Shown here in pieces: positions 1 to 64,000 of a DNA stretch of 64,000 nucleotides. Both the position numbers and the translations under genes were made by a program. The stretch covers positions 14,880,001 through 14,944,000 of the forward strand of contig NC_135251.1 of the NCBI RefSeq assembly GCF_964204865.1, read 5' to 3'. Positions within the stretch are counted from its first letter, which is position 1. Every line of letters starts with the position of its first letter. Below the pieces are notes generated by a model, which saw only the letters and a list, made by a program, of their open reading frames with translations, was not told the origin of the DNA and searched no databases. Source of the stretch: Styela clava. Lineage: Eukaryota.

Positions 1-524
1 ACGCCGGTTTCTCCAACCATGAAGCCGACTCCAGTGTCAACTAAAAAGCCATTTGTCGCGTCTAAAAAACCATCACCTAAGAAACCAATTACACCAAGCA
101 AACCCCCAAAAATTCCATCGAAGAAACCCGAGACGCCGGTTTCTCCAACCAAGAAGCCGACTCCAGGGTCAACTAAAAAGCCATTTGTCGTGTCTAAAAA
201 ACCATCACCTAAGAAACCAATTACACCGAGCAAACCCCCAAAAATTCCATCGAAAAAACCCGAGACGCCGGTTTCTCCAACCATGAAGCCGACTCCAGTG
301 TCAACTAAAAAGCCATTTGTCGCGTCTAAAAAACCATCACCTAAGAAACCAATTACACCAAGCAAACCCCCAAAAAGTCCATCGAAGAAACCCGAGACGC
401 CGGTTTCTCCAACCAAGAAGCCGACTCCAGTGTCAATTATAAAGCCATTTGTCGTGTCTAAAAAACCATCACCTAAGAAACCAATTACACCGAGCAAACC
501 CCCAAAAATTCCATCGAAGAAACC
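1..524 (+). repeat. Coding tandem repeat, 132-bp (44-aa) unit, 4 copies, probably continuing upstream of the window
   Basis: Units start ACGCCGGTTTCTCCAACC at 1, 133, 265 and 397; peptide TPVSPT(M/K)KPTPVSTKKPFV(A/V)SKKPSPKKPITPSKPPKIPSKKPE. Confidence 0.95.
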
Positions 525-3500
525 CATTTCTCCGGTTGAAAAACCTAGAAAACCAACAGAAAAGCCAACAAAAAAACCATTATTACCAAGGAAACCATTG
601 AGAAAACCCGGCGCTGGCAAGAAACCTACATTACGAAGGAAACCTACTGGATCCAGACGAAAACCAGGCGTGGCTCCCAAAAAGCCAGCCACTCCGTCTA
701 AAGCACCTGCAAAAAAGCCAACCGCTCCAACGAGAGGGCCTCTGAAAAAGCCTGTTACAGGGAAAAGACCTAATTTACGCAGAAGGAAACCATTAGGAGC
801 TAGAAGGCGACCAGGCGTAGCTCCCAAGAAGCCCATCGGAACTATAAATAGGCCAACCCCAGTAAAACAAAAGCCTGGTGAAACTGCCAAAACACCTAAC
901 GTTCTGATAAAACCAACTTCTGTGATTGAAAAGCCAGTAACAACAGCCACTGCGACAAAGGAACCAACAAAAGAAATAATTATACAGACCACAGAACCAC
1001 CTACGTCGCCAAAATTGTCTCCCACTACAACAAAAGCAACCGTATCAACAATTCAGCCTAGCACAACCACAAAAGAATTGAAAAAAACAACCGTTGCAAC
1101 CACTATTCCTATTGTGGCGACAAAGATACCAACTGAAACCAAAAAACCAACCATTCCGAGACAAGCTCCTGCAAAAAAGCCAACCGCTCCAAAACGAGGG
1201 CCACTGAAAAAGCCTCTCACAGGAAAGAGACCCAATTTACGCAGAAGGAAACCATTGGGAACTAGAAGACGACCAGGTGTGGCTCCTAAAAAGCCTACCG
1301 GCACTACGAAGCCAGTTCTAACCCGACAAAAGCCTAGTGAAACTGTCAAAAAACCTGAAGTTCCGACGAAACCAACTACTCCAATTCAAAAGTCAACAAC
1401 AACTGCGACAAAGGAACCAACGACAGAAACAATTTTACAAACCACAGAACCACCTACTTCGCCAAAATCAACGACATCATCGACACAGAGATCTGTTTCT
1501 GTCACGGAGAAACCAGCAGTCACTAAAAAAACAGTCACGCCTAGTAAAGCACCTACAAAAAAACCGGTAGTTACAAGAAGGGGACCCCTAAAAAAACCTG
1601 TTTGGGGAAAAAGGCCAGCTTTATCTAGAAAGAAACCTATTGCTGGTATTAAGAAACCGGGAGAAATTGCAAAGAAGCCCGTGGGTACCAGAAAGAAGCC
1701 AGGTATGGCCAAGAAAAAACCGGGTCTATCTGTCAAGAAGCCAGCGGGTGCCCAAAAGAAACCGTTTGTTGGTAAGAAAAAGCCTGGAATCCAAGGTAAA
1801 AAGCCTGGTTTGGCTCGCAAGAAACCATTACTCGCCAGAAAGAAGCCTGGCTTTGGTAAAAAACAACCTGTTAAAAAGCCGCCAATAAAACGACGACCTG
1901 TACCAACTAAAAAGCCTATTAAAAAACCTTTGCCCGGAAAAGGTAAATTGGGATTAAAACCTGTTGCCAAAGGACGAACCGGACCTAAGCCTGTAGTCGG
2001 AAAAGCAATAAAAACTCCTACAACAACAAAATCAGCGGCAGTAAGTACAACAGAAGAACCAACTACTACTATTGCGCCAACCACAACTGAAATCACAACT
2101 ACTAGAAAAACAACCACCACGAAACCAACAACCACGACCCCCAAAACTAGGCCCACAATGCCAACTTACCGCGCATTACAACCAATAACGCGACGACCAG
2201 CTTACCCACGCCGACCCACAACTCGTCCACCTCCTCGATTAGCAGCACGAGGTCGACTTGGAGCCAACTCTGGATTCCGCCCACTTGCCCCCGCAAGGCC
2301 ACCGATACGAGCCCGCCCGTCACTCCCAATTTTCCGTCCTCTTGTACCATTGAGTAACCGACCCATATTGCCAAGACCCGTGGGTACGTTTTCACCCGAG
2401 AGTGTTGCAATATTGAAAAAAGTTCCAAATGTACCGGGAAAAGAATTAGATCAGATAGATGATAAATTTGCTGTGGCGAAAGATGGAGATGCATGGCAAG
2501 GGATGGATGATGGATTGAATTATAAGCCTCAACTGACTATTAACAAAACAGTATATGGTTGCCCATACTACGAATCAAATATTACAGTTTTTAGCTTTTG
2601 GCCAGGAGGCTTCAATGCAATGGTAAATTTCTCTCGTCTAACGAAACCAATGATGAATGGATGGATAGTGAAAATACAATTCGAGTCACCAATACTTGAT
2701 ATTGAAACCCACGTTGTTAATTTCTTCATCGCCACAGACGACAGAAAAACCGTTGCGTTTTTGCCTAAGCCGTATATGGCAGTACTTCATTATAATCAGG
2801 TAAGTGCGATATTGGTGTATAAATTTTTCATATTGATAACTTGGTTAATATTATAACATATACAAATCAAAATACAACATACACAATATAAAATTTGTAT
2901 CACATATATTATGTCAACTATTTGAATTTTCGCAAATTTTGCAGGATTTGACAGTCGCCTTTATTGGAAAGGTTGGCAATGAAGACATAAATGTGCCCCG
3001 TGGCAGAGCGTTGCTCATGGGAAAATGTACTGACGACATACTCGCTGGCAAAGTTGTTGGAAACATGTTTCAAGGACAAAAAGTACTAGAAAAACTTGGA
3101 AACGGCACTAAAGCAAAAGAGTGAGTATCGATGTATTTTTATTTTATTTTTTTCATTACATCATCTGTGAAATTTCCACACAATTATGAAGAATCATTCA
3201 GAAACTTATTTATAACTTGCATTTATATGTACATTTGAAAAATATTGTTTTAATTCCAGGGTTCCAAGCGCTCCAACAAGACCTCCAGCAGTTTCAAGAG
3301 CGACAGCCACTGAGCAAACTCCAGCTCCAAGAAGACCAGGAGCGGCAGGAGCTGGAGTCAGGCGGCCCGGTGCGGCAGGAGCTGGAGCCAGACGGCCCGG
3401 AACGGCTGGAGCTGGAGCCAGACGGCCCGGAACGGCAGGAGCTGGAGCACGACGACCAGGAACAGCAAGACGCCCTGGAGCAGCACCCCGACGAACCGCT

Positions 3501-6500
3501 CGGCCAAGATCAGCATTCAAGCCTCGTCCCGGGAATATCTGGCCCGCAAATAGATGCTTGGCAAAATCTGCTAATGGTGTCCTTCCAGAAGGAGGATTAA
3601 CAAGACCAAAATGGTCTAAAAGCTCAAGCAAAAGTAACCATAACAAGTCTTTAATTTTATCATAAATTTACAAGATTTGTTGGTTTAGTTTCTCAATCGT
3701 GAACAAAAACGCAAAATTTTGTATATATATATCAAATATGCGGAAAAATATCAATACTTGAAACTTGAATTTGGCGATGCTTTGAATGAATTAGGAATTT
3801 TGGTAGAATGATAGCAATAATTTGAAGTCAATTTCCTGCTTATTGGTCGCTTCGTATTACAAGACATAGAACATCATTTACATCATCATATTATCATCAT
3901 TTGTTTCGCTTCATTATAAACACTGTCAAAAACCTCATCTACATTATCTATATTTTACCTTTCATTTACACAGAATCAATCTATGATTACAACGAAGTTC
4001 TGCATAAATCTGGACTTTTCTACATGGCTCAGAAATCTGGCAAACTTCCTAAAATATTCCCAATACCTTGGAGAGGCGACTCTGCACTGAAGGATGGATG
4101 TAACACTGGGGACGCCTTGTTCGGAGGACTTTACAGTGGTAAGTTTGAGATTAACTTCTTTTACAATCGATAATGTTTAGTAATACATAAATGAATTATA
4201 TCTAGCCTAATCCAATTACAATAACGTATATGTATAATAATTTTGGCAGCTGCGTAATTTTGAATATAGACCTCTTCTCATTCATAAGATAAGTAGGTTG
4301 AGCGAGTCCAAACATATAAATCAGATATATATAGCTTCTGTGATCATCCGGAGAGCAAGAGCACGCATGATGATCCCGCATTTTAAATCTGTATATTTCG
4401 TGTTCTGATGAGTTGTCAACGACACCATGGATGTGACTGCAATTTGCTTATTCAACGCTGAACATAAAAACATTGTTATATCATCATAATCACTATGTTT
4501 CGATAATTTGGCCCACTGCTCACAAAAAAACTATTCTGATCAACTTTAGGTGCTGGTTACGAAAAGTCTACATTGGCTATTGCATTTACAACAACTATGC
4601 TTGCTTGGGGAGGAATTGATTATAAATCAGCATACACTGCCGCTGGTGAATACGACGATCTTGTGAAAATCATTAAAAGTAACGCAAACTATTTGATTCG
4701 CTGTCACACAAGCGCGAATGAGTTAGTGGTTCAGGTCAGTTTAAATTAAAAATGTAATAATATATTTTCATCTCTTGATCTATACTGCGTTCGAACCCGA
4801 ATTGGGCCACCAGTACTCAGTTACCTCACCTTGGGTGTAAAAACTCTGGTACATAATTTATATATAATGTTGCTGGTAGATGAGAATACTTCTGAACAAA
4901 TTGTTGTTTCAAACATTTGCGGTAAATAAAAGTCCAACATATGGACAATCAGTATAGCTGGTATATGACTTAACAACCTTTATTTCTTAGAAATATGGAA
5001 AAAGTAAGTAATAAAATACCAAGTAGTAATGACCATACAACGAAAGAATAATGATATGATTATATAAATATGAAAGAGATGTGCTAACATGTAGAGAAAG
5101 ATGTGACTACACATTACAGCATGCAGCTTACATTGTCAAGCAACAATAACTATCATTTATATTTGTTTCTTGAACTATAGATAGGAGACTATGATTCAAG
5201 TGGAACGAAATGGACAAGGCCAGAAGAGCTGGACGTAGAAGGAAGAAAAATATACAAGATAAATACTAAAAATCCAGGCCAAGATGTTGCTGCTGAAACA
5301 GCGGCCGCTCTAGCTGCAGCAGGATTCATGTTCAAGTCAACAGGTATGTCACCCGTTGAAATAGTTAATAATTTTAATCAATTATTTGTTTTACTTAATT
5401 AAATTAATCACTGCTAAGACATAGATTGTTGATGGATTTAGGGGAATGAACTCGCATAACTTTGCCATGGAGTGTTAATATTTAAATTTCATTTTCTCCA
5501 TGCCTTTTACGTTCATAATAAAGCTGGATAAATCCTATCTTAAACTTTTGTTGTTTTACCCCGGTCTTGCGAAAAATCGGGAAACAAACTGTTAGAAAAT
5601 TTCACTTAATTAATTCCACTGGATTAAAGAAATGGACAAATCATATAAGACAAGCCGAGAGTTGGTTGTTGTTAAATATAATCACATAAGTAATTCAGGA
5701 AGTTCTTTCGGAATTTAGTTGATTTAATGGTAATATGAGCTGGAAGGAGATATCGTTAATGGCATGATGTTATCTTATTCTGTCTCGCACAAAACGACTT
5801 GTCAGAATTTAACTCCGGAATTTTTGTTCAACAGATTCCAAGTTTTCTCAAGAATGTTTGCTCCACGCCAGGCAATTGTACAGTTTTGCACAGAAATATC
5901 CAGGCAAATATAGTCAAGTCATTCCCTCAACTGCGAACAGATATCATACGACATCTGACACTTTGGATGATTTGGTAAATTAATTATTTAGTATATATTA
6001 TTTATATTACTAAATAGGACATTACAATTCAACGTATTTGGTAGATCGATCATAGCTAAACATAACAGATAGAAATGCTGTGGTTACTCAAATTATATCA
6101 CAGTTAATAACTAGGTAGCGATCGGAGACCGCCGACTTATCGAACTTCCGCATGTTCAATCGCTCTGACTCAATAGCGACACCGCGTGTCCCATCACTTA
6201 TTAAATAATATCTTGCTAATTATACCACATAATTCATCCAAAATCAAGAGGCTTCTGGTCCGAGATATGATGGATGCACATGCAAAATTTGGAGCAGATT
6301 TAACCTCGCTTTCGTGAGATATCGCGTAGCATACGAAAGTGTCTAACAGACAAACAGAAAGACAAATACCTATCAACATACTTATCGATCGAGATCGCTA
6401 AATAATAAATTTGACTCGGTTTCCTCAAGTAATCTATTCTATTTTTCACGCGGCCAATAAACCCAATGCAGGCTATATTTATTACTATCTTGATGACATT

Positions 6501-8666
6501 TTTACCAAAAAACAACGAATGTGGCTGAAAATCAGAAAATTTGTTATTATTATGATACAAAGTAAAAATAAACTCAAACTCTTCAGCGGGCACAGCGGCA
6601 TTTAATTTTTGCGAATATTTTTATATTAACTTAAAATTTCCTGCTCATTTCAGGTGTGGGCAATGCTTTGGATGGGTAAAGCTACAGGAAATAAAGCATA
6701 TTTTGAAAGAGCAGAAGCTATGTACAAGAAAATCACCACAAGTCCTGTAAACCTGTTCTACTGGGAAGATAAAACAAACGCATTGCCGGTATGTTTTGTC
6801 GATAATATTTTGCATATTGAAGTCCTATTAAAATAACCAAATTGTGAAAGTCTTGTGGAAGTATACTCAGCTCCAAGTTTGCTGGCTGAAGATAAGCCAG
6901 TTAGATTAATGCATAATGCAATGCATATTTATATTAATTTAGTTTCTGTATTTTCATACTTTCATACATGCAAATTCATACTTTTGCCGAATGAATGTGT
7001 CTAACGATCTTTTTTAATAGCGAAGGACGTTTATGTAAATTTTCAACTATTGAAAAATCATAACATTCAGAAAATCGTTAATTCCATTTATTTACTGAAT
7101 TAATTGGAAATTATTGAATTTTCAGATATTGTTAGCCAAATTCACGAAAAAGAAGGATTATTTGATAGAGTCTAGAAAATTGATAATCAAACTGGCGAAG
7201 AATGGAACGCGAACACCGAGCAAACAGCTTTGGTTACATGAAAAGGGAACAAACATGCACACGGGTAATTTTGTTAAAATACATTCTCATTACTATTTTC
7301 AAACTCTTGAGAAGTATTAGTTTATCTTATGAGAATGGATAAATGTCCCAATTCCTATTTGGAAGACAACTACAGAATGCGTCATGACAATGGGAAAGTC
7401 AAGTCGGCATCGGATTTAGGCGCTAATAGAACTATATTCGATTATGTGTGACCAGAAAATCGGCAAACAAACTTCATAAAAGACTACTTTGTTTTATTCA
7501 AAAGTATTTTTTATTAAAATTTTATAGCAAACTCTGCGTTTTTGGCACTGCAGACAGCAATGATATATAAACGCTTTCCGTTCGGATCAATAGCAGCATC
7601 ATTTGCAGAGGAACAACTTCATTTGCTTCTGGGTGACGGTGAACGTAGTTACGTTGTCGGATTCGGTAAGAATTACCCGAAACGTCCTCATCATATGGCA
7701 AGGTAAATGACTTTATTGTTTGTAAGATATTTCTTGCATTCCCCAATGATAACAAGAACCCGGCTTGTATTTAGGGAGTCTATAGCTTGGGGATATATTA
7801 GATTTAAATATAATATTAGTCGAGACGTGATATTGCAAATTATTCTAAGGTGCATGGTGGGGGTTGACGTATAATAGGCATAATTAACTTAGGTACCATA
7901 ATATTACATTTTTAAGAAGTCAGTGTATTACGCAGTACGGTGGTTCATTTATTGTTTCACAACGCTTCGTTTTTTAAATCCTTGCTAGTTGTGTAACTCG
8001 TAGTATTACTGTACTCGGAGGTATTCTTCTGTACTGTCAGGAACCTACTACTGAGAGTTATATTCCTGCTTATTAGTGATGAATAACTAACAAATATAAT
8101 ACCTTAATTTTCAGTTCATGTCTTGATCCACCCGCTAAGTGTGATGCTTCTCGTTTACGTATATCAGCTGACAGTCCACATACATTGTATGGAGCCTTGG
8201 TCGGTGGACCTGATCAGCAAGGAAAGTGAGTACAATTAACTTATTTGATGAAAATATTTTGGTTAGAACTGAGTATATACTTGGCTTACGGAATATTAGC
8301 AGAATGAACAACAACCTTTTAATCCTTCACAGTTAGTTTTTTTTATATATTTATAGCAACCCAAAATTTCCACAAGATACATTTGTTATTAATACGATTT
8401 CTCAGGTGTTTAATCGAAATAGGTTTTACAGATAATGATTGACGACACAACTGTTAATATTCTTTCATTCTTCATTACCATACAGATACAACGATTACAT
8501 TACGGAGCAGATTCAAAACGAAGTAGCCATCGATTTTAATGCTGGATTCCAATCAGCTATAGCAGGGTTACGAGAAATGCAACTCCCGGGAAAATATCTG
8601 ATAAAATCCTCGTCAAACCAGTTGCGTAGGGTGGGACAACCTGTTCGAAAGAACAATGCAGGATAA
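1..8666 (+). CDS. 5'-partial multi-exon gene: Lys/Pro/Thr/Arg-rich repeat region + CBM2-like domain + RRPG/AGAG linker + GH9 (endo-beta-1,4-glucanase fold) domain, probably catalytically inactive
   Basis: Exons 1-2799, 2945-3120, 3260-3633, 3974-4138, 4550-4734, 5181-5343, 5835-5974, 6654-6788, 7126-7264, 7528-7702, 8115-8225, 8486-8666. All junctions are GT..AG with matching phases (4743 nt, 1580 aa + stop), and the frame is open from base 1. GH9 motifs: YDYNEVLHKSGLFYMAQKSGKLP, WRGDSALKDG, TMLAWG, PGQDVAAETAAALAA, RSYVVGFG..P.RPHH, LYGALVGGPD, NEVAIDFNAGFQSA. Confidence 0.9.
2560..3000 (+). other. CBM2-like carbohydrate-binding module, split by intron 2800-2944
   Basis: ITVFSFWPGGFNAMVNF...MNGWIVKIQFESPI...DLTVAFIG resembles the CBM2 pattern W-x-G-G-F ... 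GW-x-V-x-x-x-F ... F-x-G and sits N-terminal to a GH9 domain, as in other invertebrate CBM2-GH9 proteins. Judged by eye. Confidence 0.65.
3330..3480 (+). repeat. Coding 30-bp (10-aa) repeat RRPG(A/T)AGAG(A/V) in exon 3 of the GH9-like gene
   Basis: The spliced frame (different from the ORF-track frame) reads RRPGAAGAGV RRPGAAGAGA RRPGTAGAGA RRPGTAGAGA RRPGTARRPGA. Confidence 0.85.
6111..6405 (-). mobile_element. Helentron-associated non-autonomous element (HINE/DINE-1-like), family 1, intronic
   Basis: Homologous to the copies at 10985, 14741, 15723 and 61935: shared core (GGCTTCTGGTCCGAGATA, GCAAAATTTGGAGCAGATT), (CAGA)n-like tract, subterminal ACTTATCGA repeat and CTAG-TT 3' end. Confidence 0.7.
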
Positions 8667-9661
8667 ACAAATATATTTTATGAGATTGGAAAATCAGACG
8701 GATTTCTGATAAAATTGATGTTATTGATTACCATATTATTTTGGTTATAGTTAGTTCCACGCCATGAGTGGATGACCAAATATTTGCCTTGCATTTTCAA
8801 TTGAACTGATTGTTTTTCTTGTTGAATTTTTTATGTTCCACATTTTGGGTAAAGTAAGTCTAAAGCATATTGGCCCTTTCTCTGTCAGTCCAGTCAAATG
8901 CGAGATATTCAACTGTCTGGCCTAATTCAATGACACCAATTTTCATTATAGTAAATTAGCAAATTTGCAACAATTTTTCAAATTTTATTTTTAATCGTCT
9001 GCTATGAGATAGATTGTGACTGCTCTTGGTTTTCAGGCATGCATTTCAATCAATATAAGTTGTTTCATGAGACCGTATACTAAAAGGGTTGAGTCAATAA
9101 TAAGCTCCATTATAAATGTCTGTTATATGAAAAACAGATTTTTTTATATGCTTAGCACTACTTGAAACAATTTGAGATTGGTTTATCACATTGCCTCAAG
9201 AAGCGGAAAAATGGTTGTGTATATTAATCACATTGATAATTTTTATTTCAAATCCCCATGTTCTTTAGGTGAATAAAACAACAAACACATATTCAAATAT
9301 TTATCTGTTGAGAACTATTGGGTGTAGAACAGAATATCAACGTTTGATTCAATTATAGGTCCATTAAATCTGCAGGAATAACCAAGAACTTAATTGAAGC
9401 CTAAGAACATTTTGTTCTTTATAAACTTAAGTAAAAATTGGTAGCATAACGTTCAGTCCAAAACTACCACTTTACATGTGGTATGGATAATTTGGTAGGC
9501 TGTAAACCCGAAAAGTATCAAGCACATAAAATGAGTTACTTACGTCAAGAAATATGATATATACAACTTAGTGCTGAGCGAGACGGTTCTACAAAGTTAG
9601 AAGAAACAGAAACTTTCAGTCAGCCTAATCCATAACATCACGAGGCCCTGTACCTGTAGAC

Positions 9662-10100
9662 CAGGGGTCGGCAAACTGCGGTCAGCGGGCCATATGCGGC
9701 CCGCGGACAAATTTTTTGCGGTCCTCGAATGACTCTTAATTCATAAAACAAAAAAATTGATTCTAAATGCATTGTATCCACATAAATTTATGTGCTAACA
9801 AGTGCCGCTGTACGTTGTTTGTTTTATAGCAAGTAGTGTCAGTAAGTCGTTTACTGGATGGACGTCATCGTTGGTTGTAATTATAAATTAGGTTTATTAT
9901 GATTTTTAAAATTTGAAAATGTCTGGAGAATGGAGGGAAGTTTGCGACGAGGGCCGAACATTTCAAGTGCTAATAAGGAAAAATATTTTTATTTCTCGCG
10001 CATTTCAAAACCAGTTTGCTTGGTATGCCAGGTAAGCATCGCAGTTATTAAGGTATTTAATGTTAAACGAACGTATCATTGCAAAAACGAAATTCGACCA
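9662..10100 (+). mobile_element. Truncated hAT (Buster/SPIN/Charlie-like) element: left end and transposase N-terminal zinc-finger relic
   Basis: Terminus CAGGGGTCGGCAAACTGCGG...GCGGCCCGCG. Peptide KYFYFSRISKPVCLVCQVSIAVIKVFNVKR resembles the SPIN/GTF2IRD2-type KPVCLIC...K.YN..RHY motif. No right TIR found. Confidence 0.75.
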
Positions 10101-10167
10101 CGAGACTTGGTATTTCCATTTTTACACAAGGCTAGATTAAATAGCAATCATTTTTCACACAACCTCC

Positions 10168-11024
10168 CTAGATGATATAATTCCAACCAGGCGGAGTGGA
10201 GGTACTTTCTAGTATTCCTGGTACATTTATCATATTCAATATGCCGGTAACAAACTCCGTAATCATTTTAAATTTTGTGAAGCATTATACAGCTAAATGT
10301 AAACTAGCAGCATTTATTACAAAAGGAAAGAAAGAACAGAATATAATATTGAAGCAAACGTATTTTTTAAAGGAAGAAGTCGGGATGTTGACAACGAAGA
10401 AATCAACGAACATTACCGTAAAGTTGATTAGCGTATCCACGCGTATGGCGTCCATAGCGTGCAGATTCTCGTACGGAAATATAGCAACCCATTCAATACA
10501 ATATACAGTGGTAACAAGTCGAACTGCATCTAATGCTATGGAGTAAAACACCCAATCGGCTTCGTGCAGCCATTTTATGTCCCCTATAATCACATAAGAA
10601 AGTATTCCATAACATGGAATCAACATTTAGATTGAAACAATGCATGGTGCATCAATGATATCAATACTCGAATCAAGTTATAGCACCTTCACAATCAGGA
10701 ACTTCCCGGCGTTCAGAGTCAGCACGTGTATTCTGTCGGGTTAGATTTTGTCTTTCTTCTGTTTGTATTTTCAAGGGGCAAAGATACGTTTGCCATTTTG
10801 AACCGATATTTCAGTATACCACTGAATGCAGAAAGATTGATCATACGGTAAAGCAGCGGTTCTCAACCGAACACCGGGGCTCAACAAGGGGTCCAAAGAG
10901 CAGTTTGAGGGGTGCTTGCTTCAATGCTGGGCGAAAAACTGATTTTATTTCATTTCCTCCATTTCCAAAAACCCGTGCTTCTTCGATTTTAATCGATTTT
11001 AATCGGTAAGTATGTTGATAGGTA

Positions 11025-11057
<33 letters not shown>

Positions 11058-11612
11058 ATGTATGTATGTATGTATGTATGTCTGTCTGTCTGTCTGTATG
11101 TCTGTTAGATGCACGCGATTTCTCACGAAAGCGCGAAAGCGAGATTGCAGGTGCATTCATCTTATCTCGAACCAGAAGCCTATTGATTTTGGGCGAATTA
11201 TGTCGTATAATTAGCAAGTTATTAATTAATTAGTGATGGGACACAAGGTGTCACTATGGAGTAAGCGCGCTGTTTTGGGGATCCCCTAACTTTCGATCGA
11301 TAAGTCTTCGGTCTCTGACCGATATTCTCGTTTCATTGCTTGATAAGATTATTTCATCGGGTGTTTTTTTGTGCATGAATAAATTGTTTGAAAATATTGG
11401 GATTTGGAATCTACCAATCAAAATAACACTATAAATACCAGTGGAATAATAATCCGGGGACAATGAGTGCTGAAAGCGTCCAGACGGGGGACAGTTACAG
11501 TTTGATAATTTAAAATAATAAACGGCTGTTCCATTTATACATCCAGCTGGCAACCATACCAGTTGAAACACAAATGCATGGTAAAGCAAAAAAACGTGTT
11601 AATTGTTCCCCA
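10168..11612 (-). pseudogene. Decayed rolling-stone paralog (exon 2 and 3 relics), copy 1
   Basis: The exon-3 relic starts at 10583 after a phase-1 acceptor, as in the intact genes: GDIKWLHEADWVFYSIALDAVRLVTTVY...NFTVMFVDFFVVNIP...*...EFVTGILNMINVPG, versus intact GDVRWFHHLTWVVLTATAGVNFIVTIIY...NSVLMILDIFISRIP...EFYAGILDWKSEPG. The exon-2 relic starts at 11612 (cag|TGG; LYHAFVF...YYFKLSNC versus LYRAFMF...YVAYLSNW) and has a frameshift. In-frame TAA at 10285-10287; conserved His lost. Confidence 0.75.
10985..11332 (+). mobile_element. HINE family 1 copy with expanded (TGTC)n/(TGTA)n microsatellite
   Basis: Microsatellite at about 11025-11105; 3' subTIR GATCGATAAGT; hairpin TCGGTC-TCT-GACCGA; end TATTCTCGTT. 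Confidence 0.8.
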
Positions 11613-13994
11613 CTGAAAATAAATAATAGCCGTATACTATTTTTAACAGTAGTATCACCAGATTACTGTTGATTTAACAATAAATAAAACGTAGTTTTTT
11701 GCATCTGTTGGTTTAAAAGTGTGTTTATATATATATAAACTATAACTTTTGTAGGCCTACTTTGAATTTGATAATATTTTGACAAGTAGAGCCATTTTAC
11801 ATGAAATTTTTTACGTTTTTCAATTCAAACAAAACTATGTACAATTAAATGTAGCCATTTTGAGGCAAAATGCTACTATTTTTGAAACTACTTATACAAT
11901 CCGAATAATGTCCTTTCAGCTTTGCTATGTGTTTGAAAACGACTATAGAAAGTCAGTAGTGAGTAGCCTGAATGTATTAATTTGTATTGTCCACATATAC
12001 GGACAATCAATGCCTCTTCAGTGCTACACTTTCCAGCGCTGCAATCCGTACACGGGCATCTACATAATCCTTCTATCATAGTATCTCCATTCAACTTCTC
12101 TTCATTACTATTTTTCGATTGATTTCCACTTATATATACTCAGATATTACATGAATGTTCAAAACATGAAATGCCTTAATTAGTTCAGTCCAACTTAGTT
12201 TGAATAGCAGCGTAACGTAACTTGAATTATTAATATATTTGCCAAACAGCCAAGTAGAGAATTGTTCTGCCGTGTTTTTCTTTGAAATTAACCAAGTATG
12301 CGCAATGATAGTTTTACATATCTTCAACTGAAACTATTCATATGTAACTTGTCTGCAGTTTTGATTAAATTTAAATCAAATTTTTTTTAACTATCAGTAG
12401 AGGTTGCATTCAATTGAATAGAAAATTTTTAACTACTGCATATTTTTGAAATGGGTAAGGATTTACACACCAGCACAATGTATTCATTGTAGTGGTTCTC
12501 AACCTTACAATTGCCCTGGTCCCTTTGGATTTGGCTGAAAGCGGAGCCAAATTTACCATTCGGCAAGATAGGCTGAACCCCTTGTCCCATATTATTTTCG
12601 TTTGAAAAATTAAAAAATTAAATACATTCAAATAAGTGAATTCTGATTTACACTGATAAAACTTTTTACCGCGACTAGAAACGGGTATTATGACGTCGGG
12701 GTCTCATCATGCCAAGGCGTTTTATTATAGCCTTGAGTTTTTTAAAAGTGCTGTGTTTTTTCAACGTGCTATTCAATTAATCGAGCGATAAGCGTACGTA
12801 GCTTCATTTAACCTAAATTTCGCATTGCACGCAATATAAAAAATTGTTTATTTCGTATTTACATAAACATAAAATGTATATATGACGTCACAAATAATTC
12901 AATGGAGTCTTATAACGAACGTCATTTTAAAGAGGACCTCATAAATAACTTAGTTTAGAGCTTACATATGCAGAAATAAGGCGATTTCTGGTACTCGAAT
13001 TTATTAAATGTATGCGCGGCATGTCACATTGTAATTGTCACTTTGACTAGGTTTATCTTCGTTAAAACATAAAAAAAATAAAGCAAAATGGGAATTTATA
13101 TTTATTTTAAATAATGCAGTACAAATATAATATATACGATTGCTCCAAAACACATAACTAGTAGGACTGACGTCGCAAAATCATAGTTTCTGTGATTTAT
13201 GTAAAGTTTAATACTGTTGAACACAGATCCTCGGTCATTGTGCTTTTTTACTTTACTTCCCTGTGATTAATATTGTGTACAAACCGACGTAGCAATAAGA
13301 ACTACACTGGAAATGAACTTTATTTTCAATCGTCTGCTATGAGATAGATTGTGACTGCTCTTGGTTTTCAGGCATGCATTTCAATCAATATAAGTTGTTT
13401 CATGAGACCGTATACTAAAAGGGTTGAGTCAATAAAAAGCTCCATTATAAATGTCTGTTATATGAAAAACAGATTTCTTTATATGCTTAGCACTACTTGA
13501 AACAATTTGAGATTGGTTTATCACATTGCCTCAAGAAGCGGAAAAATGGTTGTGTATATTATTCACATTGATAATTTTTATTTCAAATCCCCATGTTCTT
13601 TAGGTGAATAAAACAACAAACACATATTCAAATATTTATCTGTTGAGAACTATTGGGTGTAGAACAGAATATCAACGTTTGATTCAATTACAGGTCCATT
13701 AAATCTGCAGAAATAACCAAGAACTTAATTGAAGCCCAAGAACATTTTGTTCTTTATAAACTTAAGTAAAAATTGGTAGCATCACGTTCAGTCCAACTAA
13801 CACTTTACATGTGGTATGGAAAATTTGGTAGGCTGTATACCCGAAAAGTATCAAGCACATAAAATGAGTTACTTACGTCAAGAAATATGATATAAACAAC
13901 TTGGTGCTGAGCGAGACGGTTCTACAAAGTTAGAAGAAACAGAAACTTTCAGTCAGCCTAATCCATAACATCACGAGGCCCTGTACCTGTAGAC

Positions 13995-14430
13995 CAGGGG
14001 TCGGCAAACTGCGGCCAGCGGGCCATATGCGGCCCGCGGACAAATTTTTTGCGGTCCTCGAATGACTTTTAATTCATAAAACAAAAAAATTGATTCTAAA
14101 TGCATTGTATCCACATAAATTTATGTGGTAACAAGTGCCGCTGTACGTCGTTTGTTTTATAGCAAGTAGTGTCAGTAAGTCGTTTACTGGATGGACGTCA
14201 TCGTTGGTTGTAATTATAAATTAGGTTTATTATGATTTTTAAAATTTGAAAAATGTCTGGAGAATGGAGGGAAGTTTGCGACGAGGGCCGAACATTCCAA
14301 GTGCTAATAAGGAAAAATATTTTTATTTCTCGCGCATTTCAAAACCAGTTTGCTTGGTATGCCAGGTAAGCATCGCAGTTATTAAGGTATTTAATGTTAA
14401 ACGAACGTATCATTGCAAAAACGAAATTCG
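13995..14430 (+). mobile_element. Duplicate of the truncated hAT element in unit 2
   Basis: Same terminus and KPVCLVC peptide as 9662-10100. Confidence 0.75.
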
Positions 14431-14740
14431 ACCACGAGACTCACTTGGTATTTCCATTTTTACACAAGGCTAGATTAAATAGCAATCATTTTTCACACAA
14501 CCTTCCTAGATGATATAATTCCAACCAGGCGGAGTGGAAGTACATCCTGGTATTCCTGGTACATTTATCATATTCAATATGCCGGTAACAAACTCCGTAA
14601 TCTTTTTAAATTTTGTGAAGCATTATACAGCTAAATGTAAACTAGCAGCATTTATTACAAAAGGAAAGAAAGAACAGAATATAATATTGAAGCAAACGTA
14701 TTTTTTAAAGGAAGAAGTCGAGATGTTGACAACGAAGAAA

Positions 14741-15141
14741 CGAGAATATCGGTTGGAAACCGAAGACTTATCGATCGATAGTTAGGGGATCCCCCAAAAC
14801 AGAAACTGCAGTTTCGATTCATCCGCTCTTGTAACTTGCGCACTGCGCATCGCACACACACACTCGGCGGGTTTCAAAATTCTCTCGCTTTACAAAAATC
14901 TAGATCACTATATCAATAATTGATTGATAACTCGCTAATTATACGACATAATTCGCCCAAAATCAATAGGATTCTGGTCCGAGATAAGATGAATGCACAT
15001 GCAAAATCTGGAGCAGATTCAATCCCGCTTTCGTGAGATATCGCGTGCATCTAACAGACACACACACACACAGACAGACAGACATACAGACAGACATACA
15101 AATACCTATCAATATACTTACCGATCTTAAGATCGATAAGT
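14741..15141 (-). mobile_element. HINE family 1 copy present only in duplication unit 2
   Basis: Unit 1 shows the empty site GAAGAAATCAACG; unit 2 reads GAAGAAA-CGAGAATATC...GATCGATAAGT-AATCAACG. Confidence 0.9.
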
Positions 15142-15722
15142 AATCAACGAACATTACCGTAAAGTTGATTAGCGTATCCACGCGTATGGCGTCCATAGCG
15201 TGCAGATTCTCGTACGGAAATATAGCAATCCATTCAATACAATATACAGTGGTAACAAGTCGAACTGCATCTAATGCTATGGAGTAAAACACCCAATCGG
15301 CTTCGTGCAGCCATTTTATGTCCCCTATAATCACATAAGAAAGTATTCCATAACATGGAATCAACATTCAGATTGAAACAATGCATGGTGCATCAATGAT
15401 ATCAATACTCGAATCAAGTTATAGCACCTTCACAATCAGGAACTTCCCGGCGTTCAGAATCAGCACGTGTATTCTGTCGGGTTAGATTTTGTCTTTCTTC
15501 TGTTTGTATTTTCAAGGGGCAAAGATACATTTGCCATTTTGAACCGATATTTCAGTATACCACTGAATGCAGAAAGATTGATCATACGGTAAAGCAGCGG
15601 TTCCTAACCGGACACCGGGGCTCAACAAGGGGTCCAAAGAGCAGTTTGAGGGGTGCTTCAATGCTGGGCGAAAAACTGATTTTATTTCATTTCCTCCATT
15701 TCCAAAAACCCGTGCTTCTTTG

Positions 15723-16025
15723 TTACTTATCGATTTTAATCGATAAGTATGTTGATAGATATTTGTCTGTCTGTATGTCTGTTTGTCTGTTAGATGCACG
15801 CGATATCTCACGAAAGCGAGATTGAATCTGCTCCAGATTTCGCAAGTGTATTCATCTTATCTCGGACCAGAAGCCTATTGATTTTGGGCGAATTATGTCG
15901 TATAATTAGCAAGTTATCAATCAATTAGTGATGGGACACAAGGTGTCACTATGGAGTAAGAGCGCTGTTTTGGGGATCCCTAACTTTCGATCGATAAGTC
16001 TTCGTCTCTGATCGATATTCTCGTT
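15723..16025 (+). mobile_element. HINE family 1 copy (same insertion position as 10985-11332)
   Basis: 5' TTACTTATCGAT, (TGTC)n, 3' GATCGATAAGT plus hairpin and TTCTCGTT. Confidence 0.8.
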
Positions 16026-18139
16026 TCATTGCTTGATAAGATTATTTCATCGGGTGTTTTTTGTGCATGAATAAATTGTTTGAAAATATTGGGATTTGGA
16101 ATCTACCAATCAAAATAACACTATAAATACCAGTGGAATGATAATCCGGGGACAATGAGTGCTGAAAGCGTCCAGACGGGGGACAGTTACAGTTTGATAA
16201 TTTAAAATAATAAACGGCTGTTCCATTTATACATCCAGCTGGCAACCATACCAGTTGAAACACAAATGCATGGTAAAGCAAAAAAACGTGTTAATTGTTC
16301 CCCACTGAAAATAAATAATAGCCGTATACTATTTTTAACAGTAGTATCACCAGATTACTGTTGATTTAACAATGAATAAAACGTAGTTTTTTGCATCTGT
16401 TGGTTCAAAAGTGTGTTTATATATATATAAATTATAACTTTTGTAGGCCTACTTTGAATTTGATAATATTTTGACAAGTAGAGCCATTTTACATGAAATT
16501 TTTTACGTTTTTCAATCCAAACAAAACTATGTACAATTAAATGTAGCCATTTTGAGGCAAAATGCTACTATTTTTGAAACTACTTATACAATCCTAATAT
16601 TGTCCTTTCAGCTATGCTATGTGTTTGAAATCGAGTATAGAAAGTCAGTAGTGAGTAGCCTGAATGTATTAATTTGTATTGTACACATATACGGACAATC
16701 AATGCCTCTTCAGTGCTACACTTTCCAGCGCTGCAATCCGTACACGGGCATCTACATAATCCTTCTATCATAGTATCTCCATTCAACGTCTCTTCATTAC
16801 TATTTTTCGATTGATTTCCACCTATATATATATACTCAGATTTTACATGAATGTTCTAAAATAAAATAATGCCTCAATCAGTTCAGTCCAACTTAGTATG
16901 AATAGCATCGTAACGTAACTTGAATTATTAATATATTTGCCAAACAGCCAAGTAGAGAATTGTTCTGCCGTGTTTTTCTTGAAATAAACCAAGTATGGGC
17001 AATGATAGCTTTACATATCTCCAACTGTAACTATTCATATGTAACTTGGATGCAGTTTTGATTAAATTTAAATCAAATTTTTTTTAACTATCAGTAGAGG
17101 TTGCATTTAACTGAATAGAAAATTTTTAACTACTGCATATTTTTGAAATGGGTAAGGATTTACACACCAGCACAATGTATTCATTGTAGTGGTTCTCAAC
17201 CTTACAATTGCCCTGGTCCCTTTGGATTTGGCTGAAAGCGGAGCCAAATTTACCAATCGGCAAGATAGGCTGAACCCCTTGTCCCATATTATTTTCGTTT
17301 GAAAAATTAAAAAATTAAATACATTCAAATAAGTGAATTCTGATTTACACTGATAAAACTTTTTACCGCGACTAGAAACGGGTATTATGACGTCGGGGTC
17401 TCATCATGCCAAGGCGTTTTATTATAGCCTTGAGTTTTTTAAAAGTGCTGTGTATTTTCAACGTGCTATTCAATTAATTCAATTCGAGTGATAAGCGTAC
17501 GTAGCTTCATTTAACCTAAATTTCGCATTGCACGCAATATAAAAAATTGTTTATTTCGTATTTACATAAACATAAAATGTATATATGACGTCACAAATAA
17601 TTCAATGGAGTCTTATAACGAACGTCATTTTAAAGAGGACCTCATAAATAACTTAGTTCAGAGCTTACATATGCAGCAATTAGGCGATTTCTGGTACTCG
17701 AATTTATTAAATGTATGCGCGGCATGTCACATTGTAATTGTCACTTTGACTCGGTTTATCTTCGTTAAAACATAAAAAAAAAATAAAGCAAAATTGGAAT
17801 TTGTATTTATTTTAAATAATGCAGTACAAATATAATATATACGATTGCTCCAAAACACATAACTAGTAGGACTGGCGTGGCAAAATCATAGTTTCTGTGA
17901 TTTATGTAAAGTTTAATACTGTTGAACACAGATCCTCGGTTATTGTGCTTTTTTACTTTACTTTCCTGTGATTATTATTGTGTACAAACCGACGTAGCAA
18001 TAAGAACTACACTAGAAATGAACTGTAACATGTCTTTCAATTCCAACACACGCGGCTTGTCATGTAAAGTTGTAACCAAAAATGCAACTATGCATGAACA
18101 AAAGAGAAATTTGAAGAATATCATATTCGTTTTGTGATT

Positions 18140-19940
18140 TTACACCCTGGCACTTCCATTTGCAGAAACCATTACTTCAAGTCCAACGTTATTTTCTCCA
18201 TCTCCACCTTCATTGCCGTTTTCCCCAACAGTAGGCTGCATACACGACGACTTTATTGCTATGAATGCCCTCAAGTGGTAGAAACCAAAAGACACCGCGT
18301 GTACAGCAGGTGCGCCTACTAAAATAACTGCAAAGACAACACCAGTTGAAACTCCTGGTTCTGATTTCCAGTCTAAAATACCAGCGTAAAATTCCGATTT
18401 ATCATTTGCTCCGTGCAGTATCAACGTAATCAATACGTACGTGATGCCGTATAGAGAGACGTAAACGAAATGCAAAAACCGAACCGGAACACGAGAAATA
18501 AACAGGTCTATAGTGACCAGAACTGAATTCATAACGTGCTGGTGAATATTGACAGCGTTACTAGTCACTTTGTTATCTGTAAGGAAACTCCAATACAGAA
18601 TTGTGATGATATACTGTGCTCCTGTTGAGGCTGAACTCGTCACCCATGTTAAATGGTGAAACCATCGTAGTTCGTCTGAAATAAATACATCCAGAAATAA
18701 CAAAAAAGTAGAACTTAAATTACATCAAAATGTCAGTTATACATAAGTCAAATGAAATTTTTCAAATATATTCAGTATATTTTATAATAACTCGAACCTA
18801 AAATTTCGATAATAACTTTGAATTTCCTTGGAAATAATAATAATAATTCTGCAAGATATGCAAGAGCAAACTTTTCATATGCCAATCGTGGTATTTAGTG
18901 CCATAAAAATTCAACTATACATTTCCTTTTGCACTATATAAAATATAATCACCTTTATTGCATTTGTTCCCCATACAACAATCTGGTTCAGATCTTCCAA
19001 AATAAGCATCTCTCGTTAATCCATATATTGAAACGACAAGATGAAGAAAGAAGTGAGCTACGAGAGTCCATTCTCCCCAATTTGATAGATATGCATAATA
19101 TTTAGTGTCGTATTTTATAAGATGCATAGCATTCATGATCGACCATAGTAAACAGTAAACGAAAATACATGCTCGATACGCGACGTAGACAGACTTGAAA
19201 CGAAACCACTGAAAATATAAAAATATGTTAATATGTATATATTTCTTTTTCAGTTAACTAATGATTTTGAATGTTATAATAATGTTTTATTATTTGAGCA
19301 CTGGAATTTTCTAATGGGTATATTAAGAAAGCTTGAAAGCCCCTACATAAGTGTAGATCCGTTCCAAAGTCACGTTAACTGAACCTTCAAGACGTAGACG
19401 AAGTTTGGAATTAGGCTATTAGCTGAAACATCTTTCAGTCAAAATTCAAACCGAATGGTGGTGAAGTTGATAACCTTGCGTGGTGAGACTATGAATGCGC
19501 GTTCATTCAATGTTATATTCTCAGATTCACCACACCAATTATATTCTCATCTGAAATTGTCGTCCAGGAGCCTGTGCTCCGTTTTTATACCAGATCGCTC
19601 ATAGTACCTAATTTTTCAGCTATTCATTTAACGTTTCTGAGGACTTGTAACCATAGACATCCCTATTAAAGAACTCTATCGTGATAGTCTCGAGTGGCTC
19701 ATAGTTACTGAACTTATGTGGAAAAAAATAAGGGTGCGTAACGGTACTTTGATACCCAATTATATCTTCGAATCAACTTTTAAAAAACACACATCCGTTG
19801 AACTAAAAAATTTTCAAATAAATATTCAAGTATTCTAAAAAAAAATTTGTTACCTGTGCTGAGTAGAAGTCAGTGGGTTTTGCATCGGCAAATCCAATAT
19901 GTTTACGTTGAAATTCATATGCACAAGAAGTAACAGCCAT
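18140..19940 (-). CDS. rost: Rolling stone-like multi-pass membrane protein, paralog A (292 aa)
   Basis: Exons 19940-19854, 19208-18953, 18675-18140 (879 nt, GT-AG, phases 0/1). MAVTSCAYEFQRKHIGFAD...DFYSAQ|W...YRA...YLSNW...RWFH..W...YW...HQHVMNS...DLFISRVPVRFLHF...ILDW. Confidence 0.88.
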
Positions 19941-21029
19941 TTTAATTTAAGACTAATGAAGCTTCACCATATGAGTCATTAATTAAATTTCGAGTGCTTC
20001 TACTAAATCTATTAGAAAAATAAGGTATGAACTCAAACAAAGAAGCACAAGGCTCCATTACTTCCATACGGTGTGAAAAATAATCGACTGTCCTTTGGAA
20101 CGTGTCACTTGACTAAAATTACGTCATGCCATAAATCAATAACAATTTTTGGCACAAATTTTCCAGGTCAGAAAAGAAGGGCGTGACAAACGTTTGTGCA
20201 TTTCTGCTTTGATAATAATTTTTATGGCACAGAAACTGCATATGCCAGAACACTATACGCCTATCAATACAGGCAAGCGATGTGTGAATAAATAAAAAAT
20301 TTGTAATTACTTTGTATAACAAAGTAGGTAATTGAACAACGTATAGCATAGAATTTCTGAAAGTATTACCAAAAGGTGTTTCTTCTGGTATCACATAGTT
20401 AATACTACCTCATATGAAGAAATCGTATGACATAATCTAGGCTAGAAATATTTATAATTTCCCAACAATGGTGGCGTTGGATTCACTGCATAATTTCGAA
20501 TACAACACCTGAATATATCGTTAATTACCTGTATATAATTGCAATCTACACGTCTGAAAGTCCAAAGTTGTTACGCACGTCTCATAGAAATCGTATTCTA
20601 TTCATTGTAAACACCTAATCCTTTCTAAATCTCTTCTACTGCAACCACGTTTTGGGCAGAAATTAATCGATTTAAAGTGAAAGGCATGCCGTTCGCGTCG
20701 CTCTAAAATAACTTTTATTTTGTCTGTTTCTGATATTAAATTGTTGCGTCATTCCGATTCGTGGTGACTTATCACGTTTCAAGTCAATCTTTTAATAACT
20801 CAACTAATGCATTATTTTTATCTTTTAATATTATGAAATTGAATATATTCCTTTTAGCCAAGTAGACTATTTTAAACAGATTTCAAGTTTGTAACAACAA
20901 CAGAAGACAATGACACGAGCCAATGTATGATTGCTCGCCCAGTTACACCTTGGACTGTCAGCACCGCCAACTGAATAATACCTTGGTACTGCAATATACT
21001 GCCGTTCATATACAGCCCAATATCCCGTT

Positions 21030-21130
21030 TTGAAGCAAGCCATTCAAATGCCAATTAGACAAGTAAGAATAAAAAGGATCTGCTGTTCGTACTCAGACCA
21101 AAACTGTATTTGCTATTGTTACACATTACC
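21030..21130 (-). pseudogene. Possible very old rolling-stone exon-2 relic
   Basis: Minus strand reads IANTVLV*VRTADPFYSYLSNW then a frameshifted EW, versus INTTIILVEAYPIYVAYLSNWAEW in paralog B. Same strand and inside the cluster, but the match is short. Confidence 0.35.
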
Positions 21131-22600
21131 ATCTTCAAGAAGAAACATTTTTAACAACCACATCTTTCCGCGTCAATTTTTGTGGAAGATGTATAAATTT
21201 TATCGAATCAAAATATCATTTTTTATATGCTTACTAATACCGATTTTACATTGTTTAAAAACAGTAAGTACTTTTATTGAACATTTCGCTCCTTCATTCA
21301 GAGGGCAAACTAATAGCCTGTTTGATGATTGCATTAGTTATAAGAAAAACATCGTAATTTCGCATATGAGGTTTCACAAGTAAGCATTTAAGTTACTGAT
21401 AATTCTTTACATGCTTGTTCCCCCTGATATTACAGCGTACAATAATAAAGTGTGCAACATTTTGTTTCGTGTTTTTATGTACTGCACAATATCTTTGGTA
21501 ATAAATCTAGAATGCTAAATGAACATTGATATTATTTATCTGTCTAACCCAACTCACAACCCTTCAGAAATACCCCAATGCGCGTTATCTACATCTATCT
21601 TTTGCGGCAAACTGGAATAATTTCTGTCAGACAGTATTTAAGACGCTGTCAATCGATTTCGATGCAACTTTAGTACCAGATTACTATTCTGTTCCGCCCG
21701 AGGGTTGGCTTCAGTGTGGTATTTTGTTTAGGCCATGGTCGAATAAGTGCAATTTAAGCAGTCAAAATTTTTCTGATATCCCCTTATGAGTAATTAAATA
21801 GTGCGATATTTGTTTAAGATCAAATTCGAAAGAGTGCAATTGGGTAATGACATTTTATTTTTCACAAATAAGGCTTTCTGATTAGTGTCTCAACAGTGAT
21901 TCGAAATAACGTTTTTGCAAATTTTCATTGTCGAGGTGTATTTAATTAAACGATAGTATTCAACAGAAATTAGTATTTAGCTCTTGCGACTTTTACGTCT
22001 CTTACTAAAACGTTTAGGACTAGAAAATTAGTGTACGTATCTCACTTGTACCCGAAATTTTGTATTTTGTGCAATATAAGTCTTTTCATGACATTATTAT
22101 ACATTTAGCGAAAAATCTATTATGAAGTCATAATAATTTTATGACGTCACTGAAAAGAGGGACCTCGCAAATAGCCTAGCCTAGTAGGGCCTCTCATCGT
22201 CTAAATTCGATCCTGTTCCTGCCGAATAGTCTGAACCCTAGACACTGACAGCTGGTGTTTTATTACTCCACACAATCGTATACTTCTCATTTACACCTAC
22301 TTGATAACAATTACAAAGTTTAGACCAAATAGATATTCATATATCAACAGTTGGAAAAACATTGCTCTTATCAGAGGAAGCCTTCACCACGTAGACAGTT
22401 TTAGAATTATACCAATTAATTTTAACAACCAGTGAAATATACTTTCGCGAAGAGTATTCTTAAATGTACTTTTAATTTAATAATTTTCGAACAAAATGGC
22501 AATATTCAAAATGAGAGGTTTGAACACGAGTCAAAAATCTGACATTGCGACAAGACAAAAAATTAGTGTATTCTTTTTTCCATACTCGTAGTTTTTCCAT

Positions 22601-24164
22601 TTAAACGTCCTCTTTGGGGTGTGACATCTCAAAACCAGAATTGTCCTCCCCGCTATTCTCTGAACTTGTGGAAGAACAACCACCACTTCTCGCAATGAAA
22701 GCCCGGAGATGGTAAAATCCAAAACTAACTAGATGTATAATGGGTGATCCTACAACGATCAGCCCAACACATACACCGGCACTGATACCAGGTGCACTTT
22801 CCCAGTCCAAAAGATTTGTATAGAAAGCCGATTTCACATCTGCTCCGTGTAGAATTGCGGTAAAAAGCACATACGTTAGTCCATAAAGGGACACATAAAT
22901 AAAATGAAATAAGCGAATTGGAATTCGTGAAATGAAAATATCTAAAATCATTAACACGGAATTCATTATGTGTTGGTGTACGTTTGCGGGCACAGAGGCT
23001 ACACTTATGCCAGATAAAAATGCCCAGTAGATAATGGTTACAATGAAGTTGACACCAGCTGTTGCCGTAAGTACAACCCAAGTTAAATGATGAAACCAAC
23101 GAACATCACCTGTAAAAGTAAATAATCGATATTTGTCCGCTTGTACATACTAGATATGAAGGCTACTGTGGCTGTGGTTGTTTCAAATACATTGATCCAA
23201 CAATTGCTCTAGGTCTACATCTATAATCATAACCGACTTGATTCGGGCCATCCAAATGAGTATAAGACAATAGTGAACGTGTTTCAGCCGCTTAGTTGTG
23301 TATACCAATTGTCTAGTCTATAGTATTATAATGATACATTCATTTACATGCTTGTATTTGAGTCTGTGAGGTGTGTGCAAAAACAGTTCAAATGGGCATA
23401 GTCTACCTAATCATGCATGACTTGGAATTTTCCGTTTTGTGGTAAACTATCCATATAATTTTTATGTTTTGGAGCTTATAAATGAAGTTGACCTCGTCAA
23501 ACTTACCATTGTTGCATTGGTTTCCTGGGCAGCATCCAACTTCAGTTGACGTCGAGTCTCTTGATTGTGAGAACAAACCATAGATTGCCACTAGAAGAGC
23601 AAGAAGAAAATGTACAACTAGTGTCCATTCCGCCCAGTTAGACAAATACGCAACGTAGATTGGGTATGCTTCTACAAGAATAATTGTTGTATTGATCGAC
23701 CAAATCAGACAGTAGAGAAACATGAAGGCACGATACAGAACGAACAGAATTTTAGAGTTGAACCACTGTAAAAGAAAATATTACTATTATATCTTTCATT
23801 GAAAAATTTTCGAGTTTAAAAAGCATTAACTTTGATAATGTATAATGTTGAAAAGTAAAAGCTTTTAGATAAAGCTCGTAAAATAAAATCATTTTCCATT
23901 GTTCTTGAAATTCTTTAACATGAACTGCAAAAGCGTTCAAATAGCAGTATGCATAAGCAGGATACTGGAATGTGTAAATTAATTTGAATAACGTAATATA
24001 GAAGTAGCTTACAATAAAAATTTAAAGCAATGCAATAGCACAAAGGAAAAATTTGGCAATTCGTTATACTGTATACTTACTTGTGAAACATAGAAATCCG
24101 ACGCAGAAGCATCTGCAAACGCAAAATGTTTGAGTTGAAATTCGTAACCACAGCTTGTGGCCAT
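22601..24164 (-). CDS. rost: Rolling stone-like multi-pass membrane protein, paralog B (283 aa)
   Basis: Exons 24164-24081, 23765-23507, 23109-22601 (852 nt); same intron positions and phases as paralog A; YLSNW, HQHIMNS, DIFISRIPIRLFHF, LLDW. Confidence 0.88.
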
Positions 24165-27100
24165 TTCGGTTTAAAATCTAAATCAGTTAAGCGTGAAATT
24201 TGTCTCTAACTGACTTGATCTGCAAACTTGAAAAAGGGCATTCAAATATATCAACTATTCTACCCAGAAAAACTGATCAAAATCGACATAAAGCAATTAG
24301 CCTATCGAATTCCTTAGTGTTTTACTACAGTAAAACCTCGTTAATAAGGATTGGTAGAATGCACGTATATATAAAAACTCTTTATCTATTCGTGCATTAG
24401 CCCGATAAGTTAATAGAGTATCGTGACACTTTCGTGTGCGCGTATGTGACAGTTATGTAGTTCCGGCAAGATGAGTCACGCGAATTGCTCAAGCCATGCA
24501 AGGTATGGACATCTATCAGTTAAATACAGCATAACGCATTGATCGCTGGAAAAAAACTAATTATCGATATATGGTGACGAAATACGATTTAGAATTTGCA
24601 TATATTGAATTGAAGAAGATACCACTCGAGAAGTATTATTTGTCTATAGCCTCGGATAGGAAACACCACATAAGGGACGATATAAATCTGAATGTGACAA
24701 AATTACAGTTCATATTTTGGACATACTGGTGAAATATACAACATTGAAATATCTTTCTGCTCGCACTATTTCAAGGCAACCTACCTAGTATTACTCTGGG
24801 TAGTGATTTAAACAACGATTACTACACTGTCCAGTAATCTCCTAGCTATATCTCTGCTACAGCAATAAATATAAACGTAAATTCTCCAGATACTGTCTGT
24901 TGTCTTTATACTATGTACGCGTTTACCAACTGGTAATTTGGTCAATCTCGAATTAGTAACATTCCATTTTCCTTTAGGCATATTCTGTACTGGCCATAAT
25001 TGGTCTTTGTCTCTCTCGCACTGTTTCGTCTTTACGCCTGAATAATTCACAAAAGCTGGTCATCTGCATTTGTTATGCGCGTCAGATTTGGTAGCATCTC
25101 GTGTTGACCCGAAGATATAGTCACTCATTGAGGTAGCTTTTAAAGCATGTGGTCACAGTCACATAATGCTTGGATGCCACAGTTTAAAACACGATTCAAA
25201 GAATGCTGCCGGCCTCGATAGCCGAATAATAGTAAAATTTACATGGGTGTTTAGGAAGTAACATTCGTGATCTCGTAAAGTTTTACTGTCTATTGTCTAT
25301 TCAGATATGATATAAGTTATGCGATATCGTATGTCCGACTTACTTTATCGTAAATAGAAGTAGACCCCATTACAAAATGTAGCTTAAAGAGAATTTTCAA
25401 AGGATTATTACCAATATTCTATCCAAACCTAAAGCATGAGTTAAATAAACTGCAAGCAAATAGTCCAGTTATCTGTAGATACCAAAATATACTTCATGCA
25501 ATGAATGCTTTTGATGGACCATTCGATAAGGATTTGTCCACTTGCATCGACTTCCGCGTTTACATCCGTCACAATGGGTTTTTAACCACCAGTTGAGGGT
25601 GACACAAATTCAGCTAGCTGCCCAAACACGTTTTCCGCTCATGTAACCACCTCGCTTTGAGTAGTATTCAGTTTCGCTTGTAATTTTTTAGTTCAAATGT
25701 ATTAGCATTAAATGATAGGGAATATTAGCCAGTACATTTTACAGATGAAGCTCGAGCGAAAACTTCGACGATTAGAAAAGCGAAATCAACATACAATCAC
25801 GGAGACACTCCAAATAGGCTTCAAACTATCCCAAAACTCAACTTGGTCTTCGGATTATAAAACCTGGGTATAAAAATAATTTTTCTGTTGCGAATATGTT
25901 CTATTGTATGTTATATTTTATAATGATTTAAAAACAGCATATCGATGCCAGGTTATAACAATGATAAAATAAAGATGCGAACTTTACAAGATGTAAGAAT
26001 AAAACAAAGTACATGACCCCGACACACCACATGTATGTCGAAGTAATCTATTACAACAAGGACATTTGAGAAAGAACTTAACTCTAGCTCCTCCCCATAC
26101 AGAGATGAAGAGGAATTAGCGGAAAGAACTCCCTGATTGGCAGATTACCAAAATTTCAGATTAAGCTTCCACAGTCTAAACTATAATGTCGAACCTTCCG
26201 GTGATAGAAAATCGATTTCCTAAAATTAAACTTGTATGGATTTTATCAAAAGTAAGGAAAATGTACATATGGATCGTTTTGTTCTTATGTTGTTATTGTT
26301 TTAGTTGTTATTTTTCTTCTATATTCTTAGAAATCTATATTGTATTCTATATTGAAGAAATCGATTATTTTTAACTACTGGACCAACTGCACGGTTTTTA
26401 ATTCGCCTATCGTGACGACTGTCTTCCTTTTTGATTTTGCAAGTCAAATGTTTTTCGATACCGATGATGCACTGTAGACTAGATACGGTAAGTTACTGTA
26501 AATGGAAAGTACTGTCAATTTTTTGGTAAGACGTGTGCACGAAGCATCATTGTCACATGTTCTGATAAAGCTTAGGCAGTGTAGGTACCGGTAGTAAATG
26601 AGTTACGAAGGTCCACAGTTTCAACTACGTTAAGGATATGATTTTTGAAGTAATTGTGAGTGAAATACTTGATTCGGCTTTCGTGTCCATATATATATTT
26701 GAGCCTTGTTATCCTTCGCTTTATTTTATGTCTTGATAGATCGAAAACCTCTGATTCTTTATATTTGAATATCTAGAATACTAAGTAGTAAATATATTAT
26801 ACGTGTTTTCCAGCTCGCTTTGAATAATATGACCTTGTCGATTTTATCTACCCCTTTTTCTAAGATGTTGCGTTCCACCGACAGGAACTACAATAGCAAA
26901 GATTGTATATATATATATATGTTTCAATATATTAATTGCGTCTTGGGATAGTCGACGACAGTAGTTCAATAATACAGACAATAAAAAATACGCAACACTG
27001 ATAAATTGATATCGCACATTGTTATGATGGAATTTTCTATTTTGTCCATGCAGGAAAGCGGAAACAAATGCGACTGTTTCCTCATATGTTGAATCATTTA

Positions 27101-27269
27101 CTCATAATTAAATAATACACAATAATTAAATGTACGGGGCAACCGACATTTGTTTTGTCGTAATTGCATCAAACAGAATATTCGAATTTAATTTTCCCTC
27201 GTATACATACATACTCGCATATATAGACATATCTATATGTTAAACATAAGGTATAGTTGCTTTATCATA

Positions 27270-29320
27270 TTATAACAAGCTCTCTTCTTGACCCAGAGAA
27301 TCACAATTCAGTTTCTTATTAATATCTTCATCATTACTACCATTTGCAGTCTCGTTATTGCGTTGACATGCTCTGGAGTCAAGTTCTGAATCCCGTTTTC
27401 TTCCTGCAAGTTTCCTGGCTAAAAAAAATCTCAAATGATAAATGCCAAACGCTAGGAAATGTACTAGTGGAAACCCAACACAAAGCACGCTCAGGCCTAC
27501 AATCGTCGATATAACAGGGGCATCCTGCCAATCTATAACACCATTGTAAATCTTTGTCTGCAGCCCAGTGACGTACAAAATTAGCGTCAATAAAGTATAT
27601 ATAGTTCCGTAAAACGCCACATAGACAACGTGAAGAAGACGGAATTGGATGCGTGAGACCATCAAATCAATCGTGATCATAAGTGTCGTTATCCCATGTT
27701 GATGAATTATAATTAGTAATGGCATTGCGTCTTCTTCTCCGGCCAGAAAAGTCCAAAACATTATAGTAATCAAGTACTCAAGGTCTGTAGATAATGTCGC
27801 CAGAACCCAACAGAGACGGTGAAACCATCGAAGTTCGTCTGAAAGTGACAAAATATATTATATTTTTGGGCAAAATTCCGTTGTAGTCAAACAATTCTAT
27901 CATATGATGAATGATTAGGAAAAACTTTCTTATTTCTACTATAACGAGGACAAACTGTAAGTGTTGGTAAGCGTTTTTTCATCAATAAATACTTTTCAAT
28001 CACGCTTGATAATTATATACGCAAACCTATGTAGCAAAATGCATTTATTCGAGAGACGTTCAGACACTACAGGTATTCATAAATATAAATTAGTTTAACA
28101 ACAAAAATAGTGTTATTAACTAATAACTATAAGTAAGTACTAAAGTACCTTGCTCACGATTACTCAGAGCAGAATAATTCGGTATATCAGAAGATTCTTG
28201 TGTATTTGTGTAATTATTATCTTTTCTCACGCCGTACATAACCGTTCCAAATGAAACTCCAAAGTACAAACATAGTGTCCATTCCGCCCAATTGGTAAGG
28301 TAAGCAAACGTATAGAGCCCTTCATATTGGAATATATTCACAATCACCCATACGAGGGAATATAGAAACATAGCACCACGATAACATGCAAAAAGTCTTC
28401 TTGATTTGAACCACTGCAGTTAAAGTAAATATATATTAAATTTGCTCAAATTATAAAATAACAATATTAAAAAAAAACTAACAATCTTTTTATTACATTT
28501 TCCAAAAATTATTGAACACGAAGTGTGAATATGTGTCTCGTTTTCAAAAGTGTTGTGGGGTTTTCTACGAGACTAATGAAACAATCGATCTCAGAATTTT
28601 GAGAACCTGAGTATGGAGTCGCTAGAGGGCTATTACTTTAATTTGCTATTTCAGAATGTTGCGTCACCATGTGGCATTACTTCATTCCAAGGTAGCTATC
28701 TTCTCGACATGTCCGATACTCCGCTAAAGCCTTAGTGTACTCGTTATGGCTTCTCATGGAATTTGCAATTTCGATTGGAATGACCAGATAACAGAATTGT
28801 GTGTAAAATTCGCATAGGCAGCCGCGGTTGAAGACTGGGGACTTTCATGTCGATACATTCGAGCATTGCTCACTTATATATTGATATGAAATCGATTCTT
28901 AGAAACTTTTTAGCTAAGTATGTATTATCCATTAGTTTAAATTAGACAGTTGGCTTCATCGTTTTTTGTGCAACAAACATAAAGTTTGTTTATAGGCAAT
29001 CAGGAATTATCTACAAAAGAATTTCTTGTCAAACAATGTGACTTTAGAAGAGATGAAATCTTATAGATTTAAAAATTCCAAGATGTTGTTTCATATCGAA
29101 TTTCAACACAAATTTAAATATCCAACTCCAAATATTTCGAGAAATCTATGAAACATTTTGAGTTAAATAATAGCACATTGCACATAACGAAAAATCCCAT
29201 ATTTATACGATATATACGCAAAAAGGAACTGCAAACCTGTGAAGCATAGAAGTCATCCGGTTTGACATCAGCAAATCCAAAATGCTTTTTTTGGAACTCA
29301 TATCCACAACTCGTCGCCAT
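27270..29320 (-). CDS. rost: Rolling stone-like multi-pass membrane protein, paralog C (305 aa)
   Basis: Exons 29320-29237, 28413-28149, 27838-27270 (918 nt); YLTNW, HQHGIT, DLMVSRIQFRLLHV, VIDW. Confidence 0.88.
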
Positions 29321-31571
29321 GCAAGTTCTAGTATACAAAAGTAATATTCTTTTGCATTTATATTACAAACATTAAAAAAATCTGAAAAAGGAATACAGGA
29401 ACTTTTCAACTCAGTTGTTCAATAAGAAAAAACTTTGCGTGAATGCACTGGTATACACTCATTTTTTCATATATATTCAAATCGAGATCGGACTGTGAGT
29501 TATTATTTCTCTAGTAAATACGGTTAATTTCCGTGGAAGAAGCCTGCTGACGCCTCCAATTTAAGACGTGTTTTAATATCAGATGATCACCGAAGCCAAC
29601 CCTGGAATTTTGCAAGAAGAACTATCGTGCCACGTGATACATACAAGAGACCGTGGACTGCATCCCACAAAAACAAACACAATATAATGTTGAATTTGAA
29701 CCATGCAAAACAAGCCCACCCGTCAGTCTTTTGCAATGCGAAAAATTCTTAGTTAATGCAGAACATTATTTTCCGCATGGGAGATCAGAGACTATAAGGT
29801 CTATTGGTGTCCGCAGACAGCGCTGATATACTTTCTTAGACCAAAGTATAAACGTTGCGCTGCGAATACCTTGAAACACATGTCCCGATGTCGACTTAAG
29901 AAATAAAACGCTCTTCAGAGCTATGTACTACTATACATAATAATCATATTTAAATCGCCTTTGTCCTCTTTTATTAAATTGAATCTTAACCAACTTAGAA
30001 GTCGCTGCAGTTAACATCATACACTAATTCGTACAGCTAACTTATAATATTGATTATATACTAACAGCTACATTCTTCTTCTTGCTATTATCTCGGGTAT
30101 CACGTAATAAAATATACATTGTATGTGGAATGTGCACACGCAGCTGTGTTTGCTCGACAAAGGCGCCAAATTTGAAAGCCGTCAGAGGAATTACAAACTA
30201 TACACATGCTACGAAGAGATATGATTTCTGGTCTGACACAATTACTATAAAATGTAATATTCTAGATGTGGGATTGTGACCATTTAAATTTCTCGTTGGC
30301 CTAGTAAAATAGCTCCCAACCTTTTATAGAAGAGCTCTTATTTGCATATTATGATACTTTTCATTACTCACGGATTATATAAATTTTTTGTTTCTATTTT
30401 ATGTTTAATCTTTAATGGATGAGCTGGCTAGACACTCAACTCTGTCTCTGGTTTTGTACAGTTTTAATAAATTATAAGGTAGGCGTAAATATGTATTGCA
30501 ACAATACTAAACAAAAAAAGAATATGAGGAAACTACACGCAAGTAAAAGGGAAAATGACTCACCTAAAAACAATTAAATTCTCTTAGCGGTGGGGAAACC
30601 CTGGTCTAGTCCAGTGGTTGTGCATTCATTAGAGTACTATACTAAATATGTTTGTCTAGGGTTCGACTGAGGGTCAAAAGGGTCAGAACTGAATAGCTCA
30701 TCCTTGTGATGCCGTTGCTGCTTGTTTATTGGCTTGTTAAGAGAAGAACACTTGAAAAGTGTAAAAGATATATGTATGAATATATTTATATTACCGACAA
30801 TATAAAATCGACCTTAAAGCTCTATATTTTCTCATACGAGATCACCACACTTGTATCTTTTTACATAGATATACGTTTTATAAAATTATCCAGACATACG
30901 GCTGCATAAGATAGTCAAACTAATATCTATATATATATATATACATTAACTTCCATGGAAGATATAATATGCTTTTACCGTTCCTTGCAAATTACGCCGT
31001 CGATGTGAAGTAATCCTATAATTTCTCGTTTCATTCTGCATGAATCTATCTTCCCCTTAGCATTTTTTCAAAGCAAGCCCCAGCTTTCATAAATTAATAT
31101 TTACAGCCACTTGATAGCACGACTGATAATGTCTGTCATTCTTAGGTTATTTAGGTCAAATACCCAGGAGACCCTTCAGCCATCAGCACTTCCGTAATAC
31201 TTCATGTACGCGCTTTGAAATTGGGTAATATACACTAACGAAGCGTTGCCGGCGTGATTAAATATTTGATATACTTGCACCACCGCTTCTGCTTGACTGC
31301 ACAAGATCAACGTACTTTGTCGAATTTTAAACTACACGACTGCAATATGTTACAGAACATCCTGTATTGAGGGCGAAGTTGATTTCGATATTTTTAACTT
31401 GTGTCAAGTAAGGACCGGTGATAAAATACACGATCTGTGTATGGCCAAATGTTTAGCGTGAAATATTTACAATATAAAGATATATTATAAGCTTAAAATT
31501 GGCGTCAGTTTTGAGACTCCAAATATTTCAGTCTTCAAATCTGTCAAAACTCGCGCTTATTACATCAATAT

Positions 31572-31810
31572 GTGCATGACATTGACTGTACATTTGAACC
31601 CACGTACATTTGAACCATGTACATTTGAACACATGTGTATATCCGCGGGTTCAATCTATATACGGGTGCTAAAACCCATGGGTTAGGTTAGTATGGGTTC
31701 AAATATCGGTAAAACAAAAAAAAATTTCATAGGTGCAATAGTATGCAGGTGCAATTGCCGTGGGTTCAGCTGTACACGGGTTTAAATGTAATGGAACCGT
31801 GCATGACATA
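31572..31810. mobile_element. Foldback/MITE-like element with tandem subterminal repeats
   Basis: GTACATTTGAAC x3 on the left; inverted GGGTTCAAAT/GGGTTTAAATGTA copies on the right ending GGAACC; flanked by the direct repeat GTGCATGACAT (31572 and 31799). Confidence 0.55.
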
Positions 31811-34800
31811 TTGACATCGAGATTTCCATGTTCGGATGTCGGATGTCGCTCGATTGGAATTCACAAGACGTATTAGATTGACACTACATTCGATGTGATA
31901 TTTCAATCATACATACATCGGCTTATTCTCTGACGTTTTCTGTAAGTTAGCTATGGTTAAGCGAGTGTGTCGTGTTAGTCGGCCATAATTGTTCGTTTTT
32001 ACTCCAAGAATTTCATGATTGGATTTATACTTGCGGTGTTTGAAGATTGTTTCTTCATATATGCTTTTAATACCGCTCTAACTAAATTATGCCTGTTATT
32101 TTGTCAGTAATTATAGAGTGAAATAAATATCTTAATGAACTAGCAGTACACATTTTACACCAAACTACTCAGCCAAAATTAAGCTTATTGGAGGGAAATT
32201 GTTCTATTTACCTGAAAACATGTTATTTTAAATATTCAGAACTTTTAACAAACGAAGCGACAAGATTCCCATATTTGTATTGTCACCCATCAGACATGTG
32301 TTTACACAATTGACAGATACATTCGAATAGTTAATTAAAATTCGATCGAGGGTTTTACTGAATATGAAATCAAAATATTTGTATGATTTTACGGTTATTC
32401 AATCTTTTTTACAAATTATTACATTCAGAAAATTCCATCTAAAGCATTGTCAGCTGAATAAATTGAGTCCTTCCAAGAAGTGATCTATACTTGCGAAACC
32501 ACCAAAATTTAATCAAAAATAATTACATAGAAATAACAATAATCTAGATGTCAACTATTCCACTTCTATAAAAACGCGAGTAAATTTTGGTCTCGAAATG
32601 TATTTAATTAAATAGGAAATACGGTAAAATTATTTGAAAACTAATCAAAGTTGTTGCTATAAATAACACTGACTGTAAGCTGAATATTGAAGAATTTCAG
32701 GAAGTTTCCGGCATAACAAAAGGTCAATAGCTCAGATAAAATTATGAGTTGTGAATTGAGAGTATGCTCAAAGACATATTTACCTGGGAAGTGGAAACAG
32801 CCAATATTCTTTTGAAAAGCACGTTGACTATTCTTTGTAAATTTTTGCCAAATCAAAGGTCACAAACACTCACAAAAAAGTGGAAAACCCGCTTGTAAAA
32901 AACAAGTCTACGAGCGTCCATTAACCTTGATCCAAAGTCGTTCACGTCAACAAGGTAAAAAAAACTATTCTGGCTTCTTTAATTCCATAGAATTATTTTT
33001 TATCAGAGGCTGTTTAAGGGACCACAGCTGATAAACCGTGTCCCAATCGAAAGATGTGATTCCACATATTTTTTGATCAAATCGAACTTTATTTTGTCAC
33101 AATGCAACATTCTGCAATATGAATATTTGTAGATGACCTATGATCTCACTTCGAAGAAAATTCCCCTAAATCTAAAACTATACGAACCATAGATATCAAA
33201 AATGACTCTAACACATGCACAGATGGAAAAAGTGTAAAAAGAGCGTGAAGATGTATCTCCAAGTCATAATAATCCTGACAAAAATATCGTTTACATGTCA
33301 TACTGATACAATTGAAATGCTGTCCCTATTCCGCGTAATGTCTGCGCCCGACCATTATTTTAGATGGGACTTCGGATCATGGTCTTAGCAAAATTAGTAG
33401 AAACATCCAGCAGTACCTGTCGCTAGAGAAATCTAATACCTAAGTACATATAATAAGAGACATGTCCAGAAGAGTCAAATATTCAATTGAGTTCATTTTG
33501 AGCTGAAATACTATCAAATAAATGGACTTGAGAGAATCGAGATGTGACGCTTGCTGTGTTGCCATCAAAACATCCAGCCTCGCGAATTTGTTCTGGAATG
33601 ACATGAAATGACAAACTAGTTATCTTCTAAAAAGAGTTATTTTTAAGTTATTAGTGCAGGTAAAATATAATCATTTATGAACGATCGATGCCCGTAACCC
33701 CACAGCAATCTGAGGTTACTTAACATGAAGAAACGTCAATATTTTTGAAGGAATCGTCAACTCCAGATCGATCGATAATTCTGAATAAATAAAGACATGC
33801 CGTCTGGATTGCGTGTTATGTTGGAAATTGAATTGTCGACTTGCCCAGTTTATCGTAACAGGATTACGCTAGAAACAAGCGTAAAATATTTCTGTAGGAT
33901 GGTAATATTCATTAATTCTGTACGGCCATGCGAGAAAGGGTATTTTATACACCAATGAGTAAATCAGTTTGATACTAAGACATGTGAACGTAGTGCTTTG
34001 GGTATTAATGTATGAGTGGCATTAGTATATTTTTAGTCAAAGCTCGAAATGGTGTATGCTACTTCAGCTAAAATTTTATTACAGTAGTTTTTGCGACATA
34101 TTTATCAAATATTAGAAAGTAATTGAAAATAACTAATAGCTACCGACAACATAGATCGAAGAAATGAGTGCAAGCAAATAGCATGACGGTAATATTTTGT
34201 ATATTCAATAGCAACGATTTAATGGCGAATGCATTGTCCTAATGCAGAACAATGAATAACTTCAATAAGCATTTGGCATCGGCGGCCTCTCGAAAATAAA
34301 TAACCTAAATAGCTTGCAAATCTTAATCTTATTAAACGTAATGGGTTTGCGCTAAGTTGATTACAGTCTAGTGCGAGTTTAATATCAATTTTCAAAATCT
34401 TTGCAAAATACACGGTTTCTTGAACTTTGCCTAATAATCGGAATCTTATTACGGCAGAGGAAAATGCAATTAGTCGGATTGGCAGTATCAAGTATTTTCA
34501 CAACGGATTATGCAAATTTGTGGATTCAATTGCACGAATAGTTACTATCAGTAGACGCATGTATATGAAATTTCGAAATTCACGAACGAAAAACACAGAC
34601 AGCGAACAAAGTTACATTTGGGAAGAAGCTAAGGATGCTTTAGAGTAGAAGTATAAATGGCATATATCGAAAGTTTAATGTTGTACTTCATAATAGAAAA
34701 AAGCTGTGAAATCTGAGCAAACCTTTAACATTGTGAACAAACCAGAACAATAATGAGTCAACGAAAAGCATTTCCGTTATTTCAAGCACATCACGTCCAT

Positions 34801-35638
34801 ATGGGATATAAACGTTCATCGTGTTTCAACATGGTTGATAAATAACGAGAATAGCATAATATACACCATATGGAAGATTCAAGTCATGCATTATAACTAG
34901 TATCATGCATTTTTCTGTTCAATCGGCTGTGCTGTTTATTGAGCCTAGTTGTCAGCTTTTGTATAGTGGTCTGCAATGGAGTTTTAAGATTTGGGCTTAG
35001 GATCGAATTCGAGCGTAACATTTATTTTTCAATATTTGGTATCACCTTTGTAGAACAGTTACTCGCACAATCTTGGAGATAATAAAATTTTATTGATTTT
35101 GTTTGCGCTTTGCGAGTAAGTCCAACTAAAACTTTCACTAGCAAAATTTATTTTGAAGAAAATTTGACATACATGTACCTTCCCGTGTGAGCTTAATACT
35201 TCCAAATATCTTCGGTTCGGGATTCTCTTGAAAATTAAAGTCAAGTTTCTGCACGCTAAGCTTAAAAATTTGTAAAGCAAATACTCAAGGCCAATTATAT
35301 TAAGAAAGCATTCGTAGGAAACTAGAATTGGCGAAAGAGCTAATTAGTTTTAAGTGTATAGATTTTACAGTCAAATGAGATTCTATTTGGGTTACATGAA
35401 ATTGTATCATAAATATGGGCGTACGATAATCCCCTGTCGTATATATTTAATCTACAAAATTTTGAGTTCAGCTTCGGAAAGTGAAGCGAATCAAAGAATT
35501 TGCTGATAATTTAGTAAATATTTGTATCAGTTAAGAATAGATTGACAGCATCAATTGTTTATAAATATGACCAATGAATGTATTTTTTTTCGCATTAAAT
35601 ATCCTATTTTTTATAAACAGTTTATGCATAAAATCATA

Positions 35639-38600
35639 ATGAAAATCATTACAACAGTATTAGTATTTCTTTTACTGAAGTGCACGAGTGTTTCATTTGC
35701 TTATACTGAATATGATGAGGCATTTGACGAAGATCTTTACGAAAGAATGCTACCTGATGATGATATAATGCTGAGTCGTAGACGAGAGGATCCTGTCTTA
35801 GACGAGGAATATTGGAAAGATAACGAGATTGATGCCAATGGCAATCGGTTTAGTCTATCTACAAATATGGACGGTGATGTTCAGAGTATCATCCTATATA
35901 ACGGAATTGACATTAATGTGAGTGATTTCTGGTAACTGTTTGCTCTGTTTTTAATGCAACAATTATTCAATTACCAATAACATATTTTCACTGCATATAT
36001 TCATTATATAGTTACCTATATAATAGTATTTATATTTTTGATCTAAATTAGAAATTACCGGCCAATTACCACAACACAACTACAATCACTAAAAAGGTTG
36101 GAAATACAACTGTCTCCACTACTGTCAAAATCGATAAAACAACTGATCCGAAGACAGGTATTTCATTCTTTTGATATAAGCTGAACCCTGATGTACCAAT
36201 TCACCCAATCCAGGCTTATTTTGTTCTAAAACAATTCCATCATCATTTTTATTTTTATTCTTCGAAATACTTTAGGTGCTGTCTCAGTCTCTGTAATGCA
36301 ATCATCAAATGAAGGTGTGCCCCTGAATCAATGTTCTGCTTCTTCGCCATGCAAAAAAGGTATACAATTATTTTGAATCTTTCGATTGAATAAGAACGCT
36401 GTAAAGCTTTTCAAAATTGAAAATAGAATTTATATTTCAAAATATCGCCAGTTCAAGCGATGGGCAGATTATAATCTTTATAGAAATTAATAATTTGACA
36501 AGCTGCTGCTTCAACATCTCGGACAGCTTCCGATTAAAGCAAATGATTGCAAGCCATTGAGGTCAGACAAAGAACACTAGATTCCCGTTTAGGTGACGTA
36601 TTATACACGATTTTGCTTCTAATACGGCCAAAAGGTAATAACAATGACAGCACGGGGTGCATGAGGAGGACATAGGATATAAGAATCTTTAGCGACTTCA
36701 GTATCGAATGCTGTCCTGTGATAAAACAACACTGCACAATCATAATAGCTAAGTCATAAAAAAGTCATAAACTATGCAGCAAAGTACATGTTAGGACAAA
36801 CTGAAAATTTTTATCAATATGTTTTATTGTAGTTACCGTTACAATGTAGAAGTACATTGTAGAATCGAGTGAGTATAAGCATTAATTCTTTAAGAAAATT
36901 ACCGATCGATTTTTAGTTCAGTTTTGTTAAAACAATACAAACACCTAATTTTCACGTAGCTCAAAATATCCTGCAATGACTTATGTTAAATTATATTGGC
37001 CAAGATGAACGATGCATATTTTTGAATAAAAAATTTCCTTATTTTACAATTGGTAATTGGTAAAATATTTCTTCTGAGCAGTGTCGATGGGATTTCAAAT
37101 ATAAAATATTCATAAGTCATGAAAATTTAACGACGTTATGTATTGGATGACAGTGTTGAAGTACAGCATATCATTGTCAAATCAGATTGCCGTTCCATCA
37201 AATATGAATAAAAGTAGATTGCAAGAAAGATTTTATCCGCCCTGAAATATCAATAATTAGATACGCTACTACGCAATTAGAAGCTATCCTTTTCTGTTGG
37301 CAGTATTTTTTATTCAAAAAACGCCAGCTCGAGAAAATTAGGCCGATTTGTGATATTGAGACTATATATGTTGGAATTAAAAAGAGCGATCGTTACATCA
37401 ATGATCTTCATAAATCTACAACTGCTATATCTATTGATTTCGGATAAGAAAAAATAAATTATGAAATAAGTAATCGTAAAATTGAAAGAACTACAATAAT
37501 TCCAAACATGATTGCTGAAGAAAGTTGTTGGACTCCATTAATTCTGCCCTGCTCTAGTATATGTGAGTGCGAGTGTGTTTGCGCGCAGATTATGGTACAA
37601 ATGGAAAACACATCTCATAATCCTTTCATTTATATCACCTAGGAATGTATTGTCGTAAGCAGTTGGTTGGAGACTTCTGTAGAAAATGCAGCAACAAATC
37701 TAAATCTTGTACAAGTAATGAACAATGCTGTGGAGCTGATGCAACTGGCTCACTCTGTGTTCGAGGAACTTGCCAAACTGGATTCTCGAAAGGACAAGCT
37801 GGGACACTTTGCAAGGTAATAGAACAATATTTATACAATAGAAAACACTTCGATTTGATACATTACTAGTAAGAAATGTCCAAAATTATTTAATGAGGTT
37901 ATGATGAAATTTCATTTGTATTCACTTACCAGATATCTGCTTAATTTTTTTGTCCGATGGCTGTTGTTAGTTTAGTAATGCAATAAGTTTCATGAATGGG
38001 TTTCTGTATAGAGTGATTCAAACGTGTTTTTACATTTAACTACAGTTTCAAAGCGATTGCAACACCGGTCTGTGCTGTGCACGAAAATTTCTACATCAAA
38101 ATGGAGAATGCCAGAACCTTGCAAAGAAGGATGAAAAGTGTGCAGTTTCTTACTCGGAGTTGAGCACAATCATGCGTGGAGGTTTGTGTCCTTGCAAACA
38201 AGGATTGGTCTGCTCTTCGGGGTGAGTCTTATTGCGAATTAAGATTATTGTAACCAGTGGAAATTGAAAAAAAAAAGTTATTTGTTGTGTTAATTATAAA
38301 TTGCTTTGCGAAGAAGACAATTACCGGTTTTTCAACAAGGAACAAAATTTTATTACTTTAGCCTAATACTAACTAAACAATACAGGTTTTCTGGTCAGTT
38401 ACCTATGAAATATATATAGTGAAATAACTAGGTTGTTATTGATCGTAGCCACTGTTTTCACTTTGTTTCATGCTAGAAGTAAAATAAAAAAGGAACGTCA
38501 ATTATTAGCCTAGATTGTATGAATTTACGAAGCCAACGGTACTGGACGTTGTATTTTCTGTAGAGTATTGTTTTAGACGTTACTTCTGGTTACATATAAT

Positions 38601-41461
38601 GCACCAAGCAGTTAAAAACATATTATTGTGTGTAGCGAAAGTTAGTACCATTCTTCGAAAATTTTCGAAGCACCCTCTCAGCAGATGAATTGGTGACAGA
38701 GAATAACGCATTTAGGTAGTTGCAAAATACTTATAAGCATATGGTCGCATCATAGTTTTCACCTGATTCGTATCATTCACATCTAGTTTCTGCGTCCCAT
38801 CTAAGTGTAAACTGTAATTGCTAACACACTCTTTCATTGGTAGATCTTATCGCCATTTCCATGCAAATGCATAACTGTAAAGTGCAATGTAAAAGTGAAG
38901 CGCGAATATATAAAGTACATAATATACAAAATAGTTATGATGATTCATTTTAGATCTTGGCTGGAAGGATTTTTTGGCGGATCTATGAACACACTACTTG
39001 GAGGAAATACATGCAGGTTGCCGAGGAAAATAGCTAACCGTAAGTTTTTTAATTTTTTACTAATCAATAGCTAACCTGTTTTAGTAGAAATTTGGACGGC
39101 CATCAAATGTCGATTTGAGAAAAAATAAGTGTGCACTCTTTTATCATCATTTTGCTATTCACAGTCTTGTCCAAGAGACATATTTTTCTGTTCCAGCCCT
39201 TAGAAATTTATGCCTGTCCCTTCTCATCCCATCCTATTCCCGTTGAGATACAATTCAATAAAAATTATTAAATTTATGAAAATTAAGAAATAGGACTACA
39301 TGTGCAAAGAGACACGCATAACAACAAAATTTATTGACGTGGCTAACTTCAAAGTCAAAAATTCAAAAGTATCGTCTAATTATGGCAATTCAGTATCATT
39401 CTGGCACTCTTATTCTATTTCTTGAGTCACTCGGCGCATTCAGCAAATTATCAAGTTCTTGCTTATCGACTGTTTCTAATAATTCAGTTAGTATGGGTAA
39501 TTCCAGAACCATTTCCTTAATTTTCATGTTACATGCAAATCTGCCGTACACAAAGTTTATAACAAGAGCAGGTAACATCCGTTTTCGTAACTTACTCAAT
39601 AACAATCCGGTCGCAATAAATGAGCGCTTTGCTCTACTCCTGCAGATGACAATGGTATGGCCAAAACAATTTTCCTGCATTTAGCAGGGAAAACCTGTGT
39701 TTATTTATTTTTTTCAATAATCTAATGGATGTGAATTTGGTTGCCGTAAATGTTGAAACATGGAACAGAATAAATAATAGATATAAATACAAAAGGAGAG
39801 TAAAAACCTTCAAAACTTAGAAAAGTATAAAGACTATGTTAGCTCTGACGTAATCAAGTTGCTATGACAAGGCTACTTGCCCCCATTGGAAATACAAATG
39901 CGTGCTCTCCCAACCCATCCGACGGGATCTTTCCCATTCCCATGGACAAACCTGGCTATTATTCATATTTCAGTGGAAATCCGTATTGAGATTATCGATG
40001 TAACTGCTGATGAATTTGCGTGACCCTCAGCCACAGAAAAATGATTCCTATACTCAACCATTTCAAAAATTTTGATGCATATTTCAATATTGATATTATA
40101 GAGCTTGGCACTCACGAACTGGCTTGCTTGTTTTATAACTATCATTTTGACTGAAAATATTTACCTAATTGGCATTTAAAAGCATTAGCAGCTAACTTTT
40201 GGCCATCTCAGATCTTTCGGGATTACTGCAACTAAACTAAAACTCGTAGAACAAATTACCATTGGGTTATTTCGATTATACCGAAATTTTGAAAACACAT
40301 TAAATATAATAGTTTAACAAACAGCTAGCAAAATCACAAAAACGAGCTAATGTTTACCAGCATATTTAAAAACATATTGTCACGCTAATAACCGAATTGC
40401 GTAAGTCATTTTTGGCGATTTTGAGTTTTTTTTTTTATAAAATAGGTATTTATGTAATGCTGCGCACCTCTCTGTTAACTCAGATTTTATTTTAAGAATT
40501 CCGAAACCCATAAAAATGGAGATTTAGTATGACATGCACATTTGTGCAATTGTTTCGTCATAATGAATTATCATTGACCGCGGGACTATTATGACGTCAC
40601 AAAGGCAAAATAACCTCGGCTAAGTATTTTCGAGTTTTTGCATCTCGGATTCTAGCTTAGCGCGTGTTAATTTGAATTTATACTACAGTATAGGAAGACG
40701 TGCATTTGTGATATTCACTGTCCGAGTCCAATTTACCTTGGTTGACTTTTATTTTGGGTGCATTGCTGTTTTATTCTTTATATTTAATCTTAGTCTTATG
40801 TCGGTGGGTGTGCAGAACGTGTTATATTGATGAAATATATATTTTTAAACATTAAAAATAATGTAATTGAAACTGACTGGCTATTTTGGGGATTAGACAT
40901 TGTAGATACTGAGAATTACATTCGTTTTTGGAATGTTTAGTTTTCAGGACTGGTGCATATAGTAAAGTTGCAAAATTGCGTATGTCCCCAATTCATAAAC
41001 ACATTTCTGCCTAAGTCACAGTGCGCCATTATGACGTCACTTAAATGCGTCATACAAATTAACTTAAATCCGGCTACTATCAAAAAATTGAACCATGGCA
41101 AATTATTGACTCTCAATGGCATAACAATATCATTAGGAAGTTTTTTACGTTTTTCTCAAAACTGCTAAAAATGACTTACGCAATTCGGTTATTAGCGTGA
41201 CGATATGTGCGTCTGTGCAGCTGATAAAATTTCAATTGTTACACCGCCATTGACATTTTGCTGAATAGGTATTGTCACAGAAAAAAACTTGGGGGAACAT
41301 CAATATGCAGACAATGGATACTTGAATGTTATTGAATTTGTTTACAGACAACGACTAATTAGATATCCTCGGTAACTGATTAATCTTTTTCATTGTTAGA
41401 TTGGCCATTTGGTTTTGACAATGAAGACGACGACGAAGACTTTGAGGACATCTTGGAATAG
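35639..41461 (+). CDS. DKK3: Dickkopf-related protein 3 (secreted; Soggy-like region + two cysteine-rich domains + acidic tail), 321 aa
   Basis: Exons 35639-35917, 36052-36157, 36276-36359, 37643-37815, 38046-38221, 38954-39039, 41400-41461 (966 nt). Signal peptide MKIITTVLVFLLLKC. KLPANYHNTTTITKKVGNTTV resembles DKK3 NLPPSYHNETNTDTKVGNNTI. CRD1 C..C..GMYC..C..C..C...CC...LCV.G.C; CRD2 GTLC...DC..GLCCA...C...C...CPC..GL.C...C. Alternative in-frame ATG at 35624. Confidence 0.9.
39162..39954 (-). mobile_element. Internally deleted hAT element in DKK3 intron 6
   Basis: Imperfect TIRs CAGTCTTGTCCA / TGGACAAACCTG; flanks GCTATTCA and GCTATT(ATT)CA (degenerate 8-bp TSD). Minus-strand peptide SRAKRSFIATGLLLSKLRKRMLP resembles the hAT dimerisation motif SER.FS..G....R.RL.P. 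Confidence 0.7.
40378..41202. mobile_element. MITE with ~48-bp TIRs in DKK3 intron 6
   Basis: TGTCACGCTAATAACCGAATTGCGTAAGTCATTTTTGGCGATTTTGAG ... CTCAAAACTGCTAAAAATGACTTACGCAATTCGGTTATTAGCGTGACG, with ATAT on both flanks. Confidence 0.8.
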
Positions 41462-42689
41462 ACAATGATATCATAAACTTCTAAATATTAAAAAGAGTTC
41501 AAGCAATCGTTTTCTACCCTTCTATTTGCGATACTGCTGTTACGACTCACGTTTATTTCTTACATATATAGATGATTCTTCGAATGGAAACGTTTTAAAC
41601 TAATTTTAATTTTCAATAACTGTTTTGCTCGCGATGAATTTAGAATCTCTCGTGTTATGATAGGTTTGAAGAAACTGTAATACTTAATGGCATATTGCCG
41701 TTATGGCGTACCACTCATTCCAACCCCGAGTTATAACAGTTGCGAAAAAATGCAGCAGCAAGATTCTGTTTGGTGGAAGTCATTGATTAAAAAATTGACA
41801 CCACATTTCATATGTGAGCCATTCAGTGAAAAATGTTCGCCATCTCTGAATAGTGTCGAATGTACAGAACTTTTTGTTCATTAGATCAGTATTGTGTGTC
41901 TGCCAATATACATATCAGGGCATATATATATATATATCAATAAAGTAACTATAGAAACTGATTTCACATATCAAAATCGTATCTCAGACCTAATCACATA
42001 TTCATTGATTGCTGTAAATATTGAAGTTTAATTTTAATTGACATTTATTATTTTAATGAATGAAAATCCAAATAAAAGAATCTGTTATTATGATAAGATT
42101 GATGTATAATATATTAAAGATGGGTTACCGTGCCAGAACGCGGTTATGAATATACATGAACGTAAATGATCACCACTGAAAAATTATCATTAAGAAAATG
42201 TAAAGGAATGTATTTAATACAGAATTGTCCCATATACGTATATGCGTCGAAGCAGAAATGGAATTTGTGGTAGCTGATGGTATTAATGGCGATAGTATTA
42301 AAATACGATGCAAGTAAAGAGCTCAGACATATTTTAAACTTTTATTTGTACACAAAACAAACTGACAAGCCATGAATTACTCACAGAATATATATAAATA
42401 AAGAGTACGCAACTACATGCAAGAGATCATATGAAAGCATCCTTGTTTGCCAATCAACTAGTTGAACAGCAACATTCTTAACTAATAACAAGGGAGCGTC
42501 TCATGCCAAGTATTAAATTGTTTACAGTACTTTACCTATTACAGCAACCCACTGTACGGTACCCAGTCTACAGTGCGTCACGGGTATCGAACACATTCCG
42601 ACTTTCGCGTTGCACCATTTCGCTCAATCAAAACGGAAACACCCGTCACGCTCTGCGGATTAAGAACCGTATTTCTATGAATAAAAAAT

Positions 42690-43763
42690 AATACAGCAAA
42701 ATTTTTGATGAAATATATATCAGATATCAAAGCAATTTTTCCACAATATTAAGAAAACTACTTACAACAACATAATAACAAAACGATACATAGTCCCACT
42801 TTGTGTCCAACAAGAGAGCAATACCTACACCGCGGCCAGAACGAAGTAGTCAGACCATCAGATCGCTGAAATGAGATCTTGGAACCACCACATGGCGTGC
42901 AGGTTTTTAATTTTTATGTCGTCACAACACAAAACTTCAATACGTCCTCGTAACGGGTTGAAGCATTTGAACACCCAACGCTATATATCCTGGTGCACAA
43001 AATTGAGCCAGTTATAAGCACCATTAAAATAATAATATTAATAACACAAAACTTCAAAGTGAAAAACGTAAATTCCATAGTGCTCACAGAAATTTTCGAA
43101 ATAAATGAAAGTAATAGCAACAACAACAACCTTCAACCAGTGAAAATTTCAAAGCAATTGGTCCAGTAGTTGAATATGGATTTGTTCACAACAACAACAA
43201 CAAGAAGTATATTAACACAACAAACAACAACGATTTTGTGTCCAACAACACTAACTTATAAAACATTCCGAGACTCTGACAATTTTAGACTGATTTTTGT
43301 GACCAAAAGCCACGTTCTTGCATTTATTTAAGAAAATTTGAAGTCTCCGCATTCAACTTCACAAAGTAATACCACCATGCTATAATTTTAAACAAGAGAG
43401 CGATGACCCAGTATATGAACACGGAACGAATTAGTTCAATCTGTCACAATGGACTACAGGTACCGCAGCCTTAACGACTTCGCCTGACCAACAGATCGCG
43501 AATGCGGAATTTTATATATATTTTATACATATTTTAATTTTGATGACGTCATCGCACACATAAAAAACGAATCCCTTACAGCCCACAGAAATTTTTGAAA
43601 AAAATAAAAGTAATGAAAAAAGTTTTCTAGCATAAAATACAATCTTAAACCACAGAAAATTTCAGAGCAATTGGTCCAGTAGGTAACTGAGAAAGAACAA
43701 CAAAAACAAGAATATAAATACAAAATTACAAAACGATCCATAGGTCCATTTCGTGTCCAATAA
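42690..43763 (-). mobile_element. Cluster of Helentron-type non-autonomous elements, family 2 (partial and tandem copies)
   Basis: Recurrent ends AACAAGAGAGC (42809, 43391) and GTGTCCAA (about 42803, 43238, 43754); shared core AAAATTTCA(A/G)AGCAATTGGTCCAGTAG; (AAC)n tracts; head-to-tail junction GTGTCC-AACAAGAG at about 42808. Confidence 0.55.
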
Positions 43764-45617
43764 TGAATTGTCGAGAAAGTTTTATTTGGTTTACAAAAAA
43801 ATATCTCATATATATATGATATTTACTAGGCTTTAAGCTGTTGCCAAAAATACACTGTAAATATCAAACAACACATTAAACCAAAAACTTGCGAAGTCTT
43901 CGCTATTACCGCATGATGTTTTTATTTTCCAAATGGAATCTGACTGTACGAATCGTGAAATATAAAACAAATAATTTAATCAGGTGTATTATGTTTTCAT
44001 TTTGTTGTTAAAAATACTGTTGATATAAGATAAAAGGTCGCTCATTTGTCCTGCTCTATCAAAAGCTGTGAGATGGTCATTTTCAATGCGGCACGTGTAT
44101 AGATCTTACTGGTTTGTGTTTGAAAGAAAACCTTTTTAGGTGACTTAAGATGTTAAGCATCGGTGACACTAAATGTTCCTCCTGTAAATGTAATGGTGTC
44201 TATTGTTTCCAGAAACAACAGAAAGGGATATAAAGTATTCAGGACCGAAAACATTAATTGAACATAGGCAGACACCCGCATGGCGCGAAACTGATCTTGC
44301 TTGATTCTTTGAGGGGTCAAAAGTGGGTTTTGATAACCCCCCAAACAGCAGATGTTATTTTGCATCGTCATCGCTGAAAAGCAATATTCAAAATTGTCAT
44401 CACGTGGTTTAAGATGAGGTCATTTTATTCAGTTGAAAAACAAAAATTCTAAATAATTTATAATTCTGTACAAAATATTTCATCTTCTAATCTTCGAATT
44501 ATACAAAAAAAATCGCTTTATACTCAAGTATCGTTAATTGACATTTTCATTAAAAATCCGTCTCATATACGAATAATATCAGAGTTCCATATTCTATTAA
44601 AATAGATGTGAGAAAATTCTGAAAAATTACATCTTCTCAGTAATTATAATATTTTTTAATAAATATGGAATACAACTAATTGAAATCAAGATCAAAACTT
44701 CAAAAAGAGCTATCACAATACATGATTAAGCTGTTGATAAAAATGGATCCTGGGAATTTTAAAAAAAATGAGAATTTCTAGAAGAATATATAAATTACCA
44801 AACGTGAATTACCAATTTCACCAGAATAAATTTTTTTCGAATGTGCAGCCCGATCAGTGCCGGGGATATAACCAATTCTGCCATTTAAAATAGTACCGTC
44901 CAGCGCTCAATCCTATTACATCAGAGGTCTTGTGATGAATTTTAAAATATTAGTAGGTTTTCTTTGGTTTTTACAAGTGTGTCCGTCAACACTCCATTCT
45001 GTTTTCATACTCGCAATTATAAACACAAGATGAAGAGTGATTACAACAAAATATACAAAACACAGGAGTGGTGTTACGACTAAATCAACTTCCCCTTATT
45101 GAAAATTTGCGTTCCGAGTTCTCATATAATCCCAGATATTTCCGTTTCAGAGGCACTTGGTTTAAAAGTGACCGTATGGAAGTGCTAGAGTTATAACAGG
45201 CCATCATGGCAAAGTAAGAATAGCTCACGATTTGGTCCTGCTGCATTGTATACATTGATTTAAAAGATGAAACATTGTTTCTATTTTGTTAAAGTAAAAT
45301 TCAATGTCTTGTGAAATTAAACAAATTATTTCGTTTGAAAATGTATTTTCCGAGTAAAAATCACTACAAAAATGAGATATTTTCATTGATTTCTCTATAT
45401 ATGTAAAACTGAGCAAACGAGAATACGATATCTGGTGGATATGAAAGATTGAGATTAATACTTGTAAACTATGAAAAGTTTATTAAGTAAGTTATCCCCA
45501 TGATTAAAATTTATTTGATAGCACCCATCGTCACCAAGGGTTTGTAATAAGTCATGCATTCCGAACATACACATTACGTATAACTCGATAATTTATATAT
45601 ATGTTCAGATTATTAGA

Positions 45618-47538
45618 ATGGAAACCAAATTTAGAAGAGTTCCATATTTGACATCACCAGTGAAAAAAGAGTTCCAGCCTTTTTATATACCCAACTCAAA
45701 TGATAGTGCGTTCATAAAACAAAGTCGTTCAGGTGAGATTTATTGTAGACTACATATTTACAAATTTGTCTCAAAATTTTGCCCAAATTTTATTTTATTT
45801 AAATATTTTGATCTATTATAACAAAGGATTTCATTAGTAAGTCATGAGTGTGAAATAAACTACTCAAATATACGTTTTGTGGAAACTGCAAAAAATGATA
45901 TTTACGTTCGTTCCATGATACGCCCGAAAAAAATCGAGCGATTTTTAGTAATGATTTACAATATTTTAATCAATTAGTCAGCACCACCATAACTGGCTAT
46001 TGAAAATATTATTTTCAATTTTTTTTGACAAAAAATAATTCTTGCAGCTATAGGTACAGATAGAAAGATATGCCCATTGTATTTGCATATATACTATTAT
46101 TACATTCCACTACTTTAATTCGAAAACAAACTTTATTCATCAAATTTTTAGCAGCTCACAGAAATAGCATGAAGGATTCTTTATGTTACAATTTAAATAA
46201 AGAAAAAGAGAATCGAGAAAATTGTCGTCTTGCTAGATTGCCTTCTCCACCATGGAAGTCCAAAATACCAATCGAAACGCATACCATGTCGGACAAACTT
46301 TTTCGTGACAAAAAGAAAAGAACGAGAGCGGCATTTACTCATTCTCAAATAAGGGAGTTGGAAAATAGATTTGCTGTTCAAAAATACTTGTCAGGACCTG
46401 AAAGATCAGAATTTGCCAATGCGTTAGATCTCACAGAAACGCAGATAAAAATATGGTTTCAAAACAGGTAAATAAATATTTGTTTTGAATGTGCATACCC
46501 GTCATTCTATTTGTATCTCCCTACAGGTAGAAAAAAATATTGCAATCAGCTTTTTTGTGAAGAATAGTTAAAAAAAAAACTGCATATTTGCAGCGCTCTC
46601 ATGTAAAAAAGCTATTCTTCAGATGTAAATATCTAAACTTTATTTCAACTGATTGTATGTCGAATATTGCTATCGTGATATACATGATTCTTTCAGCGCC
46701 ATTTTGTTTTTCAGAAGGTACAAAACAAAGCGACGTTTGCGACTAGCCGCTGAAATGATGTTTGTCGCAACACGACATCGTCTCCATGCTTCTGTGGCAT
46801 CAATGGTACAATCTCCAATCCAACGACTTATGTCGTTTCACCAACACAGATTCCCAATTCATGAATCACCATTATTTCAGCCCGTTTTTGGACAGATGCA
46901 CACAAATTCTTTATTTGGAATGCCAGGTAGAGTTCCAAAATTAATTGGATTCAAAGCTCTTCGTCCTTGTAAAATTATGTAAAGAATGAAGTTCTAAATC
47001 ATTTTTTTAATTAATTAAATAACCTCAAAAGACAATCAGAACACTTTAATTTCGAATATCTGTATTATACCGTAACACCTACATACGGTAGCCTACAATA
47101 GTTAAAATTTGACAGCTACAGATTGTTCTTTATTTTGCAGGGTTACCACAGGTTCAAGGCACATTCAGCAATAGAGTTTTTATATCCCCGGCAAAAAGGA
47201 ACAACATTCAACTACAAACTGATTTATTATCAAGCTTAAAATTTACGCCAATTGATGATACCAACTCACGCCCTCCCTTTCCAAGCGCAGCAACCACCAT
47301 CCCTGGTAGCATTTCAGACCAGAGAAGATTTGAAAATATACAAGACATTTGTTCCTTCCGTGGTACGGACTTGCACGACGACTTTGACAAGACCAAGATA
47401 CGTCCTTTTGATATTAGAGAACTTCTTAAGCCAGCAAATTCTGACTTGGTAAATTCACAAAATAGTCGTACTCGTGAATACAAATGCAACTCATACCCAC
47501 ATCAATTTCTGCTTTATCCAAAATATGGTGAAATATAG
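45618..47538 (+). CDS. NKX3-2: NK3-family (bagpipe/Nkx3) homeobox protein, ~346 aa; an upstream exon may be missing
   Basis: Exons 45618-45732, 46152-46467, 46715-46926, 47141-47538 (1041 nt, in frame). Homeodomain [53 protein letters not shown]|RYKTKRR has NK3 signatures (RAAF, YLSGPER, Tyr54 in RYKTKR). If the 46927 donor is not used, the frame ends at 46982. A splice acceptor at 45608 precedes the ATG. Confidence 0.85.
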
Positions 47539-50500
47539 GTTCATCGTTGTTTTTTTGTTTTAATATTCATGAGTGAAATTTATTGGATGTTCCTCTGGCC
47601 CTTAAGCCAAGAACAATTCTTCCTATACATTATTATTCAAATATTTTTTTTCATTTTTATTACTGAACGGTTTAACTCTTACAAACTGGTTTGCAAGTTT
47701 ATCTCCATGATTCAAAATACTTAACCACCTACTATTTAAAAGTACTAATAACTCGCCGTCATGACTTAAAAAGGCTCACGAAATCCGGAGAAGCCGCTTC
47801 AAGGCGTATAACAAGGAGATGCCTATTTTTCCTACTATCGTCATCGAACAAGTAGAAATACTCATTCTTCAATATTATTAAATTTTCATTTTTCACTTGT
47901 TTTATCGTATATGTAGAATATAGATTTGAAATATTGCAATTTGAATATAAGAAGCAATCAATAAAGGAAGTGGTTTGTAATTAGCCACTCAAGTATCCTC
48001 TTTGAATGAAAACGTTTGTGCGAATGTTGTTGCGCAGGCGCCACGGAGAGGTTCTGCTGTAATTGCGTAGTTTATTTTATGTCATGTTTATTTTAGCATT
48101 CACGTTTGCTATAAATCAGAATTGTGACGCCATAAAGTATCCGTGCTTTAGTGAAAACTTGTGTAGCCGTGAGAAAACTTAACTATTTGACAACAAAAAC
48201 GATTAAAATGACGACAATACAGACTCGAACCTGGGACAATTGAAACCATGCATATACAGGATCATGTATCCTTTTTCATGTGCCGTTTGATAATTTTCGA
48301 AGGGAGTGAATACAGGTCCACGTCTCAGCAAAATCGTTTATACCAGGAACAACTTAGATTGATGTTTGTTTCGATGCTGTGCGCTTTAAACTATGTGTTA
48401 ATGCAGTATTAGCGAGGAGAGGAGCGATAATAGTTATGAATTTTTCGTTACCAGTAGCCCAGCTGGATTTATAATCGAAGGGGTGATCTCATCTACTAAA
48501 TACCACTTGATCACGAAACACTTTAGGTTGTTTGGTTAGTAGAACCGTTAGGATATTTTCGATTCGTAATTTATTTGGGAGGACTGGTAATCTGTATTTT
48601 TGTACGTTCACTAAAATGACGGAAAAAGGTAGCAATCTGATGAAGTACGGCCATTTTCGATAGTAGAGCCACAAATTATGTTTTAGTTTACGTTTCATAT
48701 TTTTCTCGTCGTGTACTGTTTACATATATTTATATACGTTGTTCGCATTTAAAATCAAATGGGTTTGCACATTTAGTTGTTTATTCTGATTTTCTATCTC
48801 ATAGTGAATATTCAACCTGAGATATGTCTCAAGCAGACTCCGATACTTGACAATGTCAATTTATCACAATAGACCCTAATAAAAACTTTTAGGTACAATT
48901 CATTGGATGAATGTTCCAAGAAAGGTATATGTTAAGTGCTATAGGCCTACATCTAATCCTCCTGAGAAATTCCAATTTGAATTATAAAACGGTAAGAATG
49001 TTTTCAAACAGAATATCAACAAGACCTTTATTTGAGGAGACTAGAACAGGTGAAGATAAAATGTAATTTGAGTTGATTTAGGTGCATTATGACGTAACAT
49101 AGATATAACGAGTATTATATGTAGCATAATCGAACCTATAAGAATAAAGTAGAATAAGGTTTTCGGTTATGTTCTATTTTGCTTAGTAAAAAAGAGCAAT
49201 AAAAAATAAGAAAAAGAATTTGTCTAAACAATAATTACTGAAGAGTTTTGTGTTTCAAAAAATTTATTATATGCTACATTTGACTGCGTCATATGTCATT
49301 ACAATATAGCTGACAATTTGACATTTTGTGTATTTTCAGGTGCTTGAGGGCGGAAGGAGATGTTGTTAAAGTTATCGAAATGGAAAAGAAATATTTACCA
49401 CTTAAGTCCTGTGTTAACATTTGCTTAAAATGGGAAGTGTACGCAAAACAACAAAATGAGTGCTCGTAGCGTTCGTTTGAACAGTCTAAGTGGTGGGTGG
49501 TATACTTGTAGTTCTTGACAATATAAACAAACATTTTTAAAAAAGGTTGAAGACGTCTTGTTCTTTATGAATTGTAAAGTCATCTACAAAAGTTTATGGG
49601 AAGATCTCTCAATATCACTTATAGGAGAAGTTGCGAAACATTGAAATATAAGAAGTAATCGTTAAGTTCCTTGAAATCATTTTATTGAAATTTAGTGGAT
49701 GGTGATTATGTTTGGTATGACAGCACAAACTCTCGGTAACCCCAATTGGTGAGTAATATGAATATACAAACATCCTTTAGCCCATGTGGATGTGATACAC
49801 CCCTTGGATTACACCAATCTGGTCCAAACTGCATGCATCATTATTATCTGTGGCCCACACCACATTTGCTGGTATAGGTGAGTAATCTGAAAGTTGATCT
49901 AGTTTTGTGACAGATGGCGCTCAAGGGATGTTTTGGAGACAAACTGGACAGGTTGGCCTGTTAGAAACCAATGGTGTGAAACTGTGAATTGCCCAACATA
50001 AGGCCTTGCAAATGAGTGACATGAGTAGCGTAACGCAATGAGCATATGTAACGGCACTAGCGAACATGGTCAGAGGCGGAAATGAAGCCACGATATAAAA
50101 CATTTAAACAGGTCCTGAATGATTCGGATGCTGCGGAATATCCACAGTGCCACTGTGTTGAAAAAATTGATGTTTGAGTATGAGTGCAGGAAGCATTTCT
50201 TCTCTTTGCAAAAATAAATTTTTTTTTTCTGCGAAACGAAATTGGAGGAATGGAAAAGTGTGAAATCCTTTTTAGCGGCGGAATGTTTATCGCTTTTTTA
50301 ACCTTCATTACTTGTAAACAAGTTGGTTGAATAATATGAACTAAAAAGCTTCCAAAAAATGTTATTACTCACACTTTCCATCTTGTCATGAATTACTCGA
50401 GGAAAAAAATTGTCTGCTTTATATCAGATATGCTTGATAACATGAGCAGTGAACCTAGTGACATATTCTTTGAACTCCTTATTAACCTTATGAAATCGAA

Positions 50501-51010
50501 GCTCTTATGAACAGCGGTCTTCAATTTATTTTCCATACATCTCGACAGCTCTTTGAACATAACCGATCGATAGAATTCGTGTTATGCCACTACGCTAGTT
50601 CACGAAACTTTTTAGTCTACAATCAACATGTCGTTGTTGAGGTGACTTACACCAATTATAAGAGAGTGGTTCGCCATATGATGAAGCGCTCTTAGCAGCT
50701 TTCTTCTCACCTAGATGAGTATATACCCTCCTAAGCTAAAGTATCTTCCTCAATACAAAGTACACAACTCTACAACGCGCGCATAATACAGATGGCATTT
50801 CACCATATAATATATCTTCTTTATTGCACAGCGCAAATTCTTTAAAATTCAAACCATCAAAAAACGACATAAAGTTTCTTTTAGGACACAAATAACCCCA
50901 ACCAAATCCCTTTGTACATAAATCAACTGGAACGAAATTCTGATAAGAAAACGTCGTCTATCAAATCCAATTAGAACAAGAATAGAAAAGGAATGTTCAG
51001 CAAAAAATAT

Positions 51011-51245
51011 GGTACTCCCGAAGTATGTGAACCAAGATGGCGGACACCGGAACGTAGGATGTATACCAGGTTGGGGTTCGCCATAATTTTATTCCAATTT
51101 TCCTTATTTTAGTTCTATTACGAGTTCGGGGACTAGCCAAGTGACTCCCGTAGTATTTGTACCTGAAATTATGGACTGACCTTAACCTGGTACACATACA
51201 ACGTTCCGGTGTCCACCATTTTGTTTCACATACTTCGGGAGCACC
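51011..51245. mobile_element. 235-bp MITE with ~60-bp TIRs and 8-bp TSD
   Basis: GGTACTCCCGAAGTATGTGAACCAAGATGGCGGACACCGGAACGT ... ACGTTCCGGTGTCCACCATTTTGTTTCACATACTTCGGGAGCACC, flanked by AAAAATAT on both sides. Confidence 0.85.
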
Positions 51246-51471
51246 AAAAATATTGGTTTACAAGGAATGCAAACATGTCAGCTCCACTGGTCCAAATACC
51301 ATTTAAAACAGACTCCGTTACCTACACGGATACCACTTTTCTGCATATTTTGTATGTAACCTTTCACTCTTCAGCCACGAGAACCCATTTTAATCGAAAT
51401 CACGCATCATATTGACATTATAGCTAAAACTTTGGAGCAGCTTGCAGTGAATCCAAACCCATAGACTCTCT

Positions 51472-54400
51472 CTACAGTTGATTTATAGTTCCCAACAAAT
51501 GTATAGGCCGGGTTTTATATCTTTTTGAAATGTCATCTTCGATCTGCATTTAAATATTTTATGATTAACCAAATTTGCTTGTACTTAAAAAAAACTAGCA
51601 TTTTCAAGAGGCAATTCACTGCAGTACTCAATATAGAACTGGTTTACTGGTGAATATTAATTAGGATATAATATCTATCAAAGAGTGATAAACCTGACAG
51701 GGTTACATGCATCTTTTCAGGACTGTGGGTGGACGTGTTACCGGCTTACCGCATATCATATGGTCCGATTAAGCAACTCTCATTATTTATGTTCGGTTTA
51801 TTTTGTTTTTACATGTCAATCTTTTTATTAAACCAATTTGCTTTCAGTTTATAACCATTCTAATCATGCACAATTATGTTGCATTACCCACCAAGAGTAT
51901 GATATATTTTAGTGGGTCAAATCTTTGAAGTCTTGGTAAATTTCTACTCAAAGCGAGTTCCCCAAAAACTCCTCAAAAGTATTGACAAGGTCATCGACAT
52001 AGGAGGTGCAGATGATCAATGAAAATTTTAGAATCATACATGGTTCAAATAGGAGAAACCTCTATAGAGTTAAAGAAGGAAACTGACACCACCATCACTA
52101 ATTGTACTACCATCAAATCAAAGCATATAACAATTTTTCACAAGCTTGAAACCTGTTTCCTCACACATGTTAGTAAGTTGTGCTATTGTCAATAGGATCA
52201 TAAAATCCTAGTTGAATGTACCAAATGTTGAATAATAATTGACAACTGTGCTTACAAATACTTACACAATCAATGTTAAATAAAATCTTACCAGTTTTTG
52301 CCACGCTTTAGTTTCTTCTATAAGTGCTTTTAGTTTAGGTTGAAGTGATCTTTGTTCAACAACAGCATCCGATCTTCTTTTAATTTGCTCTAATTTAATA
52401 CCTTGATGTTTATCAACAAGAGCAAGCTGCCTTTTAAGTGTATCGATCAGTCGATCAACATACCTGTTTGATCAAGATTAGGAATATGAAAGTATATTCA
52501 AAGAAAAATGTATCTCAACAGAGGATTGCTCAGAATTGTTCAATGTGACGTTGATGTGGAATAAAGATATGAATTGGATAAGTATATATGGATGTTTCTC
52601 CAATCATTAACTTCCTTATATATTTGTTTCAAATTGTATAATTATCAAGGTGATATGACAATTGAAATTGAGGCAGCTACTCAGATACAGTACTTCTGAA
52701 TAGTAGGTAATTAACATTTGGAATCTTAATGACGGCGATCTTATGAACCTATTTGTGTTGTGAGCACTGACTAGCTTTCAAGTCAAAAGTTGAGGAAAAG
52801 CATATTGCATATTTTTGATTATCTCCCATGTAGCCTGAACCTAAATAATCTTTGATCAGACACGAGAGCCTGATTTGTTTTTGTTTAAATGTGTTATAGA
52901 AAAAAAAAGACTTCTTCTTTTAGAAAATCTGTGTATTCCCTTAGAAAAATATATACGACAAGACAAGGATTTGGCAAGTTTACAGAATATATTAATTATT
53001 TTGTCATACCTGGCTGTCTACAGCCAAAGCGAGACCAGGCCAGGTATTTGATTTCTGATATAGATATTATTTTATTTACCTTGGTGATCCCAATATCCTG
53101 CACAAATGAGTCATCCTTGTTGATGTTAAGGAGTCGTAAATGCTTGTGACCTTTGACTCCATGGTTTGCATGTCTTTCAAAGATCGCATTTGCAATAATG
53201 CAGGTGCAGATTGAAATTGATTTATAGAGAGAACATCTGCAGGCATTGCCAATTCTTTAGCACGTTGAGAGAGAAAACCTTTGAGCTATATAATAAAATT
53301 CAGTGAACTGTTTCAGTATCAGTACTTTAGTCCTAGCCAGGATAGGATGGGATTTACATATTTATCCCGGGGAGAGGCAAGCCGGTTACCAGTGTTGAGT
53401 ATGGAATTGGTTAGCCAGGTATTTGTTTTCAGAAGCATGGACTTCATTCCTATTAATCTGAGGATATTTTTAAACAGCTTCTCAAATTAATCAAAAACTC
53501 AAGGTTTATGGTTTTCATGTGAATAAACAGTAAATCTTGTCCTGTTTTTTATAGTGTGCAATAGGAAATGATTTTCATATTTATCCTAGGATAAATGATA
53601 AGATGGCATAAAAATTTGTTAAACTCAATCCTTTTGTCCAGCTACCTCAAAATCACCGCCCAATGATGAAATTTATTCTATATATATTTATTTACAGTCA
53701 GATTTTTCATAATCCTGTTTCTGATTACACATTATTAACAAAAATTTAGATAACGAATACTCATTGAGCTTCTCATTTTTAGACAATTTTCATGCTTGCC
53801 ACTTCCTTAGAGCTCTGTAGCTAACTATGATGTTCAGAATCATTTATAATAACAAACCTCTATTAACTCATTGACAAACAAAGTCCTTGTTTTTAGGTTC
53901 TCCAGGACTGTCATTGCATCATCACCAATGGCTGTTCCTTCATCTAACATTGCAGATCCGTTAGGTACCTCTTCGATAGTTATCTGTAACCATTTCATAT
54001 AAATTAATATAACAGAAAAACTATATTTATCAGAAGCTCCTCTGTAGGCTAATTGTCATCAATAGAGGTAGCAAATCTGGGTTCAGTTGGGGTGAAGGTC
54101 TGGCACAGTTTAGGATTGAAAATTTTATATTGACTGAGTGGGGGTTGTTAATGTGCTCAGTTCTCGTCTCAGAAGCACAAAATATGGTGATTCTGTTAGA
54201 AATTGTCATTGTCTGCATGGGCATGGCTAGCACAACATGTAGGTATATTAAGATTGCTGCTTCCATGGTATTGATGAAGTTGAATGCACAACTGTAAGAC
54301 CAAGTTAAGATGGGAGTCGAATAAACAAAACCCAACCTATGCCAGACCTTGACTAAAGTGTACAGTAGGGGTGTGCAACATGCAGCTCGTGGGCCAGAAC

Positions 54401-57400
54401 CCAGCCCACCAAGCCGTTTAGTGTGGCCCTTATCAAGACTCAGATTTTTACCCACCAAGCATAAAATCCTTATCGGACAGTTTGTGTCTTGAAAAGGGGC
54501 TCACATGGGTGAAAAAACAATGTATTTTCGTTCTTGTCGCTGCGTTAAAGCTTCCGGCGTTGCCCGGGTATTACTGTAGCCACCTGATAATGTTGAATAG
54601 CCCTATTCACCAATTACTTATTTTACATACTTCCTCAATATCCCAATTACTTTTGCTTTCAGACTCAACGATTTCAAATCCATTTTCTTCATTTTTTGGT
54701 TCTTCTTCACCAGCTGTTTCTAATGTTATTTCACCTATGCCAGTGTCATCTAATTCTATGCCAAAATCTATTTCATCTGGCACTGGTACATCATCAATTG
54801 CCCCCCAGTCAATCTATACACAGAAAATATAAAAACACATTTTGAAAGACAGCATATAAAATAGGTAATCATAGTCCTGAAAAAAAAAAAAAAACAGAAA
54901 GTTGAAATGAAATTCACACATTTGAAGATTTTCATTACCAACTACCAAGCATCGAAAATCATGTCAATTTGACAAGCTTACAACAAATTGCTCAAAGGTT
55001 TAAGTTCCCTTTGGTTCATATACAAAACAAACAACTGGAAGTTGAGGTGAAAGAACATCTTGTATCTTTTTAGTTAATGGATGATTAGCGGTTATATTGT
55101 TGATGAATATAGATCACAAGCTACACCAAAAACATGAATGTAGATTACATAATACGGGATGACCAACAAAAACAGAACCCAGGTCATATTCTAGAGCTGG
55201 GGGTCCTGACCCCCCATCATCCTGTGGGTCACAAACAGGCTCAATGGAGGTTGCGGTGAAATCTTTTACGATACTAACTTATGCTAAAACAAAATATCGA
55301 TCAACTTTGGAAGATTTGTACTCATCATCACCGAAGAGGAGCCAAGATTCAATCTTTTGTGCGAGAATATGTGAGCACATCGGTCTTATTAAAAATATCG
55401 CCAGTTTTATTATTTTTTATATTTTATGTTTTATTAAAATTAAATTTCACTTATTAAATTTAGCAGTGCCAAATGGGTTGTAGTGGAAGTCGTTCGAAGA
55501 ACACTGTTCCATAAGGAACATAACATTTGTACAAACCACAAGGCGATTTATATTACTGAAACTTTTGGGTACGATCATACACAAAGTAACACACAAGTGT
55601 TATTAAATAAATTTTCTTCATTTTCGTAAAATCAAGAGAATATGGGTTCTGTTTTTTTAAAGTCACCTCGTACAACGGCACCCAATACATATTGAAACAT
55701 CAGGCTTAGCAATTGAAAAACACTAAAAAATGAGATAATGTCCAACTAAAATATCACAAAACGTAAGACAACAAATCTTACCTCTCCTCCTTGATCCTCT
55801 TCGAGTTCAGTTTTACAAATTTCAGCATCTTTGTGAATGATTTTACTTGGAACGTTTCCAGTTCTCCATTGATATACAGTTGCATTACCATTTTGTGATA
55901 TAAAGTTGAGCAAAGGTGTGATAGAGTTTTTAAATTGGTCACTGTAACATGAAGACGAATAATGTAAGGGATTGCATCCAATATCTAGTCGTAAGTTACA
56001 GTAGTTACGGATATTGTTGACATACAGTGATAGAAGTTAAACAATTTTTCAACTCAATAGCTTGAATACAAACCCTCAATTGGGAAACTTTGCCCAAGTT
56101 TCCCAATTGAGAAGTTGTTTTAGGAATGGAATTTTATTTTGTATATGCATGAAGTACTGCTACCAATATTCTTTATAATTTAGTATTATTTATATACACA
56201 TTACACATTATAAACCAGTGGTTCTTAAACTTTTTCGAGCGCGACCCAAATCTGAGTTTTATGAATACTCGCGACCCAATCCTAAATAACGCAAAATGTG
56301 TTTTTAATGTTAGTACAGTTTGACTCAAATACAGACAACTATTTATTAGAAACAGTCCATTGACTCAGTGAGATTGATGAAACTGAAATTTCAATACACA
56401 GCTCTATTTTACTTAACGCAATACGCAGGTTGTCACGGGTATCGAGGCGATTGCGAGCTTAGTTTTGATAACCGTCAGTGCCAAATATCCTCGCTCGCAC
56501 AAGTGCCTTGTCGCGAATTGTAGCAGAAAAGGCGTCCGCTGTCCGTCGCAAACACGACATCCTAGCTGGCCTTCGGTATCTCTCGCAATATACAACTTTT
56601 TACTCATCAAATGTGCACACACTGCTTCGTTCGAGGTAAATGGTGCCTCGAGATGAAGTCACATTTTCTCTAGATATTGAATAATCTAATGTCGAGAAGC
56701 GAGCTTTTTCATTGCGTCGTCTATTACAATTTACATTACCAAAAAGACACCCATTTTTGGTTATTTTAATCCACTAAGACGACATTCCACGCGGTCAACA
56801 CAACGACAAGCGACGTGCATGGTTACCGATACCATAACAATAATACACGTGACTGGCATATCAGAATTGTGATGTAACAATGAGCTCAAGACAGTTCTTT
56901 CCGTGAATGAAATTTTATTTTTTATTATTTTTAAATACAGGAGTTTAGAAGCTAAATTGAAACATTGGGAAAGCTGAAAATTCTTCCTTCTCCTCTTAGA
57001 TTGCCCTTGCATTGACGACCTCGTCGCGACCCATGTTTGGGTCGCGACCCATACTTTAAGAACCACTGTTATAAACTATGGTATTGAATTTATAACAAAT
57101 TCAGAGTGCGAGTTACACGTATCACTAGCTGATGATCCAATGAATATTGGAAGGGAAGCGCGTTTTTTTTCTTCATAATTAATTTATTATCTTTGATTTT
57201 GCCTTTGAAAAACACAAAAAACGATATATATATATATATTCTGTGTTCTCCAAATCATAAATCATACCTTTCGAGAGTAAATTCAACAAACGTTGCATAG
57301 AATTCTGAGATTGATTCAATTTCTTTGACCTTTTCTGCAATATCATTGAATTCATTTGGTAAATTTTTTACAAGATCCAACAATTCATTTTTAACATGAT

Positions 57401-59031
57401 CGCCAGTTATTCCAATCTTTTTGCATTCAACTTTATATAATCTTCGAGCTTCATTTGCATTCCTGATACAGTCCTGTTCTTTTTTTGAACATTCCTAAAG
57501 TGGTCAGAAAGATAATAGAGTACAGTATAATATGTTTCACATCAATAAGTAAATATATACAATATTGGAGTGTGGCTAATATTGTTTTGTGTGGGTTAGT
57601 CTGCAAGACAAATCGAGGTATTCAAGGCCCTCCGACTCGATACTTTTCCATTTTTCTAAGAATTGAGGACGCACTCATACTCAGACTCTAGACTGTAAAC
57701 TGAATATAATATGTGGTACTTCGTATTATTATGATTATTATGGCTTGCCAGCGCTCGCCTATTCAGGATAAATATGCCATAGAATCCCTAATAATATACC
57801 AGGAGGTCCTGTTTAAATCAGTTCTATTCTTCCAAACTTAGATCTGCATGTTTAAGATTAAGGATAGGAGATATTTTGTATAATTTTCATGCTGAACAAA
57901 AGTTCAAGATTAGCAGCCAGATGGGCACAACTACTTACTTGGTACTGCCGATGGTACATACAGAGTTATACCTGACCTGAAATAATAAAGAATTTACTCA
58001 CTTCCTGTATTTGTTCACATTTTGTTCTTTGTCTCTTGATTGATGGAATTTCATAAGTAAGATTCCGAAGTAATCTGCTCGATAATTCAGCAAGATATAG
58101 ATTTTCTTTTTCATACAACTTCACAATTTCTTGCCAATCCTGTTGAATATTAAGAAATAGTGAGTATTTCATGCAAAATATTCGAAGATTCATAAATATT
58201 GGGCATTACATATATAAAAATAAAACTCTCAAGTCACAATTGTTATATTCAGCAAATATCTCTAATTTATTTATTCAAACATATTCCAGTTTTTTATAAG
58301 AATATTTCTTGAAGAAAAGTTACACAGATTCACTCAGACGCAGAGGAGCTTTTCTCTGAGCTAGAGTATGGGTGACAATGGAAGTGCCAAGCGATACTTT
58401 GATATGCAGAATTATATTAGTGAATTTCAAGTTCCTAAATGCCAACCAGACTTGAAGCAGCTCAATGATCAATATGATCAGCAGAACAGCTTAATTCCAC
58501 ATAACTAAAACTTGGAAATAACTTTTAGTACTTGACATTAAATGCAACAAATACCTTCATTCGTTGAGAGGAATACAGTCCAAATATATTTTTACTATCT
58601 TTTTCAGTGTCCCTCAATACATCAACAATTTTTTTGCACTTGAAATAATGAAAACATGATCCTTCCAGCAACTTCTTCATCTCTGGTGTGCTTGGCATGT
58701 CTTGCAGAGCATTAGAAATTTTCTCTTTTACAACCTGAAATGTTGATTTTTTTTAGTCATTTAATTGAAACAAGTTTACGTAAAGTTAGTAAGTTACAGG
58801 ACGTATGCCAGACATGAAGCCTTTTTAGACTAAACCGCTTGGATACTTAATAATTCAGGAATCAAGAACAGATATTTAAAATATTCATGTAATGCAAGTA
58901 CCTCAGACAATACATACCTCAGCCGATGTTTGCCACTTTATATTGCAATGTCTTCGATCTATCAACCAATCAACTAATTTTGTACATTGAATATCTATCG
59001 GAAGTAGATTTTCACCTTCTGTATTGGACAT
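51472..59031 (-). CDS. CDK5RAP3: CDK5 regulatory subunit-associated protein 3 (C53; UFMylation/ER-phagy adaptor), 525 aa
   Basis: Exons 59031-58918, 58734-58555, 58139-58002, 57494-57268, 55941-55782, 54813-54631, 53983-53858, 53285-53080, 52463-52292, 51543-51472 (1578 nt). Motifs LPIDIQCTKLVDWLIDRRHC, NIFGLYSSQRMKDWQEIVKLYEKENLYLAE, GNATVYQWRTG, IDWG, SPRYVDR, IEDDISKRYKNRPIHLLG. Confidence 0.95.
56216..57068 (-). mobile_element. Non-autonomous hAT (Charlie/Buster-like) element, 853 bp, in CDK5RAP3 intron 4
   Basis: Perfect 14-bp TIRs CAGTGGTTCTTAAA / TTTAAGAACCACTG; perfect 8-bp TSD TTATAAAC. Minus-strand relic LLQFATRHLCERGYLALTVIKTK resembles the Buster C-terminal LLPFATTYLCE.GFS....KTK. 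Confidence 0.92.
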
Positions 59032-59052
59032 CTTGATGTTCGACACTACTAA

Positions 59053-59115
59053 CTAGCGAAAAGATCAATAAGCTTACACTAAAAAGTGATATTAAGAAGT
59101 TTGGCAGCATTTATT
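59053..59115 (-). promoter_or_regulatory. Candidate PWP1 polyadenylation signal next to a 3' splice (trans-splice) acceptor for CDK5RAP3
   Basis: Minus strand: AATAAA at 59115-59110, then ATCACTTTTTAG (AG at 59080-59079) and GATCTTTTCGCTAG (AG at 59054-59053), just upstream of the ATG at 59031. Confidence 0.45.
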
Positions 59116-59536
59116 AAAGAGCACTACTCCTATTTTGGAAAATTTAAACATTCTGCCTGAAGTAGTTGGTAAAGAGAGTATGGACTTTTGAGTAAGAGAT
59201 TTGGATGAAATATTTCTCATAATACAAACAAACATTTAAAATGCAGTGTAAATTAATTTATTAACCTATGAATGTTTATCAAATCTCTCAGAAAAATATT
59301 GACGAATATCAGAAGTGTTATGGAAATAAATCTCAACAGGATTTCGCAGGCATGATGAATTAGGTTAAATTCTGAAGATCAAAGTAAACATTTCAAAAGA
59401 AATGAAGAATGACAACTGCCAAAATATGGACATAACATAATAAAAAATATTTTGAATTTTCAAACTAATTTCAAGTCAATATTATTATCGTTTCTTGAGC
59501 TTATTTTTATCTTTCCAAGACCAATGTAGTTCATTG

Positions 59537-61189
59537 TTAGATCAGTGATTTTTTATTTTGTATTGACTGGTTCGCAGAAGTTTTTTTCTTTCTTTTACGT
59601 TTTTTCTTTTTTGAATCACCAGAACCATTAGGATGATTTCCATTTTGTTTAGAAAATTTATTTATTTTGTTAGGTTTAATGTAATCCTCTCCCTGTATAT
59701 ATTTCAAAACTTCATCATCCTCTTCTCCATCTCCACTAATTGGACTAATTAATGTAACATCACTATTTATATTATTAACTTGCTCTGGTAAATCAAAGTA
59801 CTTTGCAGTTTCAGAAATTTTTGCAAGGTCCCACAATCTGACTTGACCTTTTTGTCCACCGAAAGCAACAACAGAATTTTCATCTGGATTGCCTTCACAA
59901 CAATGTACCATTCCCATTTTCATATCTTTTTCATGAACTAATTTTGGTTTGTCAAAATTTAGGTCCCAAAGTTTTACAAGACCATCACTAGAAGCAGTTT
60001 GAAGTAAGCAGGAATTATTTTTAGAATCAGATTGATTCAAGAAAAGGCCAGGAATTGCACCTTCATGCGCTTTCCATTTATGTATAAATTCGGTAGGCTT
60101 TCTTACATCACAATAAAAAGCAAAACCAGAATCACAACTGGCAACAAAGTATTTACTATTTTCATTATTCCATGTGATGCGTTCAACTTCCCCATCAATA
60201 GTCCATTGTGCAACTGTTCTTATTTCCAGAGTATCTGTCATAATTATATTTCCATCAAAAGCACCTGACAGTAAATGTTTATCAGATTTTGGCATCCAAG
60301 CTAGAGTTTGAACTTTATTTTTATGGTCTCTGAAGACTCGAGTTGCTTTTCCTAATTCCAAGTCCCAAAGAGCTATAACTGTATCTGCCGATGCGGAAGC
60401 TAGCTGGTCATGTACAACATCAGTCCATGCTATATCTAGAATTGCATCAGCATGTCGAAAGTCAATTTTTCTCCTTTGTTTTGAAACTTTACCTTTCCCA
60501 ATAGAAGCCACAGGCTCTAGTGAATTTAATACATCTAAATCCCATATATCAATCGTTCCATTAAAGTTGCCTACAGCAAGGAGGTTGCCTGAATTCATAT
60601 TCTCAGCACCTGGATCAAATCCAACCCATTGCATACATAATGGTGTTTCCAACAAAGGTATATCATGATGAACATAGAAGTCTCCTGATTTGTGATTATA
60701 TACATAAACTTCCAAAACACTAGAATGTTGACCACATCTGGCACAAACAAGCAGATTGTCATCAGGTTTGAGTTGGACTGCTGACTTTTCTGCTGATTCG
60801 TCTTCAGAATCAGAGTTGATATTTGAATCAGATTTTGACTTCTTTGTGATATAAGGATCCGCATCATTGTCTGCAAACATGACCAAACCAGAAATACCAG
60901 TTGTGAAATCACCTTTTTCATCATCATAATTTTCTAGACCATATTCTTGTAGATCTTCTTCATCAGAATGTGATTTTTCAGGACCAACTTTGATTACAAT
61001 TTTTCTATCATCATTTTCATCTTCCTCAGAATCAGCATCCTCTTCTATATCTTGTAGCTTCTCATTTTTCATAACAAGTTTCAATTCTTCAGGAGTTAGA
61101 ATAACTTGATCAGGTTCAAGTTTTGCAACTCCTCTTTTAACCCATGTCAGACAGAATATCTGACTATTTTTTCCCTTGACTTCATCCAT
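59537..61189 (-). CDS. PWP1: Periodic tryptophan protein 1 homolog (WD40, ribosome biogenesis), 550 aa, single coding exon
   Basis: WVKRGVAK, acidic N-terminal region, LKPDDNLL, LEVYVYN...FYVHHDI.L...PLC..W, GNLLAVG...IDIWDLD, LASASAD..I.LWDL, WD40 repeats and a basic C-terminal NLS. Confidence 0.93.
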   Translation of the reverse strand: MDEVKGKNSQIFCLTWVKRGVAKLEPDQVILTPEELKLVMKNEKLQDIEEDADSEEDENDDRKIVIKVGPEKSHSDEEDLQEYGLENYDDEKGDFTTGISGLVMFADNDADPYITKKSKSDSNINSDSEDESAEKSAVQLKPDDNLLVCARCGQHSSVLEVYVYNHKSGDFYVHHDIPLLETPLCMQWVGFDPGAENMNSGNLLAVGNFNGTIDIWDLDVLNSLEPVASIGKGKVSKQRRKIDFRHADAILDIAWTDVVHDQLASASADTVIALWDLELGKATRVFRDHKNKVQTLAWMPKSDKHLLSGAFDGNIIMTDTLEIRTVAQWTIDGEVERITWNNENSKYFVASCDSGFAFYCDVRKPTEFIHKWKAHEGAIPGLFLNQSDSKNNSCLLQTASSDGLVKLWDLNFDKPKLVHEKDMKMGMVHCCEGNPDENSVVAFGGQKGQVRLWDLAKISETAKYFDLPEQVNNINSDVTLISPISGDGEEDDEVLKYIQGEDYIKPNKINKFSKQNGNHPNGSGDSKKKKRKRKKKTSANQSIQNKKSLI

Positions 61190-61934
61190 TTAATTTTCTG
61201 AAAATGTGAAAGCAAAAATTATGCATTTATAACCTATATACGGGTAATACTTCATTATTTACTGACTCTCAAGAGCCATTGGCATGTTGTTATGTTTTCA
61301 TTTCAATTAAGTTTCACTGAATCTGTTTCGAGTAATAAACTACACCAAGGTCGTAAAAAAGTCTAATTATGAAGGGAAAAAATGGTACAGCTGGGCAGTT
61401 ACAGTAAATATGAAATGTGGTAAAATCCATGAACTATGTACTAAATATTCTCATTAGCAGATAGCAATCAGTTCCATCAGACATACATGACATAACAATC
61501 AGCATAGTATCATATAAATAAGTCACCTCAAACTCTCTGGACATTTGCAAAATCATTAAATATAAAAGAGCGATAGGAATTTTCTGGGAAGAATAATACT
61601 TCGTTTATGAAGCGAATAAAATAGAGAAAAATAGTTGGTTAACCCGTTGACCGCATGTTGAGTGTGGGTGGGCTGGGGTAGATAGATTATTTCGAAAACT
61701 TCACAATCTGACAATACAAAAAAATGAAAAATGGAGAATTCTGGAGAGCAAGCAAAACCTTTAAAAACGTTTAAAACAAGATGAGTATCATGTGCTCGCT
61801 CACCACAAACTTTATTAAACAAGGCTTGGGCCAGCAATAAACACAAAAAAATACGCAAATGTAATGAAATTTCGGGTAGTTGTTTACTTTTAAAATACTC
61901 AAGCTAATAAGGACCAATTCAATCCGATACAAAG

Positions 61935-62245
61935 ACGAGAATATCGATCGAAGACTTATCGATCAAAGTTAGGGATCCCCAAAACAGAAACTTCGGTTTC
62001 GATTCATTCGCTCTGACCCTATAGTGACACTGCGTGTCCCATTACTAATTAATTAATAACTCTCAAATTATTCGACATAATTCATTATTTATCCAAAATC
62101 AATAGGCTTCTGGTCCGAGATATGATGAATGCACATGCAAAATTTGGAGCAGATTCTACCTCGCTTTCGTGAGATATCGCGTCTAACAGACAGACAGACA
62201 AACAAATACCTATCAACATACTTACCGATCAAGATCGATAAGTAA
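61935..62245 (-). mobile_element. HINE family 1 copy
   Basis: ACGAGAATATCGATCGAAGACTTATCGATC ... (CAGA)n ... CTTACCGATCAAGATCGATAAGTAA, homologous to the other family-1 copies. Confidence 0.85.
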
Positions 62246-63549
62246 CAAAGTGTGTAGGTGTAAATGTAATGTGATAAGGTGACGAGAAGGGTCAAAAACC
62301 ATAAAAACTACATTGATTTGGCATTGGTGACAATGTGATACAGTGAATCAAGATACATATAAACAAATCAAAACAATGCTGGTAAATTCTGCGCTCCGGC
62401 AATTATAAAATCAATTATCAGGAAAACACTAACTGACTAATCACACGTAAACATGTCGGCCCATATAATTAATATATTATAATATGTTTGCAGTGCTTTT
62501 CCTACAAAAATATGGAATAAAAAGCACTCGTTGACGTAAAATGGTGATGCCGTAGTTCAATTTCATTGCAAAAATACCACAGTGACAAAAAAATTGTTAC
62601 TAAAAAAACAAGCTCCGTAAACAGATTGAAAGTTTCATTACAGTCTATGCACAAACATGGATTCGTGTATTGGGTTCTTTTGTCGTTTTCGATACGTTGA
62701 ATTTAAAATCATTGTATCCGTTTCAATGCTTCCAATATTAATATCGAATTTCCAGAACGACCACCATTTCAACAGGTGCAGTGGTCTTTTTGGTGCTTTT
62801 GTGAAAAACCTACTGTAATTTTCAAGATTCACTAGTGGACTACTATAAATTTAAAAGAGCCTACATAGCTATAGCCTACAGGCCTACTAGACTTACTATT
62901 TCAGTGTCACAAGATTCAATTTACACAACAGCACAAAGAGGATCCAACATAAAATCTATCTGACACATTGATAGATACTGAGATAATGAGTTTAAGCAGG
63001 AAGAAGTGACTAAAAGGCTTGTTTACTTGTTCTGTTCTTTCAAAACCATCATTCCGATTCAAAATGTTTGAGCAAATGCTGATATCTTATTTTAGTGTTG
63101 CCTATTTCAGTATTCGCTATTTCAGGTTTTTAGGAACTACAGGGCTAATTTTTGATTACTGCAACTAAACTAAAACTCCTCCGAAGGCGAACTGAATTTT
63201 TAGTTATTCAATTTATAGCTAAATTCAAGATTCTCAGATAGCAATGCACTAATGTATAAAAATATGCCTAAGTCAGTGAGTGCAGGAGTAACAATGCGTC
63301 TAAATGGCTGTACAAATCTCAATTTTTTGGCACCTTTGACATCTTGCCTATTTTCGAACTACGATTTGGACCTTATGGTTTGCGAAAAAACGAGAGCACG
63401 TGGGTATTAGGTTTCCATTGAGGAAACTTTTTCTTTCAATTTTTTCTCTCTCGTTTACAGATCATTTAGTTCGGATCGTCGTGGTGAGAGGTTCTCTATT
63501 TTGCACATATTCTGCCATTTAAGTGTCTTTCAAAGTTCTTTTAGGGACA

Positions 63550-63679
63550 ATGTCCGATACATCTTCGGGGTTGAAAATTTCTCATTCTTTGATGATATTT
63601 TTTGTTATTGTCTGTACAATTTTTCTGCCAGCAATTCTAGCAATTTGGTTGCTATCACTATCTATCAGAACCCATTATG
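63550..63679 (+). CDS. Probable first coding exon of an unidentified membrane-anchored protein (3'-partial)
   Basis: Acceptor TCTCGTTTACAG at 63460, ATG at 63550, MSDTSSGLKISHSLMIFFVIVCTIFLPAILAIWLLSLSIRTHY (one hydrophobic helix), donor G|GTGAGT at 63680. No family recognisable. Confidence 0.4.
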
Positions 63680-64000
63680 GTGAGTATTCCATATTTTTCC
63701 TGAACTTGAGTTTTTGGTTGGCCATCAAACAACAAATCATTAAGATCTCATTTAAAATCTTGGTAGTGTAGTCCAATACGGTATCTCTGTATCTAGCAAT
63801 TCTCTGATCAGGTAAATTTAGTCTATATAGACTACAAATATATTTAATCCTGAAATCCTACTTTGTCTATAGTCTGGTATTTGAATCACACCTTCTGATT
63901 CAGTAATAATTTCATAATACACTAATAATGTTTCCTAACCTAAGTTCTGCGGTAGGTATTGTTAGTGTACTATTGCATGTGACTCGATTTTTCATGAGTG

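Follow-up and report, generated by a model that had tools for sequence, protein, structure and literature searches.

A predicted secreted tunicate protein combining a divergent CBM2-like module with a GH9 domain that lacks its catalytic-base aspartates

Gene structure and domain order

The first 8,666 positions of the window, that is, of the whole 64,000-nucleotide stretch of DNA that was analysed, carry on the + strand the 3' two-thirds of a single predicted gene of ~19 kb, comprising 16 exons and ~3,032 codons and starting ~10.4 kb upstream of the window. In the predicted domain order, a candidate signal peptide is followed by an NRG2_N-type domain, a weak Sushi-like domain and a 938-aa acidic Ser/Thr mucin block. 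It continues with a 974-aa polybasic Lys/Pro/Thr block, a divergent CBM2-like module, an RRPG/AGAG linker and a complete GH9 fold. The features that precede the GH9 exons are as follows.

Window -3358 to 2799 (6,158 nt), + strand: giant exon, with donor cag/gtaagt in phase 0
1..2370 (block from ~-551), + strand: polybasic Lys/Pro/Thr/Arg low-complexity part, from one open frame and composition
1..525, + strand: four of eight 132-bp (44-aa) tandem KKP units, from Tandem Repeats Finder
2551..2799, + strand: N-terminal ~80 residues of the CBM2-like module, with the first Cys, WPGGF and NGW, from weak Pfam, BLASTP and hhalign matches
2945..3120, + strand: exon 2, completing the CBM2-like module with its C-terminal strands and second Cys, and a short tail, from AG/GT sites and phase fit
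3260..3633, + strand: exon 3, Pro/Arg/Gly/Ala linker with RRPG-AGAG repeats, from open frame 3 and fitting phases

Homology searches were run exon by exon, and exon lengths and phases were summed across the exons. All 15 junctions are GT-AG and in phase, the exon lengths total 9,099 nt and are divisible by three (U3 = 182 nt), and neither a frameshift nor an internal stop occurs in the 16 exons. One frame stays open from upstream of the window to position 2853 (+), and at the ~35% GC of this genome an open exon of 2,055 codons cannot have arisen by chance. The link between the repeat exon and the GH9 exons rests on these splice phases and on a protein of Clavelina lepadiformis that is described below. 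The giant exon and exon 2 each encode a part of the CBM2-like module. Exon 3, which contains the RRPG/AGAG linker noticed in the preliminary description and a 30-bp repeat (4.3 copies), is open in several frames, so that its frame is set by the splice sites only. In addition, an in-frame TGA directly follows the exon-2 donor, and an unspliced isoform would therefore stop just past the CBM2-like module.

Extension of the gene upstream, which had been proposed as a way of finding a signal peptide, led to a candidate ~10.4 kb from the window. Here, a short charged stretch at the start of the first exon leads into a hydrophobic core of 12 residues (Kyte-Doolittle up to 2.6), and a small-residue site comes before C-V-T-P-E, a motif that is identical after the hydrophobic core in Clavelina, where the N-terminus is collinear. 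NRG2_N (PF25518) is matched weakly on separate exons of this gene (Pfam E 2e-4 and 0.002). The Pfam matches were to NRG2_N, with no agrin-type NtA family among them, and no transmembrane segment was found in the parts of the protein that were read.

The acidic block and the polybasic block lie directly one after the other in the same exon. The former (938 aa, net charge -91) contains 22.7% T, 13.3% S and 8.4% P and has no Cys over its 938 aa; by composition it is a mucin-type (PTS) domain, which would be densely O-glycosylated. The latter (974 aa, net charge +229, pI 12) contains 20.6% K, 22.2% P, 14.1% T and 5.5% R, and its part within the window matched no Pfam family. Tandem Repeats Finder reported a period of 132 at 1-525 (4.0 copies, 95% matches), and an anchor motif recurs eight times at 44-aa spacing, giving eight tandem units. 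The Lys/Pro/Thr/Arg-rich sequence first described is thus real, and its length, put at a minimum of 790 aa, was underestimated. The label "extensin-like" had to be dropped, since the 974-aa basic block has no SPPP motif and 0.2% Tyr. An extensin identity was ruled out by the lack of any Ser-Pro3-5 motif and by the near absence of Tyr for cross-linking. Like plant extensins and proline-rich wall proteins, the block is basic, rich in Pro and Lys and repetitive, and it is predicted to be extracellular and probably O-glycosylated; unlike them, it sits inside a multidomain animal protein, and it is missing from the Clavelina ortholog.

For the module described as CBM2-like, homology was upheld. The match to Pfam CBM_2 reached 15.4 bits (E 0.024), under the cut-off of 24, whereas BLASTP against the CBM_2 of the invertebrate GH9 protein P0085 gave E 5e-6, and an hhalign profile-profile comparison with invertebrate CBM2 gave a probability of 93.6% (E 2e-7). 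The window and Clavelina modules are 33% identical (E 1e-14), and the Clavelina module matches Pfam CBM_2 at E 0.069, covering profile positions 6-92 of 101. These alignments establish homology of the CBM2 type. With phmmer, the window piece of the module gave chance matches only and no CBM2 among PDB sequences; a PF00553 profile search of the whole genome gave no match; the piece matched itself alone in its own genome; and no homologous protein was retrieved when the CBM region of the window ORF served as query. Exon 2 alone matched no Pfam family. The module has a Cys at either end, and the tryptophans of WPGGF and NGW are invariant in the alignment, in which a third surface aromatic or tryptophan is not evident. 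Modelled with AlphaFold, the exon-1 part of the CBM reached a pLDDT of 54, too poor for its surface to be judged.

Loss of catalytic residues in the GH9 domain

The GH9 domain occupies nine exons (3974-8666), eight of which are collinear with positions 1-443 of Pfam PF00759, and the best PDB matches of the GH9 exons are GH9 chains.

3974..4138, + strand: GH9 exon, profile positions 1-54 (Pfam E 1.7e-9)
4550..4734, + strand: GH9 exon, profile positions 59-117 (Pfam E 6e-11)
5181..5343, + strand: GH9 exon, profile positions 119-169, with a near-invariant Asp-His changed to Ser-Gly
5835..5974, + strand: GH9 exon, profile positions 173-218 (Pfam)
6654..6788, + strand: GH9 exon, profile positions 219-268 (Pfam)
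7126..7264, + strand: GH9 exon 9, profile positions ~270-335 (tblastn with a paralog, and column analysis)
7528..7702, + strand: GH9 exon, profile positions 337-388, with HHR changed to HHM (Met codon 7695-7697)
8115..8225, + strand: GH9 exon, profile positions 399-417 (Pfam)
8486..8666, + strand: last GH9 exon (exon 12), profile positions 420-443, with the stop codon at 8664-8666

Exon 9 (7126-7264) had no Pfam match when searched alone. The domain had been called inactive from the outset, and both alignment and column analysis agree with this: the two catalytic-base aspartates are gone, DAGD being replaced by S-G-A-G across the exon 4/5 junction. The last full codon of the first GH9 exon (4135-4137) specifies Ser at the position of the first catalytic Asp (Asp54 of the termite enzyme 1ks8). 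Query residues 2-53 were aligned to residues 2-53 of 1ks8, and query residue 54 corresponds to residue 54 by offset; the printed alignments for this exon are to chains 4zg8 and 8ihw. In the following exon, codon 4555-4557 specifies Gly at the second catalytic Asp (Asp57 of 1ks8), a pairing made by offset from an alignment to 1ks8 residues 62-113. Paralogs have AGDHVKF at the position of this second Asp, and KSTLAIAF stands in place of the usual KFGFPMA in the same exon. NEVA is retained in the last exon, with the catalytic-acid Glu (codon 8520-8522) equivalent to Glu412 of 1ks8; this residue, Glu12 of the query, was placed by offset from query 4-28 on 1ks8 404-428, and the 8ihw alignment pairs NEVA with NEVA. 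Among the readable GH9 paralogs of the same genome, 11 of 16 keep D-x-G-D. The genome also holds several further degenerate GH9 genes.

A column was classed as near-invariant if its conservation across 21 intact GH9 domains reached 90%. By this measure 66 of 89 are kept and 23 are changed, the catalytic residues included, while the fold-core residues are retained. The changes include D128S, H129G, W304K, R364M, R407I and Y419F (P0085 domain numbering), each in a column at least 95% conserved in the 21 intact domains; R364M affects the Arg of HHR, R407I and Y419F flank NEVA, and the near-invariant Trp that becomes Lys lies in exon 7126..7264. These results make the earlier idea that the protein grips cellulose with two glycan-binding domains uncertain. 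With a near-invariant His, a Trp, a Tyr and two Arg gone from the GH9 cleft, it is not to be assumed that the dead domain holds a cellulose chain, and the GH9 part may not be a cellulose binder at all.

The Clavelina relative and comparable proteins

The suggested search for a tunicate protein combining CBM2 with a DAGD-less GH9 found one in Clavelina lepadiformis (CAK8689662.1 / LOC143461127), an uncharacterised protein of 822-1,177 aa with the automatic UniRef name 'cellulase'. In the protein models, NRG2_N (E 8e-11), a CBM2-like module and GH9 (E 1.5e-112) lie on one chain, and the N-terminal domain and the CBM each match the corresponding pieces of the window gene. Both proteins start with a candidate signal peptide and C-V-T-P-E, and both then have an NRG2_N-type domain, a CBM2-like module and a DAGD-less GH9. 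As these three domains also come in the same order, the pseudo-enzyme scaffold is a conserved one. The Clavelina GH9 reads T/N-A-G-G at DAGD and S-R-V at N-E-V, where the catalytic Glu is gone; it keeps HHR and loses the Glu, whereas the window gene does the reverse. Fourteen near-invariant columns are changed in both proteins (hypergeometric p ~2e-4), four of them to the identical residue, an overlap that could come partly from parallel relaxation after independent losses.

The Clavelina protein differs in being much shorter and in having neither a Sushi-like domain nor a polybasic block. Its repeats are of an acidic, ETEAP type and lie between the CBM and GH9; since they are acidic and placed elsewhere in the protein, the polycationic stretch is specific to the lineage of the window gene. 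On the sequences compared, the conserved core is NRG2_N plus the CBM2-like module plus the dead GH9, and the charged repeats are fast-evolving and lineage-specific. Altogether, one named ortholog and three short fragments were found, the closest fragments being P0001 (77% identity) and P0003. Homologous-protein searches with the Clavelina CBM region and N-terminal region returned Clavelina itself only, and cluster look-ups of other DAGD-less matches gave no additional named tunicate proteins.

Among known systems, the invertebrate CBM2-GH9 endoglucanases P0085 and P0111 (~590 aa; Pfam CBM_2 + Glyco_hydro_9) share with the window gene an N-terminal animal-type CBM2, a Ser/Thr/Pro linker and a full GH9. 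The window exons are 40-55% identical to them, and the CBM modules are alignable. However, P0085 and P0111 are short secreted enzymes that keep DAGD, HHR and NEVA, while the window gene is without catalytic bases, is ~5x longer and adds the NRG2_N-type and Sushi-like domains together with ~1,900 aa of charged low-complexity sequence.

In plants, the class A GH9 protein KORRIGAN belongs to the cellulose synthase complex; it is an active endoglucanase that is anchored in the membrane. It offers a likeness in that a GH9 is tied to making, not digesting, cellulose, and it has been invoked as an analogy by tunicate workers (PMC10986139; PMC10334666). In contrast, the window protein is predicted to be secreted, is without a transmembrane segment in the parts read and has lost its catalytic residues, so no KORRIGAN-like trimming of glucan chains would be expected from it. 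Since KORRIGAN is catalytically active, the analogy drawn with it in the preliminary description is a loose one.

The GH6 domain of tunicate CesA has lost a catalytic Asp and is regarded as non-enzymatic (PMC10334666). It resembles the present case as a cellulase-family domain lacking a catalytic Asp in a protein of the cellulose pathway, and it differs in belonging to another GH family, in originating from bacterial gene transfer and in being fused to a synthase, not to a secreted mucin-like protein. Furthermore, chitinase-like lectins are GH18 pseudo-enzymes that lost a catalytic residue and were kept as secreted glycan-binding proteins. They differ in fold and ligand and are single-domain proteins, and in the window GH9 even substrate-contacting residues are remodelled. 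The architecture had not been recognised as a characterised one, and in agreement with this no description of it was found in the literature searched.

Host cellulose and the possible role of the protein

To our knowledge, tunicates are the sole cellulose-making animals, and research to date has focused on CesA, the acquired synthase, and GH6-1. The host, which had been treated as a tunicate only conditionally, is identified as a cellulose-making one by a GT2 cellulose-synthase + GH6 fusion in its genome (G000:C9, ~16.176-16.182 Mb). At the threshold used, the genome has a single GH6 match, and a GT2/Cellulose_synt exon with a QxxRW motif is found 2 kb upstream of it; the fusion is described as tunicate-specific (PMC10334666). 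Authors in the field hold that more genes are needed to shape the tunic, and they are still seeking epidermal cellulases (PMC10986139; bioRxiv 10.1101/2024.09.30.615758). In addition, a 2026 preprint reports that GH9 genes, interpreted there as active enzymes, have expanded in the epithelium that builds the house of Oikopleura.

The reading favoured here, which we consider slightly better than an even chance, is that one gene encodes a secreted, heavily glycosylated extracellular matrix protein of ~3,032 aa whose CBM2 + GH9 end is non-hydrolytic and most likely has a binding or structural function. The signal peptide would take the protein out of the cell, and the CBM2-like module, possibly together with a remodelled GH9 cleft, would anchor it on cellulose microfibrils. 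The NRG2_N-type and Sushi-like N-terminal domains may bind another matrix or cell-surface partner, with the acidic mucin block and the polybasic block serving as a hydrated spacer; the charged blocks could pair electrostatically with one another or with sulfated glycans. On this reading the protein would have a role in the tunic.

Charge pairing of the kind that would join the two blocks is used in secreted adhesives and gels, and a 938-aa acidic Ser/Thr block directly before a 974-aa polycation in one exon would also suit a gel-forming mucin, adhesive or gut-lumen protein (feeding net of the endostyle, gut lining, adhesive papillae). Opposite charges would then drive a coacervate-like assembly, and the CBM2-like and dead GH9 end would trap beta-glucans or particles from the diet or the surroundings. 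In favour of this explanation, the classical role of animal GH9 genes is in digestion (PMC10334666). Nevertheless, it is judged unlikely: no finding connects the gene with gut or endostyle, a cellulose-making host offers an obvious endogenous ligand, and the charge blocks are missing from the features conserved in Clavelina.

The extent of remodelling in the GH9 domain, where His, Trp, two Arg and Tyr are replaced beyond the catalytic aspartates and KFGFPMA has become KSTLAIA, raises a different prospect, namely that the domain was repurposed for another ligand, such as a sulfated tunic polysaccharide, chitin or a protein, leaving any contact with cellulose to the CBM2-like module. Several of the changes are common to Clavelina, which suggests a remodelled surface under selection, not simple inactivation. 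As the domain retains 66 of 89 near-invariant columns, in this gene with the catalytic-acid Glu among them, and no positive pointer to an alternative ligand was obtained, the chances of this explanation are distinctly low.

Still less probable is a decaying or mis-joined locus, in which a digestive GH9 is turning into a pseudogene or a mucin gene and a neighbouring GH9 gene have been read as one. The several open frames of exon 3 and the stop codon past the exon-2 donor are what a mis-joined locus could produce, but the 16 uninterrupted exons with canonical, in-phase junctions, the splitting of the CBM2-like module across two exons and the retained fold-core residues argue against it, as do the Clavelina models, which join the N-terminal domain, the CBM2-like module and GH9 and have the DAGD loss in common. 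Finally, a hydrolase or transglycosylase that works with the retained Glu and a substitute base, or on a different substrate, is very improbable, for although the catalytic-acid Glu and NEVA are intact here, the domain has neither of the base aspartates, nor the Asp-His pair, nor the Arg of HHR, and the Clavelina relative is without the Glu as well.

The non-hydrolytic matrix protein thus remains the preferred reading, and the gene product is best described as a glycosidase-derived binding protein, a candidate for handling, not digesting, the animal's own cellulose. A broader proposal, which we advance tentatively and regard as doubtful, is that a family of matrix proteins derived from GH9 but free of catalysis arose in tunicates. 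This gene would be a conserved member, recognised by an NRG2_N-type anchor, a CBM2-like module and a dead GH9, and the family would link cellulose from the horizontally acquired CesA to the extracellular matrix of the animal itself. Given the several other degenerate GH9 genes in the genome, loss of catalysis may be a recurring route from digestive enzyme to matrix protein. If the proposal is true, such proteins would be missing structural partners that order the microfibrils of the tunic, and in function they would parallel the structural proteins of plant walls, having come about through the reuse of an ancestral digestive enzyme. A conserved, predicted secreted protein with a CBM2-like module and a dead cellulase domain provides a concrete target for knock-out and localisation.

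Gene model and the giant low-complexity exon

The gene model, predicted from splice sites, phases and homology, comprises a giant exon, 11 downstream exons, all bounded by AG/GT, and four upstream exons placed through homology with a protein of the ascidian Clavelina lepadiformis. All junctions are in phase, and the summed exon lengths reach 9,099 nt, or about 3,032 codons. Searches and alignments were run exon by exon.

Predicted exons around the giant exon (negative positions lie upstream of the window start)
-10382 to -10270, +, start exon, Clavelina homology, donor gag/gtacgt
about -5165 to -5034 and -4718 to -4537, +, two exons of the N-terminal domain, Clavelina homology
-4379 to -3810, +, Sushi-like exon, Clavelina homology, donor cag/gtaata
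2945-3120, +, exon 2, AG/GT
3260-3633, +, exon 3, AG/GT
3974-4138, +, GH9 exon, AG/GT
4550-4734, +, GH9 exon, AG/GT
5181-5343, +, GH9 exon, AG/GT
5835-5974, +, GH9 exon, AG/GT
6654-6788, +, GH9 exon, AG/GT
7126-7264, +, GH9 exon, AG/GT
7528-7702, +, GH9 exon, AG/GT
8115-8225, +, GH9 exon, AG/GT
8486-8666, +, last GH9 exon, stop codon 8664-8666

An in-frame TGA directly follows the exon-2 donor (window 3121-3124), and retention of this intron would yield an isoform ending just past the CBM2-like module, without the GH9 domain.

On the + strand, frame 1 stays open over window 1-2853, and within the upstream 20 kb examined the frame of the giant exon was continuously open back to -3365. This single exon of 6,158 nt ends at 2799 (donor cag/gtaagt). 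Its first 938 codons encode an acidic stretch rich in Ser and Thr (T 22.7%, S 13.3%, E 10.1%; net charge -91, pI 4.1), and at about -551 the composition changes abruptly to a polybasic block of 974 codons (K 20.6%, P 22.2%, T 14.1%, R 5.5%; net +229, pI 12), in which Cys is absent and Tyr amounts to 0.2%. The preliminary description of a Lys/Pro/Thr/Arg-rich tract of at least 790 aa was correct but understated. Eight 44-aa units were found in the polybasic block, four of them at window 1-525 (DNA identity 95%), together with three longer RGPLKKP-type units and interleaved Thr runs. The label "extensin-like" was rejected, as this block contains neither Ser-Pro runs nor Tyr motifs. The intron between the Sushi-like and giant exons carries, at about -3800 to -3550, a GT-rich, microsatellite-like repeat with several open frames, mistakable for coding Gly-Thr-Ser/Arg repeats.

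Other features of the window
18140-27851, -, multi-pass membrane protein, three exons or paralogs in tandem; the two copies tested both hit Pfam Rost, the 'rolling stone' family (E 2e-12 and 4.5e-10)
46070-46471, +, homeodomain exon (Pfam Homeodomain, E 1.6e-18)
59537-61189, -, WD40 beta-propeller protein of 550 aa, encoded without introns; N-terminal region acidic, tail Lys-rich

The CBM2-like module and the GH9 domain

The CBM2-like module scored 15.4 bits (E 0.024) against Pfam CBM_2, under the cut-off of 24, but it aligns (pairwise E 5e-6) with the CBM_2 module of P0085, an invertebrate CBM2-GH9 protein of about 590 aa whose own module, at 23.2 bits, also falls slightly under the cut-off. 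Profile-profile comparison of the window and Clavelina modules with three invertebrate CBM2 modules gave a match (probability 93.6%, E 2e-7), and in the joint alignment only the tryptophans of WPGGF and NGW occupy invariant columns. A Cys lies near each end of the module, and a CBM_2 profile search of the whole genome matched nothing else. Because the intron at 2799/2945 splits the module, modelling was limited to its first 90 residues and gave no usable structure (pLDDT 54). The earlier assignment is supported by the P0085 alignment, the profile match and the tryptophan pair, and falls short on the Pfam score; we call the module a putative divergent animal-type CBM2, for which cellulose binding is plausible.

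Of the nine GH9 exons, eight align successively with PF00759 positions 1-443; a paralog served to position the remaining one. Correspondences to the termite endoglucanase structure 1ks8 were derived by offset from alignment ranges.

Catalytic positions of the GH9 domain
4135-4137, +, codon for 1ks8 Asp54, catalytic base; Ser in the window gene
4555-4557, +, codon for 1ks8 Asp57, catalytic base; Gly in the window gene
8520-8522, +, codon for 1ks8 Glu412, catalytic acid; Glu kept

The base motif reads S/G/AG-YEKS, versus D/A/GD-HVKF in most paralogs of the same genome, and the intron splitting it sits at the same place in the window gene and most of these paralogs. When the window exons were added as separate fragments to an alignment of 21 GH9 domains retaining DAGD and NEV, 66 of the 89 columns conserved at 90% or more were kept and 23 were changed, including D59S, D62G, D128S, H129G, W304K, R364M (turning HHR into HHM), R407I and Y419F in P0085 domain numbering. 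Roles of residues other than the three catalytic positions were taken from alignment conservation and general GH9 knowledge. Since the changed near-invariant columns include the catalytic bases, hydrolysis through the standard GH9 mechanism is excluded on sequence grounds, and the gene falls outside the active GH9 enzymes. The inactive GH9 noticed earlier was borne out by a full-length profile match with both base Asp replaced (Ser, Gly); its fold core looks maintained.

Relatives and the loss of catalysis

When exon 5 was searched against 1.84 billion representative proteins, fragments ranked first (77%, 65% and 50% identity), ahead of the 822-aa C. lepadiformis protein CAK8689662.1, whose gene also has a 1,177-aa RefSeq isoform and is the one named ortholog found. 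This protein has a signal-like N-terminus, then C-V-T-P-E, then an NRG2_N domain (PF25518, E 8e-11) and a CBM2-like module with 33% identity to the window module (E 1e-14); the long isoform inserts about 20 repeats of an acidic ETEAP type before the GH9 domain (E 1.5e-112), in which T/N-A-G-G replaces DAGD and S-R-V replaces N-E-V. A tunicate relative combining a CBM2-like module with a DAGD-less GH9, as sought in the preliminary description, therefore exists. The window gene's upstream exons, which alone give weak NRG2_N matches, are collinear with the Clavelina N-terminal domain; the signal peptide also sought is so far a secretory-type candidate, recognized by its likeness to the Clavelina start. 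The predicted conserved core is the N-terminal domain, CBM2-like module and dead GH9. Clavelina does not share the acidic mucin, the polycation or the Sushi-like domain, for which Pfam gave only E 0.014.

Among the 150 best matches, D-A-G-D is kept in nearly all sequences covering the motif. Its loss, with K-[ST]-T for KFGFP, is common to P0001, P0003, P0011 and isoform P0151, the closest relatives with sequence across the motif. The window gene and Clavelina both depart from the usual residue at 14 near-invariant columns, against about 6.7 expected under independence (p ~2e-4), and four of these carry an identical replacement. Parallel relaxation after independent losses could account for part of this overlap. 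We read the pattern as pointing to a pseudo-enzyme lineage older than the split of the two species, its reading frame intact since, and the gene itself as a descendant of the CBM2-GH9 endoglucanases common in invertebrates.

The 377-Mb host assembly contains at least 20 GH9 loci. Of 16 paralog loci in which either half of the motif could be read, 11 keep D-x-G-D, and at least five other paralogs have lost some of their catalytic residues.

GH9 paralogs of the host assembly (G000)
C16:18870575-18871410, reads GGWYN; first base Asp lost
C16:18879351-18881513, reads GGWYA...GGD; first base Asp lost
C1:15785366-15786186, reads D..AAS; second base Asp lost
C1:15790357-15791324, reads D..AGN; second base Asp lost
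C2:29034012-29041439, tandem GH9 domains in one reading frame, Thr/Pro-rich tail

In the tandem gene (C2:29.03 Mb), the end of one GH9 domain directly joins the start of the next, and both C-terminal motifs read N-K-V, not N-E-V, with loss of the catalytic acid. Loss of catalysis among the GH9 genes of this genome seems recurrent.

A cellulose-making host and the proposed role

The sole GH6 match in the assembly at the threshold used (C9:16.18 Mb) lies 2 kb downstream of GT2/Cellulose_synt exons with a QxxRW motif.

Cellulose synthase gene of the host
G000:C9:16168001-16186000, GT2 with QxxRW plus GH6 domain

Ahead of its last GH6 exon lies an in-frame, largely Gly stretch of about 40 residues. 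In tunicates the cellulose synthase is this GT2+GH6 fusion (PMC10334666), and the window gene's closest named relative comes from an ascidian; the host, for which tunicate identity had been a premise, is therefore a tunicate, and the animal makes cellulose.

KORRIGAN is an active, membrane-bound enzyme, so the parallel drawn earlier with this catalytically dead GH9 is weak. There are two near conceptual parallels. One is the tunicate CesA itself, whose GH6 domain is likewise missing a catalytic Asp (PMC10334666). The other is lectins derived from glycosidases, for instance the GH18 chitinase-like proteins. In Oikopleura, an expanded GH9 family is expressed in the house-building epithelium, its members being treated as cellulases (2026 preprint). 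The literature searched describes neither a tunicate GH9 pseudo-enzyme nor this architecture, in agreement with the earlier impression that it was uncharacterized.

A role in mucus, adhesion or the gut appears unlikely. Repurposing of the GH9 domain for another ligand is a serious alternative, if a less probable one: with so many near-invariant residues changed, continued glucan-chain binding by the dead domain cannot be assumed. A decaying or mis-joined locus is improbable, and a residual enzyme very improbable.

The predicted product is large and multidomain: it begins with a secretory-type N-terminus and carries a module of cellulose-binding type together with a cellulase fold that is not catalytic. 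The reading we favour, by somewhat better than even chances, is a secreted, non-enzymatic, cellulose-associated matrix protein. Such a protein would be secreted and O-glycosylated along its Ser/Thr blocks, with the charged blocks acting as an extended spacer that could also bind polyanions or, in the basic part, pair with the acidic block. The CBM2-like module would fasten it to cellulose, which the N-terminal NRG2_N-type and Sushi-like domains may tie to another matrix or cell-surface component.

What the first reader, a model, noticed from the sequence alone, without database searches (positions are those of the whole stretch)
3974..8666. Intact GH9 cellulase fold with the catalytic-base motif erased (pseudo-enzyme)
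Seen: across the 4138/4550 junction the protein reads GGLYSGAGYEK, where GH9 enzymes have GGYYDAGDxVK, so both aspartates are replaced (D>S, D>G). Other conserved cleft residues also differ: DH.YW > SGTKW, WG.LR > KGTNM, PHHR > PHHM, R.DY..NE > ITEQIQNE. The general-acid Glu (NEVAIDFNAG), the structural motifs and the nine GH9 exons are intact with no stops. Established: inverting GH9 enzymes use the DAGD aspartates to activate water. Inference: this is a maintained non-hydrolytic glucan binder or scaffold rather than a decaying gene.
Basis: partly seen in the sequence, partly recalled or inferred. Interest (0 to 1): 0.85.

Follow-up and report, generated by a model that had tools for sequence, protein, structure and literature searches.

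The report
Dead cellulase domain in tunic protein
In the sea squirt Styela clava, a cellulase (GH9) domain that has lost its catalytic residues but kept its fold forms the expressed, conserved C-terminal end of a 3032-residue secreted matrix protein, so it most likely acts as a non-cutting module in the only animal group that makes cellulose.

Summary
Nine exons (window 3974-8666, + strand) encode a complete GH9 domain, colinear with Pfam PF00759 (1-443 of 444) and with termite endoglucanase 1KS8. Both DAGD aspartates are replaced (D54>S, D57>G). D123/H124, Y211, W301, R305, the Arg of PHHR, R405 and Y408 are also replaced; only the acid Glu remains. RNA-like contigs from three studies carry every predicted GT..AG junction, including 4138/4550. 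No DAGD-coding stretch exists at the locus.

This is not a stand-alone gene. It is the C-terminal domain of a 3032-aa secreted protein (P0270): signal peptide, NtA-like domain, Sushi-like region, acidic mucin, Lys/Pro polycation, divergent CBM2, Pro/Gly/Ala/Arg linker, GH9. The genome is Styela clava, a cellulose-making tunicate.

A Clavelina lepadiformis protein has the same NtA-CBM2-GH9 order, is the sister in the tree (100/97) and is also catalytically dead, sharing several derived replacements. The inactivation is therefore old and the domain is maintained.

About 12 of 21 GH9 domains in this genome lack a catalytic carboxylate; the scan's first readers flagged similar pseudo-cellulases on two other pieces of this genome.

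Loss of hydrolysis and any glucan binding are inferred, not assayed. I found no paper describing this.

The parts
1..2799 (+). 3' part of one giant coding exon. It begins upstream of the window at G000:C2:14876659 (L054:359). It encodes an acidic Thr/Ser/Glu mucin-like block, then a Lys/Pro-rich polycation with 132-bp (44-aa) repeats, then the first part of a CBM2-like module (about 2542-2799).
   Evidence: Open frame of 2065 aa; tandem repeat; identical to P0270; CBM2 likeness from hhalign, 97.7%, E 2.3e-12; Pfam CBM_2 only E 0.028; 2799/2945 junction seen in RNA contigs.
2945..3120 (+). Exon encoding the C-terminal strands of the CBM2-like module.
   Evidence: Junctions 2799/2945 and 3120/3260 seen in RNA-like contigs; aligns to the Clavelina P0011 CBM2-like region.
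3260..3633 (+). Exon encoding a Pro/Gly/Ala/Arg-rich linker with 30-bp (10-aa) repeats. It carries in-frame 6-nt length polymorphisms.
   Evidence: 6 bases left out at 3405, 6 put in at 3461, both in run X5.
3974..4138 (+). GH9 exon 1. It ends with GGLYS plus one base. Ser at 4135-4137 takes the place of catalytic Asp54 (1KS8 numbering).
   Evidence: Pfam positions 1-54; PDB alignments; junction with 4550 seen in two studies.
4550..4734 (+). GH9 exon 2. It starts (G)AGYEK. Gly at 4555-4557 takes the place of catalytic Asp57.
   Evidence: An ortholog fragment, P0001, is 77% identical and also has Gly here.
5181..5343 (+). GH9 exon 3. Ser-Gly at 5199-5204 replaces the conserved Asp-His of the DH..W motif; the Trp is kept.
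5835..5974 (+). GH9 exon 4. Thr replaces the conserved Tyr (Y211 of 1KS8) before the DEL motif.
6654..6788 (+). GH9 exon 5.
   Evidence: Carries a V>A polymorphism at 6748.
7126..7264 (+). GH9 exon 6. KGTNM replaces WG.LR (W301>K, R305>M).
   Evidence: No Pfam hit on its own, but it aligns within P0270; junctions seen in RNA contigs.
7528..7702 (+). GH9 exon 7. PHHM replaces PHHR.
8115..8225 (+). GH9 exon 8.
8486..8666 (+). GH9 exon 9 with the stop codon. ITEQIQNE replaces R.DY..NE. The general-acid Glu is kept at 8520-8522. A 29-aa tail follows the domain.
8667..8740 (+). Start of the 3' UTR. The RNA contigs run on beyond 8740.
   Evidence: table 8.

Best explanation
Window 3974-8666 encodes the C-terminal domain of one large secreted Styela clava protein (P0270, 3032 aa). 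The domain order is signal peptide, NtA-like (NRG2_N) head, Sushi-like region, acidic mucin block, Lys/Pro polycation, divergent CBM2, Pro/Gly/Ala/Arg linker, GH9 fold. The GH9 fold is complete, but its catalytic centre has been dismantled: both water-activating aspartates and most residues around subsites -1/+1 are replaced. It therefore most likely cannot hydrolyse beta-1,4-glucan. The inactivation predates the split of Stolidobranchia (Styela) from Aplousobranchia (Clavelina), and the domain has been kept under protein-level constraint since then. It is a pseudo-enzyme module, not a decaying gene.

Shown here: the sequence state, splicing and expression, linkage to the upstream exons, orthology with an equally dead Clavelina protein, and the neighbouring CBM2-like module.

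Inferred: loss of activity; secretion into the tunic or extracellular matrix; and the working model. In that model the CBM2 plus the remodelled GH9 cleft hold the C-terminus on cellulose microfibrils, the polycationic and mucin rod and the NtA-like head engage other matrix or cell-surface partners, and the protein cross-links or organises the cellulose matrix. I put about 0.85 on 'dead and maintained', and about 0.4 on the sub-claim that the GH9 cleft itself still binds a glucan.
For: The exon model is identical to the C-terminus of P0270. Pfam gives GH9 at 2574-2997 (355 bits, positions 1-443 of 444) and NRG2_N at 36-112. The 1KS8 alignment at E 9e-104 gives the residue map. All 11 junctions appear in RNA-like contigs of three studies and are absent from the DNA run, and a 4455-nt contig joins the upstream exons to the GH9 3' end. 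No DAGD-like peptide is encoded in any frame of 3200-8800. Clavelina P0011 matches colinearly in NtA (38%), CBM2-like (35%) and GH9 (45%). In the tree, P0270 and P0011 are sisters at 100/97, and with a third NtA-Sushi-GH9 protein (P0218) at 96/89, inside a tunicate clade at 99/98. P0270 and P0011 share derived states: D57>G, Y211>T, R305>M, D54>S/T, W301>K/R. P0270 keeps 88 of 115 family-conserved columns, and the losses cluster in catalytic and cleft motifs. Among S. clava protein records there is 1 substitution in the 434-aa GH9 domain and 0 in CBM2, against 27-30 elsewhere. In the laid coding part there are 4 synonymous and 3 non-synonymous differences. The CBM2 likeness scores hhalign 97.7%.
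Against: No activity or binding assay exists. The acid Glu is kept in S. clava, although it is Arg in Clavelina. A Glu two residues after the lost Asp57 (YEK) could in principle act as a migrated carboxylate. Several residues that contact the sugar in active GH9 enzymes (W301, Y408, H124, Y211) are replaced too, so canonical chain binding in the cleft is doubtful. The domain evolves about 3.4 times faster than a canonical GH9 ortholog pair of the same two species (path 1.95 against 0.58). dN/dS could not be computed. The tissue and the location of the protein are unknown.
Confidence: 0.8

Rival explanations
1. The GH9-fold domain is maintained but no longer binds carbohydrate. It would serve instead as a protein-protein interaction or purely structural module, for example docking another matrix protein, or acting as a decoy or regulator for active cellulases or the cellulose synthase complex. 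All cellulose binding would then come from the CBM2.
For: Many cleft residues that contact sugar in active GH9s are replaced. Some replacements are conserved between Styela and Clavelina (G, T, M, K/R), which suggests a remodelled site that is itself constrained.
Against: A CBM2 next to the domain, and the ancestral CBM2-GH9 pairing in animals, fit a carbohydrate context. Several conserved Trp residues of the fold are kept. No partner is known.
Confidence: 0.3
2. The domain is still a glycosidase that uses non-canonical or migrated catalytic residues, possibly on a different substrate.
For: The general-acid Glu is kept. A Glu lies two residues after the lost Asp57. Reviews note that some apparent pseudoenzymes have migrated catalytic residues (abstract of PMC10211241).
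Against: Both base aspartates are lost, as are Y211, H124, W301, R305 and the Arg of PHHR. The Clavelina ortholog lacks the acid Glu as well, and has Val where Styela has the nearby Glu.
Confidence: 0.06
3. The exons are a decaying remnant carried along on the transcript without function.
For: The branch is long, and the Pfam score is lower than for active GH9s (355 against 460-530 bits).
Against: All nine exons have intact frames and precise splicing in three studies. The domain is 45% identical to an ortholog in another ascidian order, with few gaps, and is the best conserved of the three shared domains. It shows fewer amino-acid polymorphisms than the rest of the protein.
Confidence: 0.03

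Closest known systems
Animal GH9 endo-beta-1,4-glucanases (termite NtEgl 1KS8, earthworm EF-EG2 3WC3/8IHW, Perinereis 4ZG8)
   Same: Same family and fold. The alignment is colinear over the whole catalytic domain at E 1e-89 to 1e-104. The intron-containing gene structure is shared with the active paralogs of this genome. The pairing with a CBM2 is also seen in molluscs, cnidarians and Ciona.
   Different: Both DAGD aspartates and most active-site residues are replaced. The domain sits at the end of a 3032-aa mucin-like protein with an NtA-like head, instead of being a roughly 450-750-aa digestive enzyme.
Clavelina lepadiformis 'cellulase' / LOC143461127 (P0011, P0151)
   Same: Ortholog. It has the same NtA-like, CBM2-like and GH9 order, is the sister in the tree at 100/97, and has the same kind of catalytic loss with shared derived residues.
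   Different: It is much shorter (822-1177 aa), without the giant mucin and polycation blocks. It keeps PHHR but has lost the acid Glu (Arg). It is annotated only as cellulase or uncharacterized.
Chitinase-like lectins (GH18 pseudo-chitinases such as CHI3L1/YKL-40 and Ym1)
   Same: Same principle: a glycoside-hydrolase fold kept after loss of the catalytic residues and used for non-catalytic roles (abstracts of PMC4195342 and PMC13637049).
   Different: A different family and fold (GH18 TIM barrel against the GH9 alpha/alpha-6 barrel). Those are small soluble proteins. Glycan binding is documented for them and not for this domain.
GH6 domain of tunicate cellulose synthase CesA
   Same: Another cellulase-family domain in tunicates that lacks its active-site aspartate and is kept within a cellulose-related protein (stated in PMC10334666). 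The GT2+GH6 locus is present in this genome.
   Different: It is of bacterial origin by horizontal transfer, is membrane-bound and is fused to the synthase. The GH9 domain here is of old animal ancestry and sits in a secreted matrix protein.

Membership tests
Glycoside hydrolase family 9 (Pfam PF00759) | Full-length sequence match to the GH9 catalytic-domain profile and to solved GH9 structures | tested here: met
   P0270 residues 2574-2997 match at 354.9 bits over profile positions 1-443 of 444. 1KS8 matches at E 9e-104 over chain residues 2-428.
Glycoside hydrolase family 9 (functional cellulase) | DAGD motif: two aspartates that position and activate the nucleophilic water (role recalled from the GH9 literature) | tested here: not met
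   The motif reads S-G-A-G at the positions of D54-A-G-D57. D stands at these columns in 148 and 139 of 157 GH9 domains.
Glycoside hydrolase family 9 (functional cellulase) | General-acid glutamate in the NEVA motif | tested here: met
   E2985 aligns to E412 of 1KS8. It is not conserved in the Clavelina ortholog, which has Arg.
Glycoside hydrolase family 9 (functional cellulase) | Other conserved active-site residues: DH..W, Tyr before DEL, WG..R, PHHR, R.DY | tested here: not met
   The changes are D123>S, H124>G, Y211>T, W301>K, R305>M, PHHR>PHHM, R405>I and Y408>Q.
Glycoside hydrolase family 9 (functional cellulase) | Hydrolysis of beta-1,4-glucan | not testable with these tools
   This needs an assay of the recombinant protein.
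Pseudoenzyme (maintained catalytically deficient homolog) | Enzyme fold without the catalytic motif, expressed, and conserved in orthologs | tested here: met
   Fold and motif loss. Spliced RNA in three studies. Dead ortholog in another order. Low amino-acid polymorphism.
CBM2 cellulose-binding module (Pfam PF00553), for the neighbouring module | Profile match to CBM2 | tested here: inconclusive
   Pfam gives E 0.028 and 15 bits, below the 24-bit cut-off. A profile-profile comparison against Pfam-positive animal CBM2s gives 97.7%, E 2.3e-12. Binding was not tested.
NtA-like / NRG2_N domain (PF25518), for the N-terminus of the same protein | Profile match above the curated cut-off | tested here: met
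   P0270 residues 36-112 score 43.4 bits against a cut-off of 27. The region is 38% identical to the Clavelina ortholog.

The most novel reading that the evidence does not exclude
Ascidians have repeatedly converted cellulase (GH9) domains into non-catalytic modules that organise animal cellulose. This protein would be a conserved tether whose NtA-like head holds the epidermal or matrix side, while its CBM2 plus remodelled GH9 cleft grips tunic cellulose microfibrils. The GH9 pseudo-enzymes would then be to tunicate cellulose what chitinase-like lectins are to chitin.
Probability: 0.3. Interest if true: 0.8.

Novelty: new variant of a known kind. Interest (0 to 1): 0.65.

Why it matters
Tunicates are the only animals that synthesise cellulose. 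Beyond CesA and GH6-1, almost nothing is known about the proteins that organise it into the tunic. This work shows a conserved, expressed GH9 pseudo-enzyme joined to a CBM2, a polycationic and mucin rod and an NtA-like head. It also shows that about half of the expanded GH9 repertoire in this genome has lost catalytic carboxylates. Together these give concrete, testable candidates for the protein side of the animal cellulose matrix. They would also be the first GH9 example I could find of the path from glycosidase to non-catalytic module that is already known for GH18. Finally, it is a warning for annotation: these proteins are labelled 'cellulase' or 'endoglucanase' in databases.

Tried and rejected
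1. Stand-alone GH9 gene: rejected. The exon phases, a 4455-nt RNA contig and P0270 all link it to the upstream exons.

2. Alternative exon restoring DAGD: rejected. Only one E1/E2 junction is seen, and no D[AGS]G[DE] or GG.[YF]D peptide is encoded in any frame of 3200-8800.

3. Decaying pseudogene: rejected (see rival explanations).

4. A homolog search with the 927-aa part of the big exon found nothing. The 2047-aa reference then recovered only the gene's own product, P0270.

No orthologous DNA could be fetched, so dN/dS was not computed.

7. No structure prediction of this domain was run. P0270 exceeds the 1200-aa limit and the joined exons have no single reference, so that step was left out. 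Retention of the fold rests on the full-length alignments to Pfam and to solved structures.

8. The joined spliced model was never sent to a search tool. Exons were searched one by one by reference. The exons were joined only inside scripts: to check identity with the database record P0270, and to classify the polymorphisms. P0270 was then used by id.

9. Two of the fourteen key columns (labelled R.DY) were mis-indexed. For those residues I rely on the 1KS8 alignment.

10. Paper searches for inactive GH9 or tunic GH9 proteins found no description. An Oikopleura preprint only notes GH9 expansion and expression in house-producing cells.

11. The listing of cluster members gave no species names for the fragment orthologs.
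Full report
**What is in the sequence**

Reading 3700-9000 and tracing splice sites gives nine exons on the + strand:
- E1 3974-4138
- E2 4550-4734
- E3 5181-5343
- E4 5835-5974
- E5 6654-6788
- E6 7126-7264
- E7 7528-7702
- E8 8115-8225
- E9 8486-8666 (stop)

All have GT..AG borders, compatible phases and no internal stops. I searched each exon by reference. Eight of the nine match Pfam Glyco_hydro_9 in colinear order, covering profile positions 1-443. Exon 6 is too diverged to score alone.

**Residue map**

Exon-wise alignments to solved structures and the full alignment of the database product to termite endoglucanase 1KS8 (E 9e-104, chain residues 2-428, only small gaps) give this map:

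| 1KS8 position | State in this domain |
|---|---|
| D54 | S |
| D57 | G |
| D123 / H124 | S / G |
| Y211 | T |
| W301 | K |
| R305 | M |
| Arg of PHHR | M |
| R405 | I |
| Y408 | Q |
| E412 (general acid) | kept |

The role of the two aspartates in activating the water in inverting GH9 enzymes is established knowledge that I recall from the GH9 literature; I did not test it. Among 157 GH9 domains collected here, D stands at these two columns in 148 and 139. I then took the 127 domains that keep all three carboxylates and found 115 columns that are at least 85% conserved among them. This domain keeps 88 of those columns. The median for those sequences is 110 and the minimum is 85. The changed columns cluster in the catalytic and cleft motifs.

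**Expression and splicing**

Contigs of three separate studies (runs X1, X5, X6) behave as RNA. They cover the exons and skip the introns at exactly the predicted places: 2799/2945, 3120/3260, 3633/3974, 4138/4550, 4734/5181, 5343/5835, 5974/6654, 6788/7126, 7264/7528, 7702/8115 and 8225/8486. All are GT..AG. A DNA run of the same organism (X8) covers the introns and shows none of these joints.
- The 4138/4550 junction is seen in two studies.
- Only faint intron-retaining contigs exist (depth 2-10, against about 300-480 for the spliced contigs).
- A scan of all six frames of 3200-8800 finds no DAGD-like peptide. No alternative exon can restore the motif.

**The domain is part of a much larger gene**

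Upstream lies an open frame of 2065 aa, followed by two small exons (2945-3120 and 3260-3633). Their phases lead into GH9 exon 1. One 4455-nt RNA contig joins these exons to the GH9 3' end.

A homolog search with the big exon returned the gene's own product, P0270 (3032 aa, on a contig of 31,344,463 bp, the length of this window's contig). Its last 1574 residues equal my exon chain exactly.

Pfam finds an NtA-like NRG2_N domain at 36-112 and GH9 at 2574-2997 (355 bits). By inspection the N-terminus looks like a signal peptide. It is followed by a Sushi-like Cys pattern, a basic patch, about 1000 aa of acidic Thr/Ser/Glu mucin-like repeats, and about 900 aa of Lys/Pro polycation.

Before the GH9 domain lies a module that Pfam scores only weakly as CBM_2 (E 0.028). 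A profile-profile comparison with Pfam-positive animal CBM2 domains scores it at 97.7% probability, E 2.3e-12.

**Organism**

Three lines of evidence name the organism:
- The genome (377 Mb) carries a GT2 domain and a GH6 domain 2 kb apart on one strand. That is the tunicate cellulose synthase arrangement.
- A protein named Styela clava sits on a contig whose length equals that of G000:C6.
- The best matches are tunicate proteins.

I take the genome to be Styela clava.

**Conservation**

The Clavelina lepadiformis protein P0011 (822 aa, annotated 'cellulase') matches P0270 in three colinear blocks:

| Block | Identity | E-value |
|---|---|---|
| NtA-like | 38% | 2e-19 |
| CBM2-like | 35% | 8e-16 |
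| GH9 | 45% | 4e-104 |

In a careful maximum-likelihood tree of 41 GH9 domains:
- P0270 and P0011 are sisters with support 100/97.
- A third NtA-Sushi-GH9 protein, P0218 (source unnamed), joins them at 96/89.
- All three lie inside a tunicate-only clade at 99/98.

P0011 is dead as well: TAGG for DAGD, N-S for D-H, T for Y211, R..M for W..R, and Arg for the acid Glu. Shared derived states (Gly at D57, Thr at Y211, Met at R305, Ser/Thr at D54, Lys/Arg at W301) place the inactivation before the split of the two ascidian orders.

Exon-2 fragments from other sources share the clade signature, including P0001 (77% identical, with Gly at D57).

The Styela-to-Clavelina path is 1.95 changes per site for this pair. 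It is 0.58 for a canonical GH9 ortholog pair of the same species. The domain therefore evolves about 3.4 times faster than a working enzyme. Even so, the pair aligns with only 15 gapped positions, which neutral decay over that span would not leave.

Within S. clava:
- Four protein records differ at 28-31 residues in total. Only one of these lies in the 434-aa GH9 domain and none in the CBM2.
- The RNA contigs differ from the genome at 4 synonymous and 3 non-synonymous coding sites.

Both results point to constraint, but the counts are small.

**Family context**

The genome has about 21 GH9 domains. My reconstruction of the E1/E2 junction and the other motifs shows that about 12 of them lack at least one of the three catalytic carboxylates.
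- Asp changes: DAAS, DAGN, TGGG, IAGD, HSGD, DGGG, NAGD, AGGD.
- Acid Glu replaced by Q, K, H, A or S.
- Some are double-GH9 proteins conserved in Ciona and Clavelina.

Loss of catalysis in GH9 domains is therefore a recurrent theme in this lineage. This gene is, together with one other domain (TGGG), the most thoroughly dismantled case. First readers of the scan flagged similar pseudo-cellulases on two other pieces of this genome.

**How it most likely works**

Shown: a secreted-type, multi-domain protein ends in a CBM2-like module and a complete but catalytically stripped GH9 fold, and this arrangement is old.

Inferred:
- The domain does not hydrolyse cellulose.
- The C-terminal pair associates with cellulose microfibrils.
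- The long charged rod and the NtA-like head bind other matrix or cell-surface components.
- The protein thereby cross-links or organises the tunic.

Whether the GH9 cleft itself still binds a glucan is open, because several sugar-contacting residues are replaced. The conservation of some replacements suggests a remodelled site that is still functional. It could bind a glycan or a protein.

**Known and new**

Pseudo-glycosidases are a known kind, for example the GH18 chitinase-like lectins and the inactive GH6 domain of tunicate CesA. In the held library I found no description of an inactive GH9 domain or of this protein family. The S. clava genome paper does not mention cellulases. An Oikopleura preprint notes GH9 expansion and expression in house-producing cells but treats the genes as cellulases. 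I class this as a new variant of a known kind.

**Limits**

- The structure of this domain was not predicted. P0270 is over the size limit and the joined exons have no reference. The joined model was never sent to a search tool. It was joined only inside scripts: to compare it with P0270, and to classify the polymorphisms.
- The paralog peptides used in the trees were chained from tblastn pieces and are approximate.
- The tissue of expression is unknown, because the run identities are coded.

Noticed in passing
G000:C16:18870675-18889146 (L046-L049): Four GH9 domains lie in tandem on one strand, with DAGD states NAGD, DGGD, AGGD and DAGD. The acid Glu is replaced in the first three (Q, Q, Q) and kept in the fourth.
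   Followed up: partly
G000:C8:20010226-20021666 (L045+L044, = P0152) and G000:C2:29034356-29039939 (L035+L036): These are two genes, each with two GH9 domains in a row, and all four domains lack at least one catalytic carboxylate. The C8 type has orthologs in Ciona (P0156) and Clavelina (P0154), and each domain groups with its counterpart. This is an old double pseudo-GH9 family.
   Followed up: partly
window 6150-6550 (intron 4 of the GH9 part): A very highly repeated element sits here. Summed contig depth in the DNA run reaches about 430,000, against about 57 in the flanks, and it is also high in the RNA runs. Many loose ends carry ATCGATAAG-like motifs. It is probably a high-copy mobile element or satellite inside the intron.
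   Followed up: no
window 3339-3467: A 30-bp tandem repeat (4.3 copies) encodes a 10-aa Pro/Gly/Ala/Arg unit in the linker exon. Run X5 carries in-frame 6-nt length differences at 3405 and 3461.
   Followed up: partly
window 1-525 and upstream (L054:359-6499): A 132-bp tandem repeat encodes 44-aa Lys/Pro-rich units. The same exon switches from an acidic Thr/Ser/Glu mucin block to a strongly basic block. Most amino-acid differences among the S. clava records, and a 55-aa length difference, lie in this low-complexity part.
   Followed up: partly
G000:C9:16177301-16180164: A GT2 (Glyco_trans_2_3) match and a GH6 match lie 2 kb apart on the same strand. This is the tunicate cellulose synthase CesA locus. 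It is the only GT2_3 match and the only GH6 match that each search reported in the genome.
   Followed up: partly
G000:C18:16869538-16869786 and G000:C14:17446937-17447164: Two further NRG2_N / NtA-like matches occur elsewhere in the genome. I did not check whether they belong to other GH9-bearing proteins such as an ortholog of P0218.
   Followed up: no
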